Source: Candidatus Gottesmanbacteria bacterium
GTDB lineage: Bacteria > Patescibacteriota > Microgenomatia > 2-02-FULL-39-11
NCBI GenBank assembly: GCA_016186795.1
Contig: JACPKY010000001.1
Location: 65,357-129,356, forward strand
Direction: 5' to 3'
DNA length: 64,000 bases
Below, in pieces: positions 1 to 64,000 of the stretch (the first letter of the stretch is position 1; the number at the start of each line of letters is the position of its first letter). A program made the translations under genes and the position numbers. The notes below the pieces were generated by a model, which was given only the letters and a program-made list of their open reading frames with translations, made no database searches and was not told the DNA's origin.

Positions 1-263
1 GGGGAATCGTAGAATTCATCACTTTCTTCCGGAGCATCGGTCGGAGTGATTGTTGGAGGTTTTGGGGTAGGTGTCCGAGAAATAATTCTAGAAATTTCAC
101 TCGGGACCGGTTGGGGAGAAAACGCTCGAGGAATAAATCGTGTTCCTACCTCGGAAAGTTTCGGTCCAGCAATTGCCCCAAGCAGAAGAACAATAAGACT
201 TCCTATTGCAATAACTGTACCTATTTCGCCCTGCTGATTATTAAATCGATTTTCATCTAACAT
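1..263 (-). CDS. Partial CDS running off the left edge: membrane-anchored protein with Pro/Thr-rich linker (N-terminal part only)
   Basis: The reverse-strand frame from ATG (rc of 261-263) stays open to position 1. Translation begins MLDENRFNNQQGEIGTVIAIGSLIVLLLGAIAG (one TM helix) followed by a PTPKPPTITPTDAPEE linker. It is not in the ORF track because it is truncated. Confidence 0.35.
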   Translation of the reverse strand, partial: MLDENRFNNQQGEIGTVIAIGSLIVLLLGAIAGPKLSEVGTRFIPRAFSPQPVPSEISRIISRTPTPKPPTITPTDAPEESDEFYDS

Positions 264-283
264 GAGAAAAACATCAAATGGAT

Positions 284-829
284 TTATTGTGCTCCGACTC
301 CATATCCTACAATCTGTAAATACCTGTTATCATCTGGATATTTAATTACTGCTTGACCGCTTTGTTTTGCTTTGAATGTGATCTTGGCAAGCATCATCGA
401 GCCTACCGGAAGAGTATTTGTTGCTCCTTTTACTACAAGGGCAACTCGGACAAAGTTATAGGTATTATCAAAACTCCCTTCTTTCATAACAACCGGCGCT
501 TCGGTAAACGCATAGGACGGATTTACTGTTTGAACTGCCGGAACAACATTTGTTGCCATAAGTTTCGCCTTATCATAAAGAATAGTCACATCCGCTCCAG
601 AAAGTTTTGCGCTTGAATCATTCATCTGAATCGTCGCAACAACGTCAAAATACTCTCCTGCATCGGGATTCGTATTCCCGGTAGATAAAAGAAGGTTAGC
701 ATTTCCTTGGAGTGCTCGAGGCCGAATATCTTGACCTTTCCGCGTCAGGTATAGAGTCACGGGAAGAGCAAAAAGAAGGAAAAGAAGGAAAAAGATAATG
801 AATTTTGAACGATTATTCATAGGTTGCAT
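284..829 (-). CDS. Hypothetical secreted/membrane-anchored protein (181 aa)
   Basis: N-terminal hydrophobic signal/TM (FIIFFLLFLLFALPVTLYL). It sits immediately downstream of, and overlaps, the subtilisin gene on the same strand. No recognisable catalytic motif. Confidence 0.5.
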   Translation of the reverse strand: MQPMNNRSKFIIFFLLFLLFALPVTLYLTRKGQDIRPRALQGNANLLLSTGNTNPDAGEYFDVVATIQMNDSSAKLSGADVTILYDKAKLMATNVVPAVQTVNPSYAFTEAPVVMKEGSFDNTYNFVRVALVVKGATNTLPVGSMMLAKITFKAKQSGQAVIKYPDDNRYLQIVGYGVGAQ

Positions 830-3371
830 ACAACGCTTGAATTTCTGTTGCCGTCAAAACTTTGTTGTACAATCGAACCTCATCAATTCGCCCTTTGAAT
901 GTTTTCCTCTCTGCATATAAATTCCCTATCGCTGCTTTTATATTACTATCATCCAGTCGGCTCCCGACACCAGTTGATTTCTCATTATGTTCATTTGCGG
1001 GAGCACCATTTTTATAAAACTTTACACCACTTGGATTTACAGACCCGTTCCATGTCACACAGACAAACTGCCACTGATCAAGTGCAATGAGATTATTCGG
1101 TCCAGATACTCGAAGATCCGATCCCGAGTAATTCACGCCGAACCGAAGTGTTTTATCAACGGTTCCCGCATTGTCATTTTCCAGTGAAAACCACAGTCTT
1201 GGACCTTTCGCATATATTCTTCCTTTGCCATCCTCACCAAAACTTTTCGGAAAAATCCATGCACATATGGAAAGTGCTGCAAGATTATTCAAAGATACAT
1301 CCGGATTCATGTACACTTTATCGTCGTCTCCATCAAACCTCCTCGCATTTCCAACTTTCCCGGGTTGAATTGATGTGCCTTCCGCAATCCCAGGATTTCT
1401 TCCTCTTTGATCAGCAACCGTTGTTCCAGATGTCTCATCCATCTTCCAATAACTGACAAGACCAGGAGAAACAGAAGGTGTTGGCGTTGGACTCCGTTGA
1501 GGAGTAGGAGTTGCTGTTGGATTCCCTCCTGGGGTAGGTGTAGACGTCGGATTCCCTCCTGGGGTAGGTGTTGCTGTTGGAACAGGACCGGTTGGAATTA
1601 CTTTTTTTCGTCTCCAAATTTCATAATCACTTAAATCAACAAAGTACGTTGATGAATTTCCTTCCACACATGAAAAATTGGCATTACTTTGAGAAGAGGG
1701 ACTCACAAATGTATTGTATTGCTGTACCCACAGTGCATAGTCCGCCTCATTTATAACGTTGTCACAATTCGCATCACCACTATTTTTTTGCGAACAATTC
1801 GCAGAAGGCGATGGACAATATGGACCTTGTGGATAGGGCGATGGAGGTATTTTGAGTAATTTTGGTGCTCCAGTTGTGGGATACGGTGTCATTGTTGGAA
1901 TTGTCGTAGGAGTTGGGGTTACTGTTGCTTCTGGCTGGTTTGATGGTGATGGAGTTGCGGTTGCCGCAACAGATGGCGTTCCTGTTAGTAAACTTTGGAG
2001 AGCAACAAGTGAGTTTACTCCGCCATGCGTACTTGCATTTCCTCCCCACGAGGAAACTCCAGCAGATTCAATAATTTGTCGAACAGCAGAATTTGAAAGT
2101 CCAGAATTTTTGGCAAGAATGAGAGCGGCAAGGGCTGCAACATGAGGAGATGCCTGTGACGTCCCTGCCATATAGGCATACTGACTATTCTTATAAAGAG
2201 AGACAATACACATGGCAACCTCACTATCCGGACAATCGTTCGGATTTGCATATCCAGTGCAACAATCGCCTCCTGGAGCTGCAACATCAACCCAATTTAC
2301 ATTTCCGCTATTGTGCTCAGAATATGAGGCGAGTTGGTTTGTCTTGGTAAGAGCAGCAACTGATATGACATTTGGGAAAGCTGCCGGATACATATTGGGG
2401 TTTGTCTCATAACCGGTTGGGGTAGGGTTTGTCCCATAAAAAATTGGGCAACTATTCGTTCCTCCGCAATTTCCTGCTGCTGCAACAACAACAATTCCCG
2501 CATTCCAGGCGCGATTTACTGCATCCCTTAGATCATTTTTTTCTGTTGCGTCAATATTTCCTTCATTCACTCCTAAACTCATATTGATGACATCAACATT
2601 TTGGGAAATAGCCCAATCGATACCACGGATAAGCATTGCCGTTGTTCCGGCTCCTTGGTAATTGAGAACTTTTGCCGAAACAATTTTTACTCCCCATCCG
2701 ACACTTGCTACACCTACTGAATTATTGGTCACTGCTCCAATAATTCCTGCCGCGTGGCTCCCATGTCCATGATCGTCAGCTCCTCCTGAGACACAACTTC
2801 CTGAAAGACAGTTCACACTTGTAACAATTTTCCCAGATAAATCGGGGTGATTTGCATCAACGCCGGTATCAAGAATTGCTACTTTAATCCCAGACGTTGC
2901 CGTATTAATTGCATTTCCCGAATTTCCCAAAATATCCCATCCCGACTGATTACCAGGGGTTGGATCGGCAACGCGAAAGGTAGAAAGATTCCATTGATCG
3001 GCAAACCCTGGATCGTTGGCCGTTGCCAGTGCATAGACGGTTGCCGGAATATATGCTGCCTCAACGTTCGGATTTGCCTTCACCTGAATGAGCGCTTGAT
3101 TTGCATCTCCAGTTACTCGGTAAACCAAGGCGTTTGTATTGGGGAGTCCACCCTCAAGGGACGTACCGGGCATAGAGGAAGACACTGAAAGGATCGATTC
3201 ACTTGCGGGAGCACTTTTTAATTTCACGACGATTTGCGTCGGTACGTCAGACGATTGGGCGATTTCTGACCGAGGAACAAAATCCTGTGCCGAAACGGTG
3301 AATCTCCCGATTGTTATAAGGAGCACCAATGTAAAAACACCCACAACTAATGTGGTGAGCTTTTTGGGCAT
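813..3371 (-). CDS. Secreted subtilisin-like serine protease (peptidase S8) with Pro/Thr linkers, a single dockerin-like Ca-binding repeat and a C-terminal LamG/ConA-like lectin domain
   Basis: Signal peptide (LVVGVFTLVLLITIG). S8 catalytic triad motifs: VAILDTGVDANHPDL (Asp), HGHGSHAAGIIGA (His), AAAGN (oxyanion Asn), GTSQASPHVAALAALIL (Ser). Tandem PTPTPGGNPT linkers. NCDNVINEADYALWVQQY resembles one dockerin repeat. C-terminal WKMDETSGTTVAD...RFDGDDDKV...RIDEVRLYNKVLTATEI matches the LamG_3/ConA-like fold. Confidence 0.85.
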   Translation of the reverse strand: MPKKLTTLVVGVFTLVLLITIGRFTVSAQDFVPRSEIAQSSDVPTQIVVKLKSAPASESILSVSSSMPGTSLEGGLPNTNALVYRVTGDANQALIQVKANPNVEAAYIPATVYALATANDPGFADQWNLSTFRVADPTPGNQSGWDILGNSGNAINTATSGIKVAILDTGVDANHPDLSGKIVTSVNCLSGSCVSGGADDHGHGSHAAGIIGAVTNNSVGVASVGWGVKIVSAKVLNYQGAGTTAMLIRGIDWAISQNVDVINMSLGVNEGNIDATEKNDLRDAVNRAWNAGIVVVAAAGNCGGTNSCPIFYGTNPTPTGYETNPNMYPAAFPNVISVAALTKTNQLASYSEHNSGNVNWVDVAAPGGDCCTGYANPNDCPDSEVAMCIVSLYKNSQYAYMAGTSQASPHVAALAALILAKNSGLSNSAVRQIIESAGVSSWGGNASTHGGVNSLVALQSLLTGTPSVAATATPSPSNQPEATVTPTPTTIPTMTPYPTTGAPKLLKIPPSPYPQGPYCPSPSANCSQKNSGDANCDNVINEADYALWVQQYNTFVSPSSQSNANFSCVEGNSSTYFVDLSDYEIWRRKKVIPTGPVPTATPTPGGNPTSTPTPGGNPTATPTPQRSPTPTPSVSPGLVSYWKMDETSGTTVADQRGRNPGIAEGTSIQPGKVGNARRFDGDDDKVYMNPDVSLNNLAALSICAWIFPKSFGEDGKGRIYAKGPRLWFSLENDNAGTVDKTLRFGVNYSGSDLRVSGPNNLIALDQWQFVCVTWNGSVNPSGVKFYKNGAPANEHNEKSTGVGSRLDDSNIKAAIGNLYAERKTFKGRIDEVRLYNKVLTATEIQALYATYE
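1490..1580. repeat. Imperfect ~30-bp tandem repeats encoding the PT-rich linker of the S8 protease
   Basis: Units gattccctcctggggtaggtgt[agacgtcg/tgctgttg] at 1520-1549 and 1550-1579, with a partial upstream copy. They encode PTSTPTPGGNPT repeats on the minus strand. Confidence 0.7.
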
Positions 3372-3435
3372 GTCCGTGTATTTATTCCAGTGTTGCAGAA
3401 AAAGAAAGTGGTGTCAATACAAAGATGCTAAGAAG

Positions 3436-6006
3436 TCATCTGCCAAATCGAGATCGGATCTCTTGGGTAGAAAGTACCCCACGATACATTTGCACTTCGT
3501 CAAGCGCCCCATCATAATAAAGTCCTTCAGGACCAATGGCACCAAAATAGAGATTCCTTGCTGAACTGTACTTTATTTCACCAGAAACTGATTTTGATGC
3601 TTTCTTTGCTCCATCGATATACAAAGCCATTTCTCCACTTCCGTAGGTACCAACTACTGAGTGCCATGTACCATCTAGAATAAGATTTTGAGGAAGTGAA
3701 AGTGAATCAGAGGTAATTTGCCCCTTCCCTACCAAAAAGTAAACAGTGTCTCGATACGTTCGAAATGTAATACCACTATAGGAAACAATATCGGTATTGG
3801 TGAAAAAATATTGACTACTACTGAATCCACCCAAATATTTTTGCGGAACTTGGGTATAATCAAATCCTGAAGGCCCAGGTGGTGGAACACCTTTTACCCA
3901 AAATCCAACAGTGAATGATTGCGGCTTGAGATTCTGGTTCATTGGAATTTCCACATATGACTTTTTGTTCCTGTCAAACACCCGCGCCAATCCCTCTTTT
4001 CCATTGGTAATTGTTGTTTGATAGGCAGTTCCATCATGATTTTTTTTGCTATCGCTTACGTTGTTTCCGGAATTTTCATCCATCTTCCAATCAGCTAAAA
4101 ATGTAGTATTTGCCGAAAGTGTAGGAGTTGGAGTACGGTTAGCCTGAATTGGTGTAGGTGTCTTTGTTGGTTGACCGGGGATAAGTGTCGGAGTCGGTGT
4201 TTTTGTCGGTTGTCCAGGTATAGTGGGTGTGGGAGTTCGTGTGGGAGTAGAAGGCTGCGTCGGTGTTGGCGTCTTGGAAGGATGTGGTGTTTGAGTGGTC
4301 GGAGTAGGAGTCGGGTTACCGCACTGGGGAGTTTTCCTGGCAACATGAGTACATGTTTGGAGTCCAGGTGGCTGCTGTACTATTTCGGTTGCCTCAACAA
4401 CTTTCCGCACCTGGTCACATGTTGATCCTGTTTTATAAAGATCATTGCAAGAACGCTTGAGGGCCTCTGCCATGTCTCGGAAGTTTGAACCTGCAGATAA
4501 ATATTTGTCCATCGCCCTATAAACAATTTGTATGGCTTTTTGTCTCTCAATACCTTGCATCGTGCACCCATTAAACGAACCTCCTTCTACGAGAAGATAG
4601 TACGTCTTATTCATAACTCCACTATTTGTATGCACCCCACCCGCATCGCTTGTACCACAATAGTAATAATTCGAATAGAGCCTGTCTGGATCGGATTTTT
4701 TGGGCGGATCATCCATGTATCGAAAAGGAGCATTGGGAATACTAGTATTTTCTCCTATCATCCAGTTTCCATCCATTTCCGATCCCATAATATCTGCCCA
4801 TGACTCATCAAGAGCTCCGGATTGGTTTTTGTAGACAAAATTCGATGTATAATCCGTCACTCCGTGCCCGAATTCATGACCAATAACATCGTACGCTACC
4901 ATTCCATTACAAAGCCTCATATGATCTCCATACCACCAAGCGTTTGGACAATACGGTGTAGTAGAGTCAACATGTACCCATGCCCGTTGTTTGGCTCCAT
5001 GATTATCGTAACTGTTCCGATGAAGTGTCTTGGAAACATAGTTGTATACGCTCCCCAATACGTCATATGAACCATCGACATCTGCATCGCCGTATGCAGG
5101 CTGTCCTTCTGTTCGCACAATTGGACACCCTCCGACGTTACAGTCTTTTATCTCCCGATTTGCCTCTTTCAGAAGAGATTCTTCGAAAATAACTGTTCCA
5201 TTTGACCTCTCAATAAAATATTTCATGGCAACTTGGGGATTTTCCGACTCTTCTTCGACGAAAACAGCAAACGTACTGTAGTTCGTCTCATCGTCAGAAA
5301 CGCCCAAGATACTTAAGTTGACAATGTATGGTTCTACTTTCATGACGCGGAAACCTTGAGCATTAGGATAGTCACTTTTTGCTTTCCCAAGAGCAATTCC
5401 TCTCGCCTGATCCTCAGAAATTGTTTGGACAGTTACTTCTGTACTTGTAGTGAGTGTTGCATCAATGGCATAAATCTCATTCCCATGACGCTCATGAAGA
5501 ATCATCTGCGCTGCGTATACTGGAGTTCCTCCAATTGTTTGCGTGTAAAAATAATGCTCCCCTTGCTTTTCAGGTGGTACCTCGGAGGTAGAATCTTCAG
5601 AATCGAGAATGACCCGAGAAAGTGTTGAGGAGGAAAAAAACCCGTCTGGAACAATCTTTACGAAGTCATCTCCACCCACTACCCTTCCCATAATTCCAAC
5701 CGTATTCCTGCCACTGGGAGCAGAATACGAAGGTGGGGAATTTAAAAATTCTGCAATCCCTGCTGCCCCTGACGATTGTGTCGTATAGAGATTTCCCTCC
5801 TCTGAATACAGAGAGTAACGCATTACTTTTGTTCCTGACGAAAAATACGAACCTCCAGAAAGGGCCGACGTATTGAGTGTTTTTAATGTTTGGGCTTTTC
5901 CCTGAAAGTAGGAACTGGTAGAAACGACCAATCCTGCGGTGATCAGGTTAAGGAGAAATAGAAGAAGAATCTTTGTGTTAAAAAGGTGATATCGACTTTT
6001 TTTCAT
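3436..6006 (-). CDS. Secreted thermolysin-like zinc metalloprotease (peptidase M4) with Pro/Thr linker and C-terminal LamG/ConA-like lectin domain
   Basis: Signal peptide/TM (ILLLFLLNLITAGLVV). M4 zinc-binding signature VIGHEFGHGVTDYTSNFVYKNQSGALDESWADIMG (HExxH plus ExxxD). Long PTPTxT linker (NPTPTPTTQTPHPSKTPTPT...). C-terminal WKMDENSGNNVSD...WHSVVGTYGSGEMALYIDG...LDEVQMYRGVLSTQEI module is paralogous to the C-terminus of the S8 protease. Confidence 0.8.
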   Translation of the reverse strand: MKKSRYHLFNTKILLLFLLNLITAGLVVSTSSYFQGKAQTLKTLNTSALSGGSYFSSGTKVMRYSLYSEEGNLYTTQSSGAAGIAEFLNSPPSYSAPSGRNTVGIMGRVVGGDDFVKIVPDGFFSSSTLSRVILDSEDSTSEVPPEKQGEHYFYTQTIGGTPVYAAQMILHERHGNEIYAIDATLTTSTEVTVQTISEDQARGIALGKAKSDYPNAQGFRVMKVEPYIVNLSILGVSDDETNYSTFAVFVEEESENPQVAMKYFIERSNGTVIFEESLLKEANREIKDCNVGGCPIVRTEGQPAYGDADVDGSYDVLGSVYNYVSKTLHRNSYDNHGAKQRAWVHVDSTTPYCPNAWWYGDHMRLCNGMVAYDVIGHEFGHGVTDYTSNFVYKNQSGALDESWADIMGSEMDGNWMIGENTSIPNAPFRYMDDPPKKSDPDRLYSNYYYCGTSDAGGVHTNSGVMNKTYYLLVEGGSFNGCTMQGIERQKAIQIVYRAMDKYLSAGSNFRDMAEALKRSCNDLYKTGSTCDQVRKVVEATEIVQQPPGLQTCTHVARKTPQCGNPTPTPTTQTPHPSKTPTPTQPSTPTRTPTPTIPGQPTKTPTPTLIPGQPTKTPTPIQANRTPTPTLSANTTFLADWKMDENSGNNVSDSKKNHDGTAYQTTITNGKEGLARVFDRNKKSYVEIPMNQNLKPQSFTVGFWVKGVPPPGPSGFDYTQVPQKYLGGFSSSQYFFTNTDIVSYSGITFRTYRDTVYFLVGKGQITSDSLSLPQNLILDGTWHSVVGTYGSGEMALYIDGAKKASKSVSGEIKYSSARNLYFGAIGPEGLYYDGALDEVQMYRGVLSTQEIRSRFGR

Positions 6007-6011
6007 AAAAC

Positions 6012-6659
6012 CTAATACTCAAACGAGGAAAGCATTGGTTGGTAGATAAACTCAGGACTGCCTTTTTTGTGAGAGATGAGGTAGACATAATTTTCCGACC
6101 AAAAAGCAGTTACTTCAAGAGGGTATTGAAAATACTCAGAAATTCCACCAAGGGTATAAACTTGTTTATTCGATACTGTTGATGCTGATGGTGTCGACAC
6201 ATGATAGAGAGCAAACGACCGTCTGAGTGGAGCAACCTCCTCACCAGTTGAGGTGCTCGTATTTCCTTCTAACCACGAAGATAAATCCTGGTAAGTTCCA
6301 CGATAGTAAGATGAGAGTCGAACCGAACCATCTTGTGAAGAGAGATCTTTCGGTATAAATTCAAGTATTTTATAGGCATAATTATTTTTCTCACTTCCAA
6401 TAGCGACTGGAATAACGTCATGCGTTGCTGGATACCTTAGTGAAAATTCGAGATCAGGATCATGATAGGTTAACCACGAAGTGTTTGGTTTCGGTTGAAT
6501 ATAAATGGCAAATCGTGGTCCCTCATACATTGTCAGCGTTGCTTCAAACAGTCGGAACCACACGATGACAAGAATAGCCATCAGAAGTATTCCAAGTGAG
6601 AGAACAATGGTAAAATCTGAAATTTTATTTGCGAAAAAATTCCTCATACTAAGAGTCAA
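6012..6659 (-). CDS. Hypothetical membrane-anchored protein (215 aa)
   Basis: N-terminal TM helix (FTIVLSLGILLMAILVIVWF). Shares a short SL(R/K)YP motif with the adjacent upstream paralog. No known domain recognised. Confidence 0.45.
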   Translation of the reverse strand: MTLSMRNFFANKISDFTIVLSLGILLMAILVIVWFRLFEATLTMYEGPRFAIYIQPKPNTSWLTYHDPDLEFSLRYPATHDVIPVAIGSEKNNYAYKILEFIPKDLSSQDGSVRLSSYYRGTYQDLSSWLEGNTSTSTGEEVAPLRRSFALYHVSTPSASTVSNKQVYTLGGISEYFQYPLEVTAFWSENYVYLISHKKGSPEFIYQPMLSSFEY

Positions 6660-7261
6660 TCAAAAGAAAGAGAAGAAATCATTTGGTGATAACTACTTCC
6701 AATTTTCTGGGCCTGTTGGGCGACAAAAATTGCATATTTATCAGTCAGAAAAAGTGTTGCCACTAAAGGATCGGCGATATCCGGATCGCCTATTGTAAAC
6801 TTGGCCGCCTCTTTGTCGTTTACAGTGCGATAAATAACGTTGTTGACTTGATATAACAAGAATTTCCCTGAGGACAAATCGCCAGAAGAAGTTGTATTTT
6901 CGACAATCCAATCTGATAGATTCTTACTATTTCTCTTTGGTAAAACCGTAACTAGAATTGGACTTTGCGCATCTTTTCCAGAAGGAATAAATGAAAGTGC
7001 GAGTAAAAAATCTCTACTTGTTGCAGTTAAATCTTCCATCGAATAAGTCAGTGGATATTTCAGTGATAATCCGAGATCTTCATTCGTATAGGATTGCTCA
7101 GTTCCCGATGTGGGATTTATTTCCGCTGGCCACTCAGATGGAGAAAGCCGGTCTGTTTTAACTAGTCTTACCAAAAAAAAGACAGCTATAAGAAAAACAA
7201 GAACTAACAGTGCAACAAGAATGTGATAAATATTTTTAATCATAAATAGCTCCCAAAACAT
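6656..7261 (-). CDS. Hypothetical membrane-anchored protein (201 aa), likely paralog of 6012-6659
   Basis: N-terminal TM helix (ILVALLVLVFLIAVFFLV). Similar length and architecture to the downstream gene, with a 4-nt overlap suggesting co-transcription. Confidence 0.45.
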   Translation of the reverse strand: MFWELFMIKNIYHILVALLVLVFLIAVFFLVRLVKTDRLSPSEWPAEINPTSGTEQSYTNEDLGLSLKYPLTYSMEDLTATSRDFLLALSFIPSGKDAQSPILVTVLPKRNSKNLSDWIVENTTSSGDLSSGKFLLYQVNNVIYRTVNDKEAAKFTIGDPDIADPLVATLFLTDKYAIFVAQQAQKIGSSYHQMISSLSFD

Positions 7262-9310
7262 TTAACATCCACCACCACATTTACACTGACCATTCGGGCA
7301 ACATACCGGATTATTATTCTCGCAAGGATAGCTATCACAACTGCCTGGATTGAAATTACATCCACCACCACCATCACCGGTACAACGTCCGCAGCAACCG
7401 CCATTACAGCCATAACCTGGCTCTTTATTACAACACTGTTCTGGACTTGAACAGCCTGAATGGCCATTGGGAACGCAGTAGGGCGGTTCTGTAGGTTCAG
7501 CTTTTTTTCCGCCGACGCAGTCATACCCCCATGTTTTGCTGGCATCAACGTACACACAGTAAACAGTTCCATCGGGGCATTCTGGCTTATCACCGCTACA
7601 TTTACTCTCATCAATCACTCGACAGATTGGTTCCCACGTATCATCTTCTTTCTGTGCACAGAGGATTGTTCCGGTGGAAGGACACGAAGGAGCAGTTTTC
7701 CCTTCACATTTATCCGCGTTCGGATCTACATCACATACGTCATCATTCCATTCCCACTTATCTTCCTCATCTTCTCCAACATTGATACACTCTTTGGCTT
7801 CCTCACAGGGTTTTTCCACATCCTTACACTCCTCTCCGTCGCTACTTACCGGATAACAATTTAATTTATATTTTCCGGAATCTTCCGAATCCTCTTCACA
7901 TTTGGTAGAATATTTTTTCCCGTCATCTGGACAATCTGCAGTCTGTCCCTCACATTTGTCTTTCGTAGTTGGAGGTGAAGTTGAGGCGGCAACACATGCT
8001 CCGGCAACACATGTTCGTTTGGGATCGTATGAGGCGCAATCTTCTCCAGTATCTTGCCATTTATAGGAAGTTTTTGTGTCATCGGGATCTGTATCAACAC
8101 ATGCTTGGGGATTCTTTGAACTAGGTGAACATCTCCTCTCGTTATTCGCAACTGCTACCTGATCACATTCGCTCTTAGTACTGTCTCCGCATGTGGCGTC
8201 TTTATCTGCTGCTGGTTGTATACAGTATGGTCCGTTGCATGAAACCTTGTCCTTTTTATAGCGGTGACTACTCGTATCACATTCCCAGTATCCACTTCGA
8301 TCACCCGTACAGGTATTGACACTACATGATGCTGGACTTTGAGAGAATGGCACGCACCCGGTTCCCTCAACACAATCCTCTTCGGAACCACAATCTTTCT
8401 TGGTGAGAGTTTTTCCATCGCTACTGCAGGAAACTTGGCGCTTTTTCCTCTGTCCCATGTCCTGGCAGGTAATCCCATTATTTTTGGCTTCATAGGTACA
8501 AAGCGTATCATCACATTTGCCGGTGGATTGGTTACATACTTTTCCATTAAGACAACCGTTGGGATCGGCAACCCACTGATTGCCGCTACTGCAGTTGTAC
8601 AATTTTCCATTAAAACATGCGGTGGTGTCATTGTCTGAATCACATGCCTTCTCCTTTTTTGGTTTACATTCGGCCTTGTCTGTACAATACTGGCTGTCTG
8701 CATCACACGGCGGATTAATATCGATCCAATTAGTCGAGTATTTGGGGCACTTTGATCGATAAATAACATTGTCCACCGGAGTGCAGTCATACAACTCTTC
8801 GGTGTTATTCCCATCGCACCCATCCGTCCCCAATGCACTTATATACTGCGCTTTCCCTGCTGCGGCAAGCTGATTATTGGCACAGAGTTGATTGCAGGCA
8901 ATTTTGTCATCAAGACTATCACTGTAAAACTGGCACGTCGACATCTGGTTGGTAAATAAATCTCGTTCGCAATATCCGTTCGTATTACAAACAAGGCATT
9001 GCCGAACCAAACTTGCCCCAGGTTGTTCAAGCTGCGTATCATCTCCAATCCCAATCCCCAGAAACGGTCCTTCAAAAATTGCTCTGGGGTTCATTGTAAA
9101 CACTCGTACAGTCATTGATCCGGCGTAAAAAGAGGCAAGGAGTGTTACTAAAACAAGAAGGAGAAGAAGAATCAGGGGAAACCGATGGTTTGACTCCAGA
9201 TGATGTTTCATCTGGTTCCATCGGGAAGACTTTTTCACTTGCATAGAAAACAGAGTGCTTTTACATGCACCCCTTTCTTCTAGTAAATGCTTTTTCCTTA
9301 GTCTTGTCAA
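7262..9310 (-). CDS. Large secreted, very cysteine-rich acidic protein (682 aa; roughly 90 Cys by eye)
   Basis: N-terminal TM/signal (FPLILLLLLVLVTLLASFYAG; alternative internal starts at MQVKK or MKHHLE are possible). The remainder is D/E/K/C-rich with dense CxxxC/CxC spacing. It ends in CCNKEPGYGCNGGCCGRCTGDGGGGCNFNPGSCDSYPCENNNPVCCPNGQCKCGGGC. No enzymatic motif. Confidence 0.6.
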   Translation of the reverse strand: MTRLRKKHLLEERGACKSTLFSMQVKKSSRWNQMKHHLESNHRFPLILLLLLVLVTLLASFYAGSMTVRVFTMNPRAIFEGPFLGIGIGDDTQLEQPGASLVRQCLVCNTNGYCERDLFTNQMSTCQFYSDSLDDKIACNQLCANNQLAAAGKAQYISALGTDGCDGNNTEELYDCTPVDNVIYRSKCPKYSTNWIDINPPCDADSQYCTDKAECKPKKEKACDSDNDTTACFNGKLYNCSSGNQWVADPNGCLNGKVCNQSTGKCDDTLCTYEAKNNGITCQDMGQRKKRQVSCSSDGKTLTKKDCGSEEDCVEGTGCVPFSQSPASCSVNTCTGDRSGYWECDTSSHRYKKDKVSCNGPYCIQPAADKDATCGDSTKSECDQVAVANNERRCSPSSKNPQACVDTDPDDTKTSYKWQDTGEDCASYDPKRTCVAGACVAASTSPPTTKDKCEGQTADCPDDGKKYSTKCEEDSEDSGKYKLNCYPVSSDGEECKDVEKPCEEAKECINVGEDEEDKWEWNDDVCDVDPNADKCEGKTAPSCPSTGTILCAQKEDDTWEPICRVIDESKCSGDKPECPDGTVYCVYVDASKTWGYDCVGGKKAEPTEPPYCVPNGHSGCSSPEQCCNKEPGYGCNGGCCGRCTGDGGGGCNFNPGSCDSYPCENNNPVCCPNGQCKCGGGC

Positions 9311-9475
9311 GAATTATTCATATCCAAACCCTATTCAGAAAGTCCTCTTTTTGGTACAATACCTTGCACCTATACTCTTCTTACTGTATTTTGCAACTTT
9401 TTCGTAAGAAAAATGTTGCTAAATCAGTCTAGAAGGAGTTATACCCGTAACAATTTCAATTGTGAAGGGTATATC

Positions 9476-9549
9476 GCCTCCTTAGCTCAGTGGCAGAGCG
9501 ACGGTTTTGTAAACCGCTGATGACAGTTCGATTCTGTCAGGAGGCTCCA
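9476..9549 (+). tRNA. tRNA-Thr (anticodon UGU), CCA encoded
   Basis: Manual cloverleaf: acceptor GCCTCCT/AGGAGGC, D-arm GCTC-AGTGGCA-GAGC, anticodon stem ACGGT/ACCGC with loop TTTGTAA (anticodon TGT), T-arm GACAG-TTCGATT-CTGTC, discriminator T followed by CCA. Confidence 0.8.
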
Positions 9550-10053
9550 GCTGAGGTGGCGGAGTGGACAACTAAATTTTTTGATTTAGAATACATACAT
9601 CATGTAGCCACATTGATAAAAAAACTTTTTGGTATTGATTCAAAGATAGCAACATCGAACAGTGGGTATTACGTGGTATATTTTGGCTCAACGGAGACGG
9701 TACGATGGTTACTTGGAATGGGACTGGTCTTCAATAAGGTTAAGAGCCAAGTCAATGCACCGGATTGGATACTTTCTCAGAAAGAGTATATGAAATTTTT
9801 CTTAAAGGGATTTTTTGATACTGATGGCTCAGTATATAAATTACGATTTGGTATCCAATTGTCCTTTACGAACAGATCAATACCCTTATTGAATTCGTTG
9901 CGACGTTGTCTTTTCGTACTTGGTTTCAAACCATCAATTATCAGCTGTTACCATATATACTTGACAAGACGTGATGATGTGAGTAAGTTTTTCCGAGAAG
10001 TTGGTCCTGCAAACAAGAAACATAGAGAAAGATTTCGACTATTCCATATGTGA
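9490..10053 (+). CDS. LAGLIDADG homing-endonuclease-like ORF (possibly N-terminally degenerate; true start probably downstream of the tRNA overlap)
   Basis: Contains ...SQKEYMKFFLKGFFDTDGSVYKLRF..., a classic LAGLIDADG block (hydrophobic-K/A-G-F-x-D-x-D-G-S). Only one clear motif is present, at about residue 112. The annotated ATG lies inside tRNA-Thr, so the N-terminus is uncertain. It is intergenic between two tRNAs. Confidence 0.5.
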   Translation: MAERRFCKPLMTVRFCQEAPAEVAEWTTKFFDLEYIHHVATLIKKLFGIDSKIATSNSGYYVVYFGSTETVRWLLGMGLVFNKVKSQVNAPDWILSQKEYMKFFLKGFFDTDGSVYKLRFGIQLSFTNRSIPLLNSLRRCLFVLGFKPSIISCYHIYLTRRDDVSKFFREVGPANKKHRERFRLFHM

Positions 10054-10066
10054 GATGCCCTTATTA

Positions 10067-10149
10067 GCCAGGATGGCTGAGTGGACTAAAGCACGAGACT
10101 GTAAATCTCGCGCCGTAAGGCTTCCTAGGTTCGAATCCTAGTCCTGGCA
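10067..10149 (+). tRNA. tRNA-Tyr (anticodon GUA), long variable arm, no encoded CCA
   Basis: Acceptor GCCAGGA/TCCTGGC, anticodon stem CGAGA/TCTCG with loop CTGTAAA (anticodon GTA), long variable arm CGCCGTAAGGCTTC, T-arm CTAGG-TTCGAAT-CCTAG, discriminator A. Confidence 0.8.
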
Positions 10150-10185
10150 CTGAAGAGGATTTTGGCCCATGTCAGTTTAGACATG

Positions 10186-10722
10186 TCACTTTAGGATAGT
10201 GATATTTGGTTGGCCAATCGGCAGATCTGATTTGGCCGGATCCCAAAGTAAGTAAACTTTCCCATACGTCTCATTTAACATTTCCACCACTTTGGCTGCT
10301 TCCGTTTCTGATAAATCAGGAAGTTTCGCATTGATTTTGGGAATCTCCTCTCTATGATAATGCCACAACTTTTGTTCGCCAGCGGTTAATCCTTTCCACG
10401 TATTTGTATCGACCACCGTCTCTACTCCTACAAGTCTTGCGTCTTTATCATCTGAATCGTACAGCTGACACTCAAACATACCGCCTTTGACCTGTTTACA
10501 GAAGTGATGTGCTATTTTTTTCTCATCAGCTGGGAAATGTTTCTCTGCATCAATATGAAGAGTAAATCCTTGGTATGGTTTATTTTCTACCTGAGTCATG
10601 GGAGAAGGCTGTGGTGTTTGTGTTGTTGTAGGGCTAACAGTTGCACCGCCTCTTACTACATATCCTAAAACTGCGCCAACGATCAGTACTACTCCTAGCA
10701 TCATCCATTTATTTTGTTCCAT
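10186..10722 (-). CDS. Hypothetical membrane-anchored protein (about 179 aa from the internal start)
   Basis: Best start is MEQNKWMMLGVVLIVGAVLG (TM helix), preceded by an AAGGAAGGGGGTGAG RBS on the minus strand. The longer ORF to 10860 lacks an RBS. Thr/Pro linker, then a His-rich soluble domain (HHFC...WHYH). Confidence 0.45.
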   Translation of the reverse strand: MEQNKWMMLGVVLIVGAVLGYVVRGGATVSPTTTQTPQPSPMTQVENKPYQGFTLHIDAEKHFPADEKKIAHHFCKQVKGGMFECQLYDSDDKDARLVGVETVVDTNTWKGLTAGEQKLWHYHREEIPKINAKLPDLSETEAAKVVEMLNETYGKVYLLWDPAKSDLPIGQPNITILK

Positions 10723-10810
10723 GTTTTTGGAACTCACCCCCTTCCTTTGTGATATACGCCACAACAAGTTTTTACTATAAAACTTTACCTTTTGCAATCT
10801 GGTATAATAA

Positions 10811-11023
10811 TTGTGTATGAAAAACGTCATTTCGATGCCGAAAGTATTCCAAGACCCCAAGTATCGGGGAAAACATATTATTCTCGCAGCTGGAAAAGTA
10901 TATACGGCTACTACTGGTGAGCAAGCGGCAAAAATTTTGAAGCGTCTGGAAAAAACACACCCCGAAGTAACCCCAGAAGTGGCCTATCTCCCCAAAGCTC
11001 GTTCCCTTATCTTATGGATGTAA
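10811..11023 (+). CDS. Small hypothetical protein (about 60-70 aa), conserved-looking partner of the downstream aspartic protease
   Basis: MPKVFQDPKYRGKHIILAAGKVYTATTGEQAAKILKRLEKTHPEVTPEVAYLP. Overlaps the start of the retropepsin-like gene by 10 nt, which suggests translational coupling. Confidence 0.45.
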   Translation: MCMKNVISMPKVFQDPKYRGKHIILAAGKVYTATTGEQAAKILKRLEKTHPEVTPEVAYLPKARSLILWM

Positions 11024-11424
11024 AATTTTCCTTCGAAGATGGAGGAAAAACTGCTCTTGGTCACATTTATCGACCCATTGCCAAAGTCACTTTTCATTCA
11101 CCAAAAGTAGAAAAAGCCGTTGATGTTTGGATGGTGGTTGATACTGGAGCAGACTATACTATACTTCCCCGTCATATTAGTAAAAAACTGCGTATTTCTT
11201 TTAAATCTGACTGTATCAAAGATAAAACCTTTGGTGTGGGAGGAAATCAAACAATTTATTTTTATAAATCGAAACTGAAAGCGACCATCGGATCAATTGA
11301 AAGAAAAATTCCGATTGCTTTTTTTGATAACAATGAAATTCCTCCTCTGTTAGGACGCCTCGGATTTTTGGAATCATTTGATACGGAGTTTCTAAAAACC
11401 CATATTGTAATCTTCAAAGACTAA
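11014..11424 (+). CDS. Retropepsin-like (clan AA) aspartic protease, 136 aa
   Basis: VWMVVDTGADYTILP contains the D-T-G-A active-site signature of single-domain retroviral-type aspartyl proteases. Size fits a homodimeric bacterial retropepsin-like protein. Confidence 0.6.
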   Translation: MDVKFSFEDGGKTALGHIYRPIAKVTFHSPKVEKAVDVWMVVDTGADYTILPRHISKKLRISFKSDCIKDKTFGVGGNQTIYFYKSKLKATIGSIERKIPIAFFDNNEIPPLLGRLGFLESFDTEFLKTHIVIFKD

Positions 11425-11425
11425 A

Positions 11426-12385
11426 ATGAAGATCATCGTAAGTTTGGGAATAATTCTAGTTGTAATACTTTTTGTAGTAAGCCTCTATTTCCTAGCTCCG
11501 ACAGGTTTTTCCGATGAAAAAATTCGTATCGTTCGCCCGCTCGATTTTCCTGCCGATACCATTTTTTCACAATTGGAAGATCAGAATCTTATCCGGTCGA
11601 AAACACTTCTTTCACTTCTCCTTTTCGTACTAAAACCCGGAGGAACTATTGAACCAGGAGCCTATCAACTCTCACATCGCATGAATCTATTCCAAATCGC
11701 AGACACTCTCCTCAATCACCCGTATCAGAAATGGGTAACTCTTATACCCGGTCTCAGAAAAGAGCAGGTTGCAGAAAAATTGGCAGAAAAATTTTCATGG
11801 AAAGATTCGCAAACGAAAGAATTTCTTGAAATTGCGAAGGAAGGATACCTTTTCCCGGACACGTATTTACTAAACGTCGATTATTCTCCTGAGGAAATGT
11901 ACCAGCGGATACTTTCCAATTTCAACGAAAAATTTGATGCGCAAATGCAAAAGGATTTACTTTCCCAAAACATTCGAAATGATACGGCAATCAAAATTGC
12001 CTCCCTCATCGAACGAGAAGCAGGTGGAGAAGATGATAAAGCATTGATTGCCGGTATCATTTGGAACCGGCTGAATAAGAATATGAAGCTGCAAATAGAT
12101 GCGACGATTCAGTATGCTATGGGAAAAGGTCATGGCTTTCCTGCCGATAGTTGGTGGCCGGAAGTTTCCCATGATGATATTCTCACAAATGAATCACCAT
12201 ACAACACGTATAAATATGAAGGACTTCCCCCAGGACCAATTGCTAGCCCTTCGCTTTCTTCAATCAAATCCGTTGTCTATCCCCAAGAAACCGATTGCCT
12301 CTACTACCTCCATGATGCTAATAAACAAATCCACTGTGCCGAAACTTACGAAGAACATCTGGAGAATATCAAAAATTATTTGTAG
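11426..12385 (+). CDS. mltG: Endolytic murein transglycosylase MltG (YceG family)
   Basis: N-terminal TM (IIVSLGIILVVILFVVSLYF). YceG-like body with EAGGEDDKALIAGIIWNRL, LQIDATIQYA and YNTYKYEGLPPGPIASPS motifs typical of MltG. Confidence 0.85.
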   Translation: MKIIVSLGIILVVILFVVSLYFLAPTGFSDEKIRIVRPLDFPADTIFSQLEDQNLIRSKTLLSLLLFVLKPGGTIEPGAYQLSHRMNLFQIADTLLNHPYQKWVTLIPGLRKEQVAEKLAEKFSWKDSQTKEFLEIAKEGYLFPDTYLLNVDYSPEEMYQRILSNFNEKFDAQMQKDLLSQNIRNDTAIKIASLIEREAGGEDDKALIAGIIWNRLNKNMKLQIDATIQYAMGKGHGFPADSWWPEVSHDDILTNESPYNTYKYEGLPPGPIASPSLSSIKSVVYPQETDCLYYLHDANKQIHCAETYEEHLENIKNYL

Positions 12386-12870
12386 TATAAAAGAAATATA
12401 TGAAGAAACTTTTTAATTGGGAACTTATTCTTTTTTCGGCAATTCTGTTCGTGGGAGTGGGCCTGACACAACTTTCCTCGATGAGTTTCTTGGATATCCA
12501 ACTCCCTTCAAATTTATTCAATACACAACCAAGTGTAACCCCTACCCCAACGCCTGAATCGTAAATTATTTTCGAAGTAAAAGAGGAAGAAAATGGCCAA
12601 TAACGCCTATCGCCAAAAATGACAACCCCCACCTTAAAGGATGTCCTCCAACTATCGGGTATGTAATAAGAATTCCCACTCCAACCCCGGCACACCAATG
12701 AATAACTGCATTGTAGTTTTCATGTTCCTTAAAGTAATCGCGCAGTTTTTGAAAATATGATTGCACAAAAATCACCCCTGAATACATTGTGAAAGATCGT
12801 ATAAACAAAGTCAATTGACTTTAGATTATTGAGGAATGGACGTATATTCTGATAGAATAAGACGTCTTTT

Positions 12871-12952
12871 GCCGAGGTGGCTCAGTGGTAGAGCGAGTAC
12901 TTGGTAAGTACTAGGTCACGGGTCCAATTCCCGTCCTCGGCTCAGAAATTTT
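12871..12952 (+). tRNA. tRNA-Thr (anticodon GGU) with atypical T-loop (TCCAATT)
   Basis: Acceptor GCCGAGG/CCTCGGC, D-arm GCTC-AGTGGTA-GAGC, anticodon stem AGTAC/GTACT with loop TTGGTAA (anticodon GGT), T-stem ACGGG/CCCGT. Position 55 is C rather than U, which is unusual. Confidence 0.7.
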
Positions 12953-12992
12953 GTTGAGTCAGATAAACGGTCCCGACTCAGTCGGGATTGAC

Positions 12993-13030
12993 TGTGGGTT
13001 CGATTCCCACCTCAGGCTCACAACGCGACC
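12993..13030 (+). other. tRNA-like 3' fragment (canonical T-arm plus 3' acceptor strand plus CA) lacking a matching 5' acceptor strand
   Basis: GTGGG-TTCGATT-CCCAC, then CTCAGGC-T-CA, sits 40 nt after tRNA-Thr(GGU). No GCCTGAG 5' partner exists nearby. It could be a pseudo-tRNA or an integration-site remnant. Confidence 0.3.
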
Positions 13031-13060
13031 CTAGAAATGGGCTTTTGGTGAATATTATAT

Positions 13061-13318
13061 CTATTGATTGATAACGTAATAGTCAATGAGTCGGCGTATC
13101 ATTGCTTGATAAGATGCTTTGTGTTTTTTGGCAACGCTCTTAAAAAAATCTAGGCTTTTCGAAGTCAACGTCAATGTTACGCGCGTTTTTTTCTCCTTAA
13201 GAATAAGATCTTCAGGCTTAGGGAGAAAATCGCTTACCACTCGTGCTTCAATTGGTTCGTTATTGTACCTGATTTTGCTTTTCATAGATTTTTTTCCCCT
13301 TTCTCCAGTAACCGGCAC
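13061..13318 (-). CDS. brnA: BrnA-type antitoxin (CopG/RHH-like)
   Basis: MKSKIRYNNEPIEARVVSDFLPKPEDLILKEKKTRVTLTLTSKSLDFFKSVAKKHKASYQAMIRRLID matches BrnA family antitoxins. Overlaps the 3' end of the upstream BrnT gene. The true start is probably the internal MKSKIRY at 13285. Confidence 0.6.
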   Translation of the reverse strand: MPVTGERGKKSMKSKIRYNNEPIEARVVSDFLPKPEDLILKEKKTRVTLTLTSKSLDFFKSVAKKHKASYQAMIRRLIDYYVINQ

Positions 13319-13544
13319 CGATTATTCGAATACGGTTTGCCCGGTAGGTAAATCGGACAGTTAGTACACCTCCTTTCACTTTTCCAAAAACATAATATCT
13401 TTTTTCTTTTTTACTATGTGATGTATCTTCGGCAACAATACGCATTGGATCTATAAATGCATATTGAGCCGTCTCAAAATCTACTCCATGTTTTTCTACA
13501 TTTTCACTATTTTTCTTCTCATCCCACTCAAATGAAGTTTTCAT
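13260..13544 (-). CDS. brnT: BrnT-family toxin (DUF497 ribonuclease toxin)
   Basis: FEWDEKKNSENVEKHGVDFETAQYAFIDPMRIVAEDTSHSKKEKRYYVFGKVKGGVLTVRFTYRANRIRIIGAGYWRKGKKIYE follows the DUF497/BrnT consensus (F.WD..KN..N..KHGV.F.EA...F.DP; ...IRIISAR...E...YE). Confidence 0.7.
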   Translation of the reverse strand: MKTSFEWDEKKNSENVEKHGVDFETAQYAFIDPMRIVAEDTSHSKKEKRYYVFGKVKGGVLTVRFTYRANRIRIIGAGYWRKGKKIYEKQNQVQ

Positions 13545-13645
13545 ATAGGTATGACTATTTTTCATATATTTTAGCATATATTTATATGAAATATCAATCC
13601 ACAAAAAAGCACCAAAATAAGAAATCTGCTACAATAGTCTAGCTT

Positions 13646-14446
13646 ATGCAGTCTACAAAATCTCGCATCGATATCGCCCGTGAAGGGTTTATGAAGAAGG
13701 AGAAAGATCTTTCTCTTGCCGCACATACCAAAAAAACAATTCAAGCATCGATAAACCACAAAGAAGGCCACAAGACGAGCTTTAATCTTCCTGAGATTAT
13801 TTTAGGCGGACAAGATGGACTGGTGAATGTCTTGGGGGTGATACTCGGAGTTGCAGCAGCAACTGGAGATACCCGAATCGTTGTTATTGCCGGACTTGCG
13901 GCCACATTTGCTGAAAGTATTTCCATGGGAGCTGTTGCCTACACCGCAACTCTTGCTGAAGTCGACTATTACCACTCAGAGCATGAAAGAGAAAAATGGG
14001 AAATAGAACACTTTCCAAAAGGCGAAAAAGAAGAAGTACGAAGTCTCTATAAGCGATATGGATTCAAGGGAGATCTTTTAGAAAAAATTGTCGACACAAT
14101 TACGTCTGATAAAAAGGTCTGGTTGGAGGTTATGATGAATCAAGAACTCAAACTCGAACCTGTGGATCGAGGAAGCGCACTGCAAAAGGCGTTCATCGTG
14201 GGAATTTCTGCAGTCATCGGATCGTTCATCCCTCTTACCCCCTATTTTCTTTTTTCGGTAAAAGACGCAACAGTCGTCTCGCTTTTTTTCTCGGCTTTTG
14301 TCCTTTTTGCAATCGGATACTATAAAGCGCGGGTAACACTTGGAAGGAAACTCATAAGTCAAGGTCTGCAGATGATGGTCATTGGAATGGTATCGGCAAT
14401 CGTGGGATACTTTATCGGGACACTTTTTAAAATAACTGGGTTCTAA
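13646..14446 (+). CDS. VIT1/CCC1-family (vacuolar iron transporter-like) membrane protein
   Basis: GGQDGLVNVLGVILGVAAATGDTRIVVIAGLAATFAESISMGAVAYT is the hallmark N-terminal TM block of the VIT family (PF01988). A C-terminal second TM bundle is present. Confidence 0.6.
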   Translation: MQSTKSRIDIAREGFMKKEKDLSLAAHTKKTIQASINHKEGHKTSFNLPEIILGGQDGLVNVLGVILGVAAATGDTRIVVIAGLAATFAESISMGAVAYTATLAEVDYYHSEHEREKWEIEHFPKGEKEEVRSLYKRYGFKGDLLEKIVDTITSDKKVWLEVMMNQELKLEPVDRGSALQKAFIVGISAVIGSFIPLTPYFLFSVKDATVVSLFFSAFVLFAIGYYKARVTLGRKLISQGLQMMVIGMVSAIVGYFIGTLFKITGF

Positions 14447-14497
14447 AAAACCATCCGTATTGCGGAAATCTTCTCGCTTGTATATAATTGCCGAACT

Positions 14498-14671
14498 ATG
14501 GCAAAGAAAGAAAAACGTGTCGTCATTGCTCTTGTCTGTACTGTTTGCAAAAGCCAAAATTACATAACGTCAAAAAATAAGTTAAACCAAAAAGAGAAAC
14601 TCGTACGGAGCAAATTCTGCAAGCATTGTCGCAAACATACCCAACACAAAGAGACGGAGAAGCTGGACTAA
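14498..14671 (+). CDS. rpmG: 50S ribosomal protein L33
   Basis: MAKKEKRVVIALVCTVCKSQNYITSKNKLNQKEKLVRSKFCKHCRKHTQHKETEKLD carries the L33 pattern (MAK...I.L.C..C..NY.T.KNK....L.L.K.C..C..HT.HKE.K). It is below the 60-aa cutoff of the ORF track. Confidence 0.8.
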   Translation: MAKKEKRVVIALVCTVCKSQNYITSKNKLNQKEKLVRSKFCKHCRKHTQHKETEKLD

Positions 14672-14674
14672 GCC

Positions 14675-15235
14675 ATGCCTAAAGGTACTGCATATCTTTT
14701 CATTGTCCTTTCTGCACTTGCATTTTTCCTGATTGGCTTTAATGCGGGCAAGATTCTTGGTCCCAAAAATGAAAGTATCACCATACTTCCTTCTCCAACA
14801 CCTTTTCCGCCAACACCCACCCCTTCACTCCTCCCTACCCTTCCATTGAAAGAGTCGACATCTTCGGGGCAAGTACAGGGAACATCAACATACACCAACA
14901 GGTCATGCGGATTTTCATTCTCCTATCCGGGATCGTACCTAAACCAAAAATCGGTCAATAACCAATCGATTATTCTGACCGACCCAAATAATCCAAATCT
15001 GGCAATAGCAACAACGTGTGCTGCACGACTACCAAAACCCTCCATAGGGCCTGAAAATATTGAGATTATTACTCTTGGCGGAGAAACGGCAACCCTCTAC
15101 CATGATAAAGATGAAGAAGGAAATCCGAGGGAAGATGTGTTTGTTACTCACCCGGAAACTGGGATGGAAATTATCATTGCCGGCTTTGGCGCAGCCTTCC
15201 AAAGCGCTCTTTCTACCTTTAAATTTATTCGATAA
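14675..15235 (+). CDS. Hypothetical membrane-anchored extracellular protein
   Basis: TM helix (YLFIVLSALAFFLIGF), then a PSPTPFPPTPTPSLLPTLP linker and a soluble domain. Its start is 4 nt after the rpmG stop. First gene of a tight plus-strand four-gene block. Confidence 0.5.
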   Translation: MPKGTAYLFIVLSALAFFLIGFNAGKILGPKNESITILPSPTPFPPTPTPSLLPTLPLKESTSSGQVQGTSTYTNRSCGFSFSYPGSYLNQKSVNNQSIILTDPNNPNLAIATTCAARLPKPSIGPENIEIITLGGETATLYHDKDEEGNPREDVFVTHPETGMEIIIAGFGAAFQSALSTFKFIR

Positions 15236-15250
15236 GCCCCATTTTTTGGT

Positions 15251-16045
15251 ATGCTGATGAAGCTCCACGGGCTTACGCCCGTGGTATCTTCAAATTCTTC
15301 GGCGAGCGGAATCCGCCGAAGCATAAAAACCTCGCTATCGTTATTGCAAATGGTTGTACTCCCCTGTAAAATTAATCAACTCATGTATCAATTCATCTTC
15401 CTAAAAAGTGCCATTTCTCACACTACAACGACCGAACTCGTATTGGCACTTGTTCAGAAAATCTCGGAACCGGGCCTCACAGTTCAAATACTCAAGCTCC
15501 CATATACTTCAAAGGTACCTGTCAAAGCCAACTACCTGAAAGAGCTGTACCTTTCACCGGATCTTTTCTCTTCTCTCCCCATAGAAAAATTGACAGCTGA
15601 GGAAATCCAGTCTGACGAATTCATTATCCATTTCCCATTCAAAGGCCAATCTCTTGACCCTCTCGATAACCGTTTTGGAGACCTCTTTGGAACTCTTGTA
15701 CGAGTCAACCACATGCTCTTTCCCCTTCCCCACACCGACCTTATAACACTAAACACCTCCGTCGACAGCCTGAGTGTAAGCCGATTTGCAACAGACTCAT
15801 CAACCCCCCAGAAACTCTATACCACCGAGCCTTTTTATCAATCTCTGGACCCAAACACCAACCCCGCATCTATCCAATGCCAAGTTAGAGACCCGAAAAC
15901 GGGGAGGCAATATTCTCGTGAAATTCAACTCAGTAACACAGGATTATCTTTTGACCTAGATCTTTCCGACCCTCTCAGAGAGGAACCAATAAGAGAAAAA
16001 TTTGCCCAATCAGGGCTTGCACTCGTATCATCACTCCTATGTTAA
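15251..16045 (+). CDS. Hypothetical protein (264 aa)
   Basis: Long ORF tightly packed with its neighbours (16-nt gap upstream, 7-nt overlap downstream). No recognisable motif. Confidence 0.4.
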   Translation: MLMKLHGLTPVVSSNSSASGIRRSIKTSLSLLQMVVLPCKINQLMYQFIFLKSAISHTTTTELVLALVQKISEPGLTVQILKLPYTSKVPVKANYLKELYLSPDLFSSLPIEKLTAEEIQSDEFIIHFPFKGQSLDPLDNRFGDLFGTLVRVNHMLFPLPHTDLITLNTSVDSLSVSRFATDSSTPQKLYTTEPFYQSLDPNTNPASIQCQVRDPKTGRQYSREIQLSNTGLSFDLDLSDPLREEPIREKFAQSGLALVSSLLC

Positions 16046-16338
16046 AGAAAAAGTCCCTCATACGAGAAATTCTTGTTGCAGATTGTCCTGTCTGCAAAGA
16101 AGATTTTTCCCTGGACTGCACCAACACCGCACCGTCACGGGGTGACTACGGTCTTTTCTTCCTTTATCCCCCTCTCAACAAAAGAACTCCCAGTGAAAAA
16201 TTTGCAGAACTAAACGAGCAATTACGAACAGAGTCTCCTTGCAAAGTAATCGAGGTCTGGGAAGAAAAACTCGAAGAGCACAGAAAAAACTGTCAAGGGC
16301 AGATCACAATTCAAGGACTCGAAACGAAGCCAAGCTGA
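16039..16338 (+). CDS. Hypothetical small protein with CxxC pair (99 aa)
   Basis: CPVCKEDFSLDC near the N-terminus and a C-terminal CQGQ. Overlaps the upstream gene by 7 nt. Confidence 0.4.
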   Translation: MLKKKSLIREILVADCPVCKEDFSLDCTNTAPSRGDYGLFFLYPPLNKRTPSEKFAELNEQLRTESPCKVIEVWEEKLEEHRKNCQGQITIQGLETKPS

Positions 16339-16344
16339 ACTACT

Positions 16345-16602
16345 ATGTCATCAACGTATCTGGTCTTCACTTGTCATAAATGCCAAAAAAGCCTCCAACT
16401 ATACCAAAAGTCTGAAGTAGACGTAACCTTGGTCGGATCACTTCTGAAAGAAAAAAACCAAAAAACAATTCGAACCGTTGGGATACTTTTGGTATGTCAA
16501 CAAAACATCCGCCACTTTCATCACTGGCTTGACGAAATTGTCATGCACCGTGTCGCGTGTGACGGAAGCGTGGAATTCGGCGGCCAGGGATTCCTTGACT
16601 AG
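16345..16602 (+). CDS. Hypothetical small protein with CxxC (85 aa)
   Basis: FTCHKCQKSLQLY. Begins 7 nt after the previous gene. Last member of the four-gene block. Confidence 0.35.
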   Translation: MSSTYLVFTCHKCQKSLQLYQKSEVDVTLVGSLLKEKNQKTIRTVGILLVCQQNIRHFHHWLDEIVMHRVACDGSVEFGGQGFLD

Positions 16603-16629
16603 TTTCTCGTATCGATCACCATTTTACGT

Positions 16630-18162
16630 ATGGAAGATAATTCTTCAATTCATTCCTCCCTCAACCACCACCGATACGCAACCTTTGCAATCGTCACTTT
16701 TCTTATCATTCTGACAATCGGTGTTGTCTTTATCTCTCAACAATTTCAACATCAGCTCGTTGCAATTTCTCAATCGAAAGCTGCAGAACCGACCCTTGCG
16801 GGAACAAATACATTCACTCATGGACCTCTTGTTGGTGCTGTTTCTGATACATCGGCAACGGTGTGGGTCCGAATACAAGAAGCCAAAACGAATCAAAATC
16901 TTTCTGTTTCCCTGAAATCACAAACGGCAGGAGAAGCCGTTAAAACGGCATCCCTTATTCCTGTCCACTTCACAACCGACTCAGGTTGGGACTATACGTG
17001 GAAGGCAGAAGTGGAAAATTTGACTCCACTCACGACCTATATCGTCAATGTCCGGAACAATGGCATCAATCTCGCTCCACCAATTGGGAAAAAAACTCAG
17101 TTCAAAACCTTTGCATCAAAAGGTGTGGATAAGGATTTTAAAATCCATATCTTTACCGATTTTGGCACGAAGAATTCGAGCCAGGATTACGTCGTAACAA
17201 ATACGTTTCCCTCAGCAGCAAGTGAGCCAATCAAGCCTGATATGGTTGTTGTTGGAGGAGATTTCTGGCACTTCAATAGCGCCCAAGGACTCAAACCTGA
17301 TCAACTGAATAAATTCATCAAAAACCAGCAGCAATATTTCAAATACAGCTATATGCTCAATAGTCCGATTGCTCCTCTTGATGATTTTGTCAGTCAGTTT
17401 CTTGCCAACTATCCGCTGGTACATTTTTTTGATGATCATGACCAAGGATTAAATAACACTGATAAAACATTCCAGTGGAAGACTCAATCAATTCAAGTTT
17501 TGAAAGATTTCTTCCCAGTCTATCAAGAAGAAAGTATGACGAATGGTGATTGGCAACAATTTTCCTATGGTCAGGCAGATTTCTTTGTTCTTGATACACG
17601 AAGTCAAAGAGATCCGAATAGTACTGCCGATGGTCCAGCGAAATCAATGCTTGGTCAAGAACAATTGCAATTTCTGAAAAATGGACTCATTTCTTCAACA
17701 GCGAAATGGAAAATCATCTTTTCACCCTCTCCGTTTAATCCAACCCTTCCAAAGAATGATGCATGGGCTGGGTTCAAATTTGAACATGACGATATCGTAA
17801 ATTTTGTCAAAACGAACGGAACACAAGGAGTTATCGTTATTTCAGGAGATGCTCATGCAGGAGGAATCGATGATGGAACCAATGCTGGTCTTGCTGAACT
17901 GTTTGTTCCTTCCCCTAACGTTGACCACTGTGCAACCGTTGGTCCAACACTTGGTACATGGAGTCATGGATCATATGGGACTGCAGACCATGGAGGAGAT
18001 GATCCTCCATGTCCGGGATATGGAACGGTGCGAATTTTAACCAATCCCGATCGGGCCGTCCTTCGTGTAAAAGATGATAATGGTAGGAAAAAACTCATGT
18101 ACCGATATTTTCTGAATCCTCAAGATAGCCAACGATACAAAAATCTTGCGGAAGATGAGTAA
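16630..18162 (+). CDS. PhoD-like metallophosphatase (alkaline phosphatase D family), membrane-anchored
   Basis: N-terminal TM (FAIVTFLIILTIGVVFI). PhoD_N-like GPLVGAVSDTSATVWVR, then the calcineurin-like core with VVVGGDFWH, FFDDHDQG and VISGDAHAGG metal-ligand motifs. Confidence 0.65.
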   Translation: MEDNSSIHSSLNHHRYATFAIVTFLIILTIGVVFISQQFQHQLVAISQSKAAEPTLAGTNTFTHGPLVGAVSDTSATVWVRIQEAKTNQNLSVSLKSQTAGEAVKTASLIPVHFTTDSGWDYTWKAEVENLTPLTTYIVNVRNNGINLAPPIGKKTQFKTFASKGVDKDFKIHIFTDFGTKNSSQDYVVTNTFPSAASEPIKPDMVVVGGDFWHFNSAQGLKPDQLNKFIKNQQQYFKYSYMLNSPIAPLDDFVSQFLANYPLVHFFDDHDQGLNNTDKTFQWKTQSIQVLKDFFPVYQEESMTNGDWQQFSYGQADFFVLDTRSQRDPNSTADGPAKSMLGQEQLQFLKNGLISSTAKWKIIFSPSPFNPTLPKNDAWAGFKFEHDDIVNFVKTNGTQGVIVISGDAHAGGIDDGTNAGLAELFVPSPNVDHCATVGPTLGTWSHGSYGTADHGGDDPPCPGYGTVRILTNPDRAVLRVKDDNGRKKLMYRYFLNPQDSQRYKNLAEDE

Positions 18163-18300
18163 CCTCCTCTTACACTTTTGGCAAAACTGCGCCTAGCCCG
18201 TTCATCTGTCTCCATACTCCAGCTTCCCGCCCTACAACATTTCCATCATACTCTATCGTATGGAAACACGAAAATTGGTATAATAAGCGGATTAAACGAT

Positions 18301-18374
18301 AGGCCCATAGGTTAATGGTAGACCAGAGGACTCCAAATCCTCTAGTGGGGGTTCGATTCCCTCTGGGCCTGCCA
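18301..18374 (+). tRNA. tRNA-Trp (anticodon CCA), CCA encoded
   Basis: Acceptor AGGCCCA/TGGGCCT, D-arm GGTT-AATGGTA-GACC, anticodon stem GAGGA/TCCTC with loop CTCCAAA (anticodon CCA), T-arm GGGGG-TTCGATT-CCCTC, discriminator G plus CCA. An extended -10 (TGgTATAAT) lies at about 18279-18287. Confidence 0.85.
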
Positions 18375-18378
18375 GCTT

Positions 18379-18816
18379 TTATTTGTACTTTGCCAGAGGT
18401 ACAACTCTTACGCCTTTGATTTTTGATTGATGCTTGGGGTTATCGGTAACAAGAATGGCGTCCTCTTTTTTAGCCAAAGCTGCAAATGCAGCATCATAAT
18501 ATGTGAACTTTTTATCACCAAGTAACCTCACTTCATATGCCATTTGATAAGTTTGAAAAGCTAGGTTAGGAGTTTCAGAAATAAACTCTATCGGAAGACT
18601 GGAGATTGTTCCCAAATTTTGATTAGCTTGATTCACTTCTATACCCTTTTTAAGTATCGCATTTCCCACCTCATATTTAGCAAGTTCGGGAGCTATCAAA
18701 ATCGCTTTTCCCGCCTGGGCATCCACAAGTATTTGGTTTGCCTCTTTTATATTCGATTCGTTATTCTGCTTGACCCATTTAACCATCACCGAACTATCCA
18801 CTACTACTTTTTTCAT
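18379..18816 (-). CDS. vapC: PIN-domain toxin (VapC-like)
   Basis: KKVVVDSSVMVKW (Asp-containing N-terminal strand), ...YDAAFAALAKKEDAILVTDN (conserved acidic residues of the PIN fold). Follows an antitoxin gene with a 2-nt spacing. Confidence 0.75.
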   Translation of the reverse strand: MKKVVVDSSVMVKWVKQNNESNIKEANQILVDAQAGKAILIAPELAKYEVGNAILKKGIEVNQANQNLGTISSLPIEFISETPNLAFQTYQMAYEVRLLGDKKFTYYDAAFAALAKKEDAILVTDNPKHQSKIKGVRVVPLAKYK

Positions 18817-18818
18817 AT

Positions 18819-19100
18819 CTATCTACGTGCTTCTCTATCTCTTGCTATAAATTTTGAAAGGCTACCTTTATATTTACCTTTATAAGAACGGGCTAAATTT
18901 ATTTTCCTCCATAACTCATCCCAGTCGACCTTTTTTTGACTTGAAGTATGGGGTCTTATAATGACTTCATCCTCTTTTTCGGCAATAATAGTTACCGCCG
19001 ATTGGGGAGACATCCAATCTCTACTCTTTCTTATAGATTCGGGTACTGTAAGCTGTCCTCGATCTCTTATAATGACTGTTTCCTGAATTTGCGTGTTCAT
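18819..19100 (-). CDS. vapB: AbrB/SpoVT-type antitoxin (VapB-like)
   Basis: VIIRDRGQLTVPESIRKSRDW is a swapped-hairpin AbrB/MazE-like DNA-binding motif. Immediately upstream of the PIN gene. Confidence 0.65.
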   Translation of the reverse strand: MNTQIQETVIIRDRGQLTVPESIRKSRDWMSPQSAVTIIAEKEDEVIIRPHTSSQKKVDWDELWRKINLARSYKGKYKGSLSKFIARDREARR

Positions 19101-19133
19101 TCTGAAAATCAGAATATCAGAAAATCAGAATAA
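19101..19133. promoter_or_regulatory. Putative vapBC operator: inverted plus direct repeats TCTGAAAATCAGA / TCAGAAAATCAGA
   Basis: tctgaaaatcagaatatcagaaaatcagaata lies directly upstream of the vapB start codon (rc at 19098-19100). TTCTGA-N3-TCAGAA is an inverted repeat, and the 13-mer recurs directly. Confidence 0.3.
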
Positions 19134-19252
19134 TGTCAAGGAAAATAAAACCCCGATAGATACTCCTCTGTGATTGCACCGAACCAACTGATGAATCAGC
19201 AGATCAATGACTAGTTTCTCTATCGGGGCTTTCGCACGTTCCTCCTTGGGGA

Positions 19253-19771
19253 TTATTTCAAAAGTACCACCACTCCTATGGCAATCAAGACAAACGCAAC
19301 GATTTGGATGGGCTGTATGGATTCTTTGGCGATAACCACTCCCAGAATTACCGGAATAAGGATTGATAATCCAACGGTAATTTGGGTTCCTACTGCAACA
19401 CTCAATCCCCTCGAGTATGCAATGAAGCTCAGGATTTCGGCAGTCCCAACTGCCAATCCTGCAAGTATCGCCAATACCACTCCGTGAGTCGTTACGTGTA
19501 TTGGTTGCCCGGTGACATACAAAAATAGTACCACCGCGATACCTTCGACCGCTGCGGTCACTTGCAATACCGCAGCTCCGAACGATGTGGTTATTCCTGT
19601 TTTGGCAGATCTGGAAATCAGGAATGTGTAGCCCCCGTATGCCACTCCTGCCATCAGTGCGAACACGCTGGGAATCACGATTTCCTCCTTCTTGATTGGC
19701 TTGGAGAAGGCGGCCTCCAAGGTTACTGTCGTCGCAGTACGACTATTAGGTCTGACGAACTCGAACGTCAA
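19253..19771 (-). CDS. Small multi-TM membrane protein (EamA/DMT-like half-transporter?)
   Basis: Four predicted TM helices rich in A/G/V/I. GC content is higher than the surrounding genome. Confidence 0.4.
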   Translation of the reverse strand: MTFEFVRPNSRTATTVTLEAAFSKPIKKEEIVIPSVFALMAGVAYGGYTFLISRSAKTGITTSFGAAVLQVTAAVEGIAVVLFLYVTGQPIHVTTHGVVLAILAGLAVGTAEILSFIAYSRGLSVAVGTQITVGLSILIPVILGVVIAKESIQPIQIVAFVLIAIGVVVLLK

Positions 19772-19961
19772 TCTGTGTCCACTTCGGATTCCACTCCTCG
19801 GAGAGTTCAGCGTAGCCGCCGATGATTTTTACTTTGGTATACTCTCTCGGCATTTTTGCACCTTGGTCGCTGGCTTTTTTGAGGATATCCGAAATCTTGT
19901 CACCCGTGGATGCATATACTTCCCACCGTTTACCGGCATTATCCACAATGGTAATTTCCAT
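19746..19961 (-). CDS. Hypothetical small protein (71 aa)
   Basis: ORF overlapping the start of the membrane protein by 26 nt. No motif recognised. Confidence 0.3.
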   Translation of the reverse strand: MEITIVDNAGKRWEVYASTGDKISDILKKASDQGAKMPREYTKVKIIGGYAELSEEWNPKWTQIDVRVRQT

Positions 19962-20367
19962 ATTGCCTCCTTTAGACTGTAAATCTTATCCTGCTTCCGC
20001 CCTTGAGAGGATTCTTACCCACTGTCACGGTTTCCCCAAGCAAGATGGTGTTGTGGGATACCAGTTGTCAAAAATGTGACACCTCGTACCCCACAACACT
20101 CCCCTGCAAGGAGAAAAGCTCTCTAAAATTTAAACGTGCGAATTCGAAGTTGGTTCAAAACTTCGATTAAGATAAACTGTTATAAGTCTTCCATTGACTT
20201 AGTGAAGTTCTTGATTTGAGAATAAAAACTCATTCTTCCTCAAGAACTATAGGATTCTATCGCTCACTATTTTGTCTGTCAAATATTATCAACATGAAAC
20301 CGTAATAACTCTTCTTTTTGAAGCTAAAATGCGTCAATATTTACTGTTGTGATATAATGACAACAAT

Positions 20368-21108
20368 ATGGAAGATTTCTTTCTTCGCTTCGGCCTGACC
20401 CAAAAAGAAAACACAGCCTTTCTGGAGTTGGTAAAGCTGGGTGCCTCTCCTATAAGCCTGTGGGCAAAACACGCCGGAATTCATCGCTCTTCGATGTATG
20501 TTCTTTTGGAAAGGCTAAAGTCAGAGGGACTTGTCACCACATTTATCCATAAAGGGGTGATGCACGTCCAGGCTATCCCAATGGCTGAGCTTTCTTCCCT
20601 TCTGTATGGCAAAGAACAAATTCTTGACCACACCAAAAACCTTCTTGAGAAATATTTACCTGACTTACAAAAGCTGGAAAAAACGTACGGAATTACTCCA
20701 AAAGTGAAATTTTACGAGGGAAAAAAGCGGGTCGAGGCAATGTACGAGGAGATTCTCAAAGAACGATCATTTAGAGCATTTTTCCACCCTGAGAGAGTCA
20801 AAAGCATGATGCCAGAGTATTTCCATAAGATTCCCCTCGCCATACGAGAAAATCACGGATCGGCACAAGAGCTCGTGATCCGCTGCAAAGAGGCTGACGA
20901 ATATATACGGTTATACCGGTCTGCCAACCATCAGATAGAACGTTTAGCTCCATCAATTACGTTCTCATCTGATACAATTATCACTAAACAGAAGATTTTT
21001 TTGGTCGGCTACTCCGAAAACGACGTCGTGGCAACAGAGATCTGGAATAAAGAACTTGCCCAAACCCAAGCAGTTTTGTTTGACTTGATTTGGTCAACGA
21101 TGACATAG
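20368..21108 (+). CDS. TrmB-family HTH transcriptional regulator
   Basis: N-terminal winged HTH: LTQKENTAFLELVKLGASPISLWAKHAGIHRSSMYVLLERLKSEGLVTTF. About 245 aa with a C-terminal effector domain, like TrmB-type sugar regulators. Confidence 0.5.
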   Translation: MEDFFLRFGLTQKENTAFLELVKLGASPISLWAKHAGIHRSSMYVLLERLKSEGLVTTFIHKGVMHVQAIPMAELSSLLYGKEQILDHTKNLLEKYLPDLQKLEKTYGITPKVKFYEGKKRVEAMYEEILKERSFRAFFHPERVKSMMPEYFHKIPLAIRENHGSAQELVIRCKEADEYIRLYRSANHQIERLAPSITFSSDTIITKQKIFLVGYSENDVVATEIWNKELAQTQAVLFDLIWSTMT

Positions 21109-21356
21109 TCTATGACAGAAGGCGTAGAAAGAATTGACCTATTTGCGATTCCCCAGCGGTACAGATACAACCCTTGGCTTGATGATGGGAGCGGAAATTT
21201 AAATGTCCGAAGCGATGTTCGCCCTAGCACCTTTGAATCTCGCTTTAAAGGACTTAACGAAAGAAACGCGATTGAAGGAAGCGGAAAAATATGCAAAGCT
21301 TGCGGGTTTTGCAACACTACAAGATTTTATTGATTCACAGGGATAAACTGATTGTA

Positions 21357-21647
21357 TTACCCATACAATTCTTCGTGCGTTCCCAGTAGAACAAAGTAAG
21401 CAACTACTTCATCTCCAACCCATATCTCTTTATAGATTGCTCGGTAATCTGAGGTGATATTTATACTTCTTTGACTCGAATATTCTCGATGGAGTAAGTG
21501 ATTATTTAGTTGAGGATCGTATGGATTTTTTGAAAAAAGTTTTATCCTCTCTCTTACTAATATTCTAATTCTGACGTCTACTTTTTTGAGTTTTTCATAA
21601 AACTCAGGGTCAAAAGCGACATTCATATTCCCTGTTTGTCTAACCAT
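21357..21647 (-). CDS. relE: RelE/ParE-superfamily toxin (YafQ-like)
   Basis: Size (96 aa), basic composition and a C-terminal ...YRAIYKEIWVGDEVVAYFVLLGTHEELY block typical of RelE/YafQ toxins. Overlaps the upstream antitoxin gene by 25 nt. Confidence 0.6.
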   Translation of the reverse strand: MVRQTGNMNVAFDPEFYEKLKKVDVRIRILVRERIKLFSKNPYDPQLNNHLLHREYSSQRSINITSDYRAIYKEIWVGDEVVAYFVLLGTHEELYG

Positions 21648-21907
21648 GCAACTGCCTCTTTTCCAGTTTTAAAAATTGGAGAGTGTTTTCCCTCTTTCCA
21701 ATTCTTTTCTGCTTGTTTTAAGATGGCACGCGTTTTTTTATTGGGAATTTCGGGAGTAGTAGTGAAAGTAACCGTTTTTGTTTTGACAAGCTGGCGAAGA
21801 TACGCATTGACCAAAGAGCTCAAACTAAATCCCAACTCTTTGGCAATCTTTTGGGCTTTGGCTTTTATCTGCGGTTCTGTTTTGGTGATAATGACTGCGG
21901 TATTCAT
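21623..21907 (-). CDS. relB: RelB/DinJ-family antitoxin
   Basis: MNTAVIITKTEPQIKAKAQKIAKELGFSLSSLVNAYLRQLVKTKTV is the RHH-like RelB/DinJ N-terminal fold. Upstream partner of the RelE-like gene. Confidence 0.6.
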   Translation of the reverse strand: MNTAVIITKTEPQIKAKAQKIAKELGFSLSSLVNAYLRQLVKTKTVTFTTTPEIPNKKTRAILKQAEKNWKEGKHSPIFKTGKEAVAWLDKQGI

Positions 21908-22022
21908 ATATACAAAGTATATATAATGTATAAATACTTGTCAAGAAGTGTTGATGTGTACCAGACTGAAAGCGATTGCGTGAAGGCCCCTCGCCTTCAA
22001 GTCTGGTACACATGCGATGCGA

Positions 22023-22880
22023 TTACTGCGTCGGCAGGACTTCGAAATCGGAGACGACTTTTACGAACTGGAGATAGTTTGGCTGGGTATAGTGCCAGAA
22101 GGCGACATACCCTTCCAAACGGCACGGACCGGAAAAATCGTCCGGCACCTGAAACTCCAGGTGGAATTCGGTATAGGTAATTCGGATCCCACCGCCCCAG
22201 TGGTTGATCAGCTTCAATCCACAGCTGCTCTCAAACGAGTTCCCCGCCGGACGTTCAAAATTCACTAGATGACGAATATTTGTCAGTTGCCCTGAGGGGA
22301 GCAAAAGTCCGATATCCGTCAGTTCCGCCGGGCTTTTGGCGACGATGCCAAACGAAGCGGTCAATCCTTGGTATGCTGGCGGATTGAACCACATTTCGGC
22401 GCTGGGCGGCTCGGTGCCTTGGACAATCTTGATCGATCGCGTCCTATGCTTGGTCTGCCCATTGATCTCGCCTTTCACGTCGAGTAATTTGAATGTCCCC
22501 AAACGCCGACCGCTTTTGAGCGTAAACAAGAGCGTCGTGTAATCGCCGGGCAAAATGTCACCCGTCCACAGATAGCGGCATCTTTTCGCACACCCAAGGG
22601 AACTCACGGTGCTGTTTCCAGATACCAGAACACCAGGTTCTTGCTTATTTGTCGCCCGACCTCCGACGACCACCTGCAGTTCAAAGTGCATCGGCTTGTT
22701 AGTCTCGTTTCGAACCATAGCACCAGCGCTGAAAGGGACCCACCCGAAAATCACTTTAGGCGGGATTTCGAAAGCAATCGAACCATCCGGCGCGGCGCTG
22801 GCGGGGGTGCTGCCCACGAGCAAAAGCGCGAGCGCAATCGAAACGAACAGCACGAACATTGCAAAACGTAGCGTTTTCAT
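22023..22880 (-). CDS. Hypothetical secreted protein (285 aa) on a GC-rich segment
   Basis: Clear Sec signal peptide MKTLRFAMFVLFVSIALALLLVGSTPASAAP. By eye the GC content is about 50%, against the mid-30s elsewhere. Confidence 0.5.
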   Translation of the reverse strand: MKTLRFAMFVLFVSIALALLLVGSTPASAAPDGSIAFEIPPKVIFGWVPFSAGAMVRNETNKPMHFELQVVVGGRATNKQEPGVLVSGNSTVSSLGCAKRCRYLWTGDILPGDYTTLLFTLKSGRRLGTFKLLDVKGEINGQTKHRTRSIKIVQGTEPPSAEMWFNPPAYQGLTASFGIVAKSPAELTDIGLLLPSGQLTNIRHLVNFERPAGNSFESSCGLKLINHWGGGIRITYTEFHLEFQVPDDFSGPCRLEGYVAFWHYTQPNYLQFVKVVSDFEVLPTQ

Positions 22881-23370
22881 TTTTTGCCTCCTGGCTGAAT
22901 TTGGTGCAAATTACACCTGATTTGAGACGTACGATCGAAAAAACGCGGAGTGAACTGACGGATGTTTCACCTCCTAAAAAATTTCTACGGACTTCAATTG
23001 ATGCAGAAAAGATTTGCATCAAATCAATCCGTAGAAACTAGAACTCATCTCATAAGCTGCTTTCGTTGCGAAAGACGGATTCTATAATCGCATCTTGTAA
23101 AAGAGCTCCGCCTCTTCGGCGGATAAATCTATTTGCCAACAAAAAAGAAGTGTTGCATATAACACTTCCCTCTATGGGCAAATGGTCCTCTTTATAGCAT
23201 AATCCCAATGGAATGTCAATCACTATAGGATATCTATTTGAATATCCACATCACTTCTGATAGGATCGCCTCAATCTTGTGACTTTTCTCACAGGCGAGA
23301 AACAGTCGCTCTTTTTAGTTTAATCTTCAGAGCGTCCTATCGGGAATCAAAAAGGAAAGGAAATCGGTCA

Positions 23371-23712
23371 ATGAAAACAGGAACTTCAGCTCGACCAAGA
23401 TCTCCGTCGCCGACCGGAATTTTGCTCAGACTTATTCAGGAACGAGCAAAAAGAGAGATAAAAGTCCGAACAGACATTTTGGTCATAACAGTGAAACTCA
23501 GCGTTCCATGGGAGGTGGTAAAAAGATTGATTGAGCGTACCGATTTGAGATATTCGATAATTATTCTCCAAGGAATTCATCGGTACAACGTTCCCCATCT
23601 CATTCTTGTTGCAGGGTCAAGAGAAACCTTGATGCAAGAATGGGAAAGACGAAAATCAGAGTTCAATCAAAAGGGTTATAACATCCATAACCCCACATCC
23701 AAGTATTTTTAG
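23371..23712 (+). CDS. Hypothetical protein (113 aa)
   Basis: ORF with no recognised motif. Lies in a moderately GC-rich island. Confidence 0.3.
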   Translation: MKTGTSARPRSPSPTGILLRLIQERAKREIKVRTDILVITVKLSVPWEVVKRLIERTDLRYSIIILQGIHRYNVPHLILVAGSRETLMQEWERRKSEFNQKGYNIHNPTSKYF

Positions 23713-23725
23713 AAGGAGGACTTCC

Positions 23726-24076
23726 ATGTTCGCAACTGATAATCTCATCAGGCAGATTGTCCCGCGAATGCAAGCTAGTCTTACCAAGCCGACCTCTTTT
23801 CTCAAAGTTGAGGTTCCGGTGACGATGGCTGACTATCCAGCAGTACGGGGACTGCTTGTCCGCGGGGAAATGCCCGTATATATCATAACCCTTCAAGGCT
23901 GGGACCATCCCCGAGTGAGGCAACCTCATGTCGTTTTGATGGCGCACACCGAAGCGGGTATCATTGGTGCCATCGATAAACATTTCGATGCGCTACGGGC
24001 ACAAGGGTATGAATTCAAAACGCAAACAAAACCGGCAATGATTGCGTATATAAAAACCCGAAAGATTGCCGGCTAG
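23726..24076 (+). CDS. Hypothetical protein (116 aa)
   Basis: Begins 14 nt after the previous ORF. Followed by a long nested palindrome. Confidence 0.3.
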   Translation: MFATDNLIRQIVPRMQASLTKPTSFLKVEVPVTMADYPAVRGLLVRGEMPVYIITLQGWDHPRVRQPHVVLMAHTEAGIIGAIDKHFDALRAQGYEFKTQTKPAMIAYIKTRKIAG

Positions 24077-24390
24077 ATTCTTGACGACTCGGTGTGTAAT
24101 ACACCAACCAATTTGCATACCGAGTCGTCTCCATTCAATCCACTCTTTCATTCACTCCCTTTTCTTTGATCTACATTACAATCTTGATATAATACCCATC
24201 TTCACAATAAATGAACTCCAGATATATGATTTTGGACAGTTTATTTGTTGTGAAAATTTTTGTACGTTAACAACTTGCGAAATGAATCTATAAGCGTGGT
24301 TGTTGGCGGAATATCTGCAAATTTTGTAGCTATCCTGTCAACAATCATGCACTCCGTTGACAAATCCAAAATTCCTTAAGGAGGACCCAC

Positions 24391-25236
24391 ATGTTCTACA
24401 CGTTTGCATTCCTGTTCATTTTCGCACTAGCGGCGTACGTGCTGTCTATCCGCTACATCGAGCAGCACCCAGGAGAAAGTGGCATGCTCACATTTCCCAA
24501 ATTTGGGATCGAGGGAGAGAGCAGCTGGAAGGGAGCCGCGACGTTTGGAATTCTGCTTCTGATAGTTCTCATCGTCGGGGTTGTCATCATGACGGTACTG
24601 ACCAAGATCGTCAGTCTCTTTAACGCATTCTTTGCCCTCATGATGATTTCCATGTCGCTGCTTTTTGTCAGCGACTACAGTAATAGCATGGCAAAACTCG
24701 TGCGCCATCGGACATTCGGGCTGATCATCCAAATCGGTCTGGCATTGTTTTTGGGACTAGGATGGTTGATTGCGCCATCCTGGCCTACGTATGATGTCGC
24801 CGCGTTCATTGCCATCTATGTGATACTGCGGAACATCGGCCCAGTAAGACTACGATATCTTTTACTGGGATTTGCCGGAATAATGATCTATGATGTCTGG
24901 GGCGTTTTGGGATCGGGACTCATAAGCGGAATCGTTATGGGGAAAACCCTCCCCCCGCTCCTGATTCTTGTTCCTGATAATCTGTTCTCGGTGAAATCCC
25001 AGGTATCATATCTCCTCGGCGCCGGAGATCTGCTTGTCGGAGGAATCGCCGTTATGACAGCCCGAAAGTACCACATCGAGAAGTACGTTTTCCTAGGATT
25101 TGCGGTGGGATTATTCTTGGCGCCGGTTGTGACCATGTTCATCCGCGTCGTACCGGCAACGGTTCCTATTGCCATTCCGGTCTTGATTGCTTTCCTCATT
25201 GCAATGAGGATTAAAAAAATCAGCCCCGAGTGGTAA
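24391..25236 (+). CDS. Polytopic membrane protein, candidate presenilin/signal-peptide-peptidase-like (GxGD) intramembrane aspartyl protease
   Basis: About eight hydrophobic helices. One helix contains IMIYDVWGV (YD motif), a later helix YLLGAGDLLVGGI (GxGD motif), and the C-terminal helix PIAIPVLIAFLI (PAL-like). GC-rich codon usage; preceded by an AAGGAGGA RBS. Confidence 0.45.
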   Translation: MFYTFAFLFIFALAAYVLSIRYIEQHPGESGMLTFPKFGIEGESSWKGAATFGILLLIVLIVGVVIMTVLTKIVSLFNAFFALMMISMSLLFVSDYSNSMAKLVRHRTFGLIIQIGLALFLGLGWLIAPSWPTYDVAAFIAIYVILRNIGPVRLRYLLLGFAGIMIYDVWGVLGSGLISGIVMGKTLPPLLILVPDNLFSVKSQVSYLLGAGDLLVGGIAVMTARKYHIEKYVFLGFAVGLFLAPVVTMFIRVVPATVPIAIPVLIAFLIAMRIKKISPEW

Positions 25237-25341
25237 TAAAAAAGGAGGAAATCATTTCGCAAGGAAAAGAGCAAAGGTGCTGGGTTGGCTTATCCAACTC
25301 GTTGTTAAAACCCAGTACCTTTGCTCTGATATAATCTCCTT

Positions 25342-25770
25342 ATGAATACTTCACCAACTACACATAAATTTGTCGCAGTCCTGAATAAAAAGATTGAAAT
25401 TGGGAAACTTGTAAATGCCTTGGGCCACATGGCAGCAGGACTCTCCTCTCTTATTCCTGATAAAGTTTCCATGCGTTTTGACACGTACATAGATAAAAGC
25501 GGAAGTGAACACAAAAATATTTCAGATAATCCATTTATTATCCTCGCAGCAGATAACTCCAATCAAATAAGAACACTTCGAAACGAGCTTATTGCGCTAC
25601 AAATCCCTTTTACTGATTTCACAAACACGATGACCGTTGGAACATTTTTGGAACAAAAACAGAAAACGCGTGAAACACCGGAACTAGAGCTGGAATACTA
25701 CGGCATCTGCTTTTTTGGGGAAATTACCCAACTTTCCGATCTTACTCGAAAATTTTCCCTGTGGAGATAA
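25342..25770 (+). CDS. Hypothetical cytoplasmic protein (142 aa)
   Basis: Compact ORF, no motif recognised with confidence. Confidence 0.4.
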   Translation: MNTSPTTHKFVAVLNKKIEIGKLVNALGHMAAGLSSLIPDKVSMRFDTYIDKSGSEHKNISDNPFIILAADNSNQIRTLRNELIALQIPFTDFTNTMTVGTFLEQKQKTRETPELELEYYGICFFGEITQLSDLTRKFSLWR

Positions 25771-25825
25771 TTTTTCAGAGAATCCCATTGACAGGGATAG
25801 GAAGACTCTCTATGCTGAGAGTATT

Positions 25826-26626
25826 ATGGCCTCATCAGCAGAAAAAATTCCTTCAGATCTCTACCCAACACTGAAAATTACCCGCATCAAAAATCCAAAC
25901 AAATTTTATGCAATCCCTCTACTTGGTTTTTTGGTAAAAATTATTATCCTTCTTCCTGTGTATATCGTCTTTGCTATTTACGGAGTTGCACTCTTCCTTA
26001 TCCTTGCAATAAATTCGTTTTATATCCTTTTTACTGGCAAATTTTGGAAAAGCGCATATGACTTTGAACTCGGATTCATGCGCTATACCGCAAAATTGTA
26101 CTTTTTCTTTTTCGGACTAACTGACACGTATCCTGGTTTTGACTTCACCATCCATGACTCATATACTTTGGATATTCACTATCCCAAAAATCCCAGTCGC
26201 TTTTTTGCCATACCGATCCTGGGGGGAATTGTCCGGATGATTCTCCTTGTGCCATATTTTATCTTCGAACAGGTCGTGAGCACCGGCGGATTTATTGGTG
26301 TTGTTGTATCATTCTATAGAGTGTTAACAAAAGGAGAATATCCCGAAAGCACCTTTGAATTGGCACGCGACTCAGTCCGTATCCGAGAAGCTGCCGGAGC
26401 CTACATGATGGGACTATCAGACTCCTACCCAAGTTTCTGGATTTCCTTCAATCACAAAAATATAAAAATCGCCCTCATCATCGCAGGTATCGTTGTAAGC
26501 TTCGGAAACTGGACCAATCAAGATTTCTTCCACAATCAGTACGAGTACGATAGCAAATATCGTGATGAAAAACCTTTCTATGTCCCCAACCTTGAAGGAA
26601 GAGACCGAGGAATTCGTGCTTTGTAA
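25826..26626 (+). CDS. Membrane protein with two DUF4389-like repeats
   Basis: Two homologous halves, each with a hydrophobic hairpin followed by ...YTAKLYFFFFGLTDTYPGF... or ...AGAYMMGLSDSYPSFW.... The internal start MASSAEK is used to avoid overlap with the previous gene. Confidence 0.45.
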   Translation: MASSAEKIPSDLYPTLKITRIKNPNKFYAIPLLGFLVKIIILLPVYIVFAIYGVALFLILAINSFYILFTGKFWKSAYDFELGFMRYTAKLYFFFFGLTDTYPGFDFTIHDSYTLDIHYPKNPSRFFAIPILGGIVRMILLVPYFIFEQVVSTGGFIGVVVSFYRVLTKGEYPESTFELARDSVRIREAAGAYMMGLSDSYPSFWISFNHKNIKIALIIAGIVVSFGNWTNQDFFHNQYEYDSKYRDEKPFYVPNLEGRDRGIRAL

Positions 26627-26694
26627 CGTATTTTGGTTTAGGTTCTGGTAAATTTTCCCTTGCAATTCCCATTTTTTTATGATGTACTATTCCC

Positions 26695-27423
26695 ATGACT
26701 CCTGCCCAAGATAAAACTCAAAACCAACCATCGACTCTCCCACCCACTCCACCGCAAGTACCCACTCCACCTCCAATTGATCCACTCACTTCACCAATCT
26801 CACAATCACCAAGTCAAGCCCCACAAGTAAACGAACCAGGTATTCCCCTTCATCATGATACTTTGGGTGAAACCACGTCTCAAACTCCTCCAGTCTCACA
26901 ATCTGAACCTCTCCAAAGGGCAGTTCCACCAATTCCACCCTCAACAATTGCATCTCCGCCACCAAAAGACGAATCCATGCCTCATCCGCCACCATCAGCT
27001 CCACCTTTCGAGACTCCTCCATCACCTCCGCCGCCGCCTCCACCGCCACCAGGAGTTCCTCCTCCGCCGGTTATCGCAAATCCCAATGCGTATGGAAGTA
27101 AATTCCCGCATATGTTTGTCACCATCCTTATCGCTATCGTCATGCTTGGATTTTCTGGATCATTCCTCTACTTCCAATTGGTTCGTTCAAAACCAAATGT
27201 CACCAAACCTGCCATCACTCCTCCGGTATCCATACCGGTTGAACCATCAATCACCCCAGTGGTAAACCCATTTGCCACATCATCTGCTGAACTTGAAAAT
27301 CCATTCGCTACACCTTCTGCTGCAGTTGAAAATCCATTTGGACAAGCAGAAAATCCCTTTGAGCAATTTTCCGAAAGCACCAATTCCGGATCAGCACCCT
27401 ATACAAATCCATTTGCGCAGTAA
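26695..27423 (+). CDS. Proline-rich single-pass membrane protein with C-terminal NPF repeats
   Basis: N-terminal 140 aa are P/T/S-rich and include a PPSPPPPPPPPPGVPPPPV polyproline run. One TM helix (MFVTILIAIVMLGFSGSFLYF). C-terminus carries five (E)NPF(A/G/E) repeats. Confidence 0.5.
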   Translation: MTPAQDKTQNQPSTLPPTPPQVPTPPPIDPLTSPISQSPSQAPQVNEPGIPLHHDTLGETTSQTPPVSQSEPLQRAVPPIPPSTIASPPPKDESMPHPPPSAPPFETPPSPPPPPPPPPGVPPPPVIANPNAYGSKFPHMFVTILIAIVMLGFSGSFLYFQLVRSKPNVTKPAITPPVSIPVEPSITPVVNPFATSSAELENPFATPSAAVENPFGQAENPFEQFSESTNSGSAPYTNPFAQ

Positions 27424-27429
27424 CTTCGT

Positions 27430-28671
27430 ATGCAAAAAAAAATTACAACAATTCTTATCATCGTTATTTCCTTTTTTTTCCTAAGTCTTTTCGCCCCCTC
27501 AAATACGTCGGCACAGTACGTCCGGTTCCCGATTCCTGAACTTGGCTACTGTGAGGATCCAATCAGCTGTTATGATTTCTGTCAAATTCCAGAAAATTCT
27601 CCCGCTTGTTGGTCGTATGGGAAGTTTATCCTTAAAAAAAATGTCCTTGGAGAAGAAACGGAAACTCCGGAAGAAAAGGCAAGAAAAGCGGGAATTACTT
27701 TTCCTGTTGCGGAACTTGGGAATTGTACGGATGCAAAGTCTTGTATGGCCTACTGTAATGAGCCGGACCACTACGAAGCATGCAGTCAGTTTGCCCAAAA
27801 ACACGGTCTTAGGAAAAACGAAGATAACCAAAATGAGCCAAATCAGAAAATTCTCCAAGCTGCTGCCACTGAGCTAGGCTGTACCACTCCTGATGCATGC
27901 AAAGCTTTTTGCCAACGGGAAGAAAACGCAACGAAATGTAGTGAGTTTGGAGAAAAACATAAGCTCATCCAGTCAAAAAATAAGGTCACACGAGAGGTTA
28001 TTGCAAAAGCAAAACAAGAGCTCGGGTGCAACTCTGAATCCTCATGTCGAACCATTTGTAGTCAGGTAGAAAATCAGGAAAAATGCATGGCGTTTGGGAA
28101 GAAAGTTGGACTTGTAGAAGAAGAGAAATTCCAAAAATTTCAGGAAAACCAACAGGATCAGATGCGGACTTTAGAAAAAGCAAAACAGGAGCTTGGATGC
28201 GACTCGAGAGAATCTTGCAGTAATTTTTGTGAAAGAGAGGAAAATAAAGATAAATGCATACGGCTTCATGAAAGTGTGAGCCGGGACGATCGCGAAGGAA
28301 AAAATACAATCCAATCGGAAAATCGAGGTCCGTCAGAAAACCAAGGTCCATCCGAAAACCAGGGTCCAAGTGATAAGCGACCAGTTCAGACAAATCAATC
28401 CAGAGGTTCCGATACTCAAGGCTGCAAAACAGAAGCAGAATGCAAGGCAATTTGCGAAAAAAACCCAGATAAATGTCCCGGATTTTCCGAGTCTTCCTCA
28501 AAGATGGGAAAATCAAGCGCTGGATTTGAGGCCATTCGAGTCAAGGAAGAAGAAGAATTACGACGACAAAAAGGAAATAGTCCAAACGATTCACCTCGGG
28601 AGATTCCCAATCAGGAAAAACCAAAAGAAAATACTTCAACCAATACGTCGAATGGTGGATTCCCTCAATAA
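27430..28671 (+). CDS. Secreted cysteine-repeat protein (6 x about 35-aa four-Cys ELGC modules)
   Basis: Signal peptide (ILIIVISFFFLSLFAPSNTSA). Six copies of the [A/Q/T]ELGC-x4-5-C-x3-C-x5-8-C-x2-(F/H)G-x-K-(H)-x-L module, plus a tandem ENRGPSENQGPSENQGPSD repeat. Confidence 0.6.
   Translation: MQKKITTILIIVISFFFLSLFAPSNTSAQYVRFPIPELGYCEDPISCYDFCQIPENSPACWSYGKFILKKNVLGEETETPEEKARKAGITFPVAELGNCTDAKSCMAYCNEPDHYEACSQFAQKHGLRKNEDNQNEPNQKILQAAATELGCTTPDACKAFCQREENATKCSEFGEKHKLIQSKNKVTREVIAKAKQELGCNSESSCRTICSQVENQEKCMAFGKKVGLVEEEKFQKFQENQQDQMRTLEKAKQELGCDSRESCSNFCEREENKDKCIRLHESVSRDDREGKNTIQSENRGPSENQGPSENQGPSDKRPVQTNQSRGSDTQGCKTEAECKAICEKNPDKCPGFSESSSKMGKSSAGFEAIRVKEEEELRRQKGNSPNDSPREIPNQEKPKENTSTNTSNGGFPQ
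28321..28377. repeat. 18-bp tandem repeat (x3) encoding (S/R)ENQGP within the Cys-repeat protein gene
   Basis: ggtccgtcagaaaaccaa / ggtccatccgaaaaccag / ggtccaagtgataag. Confidence 0.6.
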
Positions 28672-28694
28672 TGTGAAATTGGGGCTTTCTTCCT

Positions 28695-29339
28695 ATGAAC
28701 CAAGATTCCTCTGCTCACATTCTCCTTCTTACCCTTCTGATTGTCATCACGATTAATCTCTTTATCCTTGATATTAAAATTTTTACACCAGCTGCCACCA
28801 GGTTTTCCGATATTAGTACGACTATTGTCCCAACTGCTCCTGTCGTATCGGCAGATGCAAATGAAAATAGCTGCCCGGCAAGTTGTGTAGGACTTATTCA
28901 AAATATCCAAACCTCTCAAACAAGTGCTGAATTGCCAATTCAATCCCAGACATCCTCCCAACTTCCCACAACTCGTGAATACTACATCCCTCTTGGGAGC
29001 GGATCAACCCAAAATACCCAGTGGGAAGATCTCACGACCACCGAAACGCTTATCGATACCGCTCTCTATGGGACAGTGAAAGAAGCGTATTTTATCGCTG
29101 CCCTTTCTAATCCTACGCAAAATGGCATTATCGAGGCTCAACTGTATAATGCGACTGATAAACATGCAGTATGGAATTCAAAAGTCACTATGAACGGTCC
29201 GTCATCACAGACCATCTCTTCAGGCTCGATAACGCTTGATGCTGGATCCAAACTTTACCGAGTTCAGCTTAAAAGCGGACTGGGATTTTCTGCATCTGTC
29301 ACTTCGGCAAAGATTAGAATTGTGACAACCCAGTGGTAA
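28695..29339 (+). CDS. Hypothetical membrane-anchored/secreted protein (214 aa)
   Basis: N-terminal TM (AHILLLTLLIVITINLFIL), then a Ser/Thr-rich region. No motif recognised. Confidence 0.45.
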   Translation: MNQDSSAHILLLTLLIVITINLFILDIKIFTPAATRFSDISTTIVPTAPVVSADANENSCPASCVGLIQNIQTSQTSAELPIQSQTSSQLPTTREYYIPLGSGSTQNTQWEDLTTTETLIDTALYGTVKEAYFIAALSNPTQNGIIEAQLYNATDKHAVWNSKVTMNGPSSQTISSGSITLDAGSKLYRVQLKSGLGFSASVTSAKIRIVTTQW

Positions 29340-29914
29340 AAATCCATTTTCCATTCTGGGAAATCCTTCTTATTTCTTTTTTGATTTCCCTCGGATTATT
29401 TTTACTGTATAGCAGCATTTCCACCTCTCCTTCCCCCACCATTCCATTGCCTTCGCCAACGCTTTCTCCTCCACTATCCCAATTCCCCTCCCTTTCTCCA
29501 ACACCTCATGATACTTTGGAGACAGCTACCGTCGGTCGTATTGTTGATGGCGATACCATTGAACTTACCGACGGACGAAAAGTTCGATATATAGGGATCG
29601 ATACTCCTGAATCGAAAGATCCACGATCTCCCGTTGAGTGTTTTGGACAAAAAGCTTCGGAGAAAAATGCAGAACTAGTTTTGGATAAAGAAATTACGAT
29701 GGAGAAAGATATTTCGGATAAAGACTCTTTTGGAAGACTGCTACGGTATGTTTTTGTTGGTGATGTATTTATAAATGACTACCTTGTCCGCCAAGGGTAT
29801 GCGCAGATAAGTATCTACCCCCCAGATGTGAAGTATCAAGACGAATTTCTTGCCTCACAACAAGAAGCCAGGGAGAATAATCGAGGATTGTGGAAGGAAT
29901 GCACCAATAGTTAA
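29333..29914 (+). CDS. nuc: Membrane-anchored thermonuclease (staphylococcal nuclease/SNase family)
   Basis: TM anchor plus PS/PT linker, then SNase fold motifs: ATVGRIVDGDTIEL, VRYIGIDTPES, ECFGQKASEKNAELV, and the FGRLLRYV(F)... Arg/Tyr cluster. Confidence 0.75.
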   Translation: MVKIHFPFWEILLISFLISLGLFLLYSSISTSPSPTIPLPSPTLSPPLSQFPSLSPTPHDTLETATVGRIVDGDTIELTDGRKVRYIGIDTPESKDPRSPVECFGQKASEKNAELVLDKEITMEKDISDKDSFGRLLRYVFVGDVFINDYLVRQGYAQISIYPPDVKYQDEFLASQQEARENNRGLWKECTNS

Positions 29915-30027
29915 CTATCAAATAAATAATTCCGGTTTTTATGCCAAAGAATCTTAGAAAAAAATATTTCTCTTTCTATAATGACGGATTGACATACTAA
30001 TTTAAACACCCCTACAATGGAGAAAGA

Positions 30028-31155
30028 GTGACAAAACTGATTTTGGTCATTAGTTGTTTTTTTATTTTCCTACTCCTCTTTACCCTTCAACCTGTCCAAG
30101 GCGCATATAGCCTTCGGCAAAGTTCAGTCGATGGAAAATCCCAAATCATCCTTATAAAAGAACCAGAAAACAGTGTAATGCCAAATGTGAGCTTTGGTAA
30201 TCTCCTTGGTCTTCCATCAAAGACTCAGTCGCTAACGCCTTTCCTAAATTCAACCCTTCGCGCAAACAATATAAAAAGTGTCCTTGCGCAACTTGATGAG
30301 TATCAACCGATTAAAAATAATTTCCCCACTCCCACCCCGCAGATACTTGGTACGTCGACCTCAATGGCGATTCCTACTCTAATCTCTGCAGTTTCTTCCT
30401 TTGTCCAAGGTGACGATGAATTGCTTCCTCTGTATACCCCTACTCCAACCCCAATAACTACTCTAGTGCCACAAATCGGCGATCTTGTAAAAAATCCAAA
30501 AAACACCTACATCATTGCCCTTTTGGGAGATTCAATGGTAGACACGATGGGAAGGGATTTACGTGTCCTAAACGATTATCTCAAAGAAGCATTCCCTACA
30601 GGCTCTTTCGCACTTCTGAACTACGGATTTGGGTCAACAGATATGGAAAGTGGTTTGACGAGGCTCACTCGCTATTCAACATATTTAGATAAATTCTATC
30701 CACCGGTTCTTTCCTATAGACCAGACATCCTCGTTGTCGAATCGTTTGCATACAACCACTGGAGTGGAAACCAGTACGATCTGGACCGGCATTGGTTAAC
30801 AATTGCCAAAATCATTGACATCGTGAAAGAGAAATCGCCAAGTACGCAAATTGTCCTGTTCTCAACGATTGCCCCCCACCCACTCATATTTGGCGACGGA
30901 GCACTTAACTGGCCGGCAACAATGAAATGGCAATCTGCCCAAATTATTAAAAGCTATCTCGAAAATATGACCCGCTTTGCGATTTCAGAAAAATACCCGC
31001 TTGCCGATGCGTACCATCCCTCGCTTGACTATCAAGGATACGGCATCAAAACGTATATTAATCCCGGCGATAACCTTCACCTCTCCGATGAAGGAAGACG
31101 ATTTGTCAGTAAAAAAATCGTCGATACGATAAAAGAAAATAAACTGATACAGTAA
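30028..31155 (+). CDS. SGNH/GDSL-type hydrolase (lipase/esterase-like), secreted
   Basis: Signal/TM (LILVISCFFIFLLLFTL). YIIALLGDSMVDTMG (GDS block I with nucleophilic Ser), the GFG(S) block and a C-terminal NLHLSDEG (DxxH-like block V). Confidence 0.5.
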   Translation: MTKLILVISCFFIFLLLFTLQPVQGAYSLRQSSVDGKSQIILIKEPENSVMPNVSFGNLLGLPSKTQSLTPFLNSTLRANNIKSVLAQLDEYQPIKNNFPTPTPQILGTSTSMAIPTLISAVSSFVQGDDELLPLYTPTPTPITTLVPQIGDLVKNPKNTYIIALLGDSMVDTMGRDLRVLNDYLKEAFPTGSFALLNYGFGSTDMESGLTRLTRYSTYLDKFYPPVLSYRPDILVVESFAYNHWSGNQYDLDRHWLTIAKIIDIVKEKSPSTQIVLFSTIAPHPLIFGDGALNWPATMKWQSAQIIKSYLENMTRFAISEKYPLADAYHPSLDYQGYGIKTYINPGDNLHLSDEGRRFVSKKIVDTIKENKLIQ

Positions 31156-31156
31156 T

Positions 31157-31927
31157 ATGCACTGTCCATCTTGCGGCAATCTACTACAGAAACTGGAAGT
31201 CACGACTCTTGGAGGTATAAAATTCTCCGTTGACCACTGCGGCTACTGCGGTGGTACATGGTTTGATCCATTTGAAATCAATCGAGTTCCCTATCATGAG
31301 GTAGTGCGTCTTGCAAAACTCACTGTTCTTCCGAAACATGCACCAATTCCACCAAGGACACTCCTTTGCCCACGAGATCATACAAAACTTGAGCGGTTCC
31401 ACTCTGAAAGTCTGCCAACCAATGTCATTATTTTCCGCTGTCACAAGTGTCACGGGTACTGGGCGACACAAAAGAGTCTGGAAATCCTCAAAGAGACAGA
31501 GGAAAAACGAGAAGATCGATTTTCCAAAAAGCGCGGTTTTTATAAATCTGTCAGCGCCATACTCTGGCCGGCTTCATTTCTTGTCCTTCTTCTTATTGCG
31601 TCTTTTGTAACAATCGTCAATACTGGAAAACCACAAACTGTTTCGACGAAAGCAACGGAGGTTATAACAGCTCTTTCCATTATTCCCATTACAAAAACTT
31701 CAGTCACGATTTCTTTCCAAACCCAAACTCCCTACCGCTCTTCCATTTCCTATGGCAGGACACTCCTTGATATGCGTACTCTTCCTATTTCAACCGTTCC
31801 AACGACATCACACAGCCGAATCCTTATTGGTTTGGACGAAGATACTTCCTATATCTACCGGCTAACTCTTATTGACCAAAATAATCAAACGCTCACCTCA
31901 CCAGAGAGCGTATTTTCCTCAAAGTAG
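31157..31927 (+). CDS. Membrane protein with two N-terminal zinc-ribbon (CxxC...CxxC-GxWFD type) domains
   Basis: MHCPSCGNLL...HCGYCGGTWFDPFE and CPRDHTKL...CHKCHGYWATQKSLE (zf-TFIIB-like, PF13453 pattern), then a TM helix (ILWPASFLVLLLIASFVTIV) and a T/S-rich extracellular tail. Confidence 0.5.
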   Translation: MHCPSCGNLLQKLEVTTLGGIKFSVDHCGYCGGTWFDPFEINRVPYHEVVRLAKLTVLPKHAPIPPRTLLCPRDHTKLERFHSESLPTNVIIFRCHKCHGYWATQKSLEILKETEEKREDRFSKKRGFYKSVSAILWPASFLVLLLIASFVTIVNTGKPQTVSTKATEVITALSIIPITKTSVTISFQTQTPYRSSISYGRTLLDMRTLPISTVPTTSHSRILIGLDEDTSYIYRLTLIDQNNQTLTSPESVFSSK

Positions 31928-32570
31928 TCAAATAACCATCAACAAATAACGTCCTATGGAGGCGAGTAACCCCGTATTTTTGTATTGCCTGTTGATGATC
32001 ACCGGTCCCGTAGCCTTTATTCTTCCCCCACTGATATCTTCTATATTTCTTTGCTAACTTCTGCATCAAAGTATCTCTATAGACTTTGGCAATAATTGAT
32101 GCGGCGGAAACTGAAAGGCATTTTTCATCACCTTTTATAATCGCCTTTTGACGATTTAGACCAATCCCGGCTATATACTTTACATGAAAAGCATCTATTA
32201 AAACGAATTGTTTCATTGTTGCATTGATATATTGTTTAATTGTTAAATTTTTTATTGCTCTTCTCATCGCTTTCTCGGTGGCTTTTACTATCCCAAAGCG
32301 ATTTATTTCTTCTACACTTCCCTCGCCGACAGCCCAATGAAAGTATTTTTTAATGTATGGGACAAGTTCTTTTCTCTTCGTAGCGGAGAGTTTCTTCGAA
32401 TCATTCACTCCCAAATCTATCACGAATGATTGACTACTAATTTCTTTCAGTGCAACAGCACCAGCAACGACAGGCCCAGCAAATGCACCACGGCCTACTT
32501 CATCAACTCCGATAATCCGTCTATATCCTTTCTTCCACAACAAAAGCTCATAGGAAAAGTCAGGAAGCAT
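31893..32570 (-). CDS. rnhB: Ribonuclease HII
   Basis: GVDEVGRGAFAGPVVAGAVAL (catalytic DEVGRG motif) and ...DSKKLS...; length about 225 aa. Confidence 0.85.
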   Translation of the reverse strand: MLPDFSYELLLWKKGYRRIIGVDEVGRGAFAGPVVAGAVALKEISSQSFVIDLGVNDSKKLSATKRKELVPYIKKYFHWAVGEGSVEEINRFGIVKATEKAMRRAIKNLTIKQYINATMKQFVLIDAFHVKYIAGIGLNRQKAIIKGDEKCLSVSAASIIAKVYRDTLMQKLAKKYRRYQWGKNKGYGTGDHQQAIQKYGVTRLHRTLFVDGYLTTLRKIRSLVR

Positions 32571-32598
32571 ATCTATCGTTTATTGTATAGGGGGAGTA

Positions 32599-33480
32599 TT
32601 ACAGTTTCAAACTCTTGAGGTATTTGCGGAAGTTTCCATTGACATCCGGATGCTGGAGCGCAAACTCAATGACAGTTTTCAAATACTCGTACTTATCTCC
32701 GGTATCATAGTACGTAGCATCCTTTATTTCACAGACGAGTACTTTTTCGATTTTTTTGAGCTGCTCGATTGCCTCAGGAAGCCACAGTTCTCCACCTTTC
32801 CCTGGTTTGAGATTTTCAATGATCGGGAAGATTTCCGGAGGAAGGATGTATGCTCCATGAGCTGCTAAATTTGAAGGGGCTCGATCAGGATCGGGCTTTT
32901 CAAAAATATCGATAAGCTCATATACATTGTCTTTCACATTTTTGACTTTTGCTATCCCGTAACGGGAAAGATCGCTCTTCTCTTTAATTCGGACACCGGA
33001 AATAACAGGCTTCCCATACTCGGCATAGACATCAATCATCTGTTTGAGACGGGGAGGCTTGGAATGGATAAATTCATCACCCCAGAGGACTGCAAAAGGC
33101 TCGTTCCCAATGACATTCTTGGCACAAAGAACTGGAGTTGCATTCCCATATGGGCCCTTCTGACGGACATAAATAAAATTAGCCATTTCGGCAATGCGGC
33201 GGACTTCTGCAAGTTGCTTTTCTTTCCCTGCCTCTTCTAATCGCTTTTCTAATTCGAACGGATAGTCAAAATGGTCCTCGATCGACCGTTTATGCCACCC
33301 TGTTATCATGACAATATCCGTAATACCAGATGCCACAATCTCTTCCACAACATACTGAATAACGGGTTTATCAACAATCGGAAGCATCTCCTTGGGCATT
33401 GCCTTGGTTTGGGGAAGAAATCTGGTACCAAATCCTGCAGCTGGAATAACGGCTTTCCGAATCTTTGTGTTATGTTTCAT
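32599..33480 (-). CDS. galU: UTP--glucose-1-phosphate uridylyltransferase
   Basis: KAVIPAAGFGTRFLPQTKAMPKEMLPIVDKPVIQYVVEE (GalU G-rich loop), VLCAKNVIGNEPFAVLWGDE. The ORF extends a further 49 codons to 33627, but the conserved start is MKHNTKIRKAVIPAAG. Confidence 0.8.
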   Translation of the reverse strand: MKHNTKIRKAVIPAAGFGTRFLPQTKAMPKEMLPIVDKPVIQYVVEEIVASGITDIVMITGWHKRSIEDHFDYPFELEKRLEEAGKEKQLAEVRRIAEMANFIYVRQKGPYGNATPVLCAKNVIGNEPFAVLWGDEFIHSKPPRLKQMIDVYAEYGKPVISGVRIKEKSDLSRYGIAKVKNVKDNVYELIDIFEKPDPDRAPSNLAAHGAYILPPEIFPIIENLKPGKGGELWLPEAIEQLKKIEKVLVCEIKDATYYDTGDKYEYLKTVIEFALQHPDVNGNFRKYLKSLKL

Positions 33481-33730
33481 AGAATAAAGAAAGTATTCTC
33501 GATGATACACCGTCCAATATTCATAAGTCAAACTATCATACCCGCCATAAAATGGAATTTCGTCCTGAGGAAAACCTGTTGTATAATCCTCTCTTACCCA
33601 AAACTTGTCCTTGGGGCAGTTTAACAATCTGGATCAAAACGAGAGATTTCTTTTTCCGCCGGATTACTCCGACAGAAGAAGGAGTCTCTCGTGAGGGCGA
33701 CACGAAAGTCTCGATAATCACTGGAGGAAC

Positions 33731-34079
33731 GATGAAAACCACCATAAGATTAAGATACGAAAAAGTGCGACCTCGAAAATGCCACATCTGTGGAAAACCA
33801 GTACCCTTTCACGAGAATGCAGATGCAGTTCTGGCATTCTCCACAAACAATGCGAAATTGTTTTGTAAAGTGCTGGACAATCGCACCAGAGTTCATCATG
33901 CCCTCCCGAAAGGGAAATGTCCCGGCGATCCGAAGATCGTCGAAGCCAATCAAGGCAAAACAACCCACCAAGCCGCCGCTAGTATCCGCCGGACATTAAA
34001 ACTTTTTTCCGCGTGGGGCAAATACAACTACGACCGTGGTACATGGCTCGCGGAGTTTTTCGACGATATTACGTCATGA
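33731..34079 (+). CDS. Hypothetical basic protein with CxxC (about 116 aa)
   Basis: Start at MKTTIRLRYEKVRPRKCHICGKPVPFHENADAVLAF, preceded by a GGAGGAACG RBS. The longer track ORF (33552) overlaps galU on the opposite strand. Confidence 0.3.
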
Positions 34080-34391
34080 GAAACCACAAGAAAAGGAGGA
34101 ACTATCGGTAACTGAAAAAATTCTCGCGTGTAACACTGTACACGCACATAACAACTTCAGTAATAACGGTGAAGCAGGTTAAGGCAGGAATTATCTGCCT
34201 CAGGATCTGCCTGAGGAGGTCTGCAACTCAATGCGGCCGTTGATCCAGAAAAATCTCAATGTATCAGAGAAGATGCCTCAAAGCATTTCGTCGCCCATTT
34301 CCAGATGCTGCACTTCTCTGATACATTATTCTTTCCTTCTCTTTCCAATAGAATTGCACTTCCGCGTCTATTTATGATACACTCGTATCCT

Positions 34392-34610
34392 ATGCAATCG
34401 CCAACAATTATGATGCCGGATTTCAAGGGAAATCCAGTGGTATTTCTCAAAGAAGTACGTGCAGAACTCGTAAAAGTGATCTGGCCAGGACGAGCGGAAG
34501 TTATAAAATTAACAATAGTTGTCATCATGATTTCATTGGTATTCGGACTCTATATCGGCGGACTTGATTTGCTTTTTACCAAACTTACTGATGTACTTAT
34601 AAAACGGTAA
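34392..34610 (+). CDS. secE: Preprotein translocase subunit SecE
   Basis: ...NPVVFLKEVRAELVKVIWPGRAEVIKLTIVVIMISLVFGLYIGGLDLLF is the SecE signature (K.l.Ev.aElkKV.WP.r.e) plus a single TM. Stop overlaps the nusG start, which is the canonical arrangement. The start codon among the M30/M36/M37 candidates is uncertain. Confidence 0.65.
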   Translation: MQSPTIMMPDFKGNPVVFLKEVRAELVKVIWPGRAEVIKLTIVVIMISLVFGLYIGGLDLLFTKLTDVLIKR

Positions 34611-35263
34611 TGCCAGACGAATCAAACAAGACAAAACAAGCACAAACAGGAGAAATTCCTCAAAAAGAAGAACAAAAACCTGAGGTAAAAACTCCTACTG
34701 AAGCTCTCCCTGAAGAAAAACCGCAACCTGCGCCAAAACCGCCCGGACAATGGTTTGTCGTCCATACGTATTCTGGCCATGAAAATAAAGCAGCTGAAGC
34801 TCTTAAACAGCGCATCAAGACAATGAATTTAACTTCCAACGTTTTTGATGTTGTTGTCCCAACGCGAAATATTGTCGTAGTCCGTCATGGAAAAAAGGAA
34901 GAAACAAAAGAGAAAATCTTCCCCGGATACATCCTTGTCAATATGAACCTCAATGACGAAACGTGGCTTGCGGTACGCACAACTCCGGGAGTTACGGCAT
35001 TCGTCGGAGTTGGCAATAAGCCAACACCTATTTCTGATAAAGAGGTTGATGCTATCCTTAAATTTACCCAACTTGCAGCTCCCAAATTCAAAACTAAATT
35101 TAGTAAAGGCGAAGCTGTTAAAATTATTGACGGACCATTTGTCGACTTTCTGGGAACAGTTGATGTCATCGATGAAGATAAAGGAAAAGTCAAGATTTTG
35201 GTATCAATCTTTGGCCGCGAAACCCCAGTTGAGTTAGACTTCCTCCAGGTCGCCAAACTGTAA
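34610..35263 (+). CDS. nusG: Transcription termination/antitermination factor NusG (with about 45-aa K/E/P-rich N-terminal extension)
   Basis: NGN domain: GQWFVVHTYSGHENKAAEALKQRIK...FPGYILVNMNLNDETWLAVRTTPGVTAFVG. KOW domain: FSKGEAVKIIDGPFVDFLGTVDVIDEDKGKVKILVSIFGRETPVELDFLQVAKL. Confidence 0.85.
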   Translation: MPDESNKTKQAQTGEIPQKEEQKPEVKTPTEALPEEKPQPAPKPPGQWFVVHTYSGHENKAAEALKQRIKTMNLTSNVFDVVVPTRNIVVVRHGKKEETKEKIFPGYILVNMNLNDETWLAVRTTPGVTAFVGVGNKPTPISDKEVDAILKFTQLAAPKFKTKFSKGEAVKIIDGPFVDFLGTVDVIDEDKGKVKILVSIFGRETPVELDFLQVAKL

Positions 35264-35384
35264 AGATTCATTTCCTGTGAATTGTGTCATATTTATATCC
35301 TATATTTTCCGTGAAAACTTTTCTATAGGTTATTATGTGGATAATTTATCCATGACTTATAATAATTTCTCCCAAAAACGCTCT

Positions 35385-35651
35385 CTATTCCCATACTTCC
35401 AATCCTTTATAAATAAGTTGTTTTAAGAAAGATTGGTATGGAATATCCATTTTATGAGCCCGAATCTTGACCCGATCAATGAGTCCAACTGGAAGTCTTA
35501 TTGTGATGGGACGGGTTGTAAGCCGGAGATTGGGAAAACTGACTCTTACCGCTTTGGAATAATCCACATACTCGGTAGAATCGTGCGTTTGCCACCATTC
35601 TCGTTCTTCTTTCTCATTGTCAAATTTTGGAATCTTTTTCAACTTCTTCAT
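35385..35651 (-). CDS. brnA: BrnA-type antitoxin (second copy)
   Basis: ...REWWQTHDSTEYVDYSKAVRVSFPNLRLTTRPITIRLPVGLIDRVKIRAHKMDIPYQSFLKQLIYKGL fits the BrnA consensus. Overlaps the 3' end of the BrnT gene by 32 nt. Confidence 0.6.
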   Translation of the reverse strand: MKKLKKIPKFDNEKEEREWWQTHDSTEYVDYSKAVRVSFPNLRLTTRPITIRLPVGLIDRVKIRAHKMDIPYQSFLKQLIYKGLEVWE

Positions 35652-35943
35652 ATTGCCTCCTTTCTTTTTTATTTGCAGCTCTTACAGAAATAATTCTGAT
35701 AAAAATTCCCCGTATGGTAAATATTGCGAATAGTCTTTTCCGATTGACTGTTTTTCCTATGGCGATAAACCGTTCTTCTTTTTCTGAATGGGATACGTCT
35801 TCAAGGAAGAGAATCTGTTCATCCAGAAATATTTCTTCTGCTTCCCTCGGTGTAATTCCATGCTTCTGATAGCTTTTATCAATATTTCCCTTGTCCCATT
35901 CAAATTGAAAAGGCTTCTGGAAATCAACCATTGTACATATCAT
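35620..35943 (-). CDS. brnT: BrnT-family toxin (DUF497), second copy
   Basis: FQFEWDKGNIDKSYQKHGITPREAEEIFLDEQILFLEDVSHSEKEERFIAIGKTVNRKRLFAIFTIRGIFIRIISVRAANKKERRQYEE matches the DUF497 consensus including IRIISAR...ER..YE. Confidence 0.7.
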   Translation of the reverse strand: MICTMVDFQKPFQFEWDKGNIDKSYQKHGITPREAEEIFLDEQILFLEDVSHSEKEERFIAIGKTVNRKRLFAIFTIRGIFIRIISVRAANKKERRQYEEVEKDSKI

Positions 35944-36115
35944 ATATGTACACTATTTACCTGTCAAGTTTTTCGCTTCTCCTCTTTCATTTTTTATCCC
36001 TCTATGATATAGTTACCCTACCTCGGAAAACTCTGAGGAAGTTGGCCTAAACGGCAACGAGATACCTCTTTACGCTTTCCATTTTTGTATCCGTTGTATC
36101 CGTTTCAATTTAATC

Positions 36116-36538
36116 ATGGCAAAAAAAGTAAAGACGATCATTAAACTCAACCTCCCAGCCGGTGAAGCAACTCCTGCACCCCCTGTTGGTCCGGCTCTTG
36201 GACAGCATGGGGTCCCTATTATGGATTTTGTCCGCGCGTATAACGAAAAAACCGCAAAGCTCAAAGGACAGATAATCCCTGCTGTCATTACCGTCTACGT
36301 TGATCGAACATTTGCGTTTATCACGAAACTCCCGCCGGTTGCCGAGATGATCAAAAAGAAGCTTGGCATCCAGAAAGGATCTGGAAAAACAGGTCGGGAA
36401 CAGGCAGGGATACTCAAAAAGGCCCAAGTTGAGGAAATTGCCAAGGAAAAAATGGCAGATTTAAACTGTGACACGGTTGAGTCTGCAGTAAAAGTTGTAG
36501 AAGGAACAGCAAGGAGCATGGGAGTGAAAGTAGAATAA
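36116..36538 (+). CDS. rplK: 50S ribosomal protein L11
   Basis: [33 protein letters not shown]...; full-length, about 140 aa. Confidence 0.9.
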
Positions 36539-36539
36539 T

Positions 36540-37412
36540 ATGGGTAAAATACGTGTTTCAACATTAGGTAGTGAGGAAGAGCAAGAGATTCGAAATAAGC
36601 AGAAAACTCGCCGTGAAGAGAAAAAGAAGCGAGTACAAGCTGCAAAAGTCCATATTTCCGGGATGAAAGGTGGCGAGAGAGTCAAAAGTGTCGGCGCAGA
36701 ATCTGAAGAAGAAATAGAAAGACTGGCAAAATTGACAGAAGAAGTAGAAAAAGACCAGGCAGAAGGTATTAAAATCGGTGAAAAGCCGGAAAAAAAGAAA
36801 AAGTTTAAGGTTAGAGAGCGTTCCCCCCGCTATAAGCAGGCAGCAATGAAAGTAGATCAGGGGAAGATATATCCGATTTCTGAAGCACTACCTCTTCTTC
36901 GGAATATTTCGCTAACCTCATTTGATGCAACGGTTGAACTCCATATTAATACTACGGAGAAAGGTCTGCGGGGGGCGGTCACCCTCCCTCACGGGACAGG
37001 AAAAGAAGTTCGTGTAGAAATTGCCAACACTACGACAATTGACAAAATTATTGAAAAAGTAGAAAAAGGCACAATTGACTTTGATGCTCTCATCGCCCAC
37101 CCTCAAGTGATGCCCCAACTTGCCAAAATCGCACGGTATTTAGGCCCAAAAGGTCTTATGCCCAACCCAAAAGCCGGAACAATCTCACAAACTCCAGAAA
37201 AAGTTGCAGAGAAGCTTAGAGGCGGAGAAATCCAGTGGAAAACAGAATCAGATTTCCCTCTCATTCACATGCGCCTAGGGAAACTCTCGTTTAAAGACAA
37301 CCAACTTGAGGAAAACTTCAAAACGCTCATCAAAGCAATCGGTGAGACAAAAATCAAGGCCATCACCCTTAAGTCAACGATGAGTCCTGGAATAAAAGTG
37401 CAAGTAGAATAG
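36540..37412 (+). CDS. rplA: 50S ribosomal protein L1 (with about 85-aa K/E-rich N-terminal extension if the first ATG is used)
   Basis: L1 core begins at ...RYKQAAMKVDQGKIYPISEALPLLRN... and continues through ...GPKGLMPNPKAGT.... The ORF starts 2 nt after the rplK stop with MGKIRVSTLGSEEEQEIRNKQKTRREEKKKR.... Confidence 0.85.
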   Translation: MGKIRVSTLGSEEEQEIRNKQKTRREEKKKRVQAAKVHISGMKGGERVKSVGAESEEEIERLAKLTEEVEKDQAEGIKIGEKPEKKKKFKVRERSPRYKQAAMKVDQGKIYPISEALPLLRNISLTSFDATVELHINTTEKGLRGAVTLPHGTGKEVRVEIANTTTIDKIIEKVEKGTIDFDALIAHPQVMPQLAKIARYLGPKGLMPNPKAGTISQTPEKVAEKLRGGEIQWKTESDFPLIHMRLGKLSFKDNQLEENFKTLIKAIGETKIKAITLKSTMSPGIKVQVE

Positions 37413-37480
37413 TCATAACCTCAAACCCGTCCGCCTACTGGCGGATCCACCATGAGTCCGGGGATAAAAGTCCAATTCCC
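37380..37480. repeat. Degenerate direct duplication of the rplA 3' terminus flanking a hairpin (insertion scar)
   Basis: 37380-37408 atgagtcctggaataaaagtgcaagtaga versus 37452-37480 atgagtccggggataaaagtccaattccc (about 80% identity over the first 20 nt). Between them lies the hairpin gtccgcc-tact-ggcggat (37428-37446). Confidence 0.5.
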
Positions 37481-37509
37481 TTGACAATTCCTACCAACAA
37501 TCATATACT
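37481..37509 (+). promoter_or_regulatory. Sigma70-like promoter for the vapB-like/PIN cassette
   Basis: TTGACA, a 17-nt spacer, then TATACT, starting immediately after the duplicated rplA terminus. Confidence 0.45.
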
Positions 37510-37531
37510 GAGTATGAATTCATTTCATACT

Positions 37532-37759
37532 ATGGATACTCAACGCATCACCATCAGTCTTCCTGGATACATCTATAAACGTCTCAGAAAGACAATACCG
37601 TCTCGTGGTATAAGCCAATTTGTGGCAAAAACCGTGGAAAAAGAACTTATGGATATGAAAGCAGAAGACCCTATCCAAGGATTTTTTGAACTTCAGAATC
37701 ATTTTCCAAAACTGACCACAAAACAAATTCTCAACGCAATCAGAAAAGGAAGAACGTGA
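37532..37759 (+). CDS. RHH (CopG/Arc-like) antitoxin
   Basis: MDTQRITISLPGYIYKRLRKTIPSRGISQFVAKTVEKEL is the ribbon-helix-helix N-terminal beta-strand plus helices. Its stop overlaps the start of the PIN gene by 4 nt. Confidence 0.5.
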   Translation: MDTQRITISLPGYIYKRLRKTIPSRGISQFVAKTVEKELMDMKAEDPIQGFFELQNHFPKLTTKQILNAIRKGRT

Positions 37760-38169
37760 AGATTTTTATTGTGGATGCTTCTATACTGCTCCGAACTCTC
37801 TCAAATAAAGGTGGTACCGCTGACATTTTCCTTCGGAAACTTCTTGCAGACCAAAAAAGCAATTCTACTCATCTCTATTCCACTTCATTTCTGATGATAG
37901 AAGTTGCAAATGGATTACGTTTCTCTCTTGGCGATGAAAAATTTGCTAGAGATTCCCTAAGACGGCTTTCAATTCTGCCAATTCGGTATATCGAAATAAC
38001 CAGTTCTTATCTCGAAGAAGCGCTACGGTGGTCCTATACGTACAAAACAACCGTCTACGACAGTATCTATCATGTCGTAGCAAAAATGCTTGATGGGACG
38101 TTTCTGACATGCGATGACGAGTATTACCAGAAAGCAAAATCAGTCGGGAATATCAAGCTTCTCAGTTAA
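37756..38169 (+). CDS. vapC: PIN-domain toxin (VapC-like), second copy
   Basis: MKIFIVDASILL (first conserved Asp), ...FLMIEVANGL..., ...IYHVVAKMLDGTFLTCDDEYY (conserved C-terminal Asp). Confidence 0.7.
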   Translation: MKIFIVDASILLRTLSNKGGTADIFLRKLLADQKSNSTHLYSTSFLMIEVANGLRFSLGDEKFARDSLRRLSILPIRYIEITSSYLEEALRWSYTYKTTVYDSIYHVVAKMLDGTFLTCDDEYYQKAKSVGNIKLLS

Positions 38170-38582
38170 CATTTGACTTCTCTTCCCTACTTTTTTACAA
38201 TACTTTCTTAGTAGTGACAATGATGTCCTCCCAGTAACATGGGAGGCTTATTTTAAGGAAGGCACTTTAACATCTGCATACCCAAATAGCCAAAACCCGG
38301 AACGCAGTAATGAGGAAATAACGTCGTACTAACTGATCTCAGCTTTATCTCTTGGGGTCCTGCCGCGCGGCAGCCCAAAAATCATCCACAAGGGGTCCCC
38401 GATTTTCGGGCTCCCGCCTTGCGTCACCCCTACATCTGTGTTGATGTCAGTTTATTACGGTTGAATAGAAGTGCTTATTTTCTCTCTGCTGCGTTCTTGG
38501 TTCATGGCGAAGATGTATCGTGGGCGGGTATACATTTGAAACGTGAACAAAGAAAGCAGCGATTCCAAGGAGGAACCAAACC

Positions 38583-38798
38583 ATGAAAAACCCGATTTTG
38601 ATCCTGGCACTTGGAGCAGCCATAGTTGCTCTTGCGCTGACTCAACTTGGCGGTGCTACTCTACCTACAAACGAACCGAATTGGAGATGTAAACCAAACG
38701 GTCACCGCTTCTATTCGGCGACGAAACCTGCCAAGTGCCCTTCATGCTATTCCGGCGACATCGAACCGTTCAGCTATCCTGGCGCGAAGAAAACCTAA
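38583..38798 (+). CDS. Small secreted Cys-containing protein (71 aa) on a GC-rich segment
   Basis: Signal peptide MKNPILILALGAAIVALALTQLGGA, then CKPNGH...CPSCYSG (zinc-ribbon-like C..H...CxxC). Preceded by a GGAGGAAC RBS. Confidence 0.3.
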   Translation: MKNPILILALGAAIVALALTQLGGATLPTNEPNWRCKPNGHRFYSATKPAKCPSCYSGDIEPFSYPGAKKT

Positions 38799-39175
38799 CC
38801 GTCGCCCGGCGCGATTCCAATTGCCACAAAACCCGCCCGTTTGTATTCAATCTCAGTATAATTGCAAGGTAGGAGATACAGAAATCTCAAGTATCATCAT
38901 AATCATCTGTATCTCCTGTCTGAAGGGAGGTTTTATTTTTTTTTGCGGTATGCAGTTTTTTCCGGTTTTATTGGGGTTGATTTTTGAAGGATCAAAGCAA
39001 TTGATCCCTCTTGCAATAACCCCAATAAGACTTAGAGCCTGTTTGAGAAGTCCCTTTCGTTACGAAAGGTTGCAGGTTCAAGCGAAAACAGCGCATCATG
39101 ACGAAGGAGTATACGAAGGTATACTTCTAGGAATGATAAGCTGTTTGCAGCTGAATCCTGCAATCTTGCAGTAGA

Positions 39176-40126
39176 ATGCGACTTTTCAAACAGGCTCTTA
39201 AATCAAAAATCCCCTTAATTCCTTTTGCGGAATCTGAGGGGATTTTTGCTGTTGATTTCATTGGTTTGAACCTCTACAATGCGCCCATGCCAGCCGAAAG
39301 ACTTGCTGCTTTACCTATTGATGAAATTCTAGAGTACGAACAGATACGTCGAGATGCCCTCCAATCTCGACTTCTTGCTGTATATCGCTGGATTCCTGAT
39401 GTACTTGGACATGATATGCGATTTCCTGTAGGTTATTTTGCCGATATCGGAGGATACGATCTTTTCCAAACTGGGACTATCGCACAATTTGCCCACCATA
39501 TTACAGAAATTGATATTGATAAAGATATCATGGAGAAAGGCAAAAGTCGTCCTGAAGTCCAGGAGCTTATTAAAGCTGGAAGTGTAGATTTTGTTGTCCA
39601 TGATGCTCAGAATTTACCCATGATCCCTTCCCGCTCACAAGATATTACTGCACTTGTAGAAGTTTTGGGTGCAGGGCTTGAGGGCCCTGAAGAATTTCAA
39701 ACTGTCTATAACGTTATTCACGAAGCTCAAAGGATAACCGCTCCTCATGGCGCCTTGGTATTAACTGCCAAAAATGCTGTCCTTGCGCTTCATCTAGCCG
39801 GACTTGGAGTCCATATGGAAAAAGGTATCCCGGTTCATATAGAACAGCTGGAGTTTTTAAACCAGATGTTTGGAAAAGTAACAGTATATGGACAAATAAA
39901 TTATTTCAATGCATATGATGATGGAAGAGATAGATTATGGCTAAGACCTCCTCCGGGAACAGCCGCTTATGATTCCAAAGGTCGTAGATATATGAGATAC
40001 ACAGATGATGACCTTATTCCCCGTCTTTACCTTCCTGAGGCTGATGTAACTCCTGCATTTATGGTATTAGTCTGTCAATACCCTATAGATTTGGAAGAAC
40101 GGCATATAGGTATTGACAACACGTAG
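39176..40126 (+). CDS. Hypothetical protein, possible class I SAM-dependent methyltransferase fold
   Basis: YFADIGGYDLF (motif I-like hhDhGxG), ITEIDIDKD (acidic end of beta2), DFVVHDAQNLP (motif II-like). Ends 4 nt before the IS1595 transposase gene. GC-rich. Confidence 0.35.
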   Translation: MRLFKQALKSKIPLIPFAESEGIFAVDFIGLNLYNAPMPAERLAALPIDEILEYEQIRRDALQSRLLAVYRWIPDVLGHDMRFPVGYFADIGGYDLFQTGTIAQFAHHITEIDIDKDIMEKGKSRPEVQELIKAGSVDFVVHDAQNLPMIPSRSQDITALVEVLGAGLEGPEEFQTVYNVIHEAQRITAPHGALVLTAKNAVLALHLAGLGVHMEKGIPVHIEQLEFLNQMFGKVTVYGQINYFNAYDDGRDRLWLRPPPGTAAYDSKGRRYMRYTDDDLIPRLYLPEADVTPAFMVLVCQYPIDLEERHIGIDNT

Positions 40127-40150
40127 TAGATGTGTTATACTGAGGCTAAC

Positions 40151-41041
40151 ATGAAACAGTTTAGCCTCAAAACATTTTTGCGAAAATATCCTAATGACGA
40201 AGCGTGCCTAGAGGAGATTAAGAATACCCGTTGGCCTCAAGGTATTACTTGCCCCAAATGCCAAAAAATCACCAAATTCTATAAAATAACAGACCGCACA
40301 GCTTACTCTTGTGAGTTCTGTAGGACGCAGGTATTCCCATTAGCAGGTACTATCTTTGAGAAAAGCACAGTATCCCTTAGATTATGGTTTTATGCCATGT
40401 TTTTGATGATTAAGACACGGTCTGGTATATCTGCAAAACAACTAGAGAGAGAATTAGGAGTTTGTTACAAAACCGCCCACCGCATATTTAAGCAAATCCG
40501 TATGCTTATGGACGAAGGAAACGGAGATAAATTGACAGGAAATGTAGAAGTAGATGAAACATTTATCGGCGGAAGGGGTGTGAATAGAAGATATAAGCCT
40601 AATTTTAGTGAGATACCAAAAGAAGTAGTTATGGGTATGATACAAAGAAACGGAAAAGCATATTTAAGACATATACCAAACACAGGTAAATGGACACTTC
40701 TAAAACAGATAAGAGATAATGTTGATGTAAAAGCACGAGTTATTACAGACCAATGGTTAGCTTATGGTAGTTTACCCAAATATGGATATAAACACGATTT
40801 TGTAAATCATCAGGAAACCTATGTAAAAGGCGATATTCATACACAAAACGCAGAGATGATGTGGAGTATCTTAAAAAGAGATATTTACGGAGTTTATCGC
40901 CATGTATCGGCTCAATATTTACAAAATTATGCCAACGAATATGCCTGGCGATACAACCATAGAAACAGTGAAGATATGTTTACTGATTTACTCAAGCAGA
41001 TTGCTTTGGTGAAGGTCGTGAAGGCGAAACAGCTCGTCTGA
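40151..41041 (+). CDS. IS1595-family (ISXO2-like) transposase
   Basis: N-terminal transposase zinc-ribbon (CPKCQKITKFYKITDRTAYSCEFCRTQ), then the DDE_Tnp_IS1595 core (VEVDETFIGG..., ...ITDQWLAYGSL..., ...HQETYVKGDIHTQNAE...). Confidence 0.8.
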   Translation: MKQFSLKTFLRKYPNDEACLEEIKNTRWPQGITCPKCQKITKFYKITDRTAYSCEFCRTQVFPLAGTIFEKSTVSLRLWFYAMFLMIKTRSGISAKQLERELGVCYKTAHRIFKQIRMLMDEGNGDKLTGNVEVDETFIGGRGVNRRYKPNFSEIPKEVVMGMIQRNGKAYLRHIPNTGKWTLLKQIRDNVDVKARVITDQWLAYGSLPKYGYKHDFVNHQETYVKGDIHTQNAEMMWSILKRDIYGVYRHVSAQYLQNYANEYAWRYNHRNSEDMFTDLLKQIALVKVVKAKQLV

Positions 41042-41122
41042 GAAGTTCTAAGAAGTCTTTTTTTTCAATCGTTGGATTTTTCTTTAATTGTCCGTTCTTA
41101 AGAGAGAATTTTGTTTTTTTCA

Positions 41123-41356
41123 TTATTTACATTCCTTAATCCATTCTTCTTCAGGAATACCTGTTCTTTTCACCATTTCTTTTACGTTTTTCCAATGAAT
41201 AGTTTTATAATTAAAGATTACTTGAACACTTTTAGTTATACCATTTTCGTTTTTTATATATGTTTCGTGTGTTCCTTCTCTATTTATAAATTCCCACCCT
41301 CTATTAATTAGAAACCTAGCCGCTTTTTCTGGTCTTAGATTGTTAACCTTTGTCAT
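41123..41356 (-). CDS. hicA: HicA-family mRNA-interferase toxin
   Basis: LRPEKAARFLINRGWEFINREGTHETYIKNENGITKSVQVIFNYKTIHWKNVKEMVKRTGIPEEEW follows the HicA/YcfA pattern (L.K.GW....GSH..Y.....G......P.H....I..G.L..IL...GI). Confidence 0.7.
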   Translation of the reverse strand: MTKVNNLRPEKAARFLINRGWEFINREGTHETYIKNENGITKSVQVIFNYKTIHWKNVKEMVKRTGIPEEEWIKECK

Positions 41357-41733
41357 TATTGGAATGCAATTCGTTGTCCTTCATAGGGAAGATTTATGAG
41401 AGTAAAATAAGAGGGTTTTTTATTTTTGGCGATAGGGTTCTTTTTGTTAAAAGACCTATTAATTAATTCACTCGCATATTCAATTTCTTTTAACTTGTCT
41501 AAGAATCTTTTTTCTGGAATTTGATTTAAATAGTCTTCAGAAAGCTTTTTTTTCCTGACTGTTTTTAAATACGACAAAGATGCCTCTTCAATACTTTGTT
41601 TGAGCTTTTTAGGATCAGAGTCATATTCTACTAAATTTAAATTCAAACAAACTGCAACATAATCTTCATCTTCCTTATACATTATGTAAGTAAAAAATCC
41701 TTTATCTTTAGTATTTAAGTAAGTTTTAAGCAT
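41356..41733 (-). CDS. hicB: HicB-like antitoxin (UPF0150 fold)
   Basis: FTYIMYKEDEDYVAVCLNLNLVEYDSDPKKLKQSIEEASLSYLKT resembles the HicB N-terminal RNase-H-like fold (Y.a...kE.dgy.a.cPeL.v...g.T.eEA..nl.EA). Its stop overlaps the hicA start. Confidence 0.55.
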   Translation of the reverse strand: MLKTYLNTKDKGFFTYIMYKEDEDYVAVCLNLNLVEYDSDPKKLKQSIEEASLSYLKTVRKKKLSEDYLNQIPEKRFLDKLKEIEYASELINRSFNKKNPIAKNKKPSYFTLINLPYEGQRIAFQ

Positions 41734-42046
41734 ATTACTTTCCCTTCTTAGGATAATTATTATCTCATGTCATGTCAATAGATCATAATCATTTGGAGCT
41801 TTGTAACAATCTAAAAAAAGGTGCTAATAAAAGTGTTAAAGGAGCGTATCATTTTTAATTTGATCTAGAAGTTAATTGAGGGATATAAAAGAGGGGTATT
41901 GATTTTTTGACAAATTAGTTGCAATAATGGTAATATACATGTCCTCTGTTCACTTGAAACATACTTTGATAGGTAGCTTTAAAATTAACTTGTTAGAAAT
42001 CTATGTTTTACCGAGTTAGGTAATAATAGTTTACTATTCTTTTCAA

Positions 42047-42081
42047 AGAAAAAACCTCGCATTCGCTTGCGGGGTTTTTTT
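42047..42081. terminator. Bidirectional rho-independent terminator-like hairpin
   Basis: aaaaaacctcgcattcgcttgcggggttttttt: GC-rich stem CCTCGCA/TGCGGGG flanked by an A-run and a T-run. Confidence 0.4.
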
Positions 42082-42590
42082 GTACGTTGATAAGTGTTCA
42101 CATGCAGCACTTCCTTCCTGTTTCTTGATTGAAGGTATGAAACACCTGAAGCTTGGTAATGTAGAAAAGGGGAAAGTTAACTTGGCTGTCTATCAAGGCA
42201 GGTTCCAAATATTATTTTGCAAATATCTAAAACTCCTGATTCCGCTGGTACAAGCTGGCTTACAGAAGGCCAATAAACCAGCGGAACCAAGAGTCTTAGT
42301 TCTGTAATTTGCTTGTTTTTTAAAGTGCTATTTTTCTAGAATCATTTTATCAAAAAAGCAGATGCAGTCAAGTAGTTCTGTGATATTTCTTCATAAATAG
42401 AAAAATGAGGCTAGATAAAAGTACTTTTCATTTACGTGTTCTCCCTACATATGTGCCGGAAGAACCTATTGCTAAAGTTGAACCCTTATGATATAAATAC
42501 CTTTATCCAAAGACAGTAGGCAACCATAAGACCTACCGAGGAAAAATTAGTATCTAGTATTTGGTATCAAGTATTTAGAAGATTAATTTA

Positions 42591-42613
42591 CCTCGGAAAT
42601 CCGAGGTTTTTTG
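42591..42613 (+). terminator. Hairpin plus T-run immediately upstream of rplJ (leader attenuator or terminator)
   Basis: cctcggaaatccgaggttttttg: stem CCTCGG/CCGAGG, loop AAAT, then T6. It ends 20 nt before the rplJ start. Confidence 0.4.
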
Positions 42614-42632
42614 TTATTTGTTTTCTGAAACT

Positions 42633-43181
42633 ATGCCATCACAGAAAAATAAAGACTTAGTATTAGTTTTAAAAGAAAAGCTCTCCAAAGCGTCAACTCT
42701 TTTCCTTACTGACTACCGGGGACTTACTCATCAGCAATTGGAACAACTTAGAAAGTCACTAAAAAAAGTCAAGGCGGAATATATCGTTGCTAAAAATACT
42801 CTTTTGAAAATTGCTTTGAAAGAGGATAAGCGCAAAGGTTTGGATGAAGAATCACGAACAAAACTAGAAGAAAAGCTTCAGGAACCAACTGCAACGCTTC
42901 TTTCATACGGTGACGAAATGGAAGCGATTAAAACCCTTGATACATTCATAAAATCAGCCCAAATTCCCAAAATAAAAATAGGATTTTTTGCCGGAAAAAT
43001 CGCTACAGAAATGGACTTTAAATCCCTTGCAAATCTCCCAAGCCGAGATGTACTTCTGGCAACTCTTGTTTCTCGCCTACAATCCCCTCTTTATGGGCTT
43101 CATCATGCCATGAGATGGAATCTGAGTAAATTGGTATATGCGTTAGATGCTGTTGCCAAGAAAAGGGCCATAAATTCGTAA
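42633..43181 (+). CDS. rplJ: 50S ribosomal protein L10
   Basis: MPSQKNKDLVLVLKEKLSKASTLFLTDYRGLTHQQLEQLRKSLKKVKAEYIVAKNTLLKIAL is the L10 N-terminal domain. The ORF extends 5 codons upstream, but MPSQ is the likely start. Confidence 0.85.
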   Translation: MPSQKNKDLVLVLKEKLSKASTLFLTDYRGLTHQQLEQLRKSLKKVKAEYIVAKNTLLKIALKEDKRKGLDEESRTKLEEKLQEPTATLLSYGDEMEAIKTLDTFIKSAQIPKIKIGFFAGKIATEMDFKSLANLPSRDVLLATLVSRLQSPLYGLHHAMRWNLSKLVYALDAVAKKRAINS

Positions 43182-43209
43182 TTTTCAAAGTAGAAAAAGG
43201 AGGTGATTT

Positions 43210-43611
43210 TTGATGGCAAAACATACAAAAGATGAACTATTAAAAGCTGTTGAGGAAATGACAGTCTTGGAACTAGCTGATTTTGTGAAATCGCTTGAGG
43301 AGAAATTCGGCGTTACAGCAGCAGCTCCTGTTGCAGTTGCCGCGTCTCCACAAGCAGGTGGTCCGCCAACTGGCGGAGGTGAAGCAGCTCCTGAACAAAC
43401 CTCATTTAATGTTGTTTTGGCAAATGCCGGAGCCAATAAAATCTCCGTCATTAAAGCAGTTCGGGAACTAGTTCCCACACTTGGCCTTCAGGAAGCAAAA
43501 ACACTCGTTGAATCTGCACCAAAGGAAGTTCTAACTGGTGTGAACAAAAAAACCGCAGAAGAAGTAAAGACAAAACTCACAGCAGCTGGTGCAACTGTTG
43601 AGTTGAAGTAA
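43210..43611 (+). CDS. rplL: 50S ribosomal protein L7/L12
   Basis: [34 protein letters not shown], then an Ala/Pro hinge, then [77 protein letters not shown] upstream. Confidence 0.9.
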
Positions 43612-43639
43612 TTCTCGACAGTTTGTATAATCGCGTATT

Positions 43640-43662
43640 CCCCTCTTATTAGAGGGGTTTTA
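43640..43662 (+). terminator. Rho-independent terminator after rplL
   Basis: cccctcttattagagggg followed by tttt: 7-bp GC-rich stem, TATT loop, then a T-run. Confidence 0.6.
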
Positions 43663-43674
43663 CGTATAATTTTT

Positions 43675-44370
43675 ATGATAGAACAATTGGATCGACCCCC
43701 TATAGAATACCTACCCCTTACTCCTATTGTCATTAATAATCAACAAGGCAACCTTCATCAAGATGTATTACCGTTTGTTCAATATTTTCTAGAACTATAT
43801 AACAGAGGCCGAAGACTTCAAGGAAAGGAGCGAGCTCTATTTCCTGGTGTAATTTCTCGCGTTGAGATTCAATTAGGTCAGGCAAGCATAGCACAAACAG
43901 AACCTCCATATATATTTGCCATTGGAGCAAGTGGTACTACTGGATCTGCCGGAGGACACAAGAGAGAATTTGCCAATATTATTGGTTGGGACGGTCAACG
44001 TGCACAAGCCACATCAGCAAAAACTGTGCGAGTAAACTTTACTCACCAACAAAATATTCGTCAACAAGAAGGAGCTATTATAGAACTTGCCACATGGGAA
44101 AATATTCTTGACCGTATTATCCAAGCTACAGATGAAGAAATTTGGAGAAGGCATTTACAAGCTACCAAAGGTACACTCTTGAGCGTCCCTTATGCAGAAA
44201 TTATGGCGCAAGATAACGAATTAAAACTAACACGGGAGTGGCTGGAAAATAATTGGAATCTTCTACCAGATTTTATAGGGACTGGAAGAACTTCAGCGGG
44301 ATTTTCAGAATATTTTATATCTGCTGCTGCTTTTCGAAATGCTCCTGCAGTAGTAGTATACATACCATAA
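43675..44370 (+). CDS. Hypothetical protein (231 aa) occupying the position where rpoB normally follows rplL
   Basis: No recognised motif. Gly/Thr/Ser-rich centre (AIGASGTTGSAGGHK). Confidence 0.4.
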   Translation: MIEQLDRPPIEYLPLTPIVINNQQGNLHQDVLPFVQYFLELYNRGRRLQGKERALFPGVISRVEIQLGQASIAQTEPPYIFAIGASGTTGSAGGHKREFANIIGWDGQRAQATSAKTVRVNFTHQQNIRQQEGAIIELATWENILDRIIQATDEEIWRRHLQATKGTLLSVPYAEIMAQDNELKLTREWLENNWNLLPDFIGTGRTSAGFSEYFISAAAFRNAPAVVVYIP

Positions 44371-44558
44371 CAATCTATCTCGAAGTGATTGCGTATCTTT
44401 GATGTCTATTGACAACATTCAAATCCATATGTTACAGTAACAACCGTATTGATGCGCTCATGGTAATGGTGAGCGTCCTAGAAGCATAAACTGTCCGTTT
44501 TATTAATTTTTTAAACTAGCTGCAAACAGACAGTTTTCAAAAAGGAGTAAACCTACAT

Positions 44559-44765
44559 ATGGCATTCGGTGATGAATGGCCGGACCTTTTAACTGTCCGG
44601 GAAGTTGCAAAAATTCTCCGTGTTTCCCCCCTCACGATCAAACGGTGGGGTAAGCGTGGAAAACTTCCTGCGATTAGAATCAATTCTCGAGGTGATCGAA
44701 GATACAAGAAAGAAGCGGTCCTTTGGCTCTTGGGGCTTCAACAAAAGGGAACATCAAACAGTTAA
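44559..44765 (+). CDS. Excisionase-family HTH DNA-binding protein (HTH_17/MerR-like)
   Basis: LLTVREVAKILRVSPLTIKRWGKRGKLPAIRINSRGDRRYKKEAV matches the excisionase/XisF-type HTH (LT..E.A..L.VS..T..RW...G.LP....G...R....). Confidence 0.6.
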   Translation: MAFGDEWPDLLTVREVAKILRVSPLTIKRWGKRGKLPAIRINSRGDRRYKKEAVLWLLGLQQKGTSNS

Positions 44766-45634
44766 TTTTCTTCTTTTTCCGAAATTACCTTCTTTAATTC
44801 CTCTGCTGCTTTGGAAGGATCAATGATATTTACGGATAGTCCAGTACCTAACTCAAATCCAGCTCTGTGGATAAGACGTGGAATAATCCGGATAAACCAA
44901 TCTTTCGCATGATGAATATAAAAGTTATAGGCAAATGTTTTCTCTCCATGAATCTTTTTCACTTTTGCATCTTCATACAGTACTGCTAATCGTTTGATAC
45001 TCCGCTGTAATATCGTTGCCAAATCTTCCAACTCTTCATTTTGGATTTCAGAAAATGTGGTGCCGAGCTTTTTGGGAGAAATCCATACTTCATACGGCCA
45101 TTGGGAAAAATCAGGGCAATAGGTCACAAAGTACTGGTTATCTTCAACTACATTCATAAGAGGTTCACGAACAAGTGCATCAAGGTTAATCTGGTGAGGA
45201 ATAACTACAAGTTGAGAGTGTGGATGCGAGAGGGAAGCCCCGGAATGCTCACCATGATTATGGAAAATCATAACCTGACCATTTTGCATATTTGCCTGGA
45301 ATCGGACTCTATAGACATTGAGAAGATCAATAACGAGAGATACATCTGTGGACTCAATATCTTTTTCGTGATCCGGGCTATGGATGATGACCTCATGGAT
45401 ATCGGTGATGGGAAATAAGTTGGGAACAACTCGTATTTTCCATCCGGGTTTATCTTTTTCTCCAGATCCTACTCTCATAATTTCAGACGGCGTCATGGAT
45501 TCATTTCCGCTACAAAAAGGACACGCATGTTGTTTTGGGGGTACAACTTCTTTCTGTTCATCCGGTCGATCAACTCGAGAAGGCGCAATAACAATCCACC
45601 GTTGCGTTTTGATATCAGGTACAAATTTAGCCAT
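44762..45634 (-). CDS. galT: Galactose-1-phosphate uridylyltransferase-like (HIT superfamily, GalT family)
   Basis: HACPFCSGNESMTPSEI (Zn-binding CxxC...), GWKIRVVPNLFP, HEVIIHSPDHEKD, HGEHSGASLSHPHSQLV (HPH.Q active-site histidine motif). Confidence 0.7.
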   Translation of the reverse strand: MAKFVPDIKTQRWIVIAPSRVDRPDEQKEVVPPKQHACPFCSGNESMTPSEIMRVGSGEKDKPGWKIRVVPNLFPITDIHEVIIHSPDHEKDIESTDVSLVIDLLNVYRVRFQANMQNGQVMIFHNHGEHSGASLSHPHSQLVVIPHQINLDALVREPLMNVVEDNQYFVTYCPDFSQWPYEVWISPKKLGTTFSEIQNEELEDLATILQRSIKRLAVLYEDAKVKKIHGEKTFAYNFYIHHAKDWFIRIIPRLIHRAGFELGTGLSVNIIDPSKAAEELKKVISEKEEN

Positions 45635-45654
45635 AGCGTTGGTATGAAGATCGG

Positions 45655-46422
45655 TTAGTTTTTCTCAAAGTAGAGGGTAACGGTTGAGGTAATTGTTTGT
45701 ACACCGGGCTCAAATGATGGGCCGCCACCACCTCCTGCTTCTGCAGCATACCTGGCTGATTGATACGGGAGAACAATTCCATTTGGACTTACCTCGACAA
45801 TATTAGTAATTTTGCCCAATCGGATCCCTAAAGAACTTGCTAGCTGCTGCGCTTGCTCTCTTGCATTGGCAATTGCTTTGTCCCGAGCGAGCTTGCGATA
45901 CTTCTCAGGTTTATCAATAACAAAGCGCGTCCCCTGAATCTGATTTGCACCTGCTTTTGTTGCTTCGTCAACAACTTTTGTAGCTAAATCTGGATCCCCC
46001 ACTTTGATTGTCAACATGGCGTTCCCGTTATAACCACTTATGCGATTTTGATTATTCTCATAGACGTAATTTGGGTAAACTGAGTAGTTTGTGGTTTTAA
46101 TGTTTTGGGTATCAATCCCCAGACTTTTCATGGCGGCAATTATTTTGTTATTAACCGTTGTGAGTGTCTGCTGTGCAGCTTCTGTTGTTGCTGCATTACT
46201 AACAGCAATCCCTGCATCGATATAAACTGTATCGGGAACTGCATCCACTTTCCCCTCTCCAACGACAGCAAGCTCTGTCGATTTTGTGGTTGTTGTGATA
46301 GTTATCGGGTAACTAACATCGAATGTTTTAATGATAATAAGAATCAAAAAGATGGCAAAGAAAAAGGTGAAGTACGAGAGGAGTTTTTCTGCCAGATTTA
46401 AATCTTTTACATTCATCAACAT
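45655..46422 (-). CDS. SIMPL/DUF541-family secreted protein
   Basis: N-terminal TM/signal. Two-domain DUF541 pattern with ...GNAMLTIKVGDPDLATKVVDEATKAGANQIQGTRFVIDKPEKYRKLARDKAIANAREQAQQLASSLGIRLGKI.... Confidence 0.6.
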   Translation of the reverse strand: MLMNVKDLNLAEKLLSYFTFFFAIFLILIIIKTFDVSYPITITTTTKSTELAVVGEGKVDAVPDTVYIDAGIAVSNAATTEAAQQTLTTVNNKIIAAMKSLGIDTQNIKTTNYSVYPNYVYENNQNRISGYNGNAMLTIKVGDPDLATKVVDEATKAGANQIQGTRFVIDKPEKYRKLARDKAIANAREQAQQLASSLGIRLGKITNIVEVSPNGIVLPYQSARYAAEAGGGGGPSFEPGVQTITSTVTLYFEKN

Positions 46423-46470
46423 ACCTTTCTATTGAAATACTTTTGGGGTAGAAAATCAAGGGGATGAAAA

Positions 46471-46502
46471 GGTGGCCAAGACAGGCAGAATTCTTGGCCA
46501 CC
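46471..46502 (-). terminator. Perfect 11-bp-stem hairpin downstream of the minus-strand gene 46515-46961
   Basis: ggtggccaaga-caggcagaat-tcttggccacc. On the minus strand it is followed by TTTTCATCCCC. Confidence 0.4.
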
Positions 46503-46514
46503 TCCAGGTGGCAA

Positions 46515-46961
46515 TCATTTCATCTCCGCCTGCAGCATGCGCAGGATTTCTTCGCGAGCGTTTCTGGCCTGAATCACGACCAGGTATTTTTCCGTCTGAT
46601 ACTTTTGGGGAACTTTGTCTTCTTCTCTGTAAATCATTACCACAAAGACGCAGTTCCTCCACTTTCGCCGTGCCTCTGTCACTACCTCATCCATTCTCTG
46701 CGGTTTTCCGATAGGTGTGGCATCTATGATCACAAGATGAATGGGCGGTTTAACATCATCCACGGCATTTGTATTTTGAACCCGGCGGAAATAGAGGTTC
46801 GGAATATGGGGTTGGAGAAACTGCTCCAACAGTCTCCCGTACCCCATATTTTTTGAGATGATAACGACTCGGTTGAACATCTTCGCTCTCCTTGTAAACT
46901 CACTGTCCGGTATTGTTGTCCAACTTGAGAAGGACAATGGGAACAAAGTCGGTGACAGCAA
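46515..46961 (-). CDS. Hypothetical protein, possibly CheY-like receiver fold (GC-rich segment)
   Basis: Likely start MFNRVVIISKNMGYGRLLEQF..., then PIHLVIIDATPIG and CVFVVMIYREED, reminiscent of receiver-domain beta-strands with acidic pocket residues. Weak call. Confidence 0.3.
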   Translation of the reverse strand: MLSPTLFPLSFSSWTTIPDSEFTRRAKMFNRVVIISKNMGYGRLLEQFLQPHIPNLYFRRVQNTNAVDDVKPPIHLVIIDATPIGKPQRMDEVVTEARRKWRNCVFVVMIYREEDKVPQKYQTEKYLVVIQARNAREEILRMLQAEMK

Positions 46962-47496
46962 AGATCATATCCGTTCCCTCGGGCAGTTCTCCGCGGAAGC
47001 ACTGAATTCCTCCGACCTCATTGAGCGCCTTATTGTACCGAGCCCATTCGGGAGGACACTCTGTCAATTCGAGATTTAACGGAGTCTCCTCGACAAACTC
47101 TATCGCCCGATATCCTATCACAACAGGTACATTTTCCTGATAGTCATTCGAGGCGACCAAAAAGAATCCCCTTGAGACGAACTCGCTTGTCATTGCGATA
47201 ATCGTTTGCTGTCCAGTGTAGGAAGTGAATGTCTTCTGACCTTCTACAGCCGGACCAAAGACGACAAGGAACGTCGCTGTTGGTTCCTTCTGGAAGCGCT
47301 TGTCAATAGCGCGGACCGCGTAGCCAGTCCCAAAACTCCCCGCGACGATTCCCATCGCGATCAATGCGAACACGACCACCGCCGCAATCTTTGGTAGCGT
47401 TTTCACCTCGTAACCCTCCGTTGATCTCTCATCCGTTATTTCCATTGGAAATAAAGGCAAAAGATCGTGATTTAAGTCTTGCCACCAGTATCTCAA
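46900..47496 (-). CDS. Hypothetical membrane-anchored protein (GC-rich segment)
   Basis: TM helix IAAVVVFALIAMGIVAGSF, then a soluble domain. No motif recognised. Confidence 0.35.
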   Translation of the reverse strand: MRYWWQDLNHDLLPLFPMEITDERSTEGYEVKTLPKIAAVVVFALIAMGIVAGSFGTGYAVRAIDKRFQKEPTATFLVVFGPAVEGQKTFTSYTGQQTIIAMTSEFVSRGFFLVASNDYQENVPVVIGYRAIEFVEETPLNLELTECPPEWARYNKALNEVGGIQCFRGELPEGTDMIFAVTDFVPIVLLKLDNNTGQ

Positions 47497-47556
47497 AGAG
47501 CGAGATGGGCCGATTATACCAAATAATCTTAAATATGAAGAATTGAGGGAATACAG

Positions 47557-48405
47557 TTATTGAAGGAGACTATTCCAGTCTTCCCAAAATTTAGCAATTC
47601 CAATAGTGGTTAAATCGTGGGAAATATTGTATTCTTGCCATGGTTTTCCCAGAGTAATATCCTCTTTGTATGGAATTGGTTTAAGCTTTCCAACGGGATA
47701 AACATAGCTTGTATCTGGTATTGTAAATCCACCATCTGCCCACGTTTTGAAGACTTTAAATGGACAGGTAATAATGTCCGAACCAAGTCTGAGAGCATAG
47801 AGGATATGGTCAACTCCTCGAAGGCTTGCTGTTAATACTTCTACATGTCCGTCCCCTGAGGTATACATCTCCAGAATATTTTCCACAACCTGCATCCCAT
47901 TCTCTCCTCTATCATCAAGTCTACCTACAAAAGGAGAAATAAAAACAGGATACTTTGCTCCCTTTGTTGCTTCATAGACTGCGGCTGCTTGTGATTGAGA
48001 AAATACCAATGTTATATTAACTGGCATTTCTTTACAGGCAATTTCTGCTGCGGTAAGTCCTTCTTTCGTGCATGGAAATTTTATCGAGTGGTTGGGTATC
48101 CATGTTTTCCTTGCCCGGGCTTGTCTGAGCATTTCATCAGCCTTTGTTTCTTCCTGAGCAAAAACTTGAATGGATATTGAGCCTTCTGGAATAATTCCGC
48201 TCATCTGCCTAACCACTCGTTTGTATTCATCAAGTGCTTGAGTTTCAGTAAGCTTTGTTCCCCCGGCTTTTGCGGTATAGTTTTTTGCAATAAGAGATGG
48301 ATTGGTCGTCTGACCATCTAAGAAACCTAGAAGTACTTTGGCCTGACGAGTTTCTTGAGGAGACCCCCCATCAATAAAAATTTTCGAGCTAATATTTTTT
48401 GGCAT
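47557..48405 (-). CDS. tal: Transaldolase
   Basis: IFIDGGSPQETRQAKVLLGFLDGQTTNPSLIAKN is the transaldolase N-terminal signature (D...TTNPSL). Confidence 0.75.
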   Translation of the reverse strand: MPKNISSKIFIDGGSPQETRQAKVLLGFLDGQTTNPSLIAKNYTAKAGGTKLTETQALDEYKRVVRQMSGIIPEGSISIQVFAQEETKADEMLRQARARKTWIPNHSIKFPCTKEGLTAAEIACKEMPVNITLVFSQSQAAAVYEATKGAKYPVFISPFVGRLDDRGENGMQVVENILEMYTSGDGHVEVLTASLRGVDHILYALRLGSDIITCPFKVFKTWADGGFTIPDTSYVYPVGKLKPIPYKEDITLGKPWQEYNISHDLTTIGIAKFWEDWNSLLQ

Positions 48406-48409
48406 AGAT

Positions 48410-50299
48410 TTATTTTACTAACTGTACAGCTTCTCTCACAATCGATTTGGCAGATATTCCCTCAAAATCCATAAGTTCATCGGGCTTTCCGCTTCTGGGA
48501 AGCTTGGAAACTGCTAGCTTTTTCACCTGAATATTTTCTAAATTAATAAGCTCATTTAATACCGCATCCCCCAGTCCTCCCTCGTACCAATGATCCTCGA
48601 CAACGATAACATTTCTTGCTTCTTTTGCAAGTTTCCGAAGGGTTACTCCATCAATCGGTTTGACAGAATAACAGTCAACAACAATCGCTTCAATATTTTT
48701 CTTGATTAACTCTTCCTGTGCTTTTAACGCTTCAAAAAACGTCACACCAGCTCCGATAATAAGTACTTTTTTCTGTTCTTTGTTTTTTGTCTGCCCTGAG
48801 CGGAGCCGAAGGGTTTTCTGTTTACTGATTCTATGAATCTTACATCCACCTATAGGAAATTTCTCAGATGGAGCATAGATTACCGGCGTTGCCGGCCGTG
48901 TTGTTCTCATATATCCCATGTGCGGTGCACGGATCATTTCTCCGACAAGCTGAAACGTTGATGTTGCATCCGATGGGTAGACAACAAAACATCCTTGAAT
49001 GGTTCGAAACATAGAAAGGTCCTCAAGTCCCATCTGCGATGGACCATCTTCACCGATAGATACTCCTGCATGAGAACCGCAGATTTTGATATTTGCCCCG
49101 GACAAAACTCCCATCCGGATTTGGTCGTACGCTCGTGTTAAAAATGCGGCAAAAGTCGATGCGAAGGGAATCTTCCCCATTTTGGATAGCCCTATTGCCG
49201 CTCCCATCATGTTCTGTTCGGCTATGTACATTTCAAAGAACCGTGTTGGAAATTCTGCTTTGAATATTTCTGCAAAGGTTGAATTTTTCACTTCGCCATC
49301 CAGTACGACGAGATTTGGTACAATTCTCCCGTAGAACGCCAAAGCCTCTCCGTAGGCTTTGCGTGTTGCGACTTTATCACCGAGTTTGTAGGGAGCTTTG
49401 ATATTTGATCCGCCAACTAGCGGATGATATTTGATATTTGCTGCAGGCGGTTTCTTAACACTAATTTTCAAATCTGTATCAATGTCTCCTAATTCTTTAA
49501 TAGCCTGTTCATATTGATCTTGCGGCAACGGCTTTCCATGCCAACCAAGTTTATCTTCAAGAAACGAAACTCCCTTCCCCTTAATCGTTTTTGCGATAAT
49601 CATGTATGGACCGGTTGTTCTCCCAATCTGCTCATATGCTTTCTCAATCTGCCGAAAGTCATGGCCATCAATGATTTTCGTTGCCCACCCAAAACTTTCG
49701 ACTCGTTTCTGGTAAGTCGATAGATCATATTCAAGCATTGTTGCCTCACTTTGACCCAGGCGGTTCACATCCAAAATTGCTGTAAGATTATTCAGTTTGT
49801 ATTTTCCAGAAAGTGCAAGAGCTTCCCAGACAGATCCTTCGGCCATTTCCCCATCGCCTAAAAGGACGACTGTCATATAGTCGGATTTATCCAAATACTT
49901 TCCATTGAGCGCACACCCAACGCCAATCGATAACCCTTGGCCTAAAGAGCCCGTTGCAGCCTCTGCATAGGGAAAACGAAACGTCGGATGCCCTTCAAGA
50001 TTACTTGTAAAAGTCCGGTAGGAATGCACATCTTCCTCTTTTAGAACATCTGCAAGCATAAAAAGGGCATAATACAGGGGCGATGCATGGCCTTTACTAA
50101 ATATTAATCTGTCATTGGTGGGATTTTTCGGATTTTTAAAATCATAGCGGAAGTATTTTGAAAAAAAAACACTCATAAGATCTGTTGCAGAAAGTGATGA
50201 AGTGGGATGGCCAGATGCTGCCAAAGTTGACATCTGAAGAATCAAATATCGAATCTTTTTGGAAATTTTTTCAAAATCAGGGTTTGGTGAGATCTGCAT
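48410..50299 (-). CDS. tkt: Transketolase
   Basis: ThDP-binding signature ASGHPTSSLSATDLMSVFF, GDGEMAEGSVWEA, and the pyrimidine/C-terminal domains across 629 aa. Confidence 0.9.
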   Translation of the reverse strand: MQISPNPDFEKISKKIRYLILQMSTLAASGHPTSSLSATDLMSVFFSKYFRYDFKNPKNPTNDRLIFSKGHASPLYYALFMLADVLKEEDVHSYRTFTSNLEGHPTFRFPYAEAATGSLGQGLSIGVGCALNGKYLDKSDYMTVVLLGDGEMAEGSVWEALALSGKYKLNNLTAILDVNRLGQSEATMLEYDLSTYQKRVESFGWATKIIDGHDFRQIEKAYEQIGRTTGPYMIIAKTIKGKGVSFLEDKLGWHGKPLPQDQYEQAIKELGDIDTDLKISVKKPPAANIKYHPLVGGSNIKAPYKLGDKVATRKAYGEALAFYGRIVPNLVVLDGEVKNSTFAEIFKAEFPTRFFEMYIAEQNMMGAAIGLSKMGKIPFASTFAAFLTRAYDQIRMGVLSGANIKICGSHAGVSIGEDGPSQMGLEDLSMFRTIQGCFVVYPSDATSTFQLVGEMIRAPHMGYMRTTRPATPVIYAPSEKFPIGGCKIHRISKQKTLRLRSGQTKNKEQKKVLIIGAGVTFFEALKAQEELIKKNIEAIVVDCYSVKPIDGVTLRKLAKEARNVIVVEDHWYEGGLGDAVLNELINLENIQVKKLAVSKLPRSGKPDELMDFEGISAKSIVREAVQLVK

Positions 50300-50341
50300 G
50301 GATGTTAATGGTTGTTATTGTAACGCAGACGATGCCTTTTC

Positions 50342-51010
50342 TCAAGACTGAGGAGGGGGTTTGTCGGGATTTCGAAGTGAAGAATCTGCTTGCCCAAGTA
50401 TCTGAATAGCCTTGGAAACATCTGGGGAAGAAAAAATATATGAATTGGCATTGATTCGTGTTGCACCAGAAGATAGTACTTTTTTTGCATTCTCCGGATT
50501 CATCGCCCCATCAACAGTAATTGGTATATCCATATCAATTTCCCGAATTTTTTTTATTTTTTCAACCGTATCCTCTCTATAAGGCCGTCCAGAGAATCCG
50601 GCATCAATTGCCATAACTAAAACACCATCTAAATGGATAATAAACTTATGAATTTTCTCAAAATCAGTCGGGCCATCAATTGCCAGACCTACCTCAACGC
50701 CAAGTTTATATGCTTGTTCAATGTACTCATCGACATAGTCACCTTCAACATGGGCATAAAAGCGCTTAAACCCAACTTTTGCAAAATTCTCCAAGTACCT
50801 GAGTGGATCTTTCACCATCATGTGTAGTTCAAGCTTTGCAGGAGTTTTGAGTGCAGCAAATGCTTGAGAATCAGTAAACGTTTCGTTGGGAACAAGGGTT
50901 CCATCTGCTATATCAATCTGAATCCACGAAACAAATTTTTCAACTAGATGGATCTTTTTTTCTATTTCTCCAAAATCTTTCTCGAGGATGGCAGGAATGA
51001 CTTCAACCAT
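50342..51010 (-). CDS. rpe: Ribulose-phosphate 3-epimerase
   Basis: MVEVIPAILEKDFGEIEKKI, LELHMMVKDP, HLDGVLVMAIDAGFSGRPY (RPE TIM-barrel motifs). Confidence 0.8.
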   Translation of the reverse strand: MVEVIPAILEKDFGEIEKKIHLVEKFVSWIQIDIADGTLVPNETFTDSQAFAALKTPAKLELHMMVKDPLRYLENFAKVGFKRFYAHVEGDYVDEYIEQAYKLGVEVGLAIDGPTDFEKIHKFIIHLDGVLVMAIDAGFSGRPYREDTVEKIKKIREIDMDIPITVDGAMNPENAKKVLSSGATRINANSYIFSSPDVSKAIQILGQADSSLRNPDKPPPQS

Positions 51011-51476
51011 ATTCTTCTATCTGCTTCAGCCTTCTCACATGCCGTTCTTCTCCGGAAAATTCCGTATCAAGCCATGTTTTAAGAATCTTTTTTGCTTCAT
51101 GCTCTTCCAGCCAATCGCCTGATAACGCAAGAATATTCACGTCATTATGTTCTCGACAGTGCCTTGCGGAGCGAACATCAAATGCAAGCGCAGCTCGTGC
51201 GCCGGAAACTTTGTTTGCCGCAACCACCATTCCTGCAGCAGATCTACAGCACAAAATCCCTTTTGATCTGTCTTTCCAGTGGTAGGGGAAACGAATTCCT
51301 TTCTTTTCGTCAAGACTCACTTTCTGCCCAACAAGAAAGGCAAATTGGGGATAATCATCTTCTTTGTCATACATGGCATTTCCCACATCCTCAACACTAT
51401 ACCCCCAGGTTTTTAACCATCCCTTTATTTTTTCTTTAAGATCAAAACCTCCGTGATCACTCCCTATGTAAATCAT
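51003..51476 (-). CDS. rpiB: Ribose-5-phosphate isomerase B
   Basis: MIYIGSDHGGFDLKEKIKGWL...ILCCRSAAGMVVAANK (RpiB/LacAB family). Confidence 0.8.
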   Translation of the reverse strand: MIYIGSDHGGFDLKEKIKGWLKTWGYSVEDVGNAMYDKEDDYPQFAFLVGQKVSLDEKKGIRFPYHWKDRSKGILCCRSAAGMVVAANKVSGARAALAFDVRSARHCREHNDVNILALSGDWLEEHEAKKILKTWLDTEFSGEERHVRRLKQIEEYG

Positions 51477-52408
51477 TTATGTCCTCCGAATTCAAATCTT
51501 AACGCCTGTACGATTTTACCAGAAAATGTCGGCTTCTCAACTGATTTTTTCCTAGCCGCAAGTGATGTTTTTATCACAGGAACCTCAACCTTCAACCTAC
51601 GGGCAGTCCGTACAGCCCACTCTCCAGTTGTTCCACCTCCTACCATCCCTGAAACATTTGCAAGTCCTGGATCATTGGCCAAGGCGCGATTCAAAAGTTC
51701 CATGAGGAATCCACGGACAATACTTCCATGACTCCAATTGTGTGCCACCCGCTTTAGATCGATTGGAAAAGGAGATTTCGCCAAAAGTTCAAATCCCTCG
51801 CCAATTGCTTCAAGCATGCCATATTCAACCCCGTTATGGACCATTTTCACAAAGTGGCCTGACCCAGATGGACCAAAATACTCAAATCCGCTGGGTGTAG
51901 CAATTGTTGAGAAAAAATCTTTGAGCTGAATAAAAATTTCCTCATCTCCCCCAATCATCAGACAGGCGCCATCTCTTGCTCCTTCAAGACCGCCGCTTGT
52001 ACCAATATCGAGAAAGTGGATTCCCTTTTTCTTCAACTGATCGTGCCGCTTCATTGAATCTTTATAGAAAGAATTACCTCCATCAATAAGAATATCTCCA
52101 ACTTTCAGCTTTGCTTTCAGAAGTCCGCGAATGAGGCTCTCGACAGGATTACCATGTTCAACCATTATCCAGATGATACGAGGTGGAGAAACGTTCTTTA
52201 TAAGCTGTTCTAAATTGTAGGAGGGAGTAAGATTTCCGTACGGAGAGGGTGGAAACGGATTTTTCTGCAAAGTCTTCTCAAAGTCTTGTAAAAGCTCTTG
52301 GGTCTTTTCTGGGCTTCGATTGAAAACAACAACGTCAACACCTTTTTCCAGAAGATGCAATACCATGGCCCTCCCCATTCTTCCCAAACCAATAAACCCA
52401 AGTTTCAT
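51473..52408 (-). CDS. gnd: 6-phosphogluconate dehydrogenase, decarboxylating (short-chain form)
   Basis: NAD(P)-binding MKLGFIGLGRMGRAMVLHL. 6PGDH catalytic block DGGNSFYKDSMKRHDQLKKKGIHFLDIGTSGGLEGARDGACLMIGGDEE. Confidence 0.75.
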   Translation of the reverse strand: MKLGFIGLGRMGRAMVLHLLEKGVDVVVFNRSPEKTQELLQDFEKTLQKNPFPPSPYGNLTPSYNLEQLIKNVSPPRIIWIMVEHGNPVESLIRGLLKAKLKVGDILIDGGNSFYKDSMKRHDQLKKKGIHFLDIGTSGGLEGARDGACLMIGGDEEIFIQLKDFFSTIATPSGFEYFGPSGSGHFVKMVHNGVEYGMLEAIGEGFELLAKSPFPIDLKRVAHNWSHGSIVRGFLMELLNRALANDPGLANVSGMVGGGTTGEWAVRTARRLKVEVPVIKTSLAARKKSVEKPTFSGKIVQALRFEFGGHK

Positions 52409-52465
52409 GTTTTCATTATATTCTACTTTCTTTGCGTACTCAAAGAAATAGATAATAATGTATAT

Positions 52466-53170
52466 ATGGATAATATTTGGCTAAGCCAAATTATAAGAAA
52501 TCTAGAACTATTTGAACGTGATTTTGTAATCGCTTGCCAAAAGGCTGGGAGGAAAAAAGAAGATGTACAGATTCTCTACGCCACAAAATATCTTCAACCC
52601 CACGAATTTTTGGAATTTGTAAACTTTCTTCACGATACAAAGCGCCCGATCATCATCGGAGAAAATCGCATACAGGATGGAAAGAAGAAGTTAGACTTTG
52701 TTAAAAATCAAAAGCCAATACTTTTCAAGTACATTACTCCAATATCTATTGGGACTCTTCAAACGAACAAAATAAATACCGCACTGACCTACTTTTCAGA
52801 AATTCACTCGGTCGATTCTCTTGACCTCGCTGTGGACTTGAACAATCGTCTCGCAAGATCGGGAAAAACCCTTGCTGTGTATATAGAAGTCAATGCGTCA
52901 GGAGAACAAGCAAAGCATGGATTGACTCCTTCTGAATTTCCACGCGTGTATACTACAATTCAACAATTGAAATATATTCATGTAAAAGGACTTATGACAA
53001 TGGCACCATTAACAGAGAATGTAAAAACTATTCATAATGTCTTCAGGAAAGCAAGAACCTTGGCCAACACATATGGTCTTCTCACGTCTATGGGCATGAG
53101 TCATGATTGGAAAATAGCGCTCGAAGAAGGAAGCGTTATGATAAGAATTGGTTCAGCAATTTTTTCATAA
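52466..53170 (+). CDS. yggS: YggS-family pyridoxal-phosphate homeostasis protein (PLPBP)
   Basis: [11 protein letters not shown] (PLP Lys), [55 protein letters not shown]. The track ORF starts at 52298, but that overlaps gnd; the internal MDNIW start is used instead. Confidence 0.7.
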
Positions 53171-54679
53171 CCACGTTCTCCCGTCCTTTTCTAAAAGACG
53201 CTTTGCTTCATCTGGACCCCAACTTCCAGGAATATAGATTGGAAGAGGATACGTCTCATTTTTCTCCCAAACATGCAATATTCTCGTGATAAACTCCCAA
53301 CTTGCAGCTAACTCATCACTTCTATTAAATAACATCTGATCTGCTTGAAACGCCGAGAGTAATACTCGTTCATAGGCTTCTATTGGCTTTCTGCCGACAA
53401 AGGACTGCTCATAGTGCATCTCTAAATCAGCCGGTTTCATGACAAATTTATGCTGTGGCTCTTTGGTAATAAAACGGATTCGAATTCCCTCTTTGGGGCT
53501 TATACAAAAAGTAAGAACATTCCCCTCCTCCGGACATCCGTATTCTTTAAAGAGGATATGACATGTCTGTTTAAATACTATTGAGATTTCTACCCTATCC
53601 TCCTTCATTCGCTTACCGCTTCGTAAGTACCAAGGTACTCCTTGCCAACGGGCAGAATCTGAAAAGACTTTCATTGCAACAAACGTCTCTGTTTTGGATA
53701 ATCGATCGACACCTTTTTCCTCTCTATATGGACCATATTGGCCGCGGATAACGTGAGAGTTTACCTCACTTTCTTTCAAACACCGAAGCGATTTTATTGC
53801 CGAAGTACGAGCGTCACGCACACTATCACCTGAGAAACTCTTTGGCTGTTCCATAGCAATAAGAGCAAACATTTCAAGTACATGATTTTGCATTACATCC
53901 CGAAGAGCTCCAAGTCCATCGTAGAGCTTACCCCTTCCATCAACTCCACCGGCCTCAGCCATGGTAATTTGGATATGATCAACATATTCCTTATTCCAAA
54001 TCGGCTCAAAGATACTGTTAGCAAATCTAAATGTAATAATGTTTTGGATTACCTCTTTGCCAAGATAATGATCAATTCTATAAATTTGTTTTTCTTCAAA
54101 CGTAGCTGCCAGCTTCTCTTCAAGTAACTTTGCCTGGTCTATATCTTTTCCAAAGGGTTTCTCAATAAGAATTCTTGTCCAACGGTTACTACCCTGTCCA
54201 CAACCTTCTGCAAGTTTTGTTTTTTCAAGCTTTGTCAAAATTGTTGAATAATTTTGCGGGGGAGTTGCCAAATAAAAAAAACGACTAATACACGCGCCCA
54301 TTTGTTTATCAAATGAGGAAAGAAGTTCTATAAGCTTTCCATATGGGCTATCATCTTCAAAAAGACCCTCTTGATAAAAGAGATTTTTAGAAAGTTTATT
54401 CCAGACTGATCCATCGACATTTTTTGTCAGTCTCTGTTTATCCAAGGATACTCTGATCATTTTCCGGAACTCCTCATGTGACATTGGACGACGGGAAAAA
54501 CCAACGATGAGAAACGCCTCAGGAAGGATCTTTTGTGAAAGTAAACTCAAAAGAGCCGGTATAAGTTTTCTTTGCATCAAATCCCCTGTTGCGCCAAAAA
54601 TGACCATGACGAAAGGAGAAATTGTAGGATTCATAGCCGCTTTATTTTTCTTTCTTATGATGCGAACTGCCAATTGCAC
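53165..54679 (-). CDS. zwf: Glucose-6-phosphate 1-dehydrogenase
   Basis: NADP-binding [21 protein letters not shown], active-site [16 protein letters not shown]. Confidence 0.85.
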
Positions 54680-55028
54680 TCAGAATTAATGCAAGAAACA
54701 GAAAACCCCACCCTGCAATATAGAAAAGTATAGGAAAAAGGTCAGACAGAATAAGGTTGACGATCCGTTGAAGTTTGAAATGAGGTTGAACCGTAATGAG
54801 AGATCGTAATGTCTGTTCCCGAAGACCAGTTATAATATGTTTGTCGTACTCATAGGAGAAAAGAAGGATAGCAAATGCCAGAAGAATGAAAGTTGAGACC
54901 CGTGATGGTCGATAAAGAGAGAGACTAATTCCAAGAATAATCCCCATGAAGTAGGCAAATGCTTCATAGTTGTGGGAAAAAAGAAGATACACTGTTACTA
55001 TGATATTCTGTTGAAGATCCGGAGCCAT
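54642..55028 (-). CDS. Hypothetical small membrane protein (128 aa)
   Basis: Three or four TM helices. Sits between pgl and zwf in the same orientation. Confidence 0.4.
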
Positions 55029-55040
55029 TCTCTTATTCTA

Positions 55041-55823
55041 CTAGATTTGAACATCAGTAAAAAGGTGAACATACTTTATTTCATCTAAGATTATTGCTGG
55101 AAAAATACCAAGGTTTTTCCTATTGTGATAGTCCTGTAACTTTTTTAAAATGGATCTTTTCTTCTCACCAACAACATAAACAACAGCCACATCCATCAAT
55201 CGAAGAGCTTTCGGAGTTAAAGTAATCCTTTGAGGAAATTGTCCTGTGTTTCTATAACCTACAACGAGGTGATCTATGTTCCATTTCTGTCCGTACCCAG
55301 GCAAGAGTCCAGCGGTATGGCCATCCTTCCCCATCCCTAGAAGAGCAATTTTATAAAAATCTTCCGAAAATAATTGCTTTATTTCTTTTTCGTATCCTTG
55401 TGCCGAAATCCCGAGCGTCCCTTTTTGAGAAACTAGATGTACCGGAATATTTTTCCCTTTGCAAACGTTCCAAAGTCCAGTTTTGCCTATCTCAATAGCA
55501 TTAATAGAGCTTGTGTTCTTTTGTCCTCTGTTTACTGTTATCTGTTTACTGTTATCTGTTTTCTGAGATGGCTGGAATCGTTCATCAACTTGCGCAAGAG
55601 CAAGATGGGTATGTCTCACTTGTTTAAGATAAATGCCGAATTGGACATAAACATCTACCAAACTTCCTCCGGATAAAAAGAGGGAAACTCCTTTGTTTAA
55701 ATTCCTCTGGAGCTGAGATAAAATGAAAACCACTAAATTTTCAATAGTTTTCTCTCTGGATACAAAAGTATGGACTAAAACACTCTCCATTGATTTAATC
55801 TTTCTTTTGAAGAAGATCAGCAA
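55041..55823 (-). CDS. pgl: 6-phosphogluconolactonase-like (NagB/Pgl family) with an internal low-complexity insertion
   Basis: LFLSGGSLVDVY and LLGMGKDGHTAGLLPG match the Pgl/NagB family. The central segment QPSQKTDNSKQITVNRGQKNTSS is encoded over a 14-bp tandem repeat. Confidence 0.55.
   Translation of the reverse strand: MLIFFKRKIKSMESVLVHTFVSREKTIENLVVFILSQLQRNLNKGVSLFLSGGSLVDVYVQFGIYLKQVRHTHLALAQVDERFQPSQKTDNSKQITVNRGQKNTSSINAIEIGKTGLWNVCKGKNIPVHLVSQKGTLGISAQGYEKEIKQLFSEDFYKIALLGMGKDGHTAGLLPGYGQKWNIDHLVVGYRNTGQFPQRITLTPKALRLMDVAVVYVVGEKKRSILKKLQDYHNRKNLGIFPAIILDEIKYVHLFTDVQI
55528..55565. repeat. 14-bp tandem repeat (ctgtttactgttat x2 plus a partial third) inside pgl
   Basis: ctgtttactgttat ctgtttactgttat ctgttttctg. 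Confidence 0.6.
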
Positions 55824-56892
55824 GTTTTTCTTTTATTCTCTCGGTTACTTCAACAAACACAACTCCTTCTTCGGGTTGGCCGTACAAAACGACTGACCCT
55901 AAAGGAGCAAGAAGAATAGCCGGCACCCCGGCAAGGTCATCTTCACCGTCAACCACAATGATGGTTGATGTAAGATTAAAAACTGCACGATGAAATGAAT
56001 CATAAATTGCATCAACAAGATTTTTTGTAATGGTACTAGGCGGATTGAATGCCTGTACTCGTATATATTGTTTGGCATCGGCGGATTCGCTCAGGATGAC
56101 AGAATCAGGAAATCCCAACTCAGAAATTGAATTATATTTCCTGATTCTGTGCACTTTAAAATCAATAACCGCGATATGGATTTTTTGATCAATGGTATTG
56201 AACAGTTTGGTTACCTCATCCCCAATTGTGATCACAAGATTTTCTTTCTTTAACTTCGCTTGGAGAATATCTGTTAGTTCACCTAAGTTGTTTGGGTTAC
56301 CGGCAACAAGTTCCCCTTGTGGTTTCTTCAGTTTCTGCCGGATATCTTCTGGAATACCGGACTCAAAAAAGCAAAGAGATCTATAGAGATGACCATATCT
56401 ATCAATTTCACCCTGCCGAATCCGGGTTGATGCAATTGAACGGTTATCTTCGGCCATTATCAAAGGTACTTCAATAAGTTTGAGTTTGGGAAGATTTAAC
56501 TCAACTCTTTTTCGATTTACCTCTTCTCCTCCTTTTTGTGAATCTTTTGTCACTACAAGAGCTTGGATCTGGGTCCTTTCTATAGCAGGTCCATAGACAT
56601 CATGAATTTCCACAATTTCCGCCCGTGGTAAGAAACCTTTTTCCTTCAAAAAATTTTCTAACTCTTTTTTTCTCTCTCCAAATTTTTGATATGTGATATG
56701 TATTTTTGATTTTTGTCCGCCAGCTGGCGGATTGATTTTTGATTTTGTGTAAACATCCGATGTTAATCCAATAATAACTTTGTCGCTTAACTCAAACGCC
56801 TTAAGGATAAAGGATTTGTGTCCCTGATGGAGACGGTCAAAGGTACCAGCAATGGCAACAACGGGATACGAATATGAAGACTGTTGAACCAT
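55795..56892 (-). CDS. Predicted bifunctional CoA-biosynthesis enzyme: archaeal-type phosphopantetheine adenylyltransferase (cytidylyltransferase fold) fused to a DUF359 GTP-dependent dephospho-CoA kinase-like domain
   Basis: N-terminal VVAIAGTFDRLHQGHKSF (the (H/T)xGH nucleotidyltransferase motif), IIGLTSD, and SIASTRIRQGEIDRYG (ISSTxIR motif) as in archaeal PPAT. C-terminal half has ...VITIGDEVT..., ...IAVIDFKVHR... and IIVVDGEDDLAGVPAILLAPLGSVVLYGQPEEGVV, matching my recollection of DUF359 (archaeal DPCK). Confidence 0.45.
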   Translation of the reverse strand: MVQQSSYSYPVVAIAGTFDRLHQGHKSFILKAFELSDKVIIGLTSDVYTKSKINPPAGGQKSKIHITYQKFGERKKELENFLKEKGFLPRAEIVEIHDVYGPAIERTQIQALVVTKDSQKGGEEVNRKRVELNLPKLKLIEVPLIMAEDNRSIASTRIRQGEIDRYGHLYRSLCFFESGIPEDIRQKLKKPQGELVAGNPNNLGELTDILQAKLKKENLVITIGDEVTKLFNTIDQKIHIAVIDFKVHRIRKYNSISELGFPDSVILSESADAKQYIRVQAFNPPSTITKNLVDAIYDSFHRAVFNLTSTIIVVDGEDDLAGVPAILLAPLGSVVLYGQPEEGVVFVEVTERIKEKLADLLQKKD

Positions 56893-56906
56893 ATAATAAA
56901 TATAAA

Positions 56907-58298
56907 TTAGAATGTTCCGGAAAGGAGTTTTTCGTACAATTCTCGGTATTTTCCAGCACTTTTCTCCCAGGAAAAATCAGTTTGCAATGCATTTTGTACC
57001 ATCGTCTCATATGACTTCCTATGGTTTTTCCAGATATTGATTGCTTTTGATACAGTATTTTCCAGAGACTTTGCCGAATAATTCTCAAATAAAAATCCGT
57101 TGAACCCATCCCGTATGGAATCGGCAAGTCCTCCGGTTTTGTGAGCAATGGGAAGTGCTCCAAACTCCATCGCACTCATCTGAATAAGCCCACATGGTTC
57201 AAATCTCGATGGGATAAGAATGAAATCTGCTCCACCATATATTTGATGAGCTAAAATTGTATCAAAGGTAAGTCTTGTTGCAATGGTTTTCGGATAAAAC
57301 GTTGATAACCATTGAAACCGATCTACCCATTGAATGTTACCCGATCCAAGAACTATCATCTGGTAGTCGTCCCGGTTACTCCCCTGCAGCATCTCGTAAA
57401 GAATTTCAATTCCTTTTTGGTTTGGGTCAAATCTGCCGATAAACGCAAGAAGTGGAATGGCGTTTCCTACTTTGAGCTTCAGTTTCCTTTGCAAAAACAG
57501 CTTATTCTTTCGCTTTACTTCTTCCCAATCAGGAAGTGTTGGAATCTTCACATAGCGATTGTTTTTCCAATGGTTCTGAATGCCATTGAGAATTCCAAAT
57601 AGCCTTCCTTCTTTTCCGCGTAATATTTCATCCAAACCCATCCCGTATTCTGTCGTTGTGATCTCCCGAGCATATGTTGGAGAAACTGTTGTGACAATAT
57701 CAGTATGAATAATTCCTTCCGCAAGCATTCGAGACGTTTCGCTACTGCCCTCCCACTTGGATACTTTCGATGAAAGATGTGGATATCCCATTTTTGTAAA
57801 GACTCCAAGCGGTATCGATCCCTGATATAAAAGATTATGGATGGTAAGAAGTGTTTTCATGGGAATCTTTTCCTCCTTTAAAAGAAGGGGAATAAGTCCT
57901 GTATGGTGATCGTTACAGTGGATAATATCCGGCCTCCAGTCGAGAATTTTCTGCTTGATGATGGAAATAATAACGCTATTGAAGAATGGGAATGTATCTG
58001 GAGGTTTTGGAACATCAAAAAAGGTGGAATTTTGCAAAAGGTATACGGAAATAGCCGAAGTAGGATGACGAATGGTAAAAATTTCAATTCGCTCTTTTTT
58101 CCTATCATAGGCAAGAGTGAGATTTCCTATTTTTGTTTTCCGCGATTGGTGAAGTTTTATCGCCTTGTAGTAAGGCATGATGACCCGTACTTCAACTCCG
58201 AGTGTCGACAAAGCTGCAGGAAGAGAGGAAGCAACATCCCCAAGACCTCCCCTTTTTAAGAACGGATCCATTTCCCAGGAAACAAAAAGAACGTTCAT
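56907..58298 (-). CDS. glgA: Glycogen/starch synthase (GT5, GlgA-like)
   Basis: MNVLFVSWEMDPFLKRGGLGDVASSLPAALSTLGVEVRVIMPYY is the GlgA N-terminal K-x-GGL motif. C-terminal GT-B domain with ...SRFEPCGLIQMSAMEFGALPIAHKTGGLADSI. Confidence 0.8.
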   Translation of the reverse strand: MNVLFVSWEMDPFLKRGGLGDVASSLPAALSTLGVEVRVIMPYYKAIKLHQSRKTKIGNLTLAYDRKKERIEIFTIRHPTSAISVYLLQNSTFFDVPKPPDTFPFFNSVIISIIKQKILDWRPDIIHCNDHHTGLIPLLLKEEKIPMKTLLTIHNLLYQGSIPLGVFTKMGYPHLSSKVSKWEGSSETSRMLAEGIIHTDIVTTVSPTYAREITTTEYGMGLDEILRGKEGRLFGILNGIQNHWKNNRYVKIPTLPDWEEVKRKNKLFLQRKLKLKVGNAIPLLAFIGRFDPNQKGIEILYEMLQGSNRDDYQMIVLGSGNIQWVDRFQWLSTFYPKTIATRLTFDTILAHQIYGGADFILIPSRFEPCGLIQMSAMEFGALPIAHKTGGLADSIRDGFNGFLFENYSAKSLENTVSKAINIWKNHRKSYETMVQNALQTDFSWEKSAGKYRELYEKLLSGTF

Positions 58299-59482
58299 CG
58301 TGATGCTTTTTTCATCTTTATCACCTTCTGATAAACTTTTTCATATCCACCAACGAAAGTGCGGATGGAAAAATTCTTTTCGACGTGCAAACGTGAGTTT
58401 TCTCTCATTTTTTTATATTCGAAAGGAGCGAGTGATTGAAGTTTTTTCAACGCTTCGATAAGTCCCTTTTCACCAACCTCTTTTATTAGATAGTCACCTG
58501 TTCTGTGATTGCTATCTGAATTTACTAAAAATCCCGTTACCCCATCAATTACAATTTCCGAAACTGCTCCCCTCGCAAATGCAATAACTGGAGTCCCACA
58601 AGCCATCGCTTCAATCATGACCATCCCAAACGGCTCCTCCCACTCTATGGGAAAAAGAAGCGCCTGAGCACCTCCATAGAGAAGAAACTTATCCCTCCCG
58701 TTTACCATCCCCGGTTTTCCGATGAGCTTGTTCCCCAAATAGGGCTTTACGCTGTTGACAAAATAATCTGATTCATGTGTTGCGTCAGGAAATTCAGTCC
58801 CAATCTCGAGCCGATTATTAACTGCGAGACAAGCAGAAATTGCATGGTGGAGTCCTTTTTCAGGGATGAGTCTTCCCATAAAAAGAAAATAATCCGATGC
58901 CTCTTTATATACAGGAAAATGTTGAGATTTTACTCCATGGTAGACTGTATCAATAAAATTTAATTTCAAATCTTTATGATGGCGAAATGAATTACTGATT
59001 GAGACATATGGATGATCTTTGAATTTTTTCAAAAGCCAGTAGACAAGCCCGTTTTCCTCAATCGGTAAAGGATCATGAAGCGTATACACTGTCGGAACAA
59101 GACTTAACGTATCAAAAAAATGAGCCATCGTATCATGGTATGAATGAATAATATCGAACTTTTCTACCTTTGCCATTTTGTAGCAACGAGAAGTCAAATC
59201 TATTTCATAGTTTCTTTTCAATCCGAAAAAACTAGACCATTTCGCTCTTTCAGTATAGCCTCGCATTTTTTCCTCAATCATATTTTTCCCAAGCAAATTA
59301 GGATCTCCTGAGATAATCTTAGCCTTTGTCGGCGTATCGGGGGTTGTAAAAAAATAGACTTCGTGTCCCTCACTAACTAGACCATCCGCAAGATCAATTG
59401 CAAGATCTCGAGGGGCAAATATCATTTCCCCATATCGTTTTGGAGACATATAGATGGATGGCAAAAGAAGTCCTATTCTCAT
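58295..59482 (-). CDS. Glycosyltransferase family 4 (GT-B, GT1 domain)
   Basis: EEPFGMVMIEAMACGTPVIAFARGAVSEIV (EX7E motif region). Confidence 0.75.
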   Translation of the reverse strand: MRIGLLLPSIYMSPKRYGEMIFAPRDLAIDLADGLVSEGHEVYFFTTPDTPTKAKIISGDPNLLGKNMIEEKMRGYTERAKWSSFFGLKRNYEIDLTSRCYKMAKVEKFDIIHSYHDTMAHFFDTLSLVPTVYTLHDPLPIEENGLVYWLLKKFKDHPYVSISNSFRHHKDLKLNFIDTVYHGVKSQHFPVYKEASDYFLFMGRLIPEKGLHHAISACLAVNNRLEIGTEFPDATHESDYFVNSVKPYLGNKLIGKPGMVNGRDKFLLYGGAQALLFPIEWEEPFGMVMIEAMACGTPVIAFARGAVSEIVIDGVTGFLVNSDSNHRTGDYLIKEVGEKGLIEALKKLQSLAPFEYKKMRENSRLHVEKNFSIRTFVGGYEKVYQKVIKMKKASR

Positions 59483-60567
59483 TGAATTGATCCTTTCGGA
59501 TTATGTGTTGCAAAAAAACTATCTGTCACCTCTCCTACCGTTTTTGCTAATATGCGATACGATTGTGTCGTTTCCGGTGCAGAATATTCTTTTGTTACCG
59601 GACGCATCTCACTAGCTTGGAAGGCTTTCTTGAAAGTAGAAAAATCAAAATGCTCGTCAAAACTATCTGGTAATTTATTATATATATCAGGAACGGCAAT
59701 ATCACGTTCCTGGTAATACCGTTTAAAACTGGTTGCTATTTCCCAAAATCTCCTTGGCGACACAATTGATGCTAAACGAGCCGATACATAATATGGATTA
59801 TTCCGTAAATTTTCCATCTGAATTGATTGTCCCTTATACGTAATCTCTTCATGAGGGGCAAAAGGAATTAGATCCTCGTATATCCGACCTATCTCAGGCT
59901 GAGTCTTGTCCAGATTCGCATAAATTTTCTGATAGTCAGGATTGTAACCATAATGCCGAAGAACTCGCTCCGTAGATAAAACAGTAACTCCTCTTTTATC
60001 CAACCCGAATGCTTTGATCGTTTCCCAAAGCCTGGGAATATGCCATTCAGATGACATAATCGCTAAATTCCCTTCCCAATATCCTCCAGCCTCCTTATCA
60101 AGAAAATTAATACCTTCCAAAATATTAAAGGTCGTTGAACTGGCTTTAGTATCCAATATTCTCGTTTTCTGATCGGCAATTTGTCTTTGCTCAGGACGTA
60201 TATGTTGTGGCTGAGTTCTATCGTACGTTGCGGCTAAAAGGCTAGCCTCGGTTAACGCTTGTTCAATAGGATGAGAATGAGGATTATTTTTTGCACTATC
60301 GTAACCGCTTAAAATGACTCTTTCTGTCATTCCACCGACAACAAGTAATTTTGCTGCCACAGCATTAAGCGTCGTATATATATTTTTCGCAACAGGATTA
60401 TCTTCTTCCATAACTAAACCTCTTCCTACTCCTTGTACTAATTGATTATTACTCTTAGCCGGCTCTAGATGTCTTCGGAGAGCCAATGGACCCATTCCAC
60501 AAACAATGACTCCATCAAGTGGTGCTTTCCCAACAGTTTCAACTCTTGGTGGACCCTCTCCGTTCAT
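59479..60567 (-). CDS. Hypothetical protein (362 aa) embedded in the glycosyltransferase cluster
   Basis: No motif recognised with confidence. Starts 4 nt inside the upstream GT4 gene. Confidence 0.4.
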   Translation of the reverse strand: MNGEGPPRVETVGKAPLDGVIVCGMGPLALRRHLEPAKSNNQLVQGVGRGLVMEEDNPVAKNIYTTLNAVAAKLLVVGGMTERVILSGYDSAKNNPHSHPIEQALTEASLLAATYDRTQPQHIRPEQRQIADQKTRILDTKASSTTFNILEGINFLDKEAGGYWEGNLAIMSSEWHIPRLWETIKAFGLDKRGVTVLSTERVLRHYGYNPDYQKIYANLDKTQPEIGRIYEDLIPFAPHEEITYKGQSIQMENLRNNPYYVSARLASIVSPRRFWEIATSFKRYYQERDIAVPDIYNKLPDSFDEHFDFSTFKKAFQASEMRPVTKEYSAPETTQSYRILAKTVGEVTDSFFATHNPKGSIQ

Positions 60568-61651
60568 ACGAATAATTTTTCAAAACTTTCTCTAATGCTT
60601 TCTCATACCCATTGACCATTTTTTCAATCGTAAAATTTTCCTCAATGTGCTTTCGACAATCCTCGCGCCGAATAGAATTTATTTTCTTGACTGCTTCTAC
60701 CATCCTTACTTCACTATTATCTTCTATAACAAAACCGGTCTTACCATCAACTACTATCTCAGTAATTGCACCGTTTCCAAAAGCAACAACCGGCGTCCCA
60801 CAGGCCATTGCTTCAATTAATACTAATCCGAACGGCTCTTCCCAAAGAGTTGGAAATAGAAAGCCTCTTGCTTCTTGATACAGGGTAACAATCTCTGATT
60901 TGGAAATTTCTCCAACCCATTGAATGTCTGTTCCATTGATATGTGGGGCAATTTCCGTTTGATAATACCCCTGATCTTTTATTCTCCCTCCGATTTTAAG
61001 TGGAACACCGGCTTTTTTTGCTACACGAATTGCAGCTACCGGATTTTTGTTTCGAGCAATTGATCCGAGATAAAGGAAATAATTCTTCGGTGTATCATTG
61101 TATGCAAAAACCCCCGTATCTACTCCATTGTAAACTGTCGCTATATAGTTTAAATGTGGGTACGCTTTTCTTTGCGCATTCGATATTGAAATAAGCGGAG
61201 TCTTATATTTTTCTAGTTGAGAAACAAGTTCATCAAAAAGAGGCAAATGCATCACATGAACAACCGGTTTCTTGATATAGTGAAGGACCGGTAAAACTAT
61301 TGATTCCCCTCTCAAATTATTTAAAACTATATCATAATCATTTTGCCGTTTTATAAGTTCTTCCAAAACATTCCCCAGTTGGGCAATTTCAAGGCGAAGT
61401 TTATACGATGATCCAATCCGGATAGTATCCTCATCTATCTTTTTCCCAACGCCTAAAAGCGTTTCTCCGACTCCAATATCAACAAGATCAATATGTGCAT
61501 GATGAATCGTTGATGTCCCCGGTGCAAAAAGGGAAACCTTGTGATTTTTCGCGGCAAAACCAAGCGCTTGAGAATATACAAGCTGTTCTATTGCGGCCTG
61601 TCCAGACGGAGGAATTGAGGTAGATACCGATCCTAAGAGCGCAATACGCAT
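60539..61651 (-). CDS. Glycosyltransferase family 4
   Basis: EEPFGLVLIEAMACGTPVVAFGNGAITEIV. Confidence 0.75.
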   Translation of the reverse strand: MRIALLGSVSTSIPPSGQAAIEQLVYSQALGFAAKNHKVSLFAPGTSTIHHAHIDLVDIGVGETLLGVGKKIDEDTIRIGSSYKLRLEIAQLGNVLEELIKRQNDYDIVLNNLRGESIVLPVLHYIKKPVVHVMHLPLFDELVSQLEKYKTPLISISNAQRKAYPHLNYIATVYNGVDTGVFAYNDTPKNYFLYLGSIARNKNPVAAIRVAKKAGVPLKIGGRIKDQGYYQTEIAPHINGTDIQWVGEISKSEIVTLYQEARGFLFPTLWEEPFGLVLIEAMACGTPVVAFGNGAITEIVVDGKTGFVIEDNSEVRMVEAVKKINSIRREDCRKHIEENFTIEKMVNGYEKALEKVLKNYSYERRGSTKS

Positions 61652-61711
61652 GAATCTATCATAGCGGGAATTAGTGGAGGAGTAAAGCTGAAGGAGTGGG
61701 AAAATTCGGTA

Positions 61712-62917
61712 CTATTTATTCCGGACAAGACCCCGATATACGCTATCAAATCGCTCTGCAATTTTTGTCCAAGTAAATTTCTCCTCAACTGTCTTTCTTG
61801 CGGCAAGACCCATTTTTCTACATTTTTCCTCGTTAGTAAAAAGTCCATTTACTTCTCGTACTATCTCTTTACTATTTCGGGGACGGACAAAGATCCCATT
61901 GACGCCATCTTTTATTGCCATGACAGTTCCTCCCTTTCTGGTGACAATGACAGGAGTACTACTTGCCATGGCTTCAATCGTTGTCAGTCCCAATGGCTCA
62001 TCCCAGACAGCTGGAGAAACAAAAACATCAGAAAGATAGTAAAGATCGATAACTTTTGCAGGGTCATTAAAAAACCCAAGCATGGTCACGTTTTTCAGGT
62101 TCATATCCTTTATCATTTGCTCTAAGAATTTCTTTTGCGGTCCATCCCCTGCTATCACCACCTGACCATGGATGTTTTTGGCAGCTTTCACAAGATACGC
62201 TACACCTTTCTCACTGATAATACGACCAGTAAATAGTGCAATCTTCTTCCCTTGAAGGCCTAGTTCTTTCCTTAAACCATCAGTGTTTTTACGAATGGGA
62301 AACATACTAAGAGGAATGCCACCAGGAATTGTCCGGGTTTTTTGGGAAAGATTTGTCCCAAACATTTTAATAAGTTTTGCTCTGGTATCACCAGATACGA
62401 CTGTAATGGCAGAAGCGGCATTCAGCGCGTCTCGACTCAAGCGGAAATAGCGACGATCACGGCTAATAGCATGGATGCAACTTCCATGAGAGGTAACAAT
62501 GAATTTAATGCCAAAAATGCTACGAACAAAACGCGCAGCCCAACTATTCACTGCGACATGATGGACGTGAATAATATCCGGTTTGAAACTGTTCACTGCT
62601 TCGATTGTGCCATCAATGAACCCTTTATAGAGATCCGCAATCTCACTTGGGTTCAGTTCTGCATATCGCTTGGATTTTGGAAGACCAGGTCTTCCGATAA
62701 AAACGGGAATTTGCGGAAGTTTTATTGGGAAAATGGGAATCCTTGGATCAAAGACATGCTTTTCAGGAGCAGCAATTGCTATTTTATCCTTATAATGGTA
62801 TCTCTCTACCAGCCTAAGTGCCAAATACTTCACATAGGCACCTGATCCCCCACCATGGAGAGGAAAATCATAGAGGAACAGAATCTTCGGTCTGCCATTT
62901 CCGTTTCCTTTCATCAT
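61712..62917 (-). CDS. Glycosyltransferase family 4
   Basis: DEPLGLTTIEAMASSTPVIVTRKGGTVMAI. N-terminal GT4 donor-binding domain with HVHHVAVNS. Confidence 0.75.
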   Translation of the reverse strand: MMKGNGNGRPKILFLYDFPLHGGGSGAYVKYLALRLVERYHYKDKIAIAAPEKHVFDPRIPIFPIKLPQIPVFIGRPGLPKSKRYAELNPSEIADLYKGFIDGTIEAVNSFKPDIIHVHHVAVNSWAARFVRSIFGIKFIVTSHGSCIHAISRDRRYFRLSRDALNAASAITVVSGDTRAKLIKMFGTNLSQKTRTIPGGIPLSMFPIRKNTDGLRKELGLQGKKIALFTGRIISEKGVAYLVKAAKNIHGQVVIAGDGPQKKFLEQMIKDMNLKNVTMLGFFNDPAKVIDLYYLSDVFVSPAVWDEPLGLTTIEAMASSTPVIVTRKGGTVMAIKDGVNGIFVRPRNSKEIVREVNGLFTNEEKCRKMGLAARKTVEEKFTWTKIAERFDSVYRGLVRNK

Positions 62918-62949
62918 GAACTTGATAGTACAGATTCAAGGTAAGAAAA

Positions 62950-63795
62950 TCAAGAATGAATACGGGCCATCAGGACGCGGTAAAAAAACTCTCCTCCGCG
63001 TAATTGCCGAGGAAGTCTTTGAGGATTTAGAAGGAGACGAAAAAGCCATTCAAAACCTCTCTCTCGTACCCACTTTGGCGCCCGGGGAACACTTCCTGAT
63101 AAATAATCCAGCGCACCTCCAACAGCCATGAGAACGAGAGGACGGGAAGAGAAATGGGAGAAATGAGACGAGAGAAGATGAATGAAATATTCTTGTTTGG
63201 GATGACCTAGTGCGACAAAGAGAATGTCAATATTCTTTTGACGCACGACTCTTGCAAGATTCCGAAAGTACTTCTCCGCTCCCAGAGGTGGGTTTCCGTT
63301 TGAATGAATCAGAATCTGTTGAGGACTTTGTGCCACTTTTATTTCTGGTGCATCCAACACTGTAACACGAAGATTGTTATAGCTTCTTTCTAAGCACTCA
63401 CCTGCACTGAGTGCTACTTTCCCTTTCCCACCTATAAGTCCTATCCGAAAGCCCTTTTGAGACGACAACTGACACAACTCAGCTACGAAATCAACTCCGG
63501 AAATTTTTTCGATTCGGCCCTTTTGCAAAAACCGCAACGCCCACACAATGCCATTCCCGTCGGGAATGTTTATATGGGCCTTTGCAACAATCTCTTTAAA
63601 TTTCTTATCATGAAATGAAAACGCAATAATTTCCGGGTTCGGAGTAAAAATAGAAAGTGTTTTTGGCTGTTTTTTTTTCTTTTTTTCTTCGCTCTTTCTC
63701 GTTTTTCCTAACCACTTTTCAATTTCCTCTAGGATAGTAGCCTTTTTAGCACTTGTTATTGGTATTCCGAAAAGTTCTTTAAAATTTTTCCTCAT
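62950..63795 (-). CDS. WecB/TagA/CpsF-family glycosyltransferase (GT26)
   Basis: ...GVDFVAELCQLSSQKGFRIGLIGG..., NIDILFVALGHPKQEYFI, FEWLFRLLLNPQRLPRQ (typical GT26 C-terminal block). Confidence 0.75.
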   Translation of the reverse strand: MRKNFKELFGIPITSAKKATILEEIEKWLGKTRKSEEKKKKKQPKTLSIFTPNPEIIAFSFHDKKFKEIVAKAHINIPDGNGIVWALRFLQKGRIEKISGVDFVAELCQLSSQKGFRIGLIGGKGKVALSAGECLERSYNNLRVTVLDAPEIKVAQSPQQILIHSNGNPPLGAEKYFRNLARVVRQKNIDILFVALGHPKQEYFIHLLSSHFSHFSSRPLVLMAVGGALDYLSGSVPRAPKWVRERGFEWLFRLLLNPQRLPRQLRGGEFFYRVLMARIHS

Positions 63796-64000
63796 AACAA
63801 ATCCTACAAGTCTTTTTTATCAGATTTCTTTCCTCCGAAAAAGTGCAAGATTGAGTACATTTTGTTTTTCTGTCTTTCTTATTTTTATAAAAGGAAAATA
63901 TGATCAAATTTTTTGGGAAAAAAAACTCTTTTTTTGCCTTTTTTGCCTATTTACTATGAGTCCTTATATAAAATTCCTTTTCACTGCTGAAAAATAATCT

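Follow-up and report, generated by a model that had tools for sequence, protein, structure and literature searches.

The closest described relatives of the gene analysed here are archaeal. Fusions of phosphopantetheine adenylyltransferase (PPAT) to arCOG04076 were reported in uncultured archaea, such as a marine group II/III euryarchaeote, and served to predict DUF359 as the missing archaeal dephospho-CoA kinase (DPCK), leading to the discovery of that enzyme in 2019 (Shimosaka et al. 2019; PMC6650551). In the same study, GTP-dependent DPCK activity was demonstrated for TK1697. Residues Asp48, Asp67, and Asp125 of TK1697 were predicted to be catalytic, a prediction that the paper states was validated by mutagenesis, and arCOG04076 was described as distantly related to thiamine pyrophosphokinases (PMC6650551).

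A gene in the window (the whole stretch of 64,000 nucleotides that was analysed) combines these two domains in a groundwater bacterium with a small genome, of the Gottesmanbacteria group in the class Microgenomatia. The reading frame is uninterrupted, from an ATG start through 365 codons to a TAA stop at 55795-55797, with the PPAT domain first and the DUF359 domain following it. The gene, its domains and motifs, and its neighbours are as follows:

55795..56892, (-) strand: PPAT-DUF359 fusion ORF (P0001), 365 aa, from the ORF list, translation, Pfam, and NCBIfam
56380..56868, (-) strand: archaeal/eukaryotic-type phosphopantetheine adenylyltransferase, residues 9-171, from NF001985 and from 3do8 by phmmer and Foldseek
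56818..56829, (-) strand: HxGH nucleotidyltransferase motif H22-Q-G-H25, within GTFDRLHQGH, from the sequence
56416..56436, (-) strand: ISxTxxR-type motif IASTRIR, I153-R159, from the sequence
56356..56379, (-) strand: linker SLCFFESG, residues 172-179, between both HMM envelopes
55804..56355, (-) strand: DUF359/arCOG04076 dephospho-CoA kinase domain, residues 180-363, from PF04019 and from 8jvc by phmmer and Foldseek
56218..56220, (-) strand: Asp225, counterpart of TK1697 Asp48, from pairwise alignment to 8jvc
56161..56163, (-) strand: Asp244, counterpart of TK1697 Asp67, from pairwise alignment to 8jvc
55936..55938, (-) strand: Asp319 (in GEDDLAG), counterpart of TK1697 Asp125, from pairwise alignment to 8jvc
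55041..55790, (-) strand: 6-phosphogluconolactonase (pgl), downstream neighbour, PF01182, 82.4 bits
56907..58298, (-) strand: glycogen/starch synthase, upstream neighbour, PF08323, 208 bits

The fusion was matched by 473 database proteins, and nearly all of the 120 matches listed have both domains in one chain, so that the architecture is neither a chance product nor an assembly artefact; a frameshift or misassembly was ruled out by its occurrence in hundreds of homologues. The interdomain linker varies in length across homologues. An AlphaFold2 model of the fusion was obtained with a pLDDT of 92.7 and a pTM of 0.90. The glycogen/starch synthase gene ends 14 nt before the fusion ATG, and no Shine-Dalgarno-like sequence is visible in these 14 nt; the order of these two genes recurs in loci L005-L009. 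Downstream, pgl starts 5 nt past the fusion stop, provided that the ATG at 55790 is used, and the fusion-then-pgl order is the same in five related loci. In one homologue, P0040, pgl is itself fused to the PPAT-DPCK gene.

Sequence and fold comparisons identify the N-terminal domain as an archaeal-type PPAT with predicted adenylyl transfer activity. Pfam assigned residues 15-160 to PF01467 (37.5 bits; cut-off 21), and the NCBIfam pantetheine-phosphate adenylyltransferase model NF001985 (PRK00777/COG1019) matched residues 11-171 with 139.4 bits (cut-off 104; E 1e-40) over positions 6-154 of its 157. A phmmer search aligned residues 12-169 with the whole of 3do8, the Archaeoglobus PPAT (E 2.3e-20), and a Foldseek search with the model retrieved 3do8_A and 3do8_B with E values of 6e-9 and 4e-8 and target-normalised TM scores of 0.83-0.85; the next solved relatives of the domain, by fold and by sequence, were many bacterial PPATs. 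In 75 fused homologues, H22, G24, and H25 of the HxGH motif and S155 and R159 of the second motif are invariant, with conservation of 90% or more at I153, R157, and I158. The narrow, order-specific models NF041124 and NF041125 assigned the fusion to neither of their families, leaving it in the broader families only: the Thermococcales CoaD equivalog NF041124 gave 83.5 bits (cut-off 290), and the Thermococcales GTP-dependent DPCK model NF041125 gave 110.6 bits over residues 180-363 (E 5.8e-32; cut-off 300).

The C-terminal domain was matched by PF04019 (DUF359) at residues 227-363, with 94 bits (cut-off 25) over model positions 1-124 of 126, and a six-frame search of the genome scored the same family at 96.4 bits at the fusion. 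The bacterial CoaE model PF01121 gave zero matches in the protein. The solved structure of the T. kodakarensis GTP-dependent DPCK, 8jvc, was retrieved with the C-terminal domain by phmmer (E 1.8e-24), and Foldseek aligned the model with 8jvc, 8jvg, and 8jvf with E values of 1e-15 to 5e-11 and target-normalised TM scores of 0.79-0.87; the top matches of the whole model were the DPCK 8jvc and the archaeal PPAT 3do8. Asp225, Asp244, and Asp319 do not vary across 75 bacterial homologues, and neither do the retained GEEDLA, NPPG, and YGQP blocks. Family, residues, and fold together suggest strict orthology to the Thermococcales enzymes. The original prediction of a fusion between an archaeal-type PPAT and DUF359 was thus borne out, as NF001985 and PF04019 both scored above their cut-offs, and the resemblance of the C-terminal half to DUF359, proposed there, is now a search result. 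Of its two N-terminal motifs, HxGH is present as described, while the second reads IASTRIR rather than "ISSTxIR". Neither alternative that it had named was found: NMNAT and FAD synthetase models matched the N-terminal half with E values of 0.001-0.1, against 1e-40 for PPAT, and the C-terminal half matched DUF359 alone.

The remainder of the CoA pathway was searched for in the organism's own genome (1.32 Mb, 93.4% complete). In this genome, CoaE (PF01121) had no match, and the sole match to bacterial CoaD (TIGR01510; cut-off 103.3) was the fusion itself, at 19.4 bits (18.8-19.4 bits on the fusion across searches), in agreement with the earlier view that the enzyme is of archaeal rather than bacterial type. 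A bifunctional CoaBC (TIGR00521, 355 bits; cut-off 219.7) and an archaeal-type phosphopantothenate synthetase (PPS; NF010324, 318.6 bits; cut-off 227) are encoded, and the PPS gene is adjoined by that of a GHMP kinase which matches pantoate kinase (PoK) best. The genes lie at L004:473-1309 (PoK-like kinase), L004:1309-2064 (PPS), and L003:1399-2631 on the minus strand (CoaBC). The first step of this route is less sure, because the PoK-like kinase, at 133 bits, lies far below the equivalog cut-off of 380. Type III PanK was not found in the genome; PanB, ApbA-type KPR, and PanD were all unmatched there, leaving no pantoate or beta-alanine source found, and some precursor import would therefore be needed either way. 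The genome also encodes a CoA user, HMG-CoA reductase. Since CoaBC, PPS, and the PoK-like kinase are all encoded, the fusion is best placed at the end of a pantoate-to-CoA route, and the gene content suggests that the organism probably makes CoA from pantoate. The descriptions of the gene product as a "two-step CoA salvage enzyme", and of the organism as one that "otherwise appears to lack biosynthetic capacity", therefore do not suit this genome; salvage fits most other members of the class.

The wider distribution was surveyed in a sample of 401 Microgenomatia genomes. DUF359 is present in 118 of them, nearly always fused, and in open frames of 320-430 aa in almost all cases. Strong CoaE is present in 14 of the 401, with zero overlap with DUF359, and 269 have neither DUF359 nor a clear CoaE kinase. 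Weak P-loop matches to the CoaE model in 34 genomes (18-26 bits, covering the first 30-70 model positions) were not counted as CoaE. The strict mutual exclusion of DUF359 and CoaE makes this bacterial class a clear case of one enzyme displacing another to which it is not homologous. CoaBC is missing from 85 of the 118 DUF359-bearing genomes, which makes salvage plausible there. PPS was found, within the sample, only in the family of the source genome, where CoaBC and PPS are both present in the same 17 of 20 members.

Taken together, sequence comparison and the structural model make it very probable that the gene product is a bifunctional CoA synthase in which the two archaeal-type enzymes for the final two steps of CoA formation are combined. 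The N-terminal domain (residues ~9-171, with HxGH at 22-25 and IASTRIR at 153-159) would transfer AMP from ATP to 4'-phosphopantetheine, giving dephospho-CoA, and the DUF359 domain (residues ~180-363, with its three aspartates) would then phosphorylate the 3'-hydroxyl of dephospho-CoA to yield CoA. The phosphate donor would probably be GTP, by analogy with the T. kodakarensis enzyme, and any channelling between the two sites would be a further, conjectural property. The cell would most likely produce the substrate itself, starting from pantoate, beta-alanine, and cysteine that it imports and using the PoK-like kinase, PPS, and CoaBC, so that the fusion would stand in for bacterial CoaD and CoaE, neither of which was found in the genome.

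This reading was weighed against others that assign a different function to one of the domains. PF01467 is a broad superfamily, and weak matches to NMNAT, FAD synthetase, RfaE, and TagD (E 1e-6 to 0.1, mostly to the HxGH region alone) could be taken to mean that the N-terminal domain is another nucleotidyltransferase (an NMN, FMN, or sugar-phosphate adenylyl- or cytidylyltransferase), with a different cofactor being made. This is very unlikely: the rival models span only ~40 residues and score far under their cut-offs, whereas the PPAT model spans residues 11-171 above its curated cut-off, archaeal PPAT is the best solved relative by both sequence and fold, and the joining to a DPCK domain suits consecutive steps of one pathway. 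Less likely still is a C-terminal domain that has drifted to a thiamine-pyrophosphokinase-like activity on another substrate or to a non-catalytic regulatory role. The distant kinship of arCOG04076 with thiamine pyrophosphokinases (PMC6650551) and an identity to TK1697 of only ~35% would allow for such drift, but the invariance of the three aspartates and of the GEEDLA, NPPG, and YGQP blocks argues against it, as do the lack of any other DPCK candidate in the genome and the fact that DUF359 and CoaE never occur together in the 401 genomes, the pattern expected of enzymes that do the same job.

A further explanation accepts both domain functions and differs in the source of the substrate. Under pure salvage, the cell would take in 4'-phosphopantetheine (or dephospho-CoA) from its environment or a host, with the fusion as the sole working part of CoA synthesis and the upstream genes inactive or serving another purpose. 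The 85 DUF359-bearing genomes that lack CoaBC, in which the fusion is apparently alone, are in line with this explanation, as is the need of the source organism, with no PanB, KPR, or PanD, to import some precursor anyway. Its own genome, however, holds intact CoaBC and PPS genes and the adjoining PoK-like kinase, and the retention of CoaBC and PPS across most of the family speaks for an upstream route that is preserved and functional; pure salvage is thus improbable for this organism, if less so than the functional reassignments above. Neither salvage nor synthesis from pantoate excludes the other. The preferred reading, a bifunctional CoA synthase at the end of a pantoate-to-CoA route, probably applies to the source family, which would rely on archaeal-type enzymes and the universal CoaBC to convert pantoate to CoA, and it is plausible that most other fusion-bearing Microgenomatia only finish CoA from 4'-phosphopantetheine.

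The fused gene appears to have been passed on by inheritance within Microgenomatia, with an ultimate origin that would be archaeal and a fused form common to DPANN Micrarchaeota. Fused proteins from three Micrarchaeota loci (L015, L019, and L020) and from an "uncultured archaeon" (L026) are colinear with the protein over residues 9-363, with 31-37% identity. A DUF359 domain tree of 95 rows, built by a quick method from a set without marine group II/III fused proteins, did not reject the grouping of all its fused forms in one clade; its deep branches are too poorly resolved to point to a donor lineage. Two apparent stand-alone DUF359 proteins from Gottesmanbacteria were set aside: P0122 is identical to the C-terminal half of the continuous 345-aa fused frame at L007, and P0121 groups with the fused protein of L006; neither was taken as evidence of a split form.

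As a tentative broader picture, to which we give slightly less than even weight, Microgenomatia may have gained an archaeal CoA synthase, already fused, by an interdomain transfer shared with the DPANN Micrarchaeota. For most lineages (85 of the 118 sampled) it would be the only CoA gene, the cells living on 4'-phosphopantetheine or dephospho-CoA from hosts or neighbours. The source family would have added a route from pantoate to CoA, with archaeal-type enzymes both for the conversion of pantoate to phosphopantothenate (PoK, PPS) and for the terminal steps (PPAT, DPCK). If true, this would define a concrete metabolic dependency of CPR bacteria on their hosts or neighbours. The genomes of Patescibacteria (CPR) are reduced, and it is largely unsettled which cofactors these bacteria synthesise and which they obtain from partners; for CoA, this gene and its genomic companions provide a specific answer. 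The fused form common to DPANN archaea is also a further indication of gene exchange between these two groups of ultra-small organisms. A search of the open-access literature, which does not prove absence, revealed no published account of either the fusion or DUF359 in CPR bacteria, and no published description was found of a bacterial pantoate-to-CoA route with archaeal-type PoK, PPS, PPAT, and DPCK. Public records label the bacterial fusion proteins as PPAT or DUF359 proteins.

Known in archaea and common in Microgenomatia, the fusion does not represent a novel enzyme type. It has the same two domains in one chain as the archaeal PPAT-arCOG04076 fusions (PMC6650551), of which the published example was compared by description, but its host is a bacterium of the CPR/Patescibacteria, class Microgenomatia. 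TK1697 (8jvc, 8jvf, 8jvg) shares the fold and the three aspartates and aligns end to end with the C-terminal 184 residues at ~35% identity; it is a stand-alone protein of 177 residues, whereas the kinase here is fused to PPAT and carries an insertion of ~20 residues around 262-280, with lower pLDDT. The archaeal PPATs (TK2128; 3do8) are alike in their HxGH and ISxTRIR motifs and in fold, and compared with 3do8, the domain here has an insertion of ~15 residues at 54-70 (low pLDDT) and is joined to a DPCK. Bacterial CoaD and CoaE perform the same two predicted reactions, but the fusion is a member of neither family. The eukaryotic CoA synthase (named in PMC6650551) is also a PPAT-DPCK fusion, but with a P-loop DPCK; because the kinase half here is not a P-loop CoaE, having no match to PF01121, and the PPAT is not of the bacterial CoaD type, the sequence comparison makes the two fusions analogous, and convergent as regards the kinase half. 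Entoporibacteria, with archaeal PoK and PPS, are likewise bacteria with archaeal-type CoA enzymes (PMC7883664). Poribacteria retain a typical bacterial DPCK (PMC7883664), whereas in the genome described here the terminal steps of CoA synthesis are archaeal-type too.

The predicted union of an archaeal-type phosphopantetheine adenylyltransferase (PPAT) with DUF359, the archaeal dephospho-CoA kinase (DPCK), in a single reading frame was confirmed by the coordinates of the ORF and its domain matches.

55795-56892, minus strand: PPAT-DUF359 fusion ORF, 365 codons, ATG start, TAA stop, single and uninterrupted

Pfam places PF01467 (cytidylyltransferase-like) at residues 15-160 and PF04019 (DUF359) at residues 227-363 (94 bits, gathering score 25), while in NCBIfam residues 11-171 match the pantetheine-phosphate adenylyltransferase model NF001985 (139.4 bits, curated cut-off 104). 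The domain assignment was thus upheld by NF001985 on the N-terminal half and PF04019 on the C-terminal half, each over its cut-off. Residues 180-363 also align to the Thermococcales GTP-dependent DPCK model of NCBIfam (E 5.8e-32), well under its narrow equivalog cut-off. Other nucleotidyltransferases (NMNAT, FAD synthetase, RfaE, TagD, and bacterial CoaD) were rejected, matching only about 40 residues around HxGH (E 1e-6 to 0.1). Searches against solved structures returned the Archaeoglobus PPAT for the N-terminal half (3do8, E 2.3e-20) and, as the sole match of the C-terminal half, the Thermococcus kodakarensis DPCK (8jvc, E 1.8e-24). The AlphaFold2 model, built from an alignment with 75 homologues, was confident (pLDDT 92.7, pTM 0.90); its best Foldseek matches were 8jvc, 8jvg, and 8jvf (target-normalised TM 0.79-0.87) and 3do8 (0.83-0.85), followed by many bacterial PPATs.

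GTP-dependent DPCK activity has been demonstrated for TK1697, the stand-alone T. kodakarensis enzyme (Shimosaka et al. 2019, PMC6650551). Its Asp48, Asp67, and Asp125 were proposed to be catalytic, a prediction that, according to the authors, site-directed mutagenesis bore out (PMC6650551). In the window protein, pairwise alignment equates these residues with Asp225, Asp244, and Asp319, which are invariant in the alignment of 75 fused homologues, as are H22, G24, and H25 of HxGH and S155 and R159 of IASTRIR. Given this conservation, both active sites look intact. The window protein is very probably a working PPAT/DPCK, and the phosphate donor of its DPCK half is perhaps, with moderate confidence, GTP.

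The expected absence of bacterial coaD and coaE was borne out in the window's own genome (1.32 Mb, 3 contigs, estimated 93.4% complete): six-frame family searches found no CoaE, and the sole CoaD match was the fusion gene itself, at 19 bits. Type III PanK, PanB, ApbA-type ketopantoate reductase, PanD, and AcpS were likewise not found by these searches. They did reveal a bifunctional CoaBC (TIGR00521, 355 bits, cut-off 219.7) and an archaeal-type phosphopantothenate synthetase (PPS; NF010324, 318.6 bits, cut-off 227). Directly upstream of the PPS gene, with a 1-nt overlap, lies a GHMP kinase whose top match is pantoate kinase (PoK; 133 bits, under the equivalog cut-off). HMG-CoA reductase is also present, and the cell therefore uses CoA thioesters. 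The original prediction of an isolated two-step salvage enzyme is a poor match for this genome, given the CoaBC, PPS, and PoK-like kinase of the earlier steps; with these present, gene content points to the fusion as the last part of a pantoate-to-CoA route, with pantoate and beta-alanine presumably imported. The salvage framing remains reasonable for fusion-bearing genomes of the class Microgenomatia that lack CoaBC, which is absent from 85 of 118.

In the distribution samples, which consist of incomplete genomes related to one another and yield descriptive counts only, DUF359 was rare in the phylum Patescibacteriota (9 of 401 genomes, even sample) and common but patchy in the class (over the cut-off in 118 of 401). 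It occurred in 18/20 genomes of the window's own family and in 26/28, 18/24, 15/27, and 14/24 of four others, and was absent from many families of the class sample. The open frames under the class matches were 320-430 aa in almost all cases, i.e., fused. None of the 14 class genomes with a clear CoaE (>60 bits) carried DUF359; one family of 16 divided exactly into six with DUF359 and ten with CoaE, and 269 class genomes had neither. CoaBC was detected in 37 class genomes, 33 of them with DUF359. PPS was confined to the window's family (17 of 20, these being the CoaBC carriers, plus the window's genome), with none in 360 other class genomes.

Other gene arrangements were also observed. In the CoaE-using family f3, nine of ten CoaE matches take up the N-terminal ~175 residues of ~376-406-aa open frames, and CoaE there seems to be joined to another segment.

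G083, G501, G557, G622, G672, G684, G696, G736, G772: f3 genomes with long CoaE frames

Stand-alone DUF359 proteins of 183-190 aa are annotated in two Gottesmanbacteria records (P0121 and P0122). P0122 is probably a gene-calling artefact of the public record, since its contig has an unbroken fused frame of 345 aa (L007:3998-5035) to whose C-terminal half it is identical. In some relatives, the downstream 6-phosphogluconolactonase (pgl, PF01182) is joined in frame, which may represent a real fusion or a lost stop codon.

P0040, 589 aa: PPAT-DPCK-pgl frame
G482:C14:35654-36043, open frame of 611 aa: PPAT-DPCK-pgl frame

The fusion gene belongs to a co-directional, closely packed run. Upstream are two GT4 glycosyltransferases and a glycogen/starch synthase, which ends 14 nt before the fusion ATG; downstream are pgl, a 128-aa membrane ORF, and glucose-6-phosphate dehydrogenase (zwf). 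This order (53165-59482, minus strand) is kept in five related Gottesmanbacteria-like loci (L005-L009). A CoA gene is thus flanked by glycogen and pentose-phosphate genes, to which a functional link is not obvious. As mechanically called, pgl starts at TTG 55823, overlapping the end of the fusion by 29 nt; the in-frame ATG at 55790, 5 nt past the fusion stop, seems likelier. The hydrophobic 128-aa ORF (54642-55028, minus strand) has no Pfam match and shares 58% identity with the ORF in the same position of L007; it is a conserved small membrane protein. A 362-aa ORF (59479-60567, minus strand), without a Pfam match at E 1e-5, heads the run. Elsewhere in the window, Rfam identified a ribosomal protein L10 leader (42489-42621) and four tRNAs (9476-18371), which fits a bacterial host.

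Named hosts of the homologues are Gottesmanbacteria, Microgenomates, Levybacteria, and Patescibacteria, which identifies the organism of the window as a CPR bacterium. A search covering one genome for each prokaryotic species gave full-length fused matches in Gottesman-, Levy-, Chisholm-, Beckwith-, Woese-, and Roizmanbacteria, and in four DPANN archaea (three Micrarchaeota and one 'uncultured archaeon'; 31-37% identity, residues 9-363). Full-length fused matches also came from several MAGs titled 'uncultured Gammaproteobacteria' (L009-L013, L018, L024, L029, L030), titles that are probably placeholder or wrong taxonomy, because the tree groups these MAGs among Levybacteria and with Gottesmanbacteria. 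Stand-alone DUF359 genes were found in Thermococci, methanogens, haloarchaea, Hadarchaeota, and Thermoplasmatota. When the DUF359 domain was placed in a quick maximum-likelihood tree, the deep branches lacked resolution. Forcing the 37 fused forms into one clade gave a log-likelihood 5.9 above that of the free tree (p-AU 0.62), and a single origin of the fusion, common to CPR and DPANN, is not rejected. Because DUF359 is part of the pan-archaeal core (PMC6393860) and rare in the sampled bacterial phylum, it is most economical to place its origin in archaea; the direction of transfer and the donor are inferred.

Homologues are named 'pantetheine-phosphate adenylyltransferase' or 'DUF359 domain-containing protein' in public records, and no description of the fusion in CPR bacteria was found in the open-access literature. 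PPAT-arCOG04076 fusions of uncultured archaea, which join the same two domains as the window protein, have been published and were the clue that led to the archaeal DPCK (PMC6650551). The present analysis adds the genome-level context, i.e., an entire route that only one family has, together with the strict either/or of DUF359 and CoaE, the share of fusion-only genomes, and the link to DPANN. Entoporibacteria are similar in being bacteria with archaeal PoK and PPS, yet they retain a bacterial DPCK (PMC7883664), whereas the window's genome carries DUF359.
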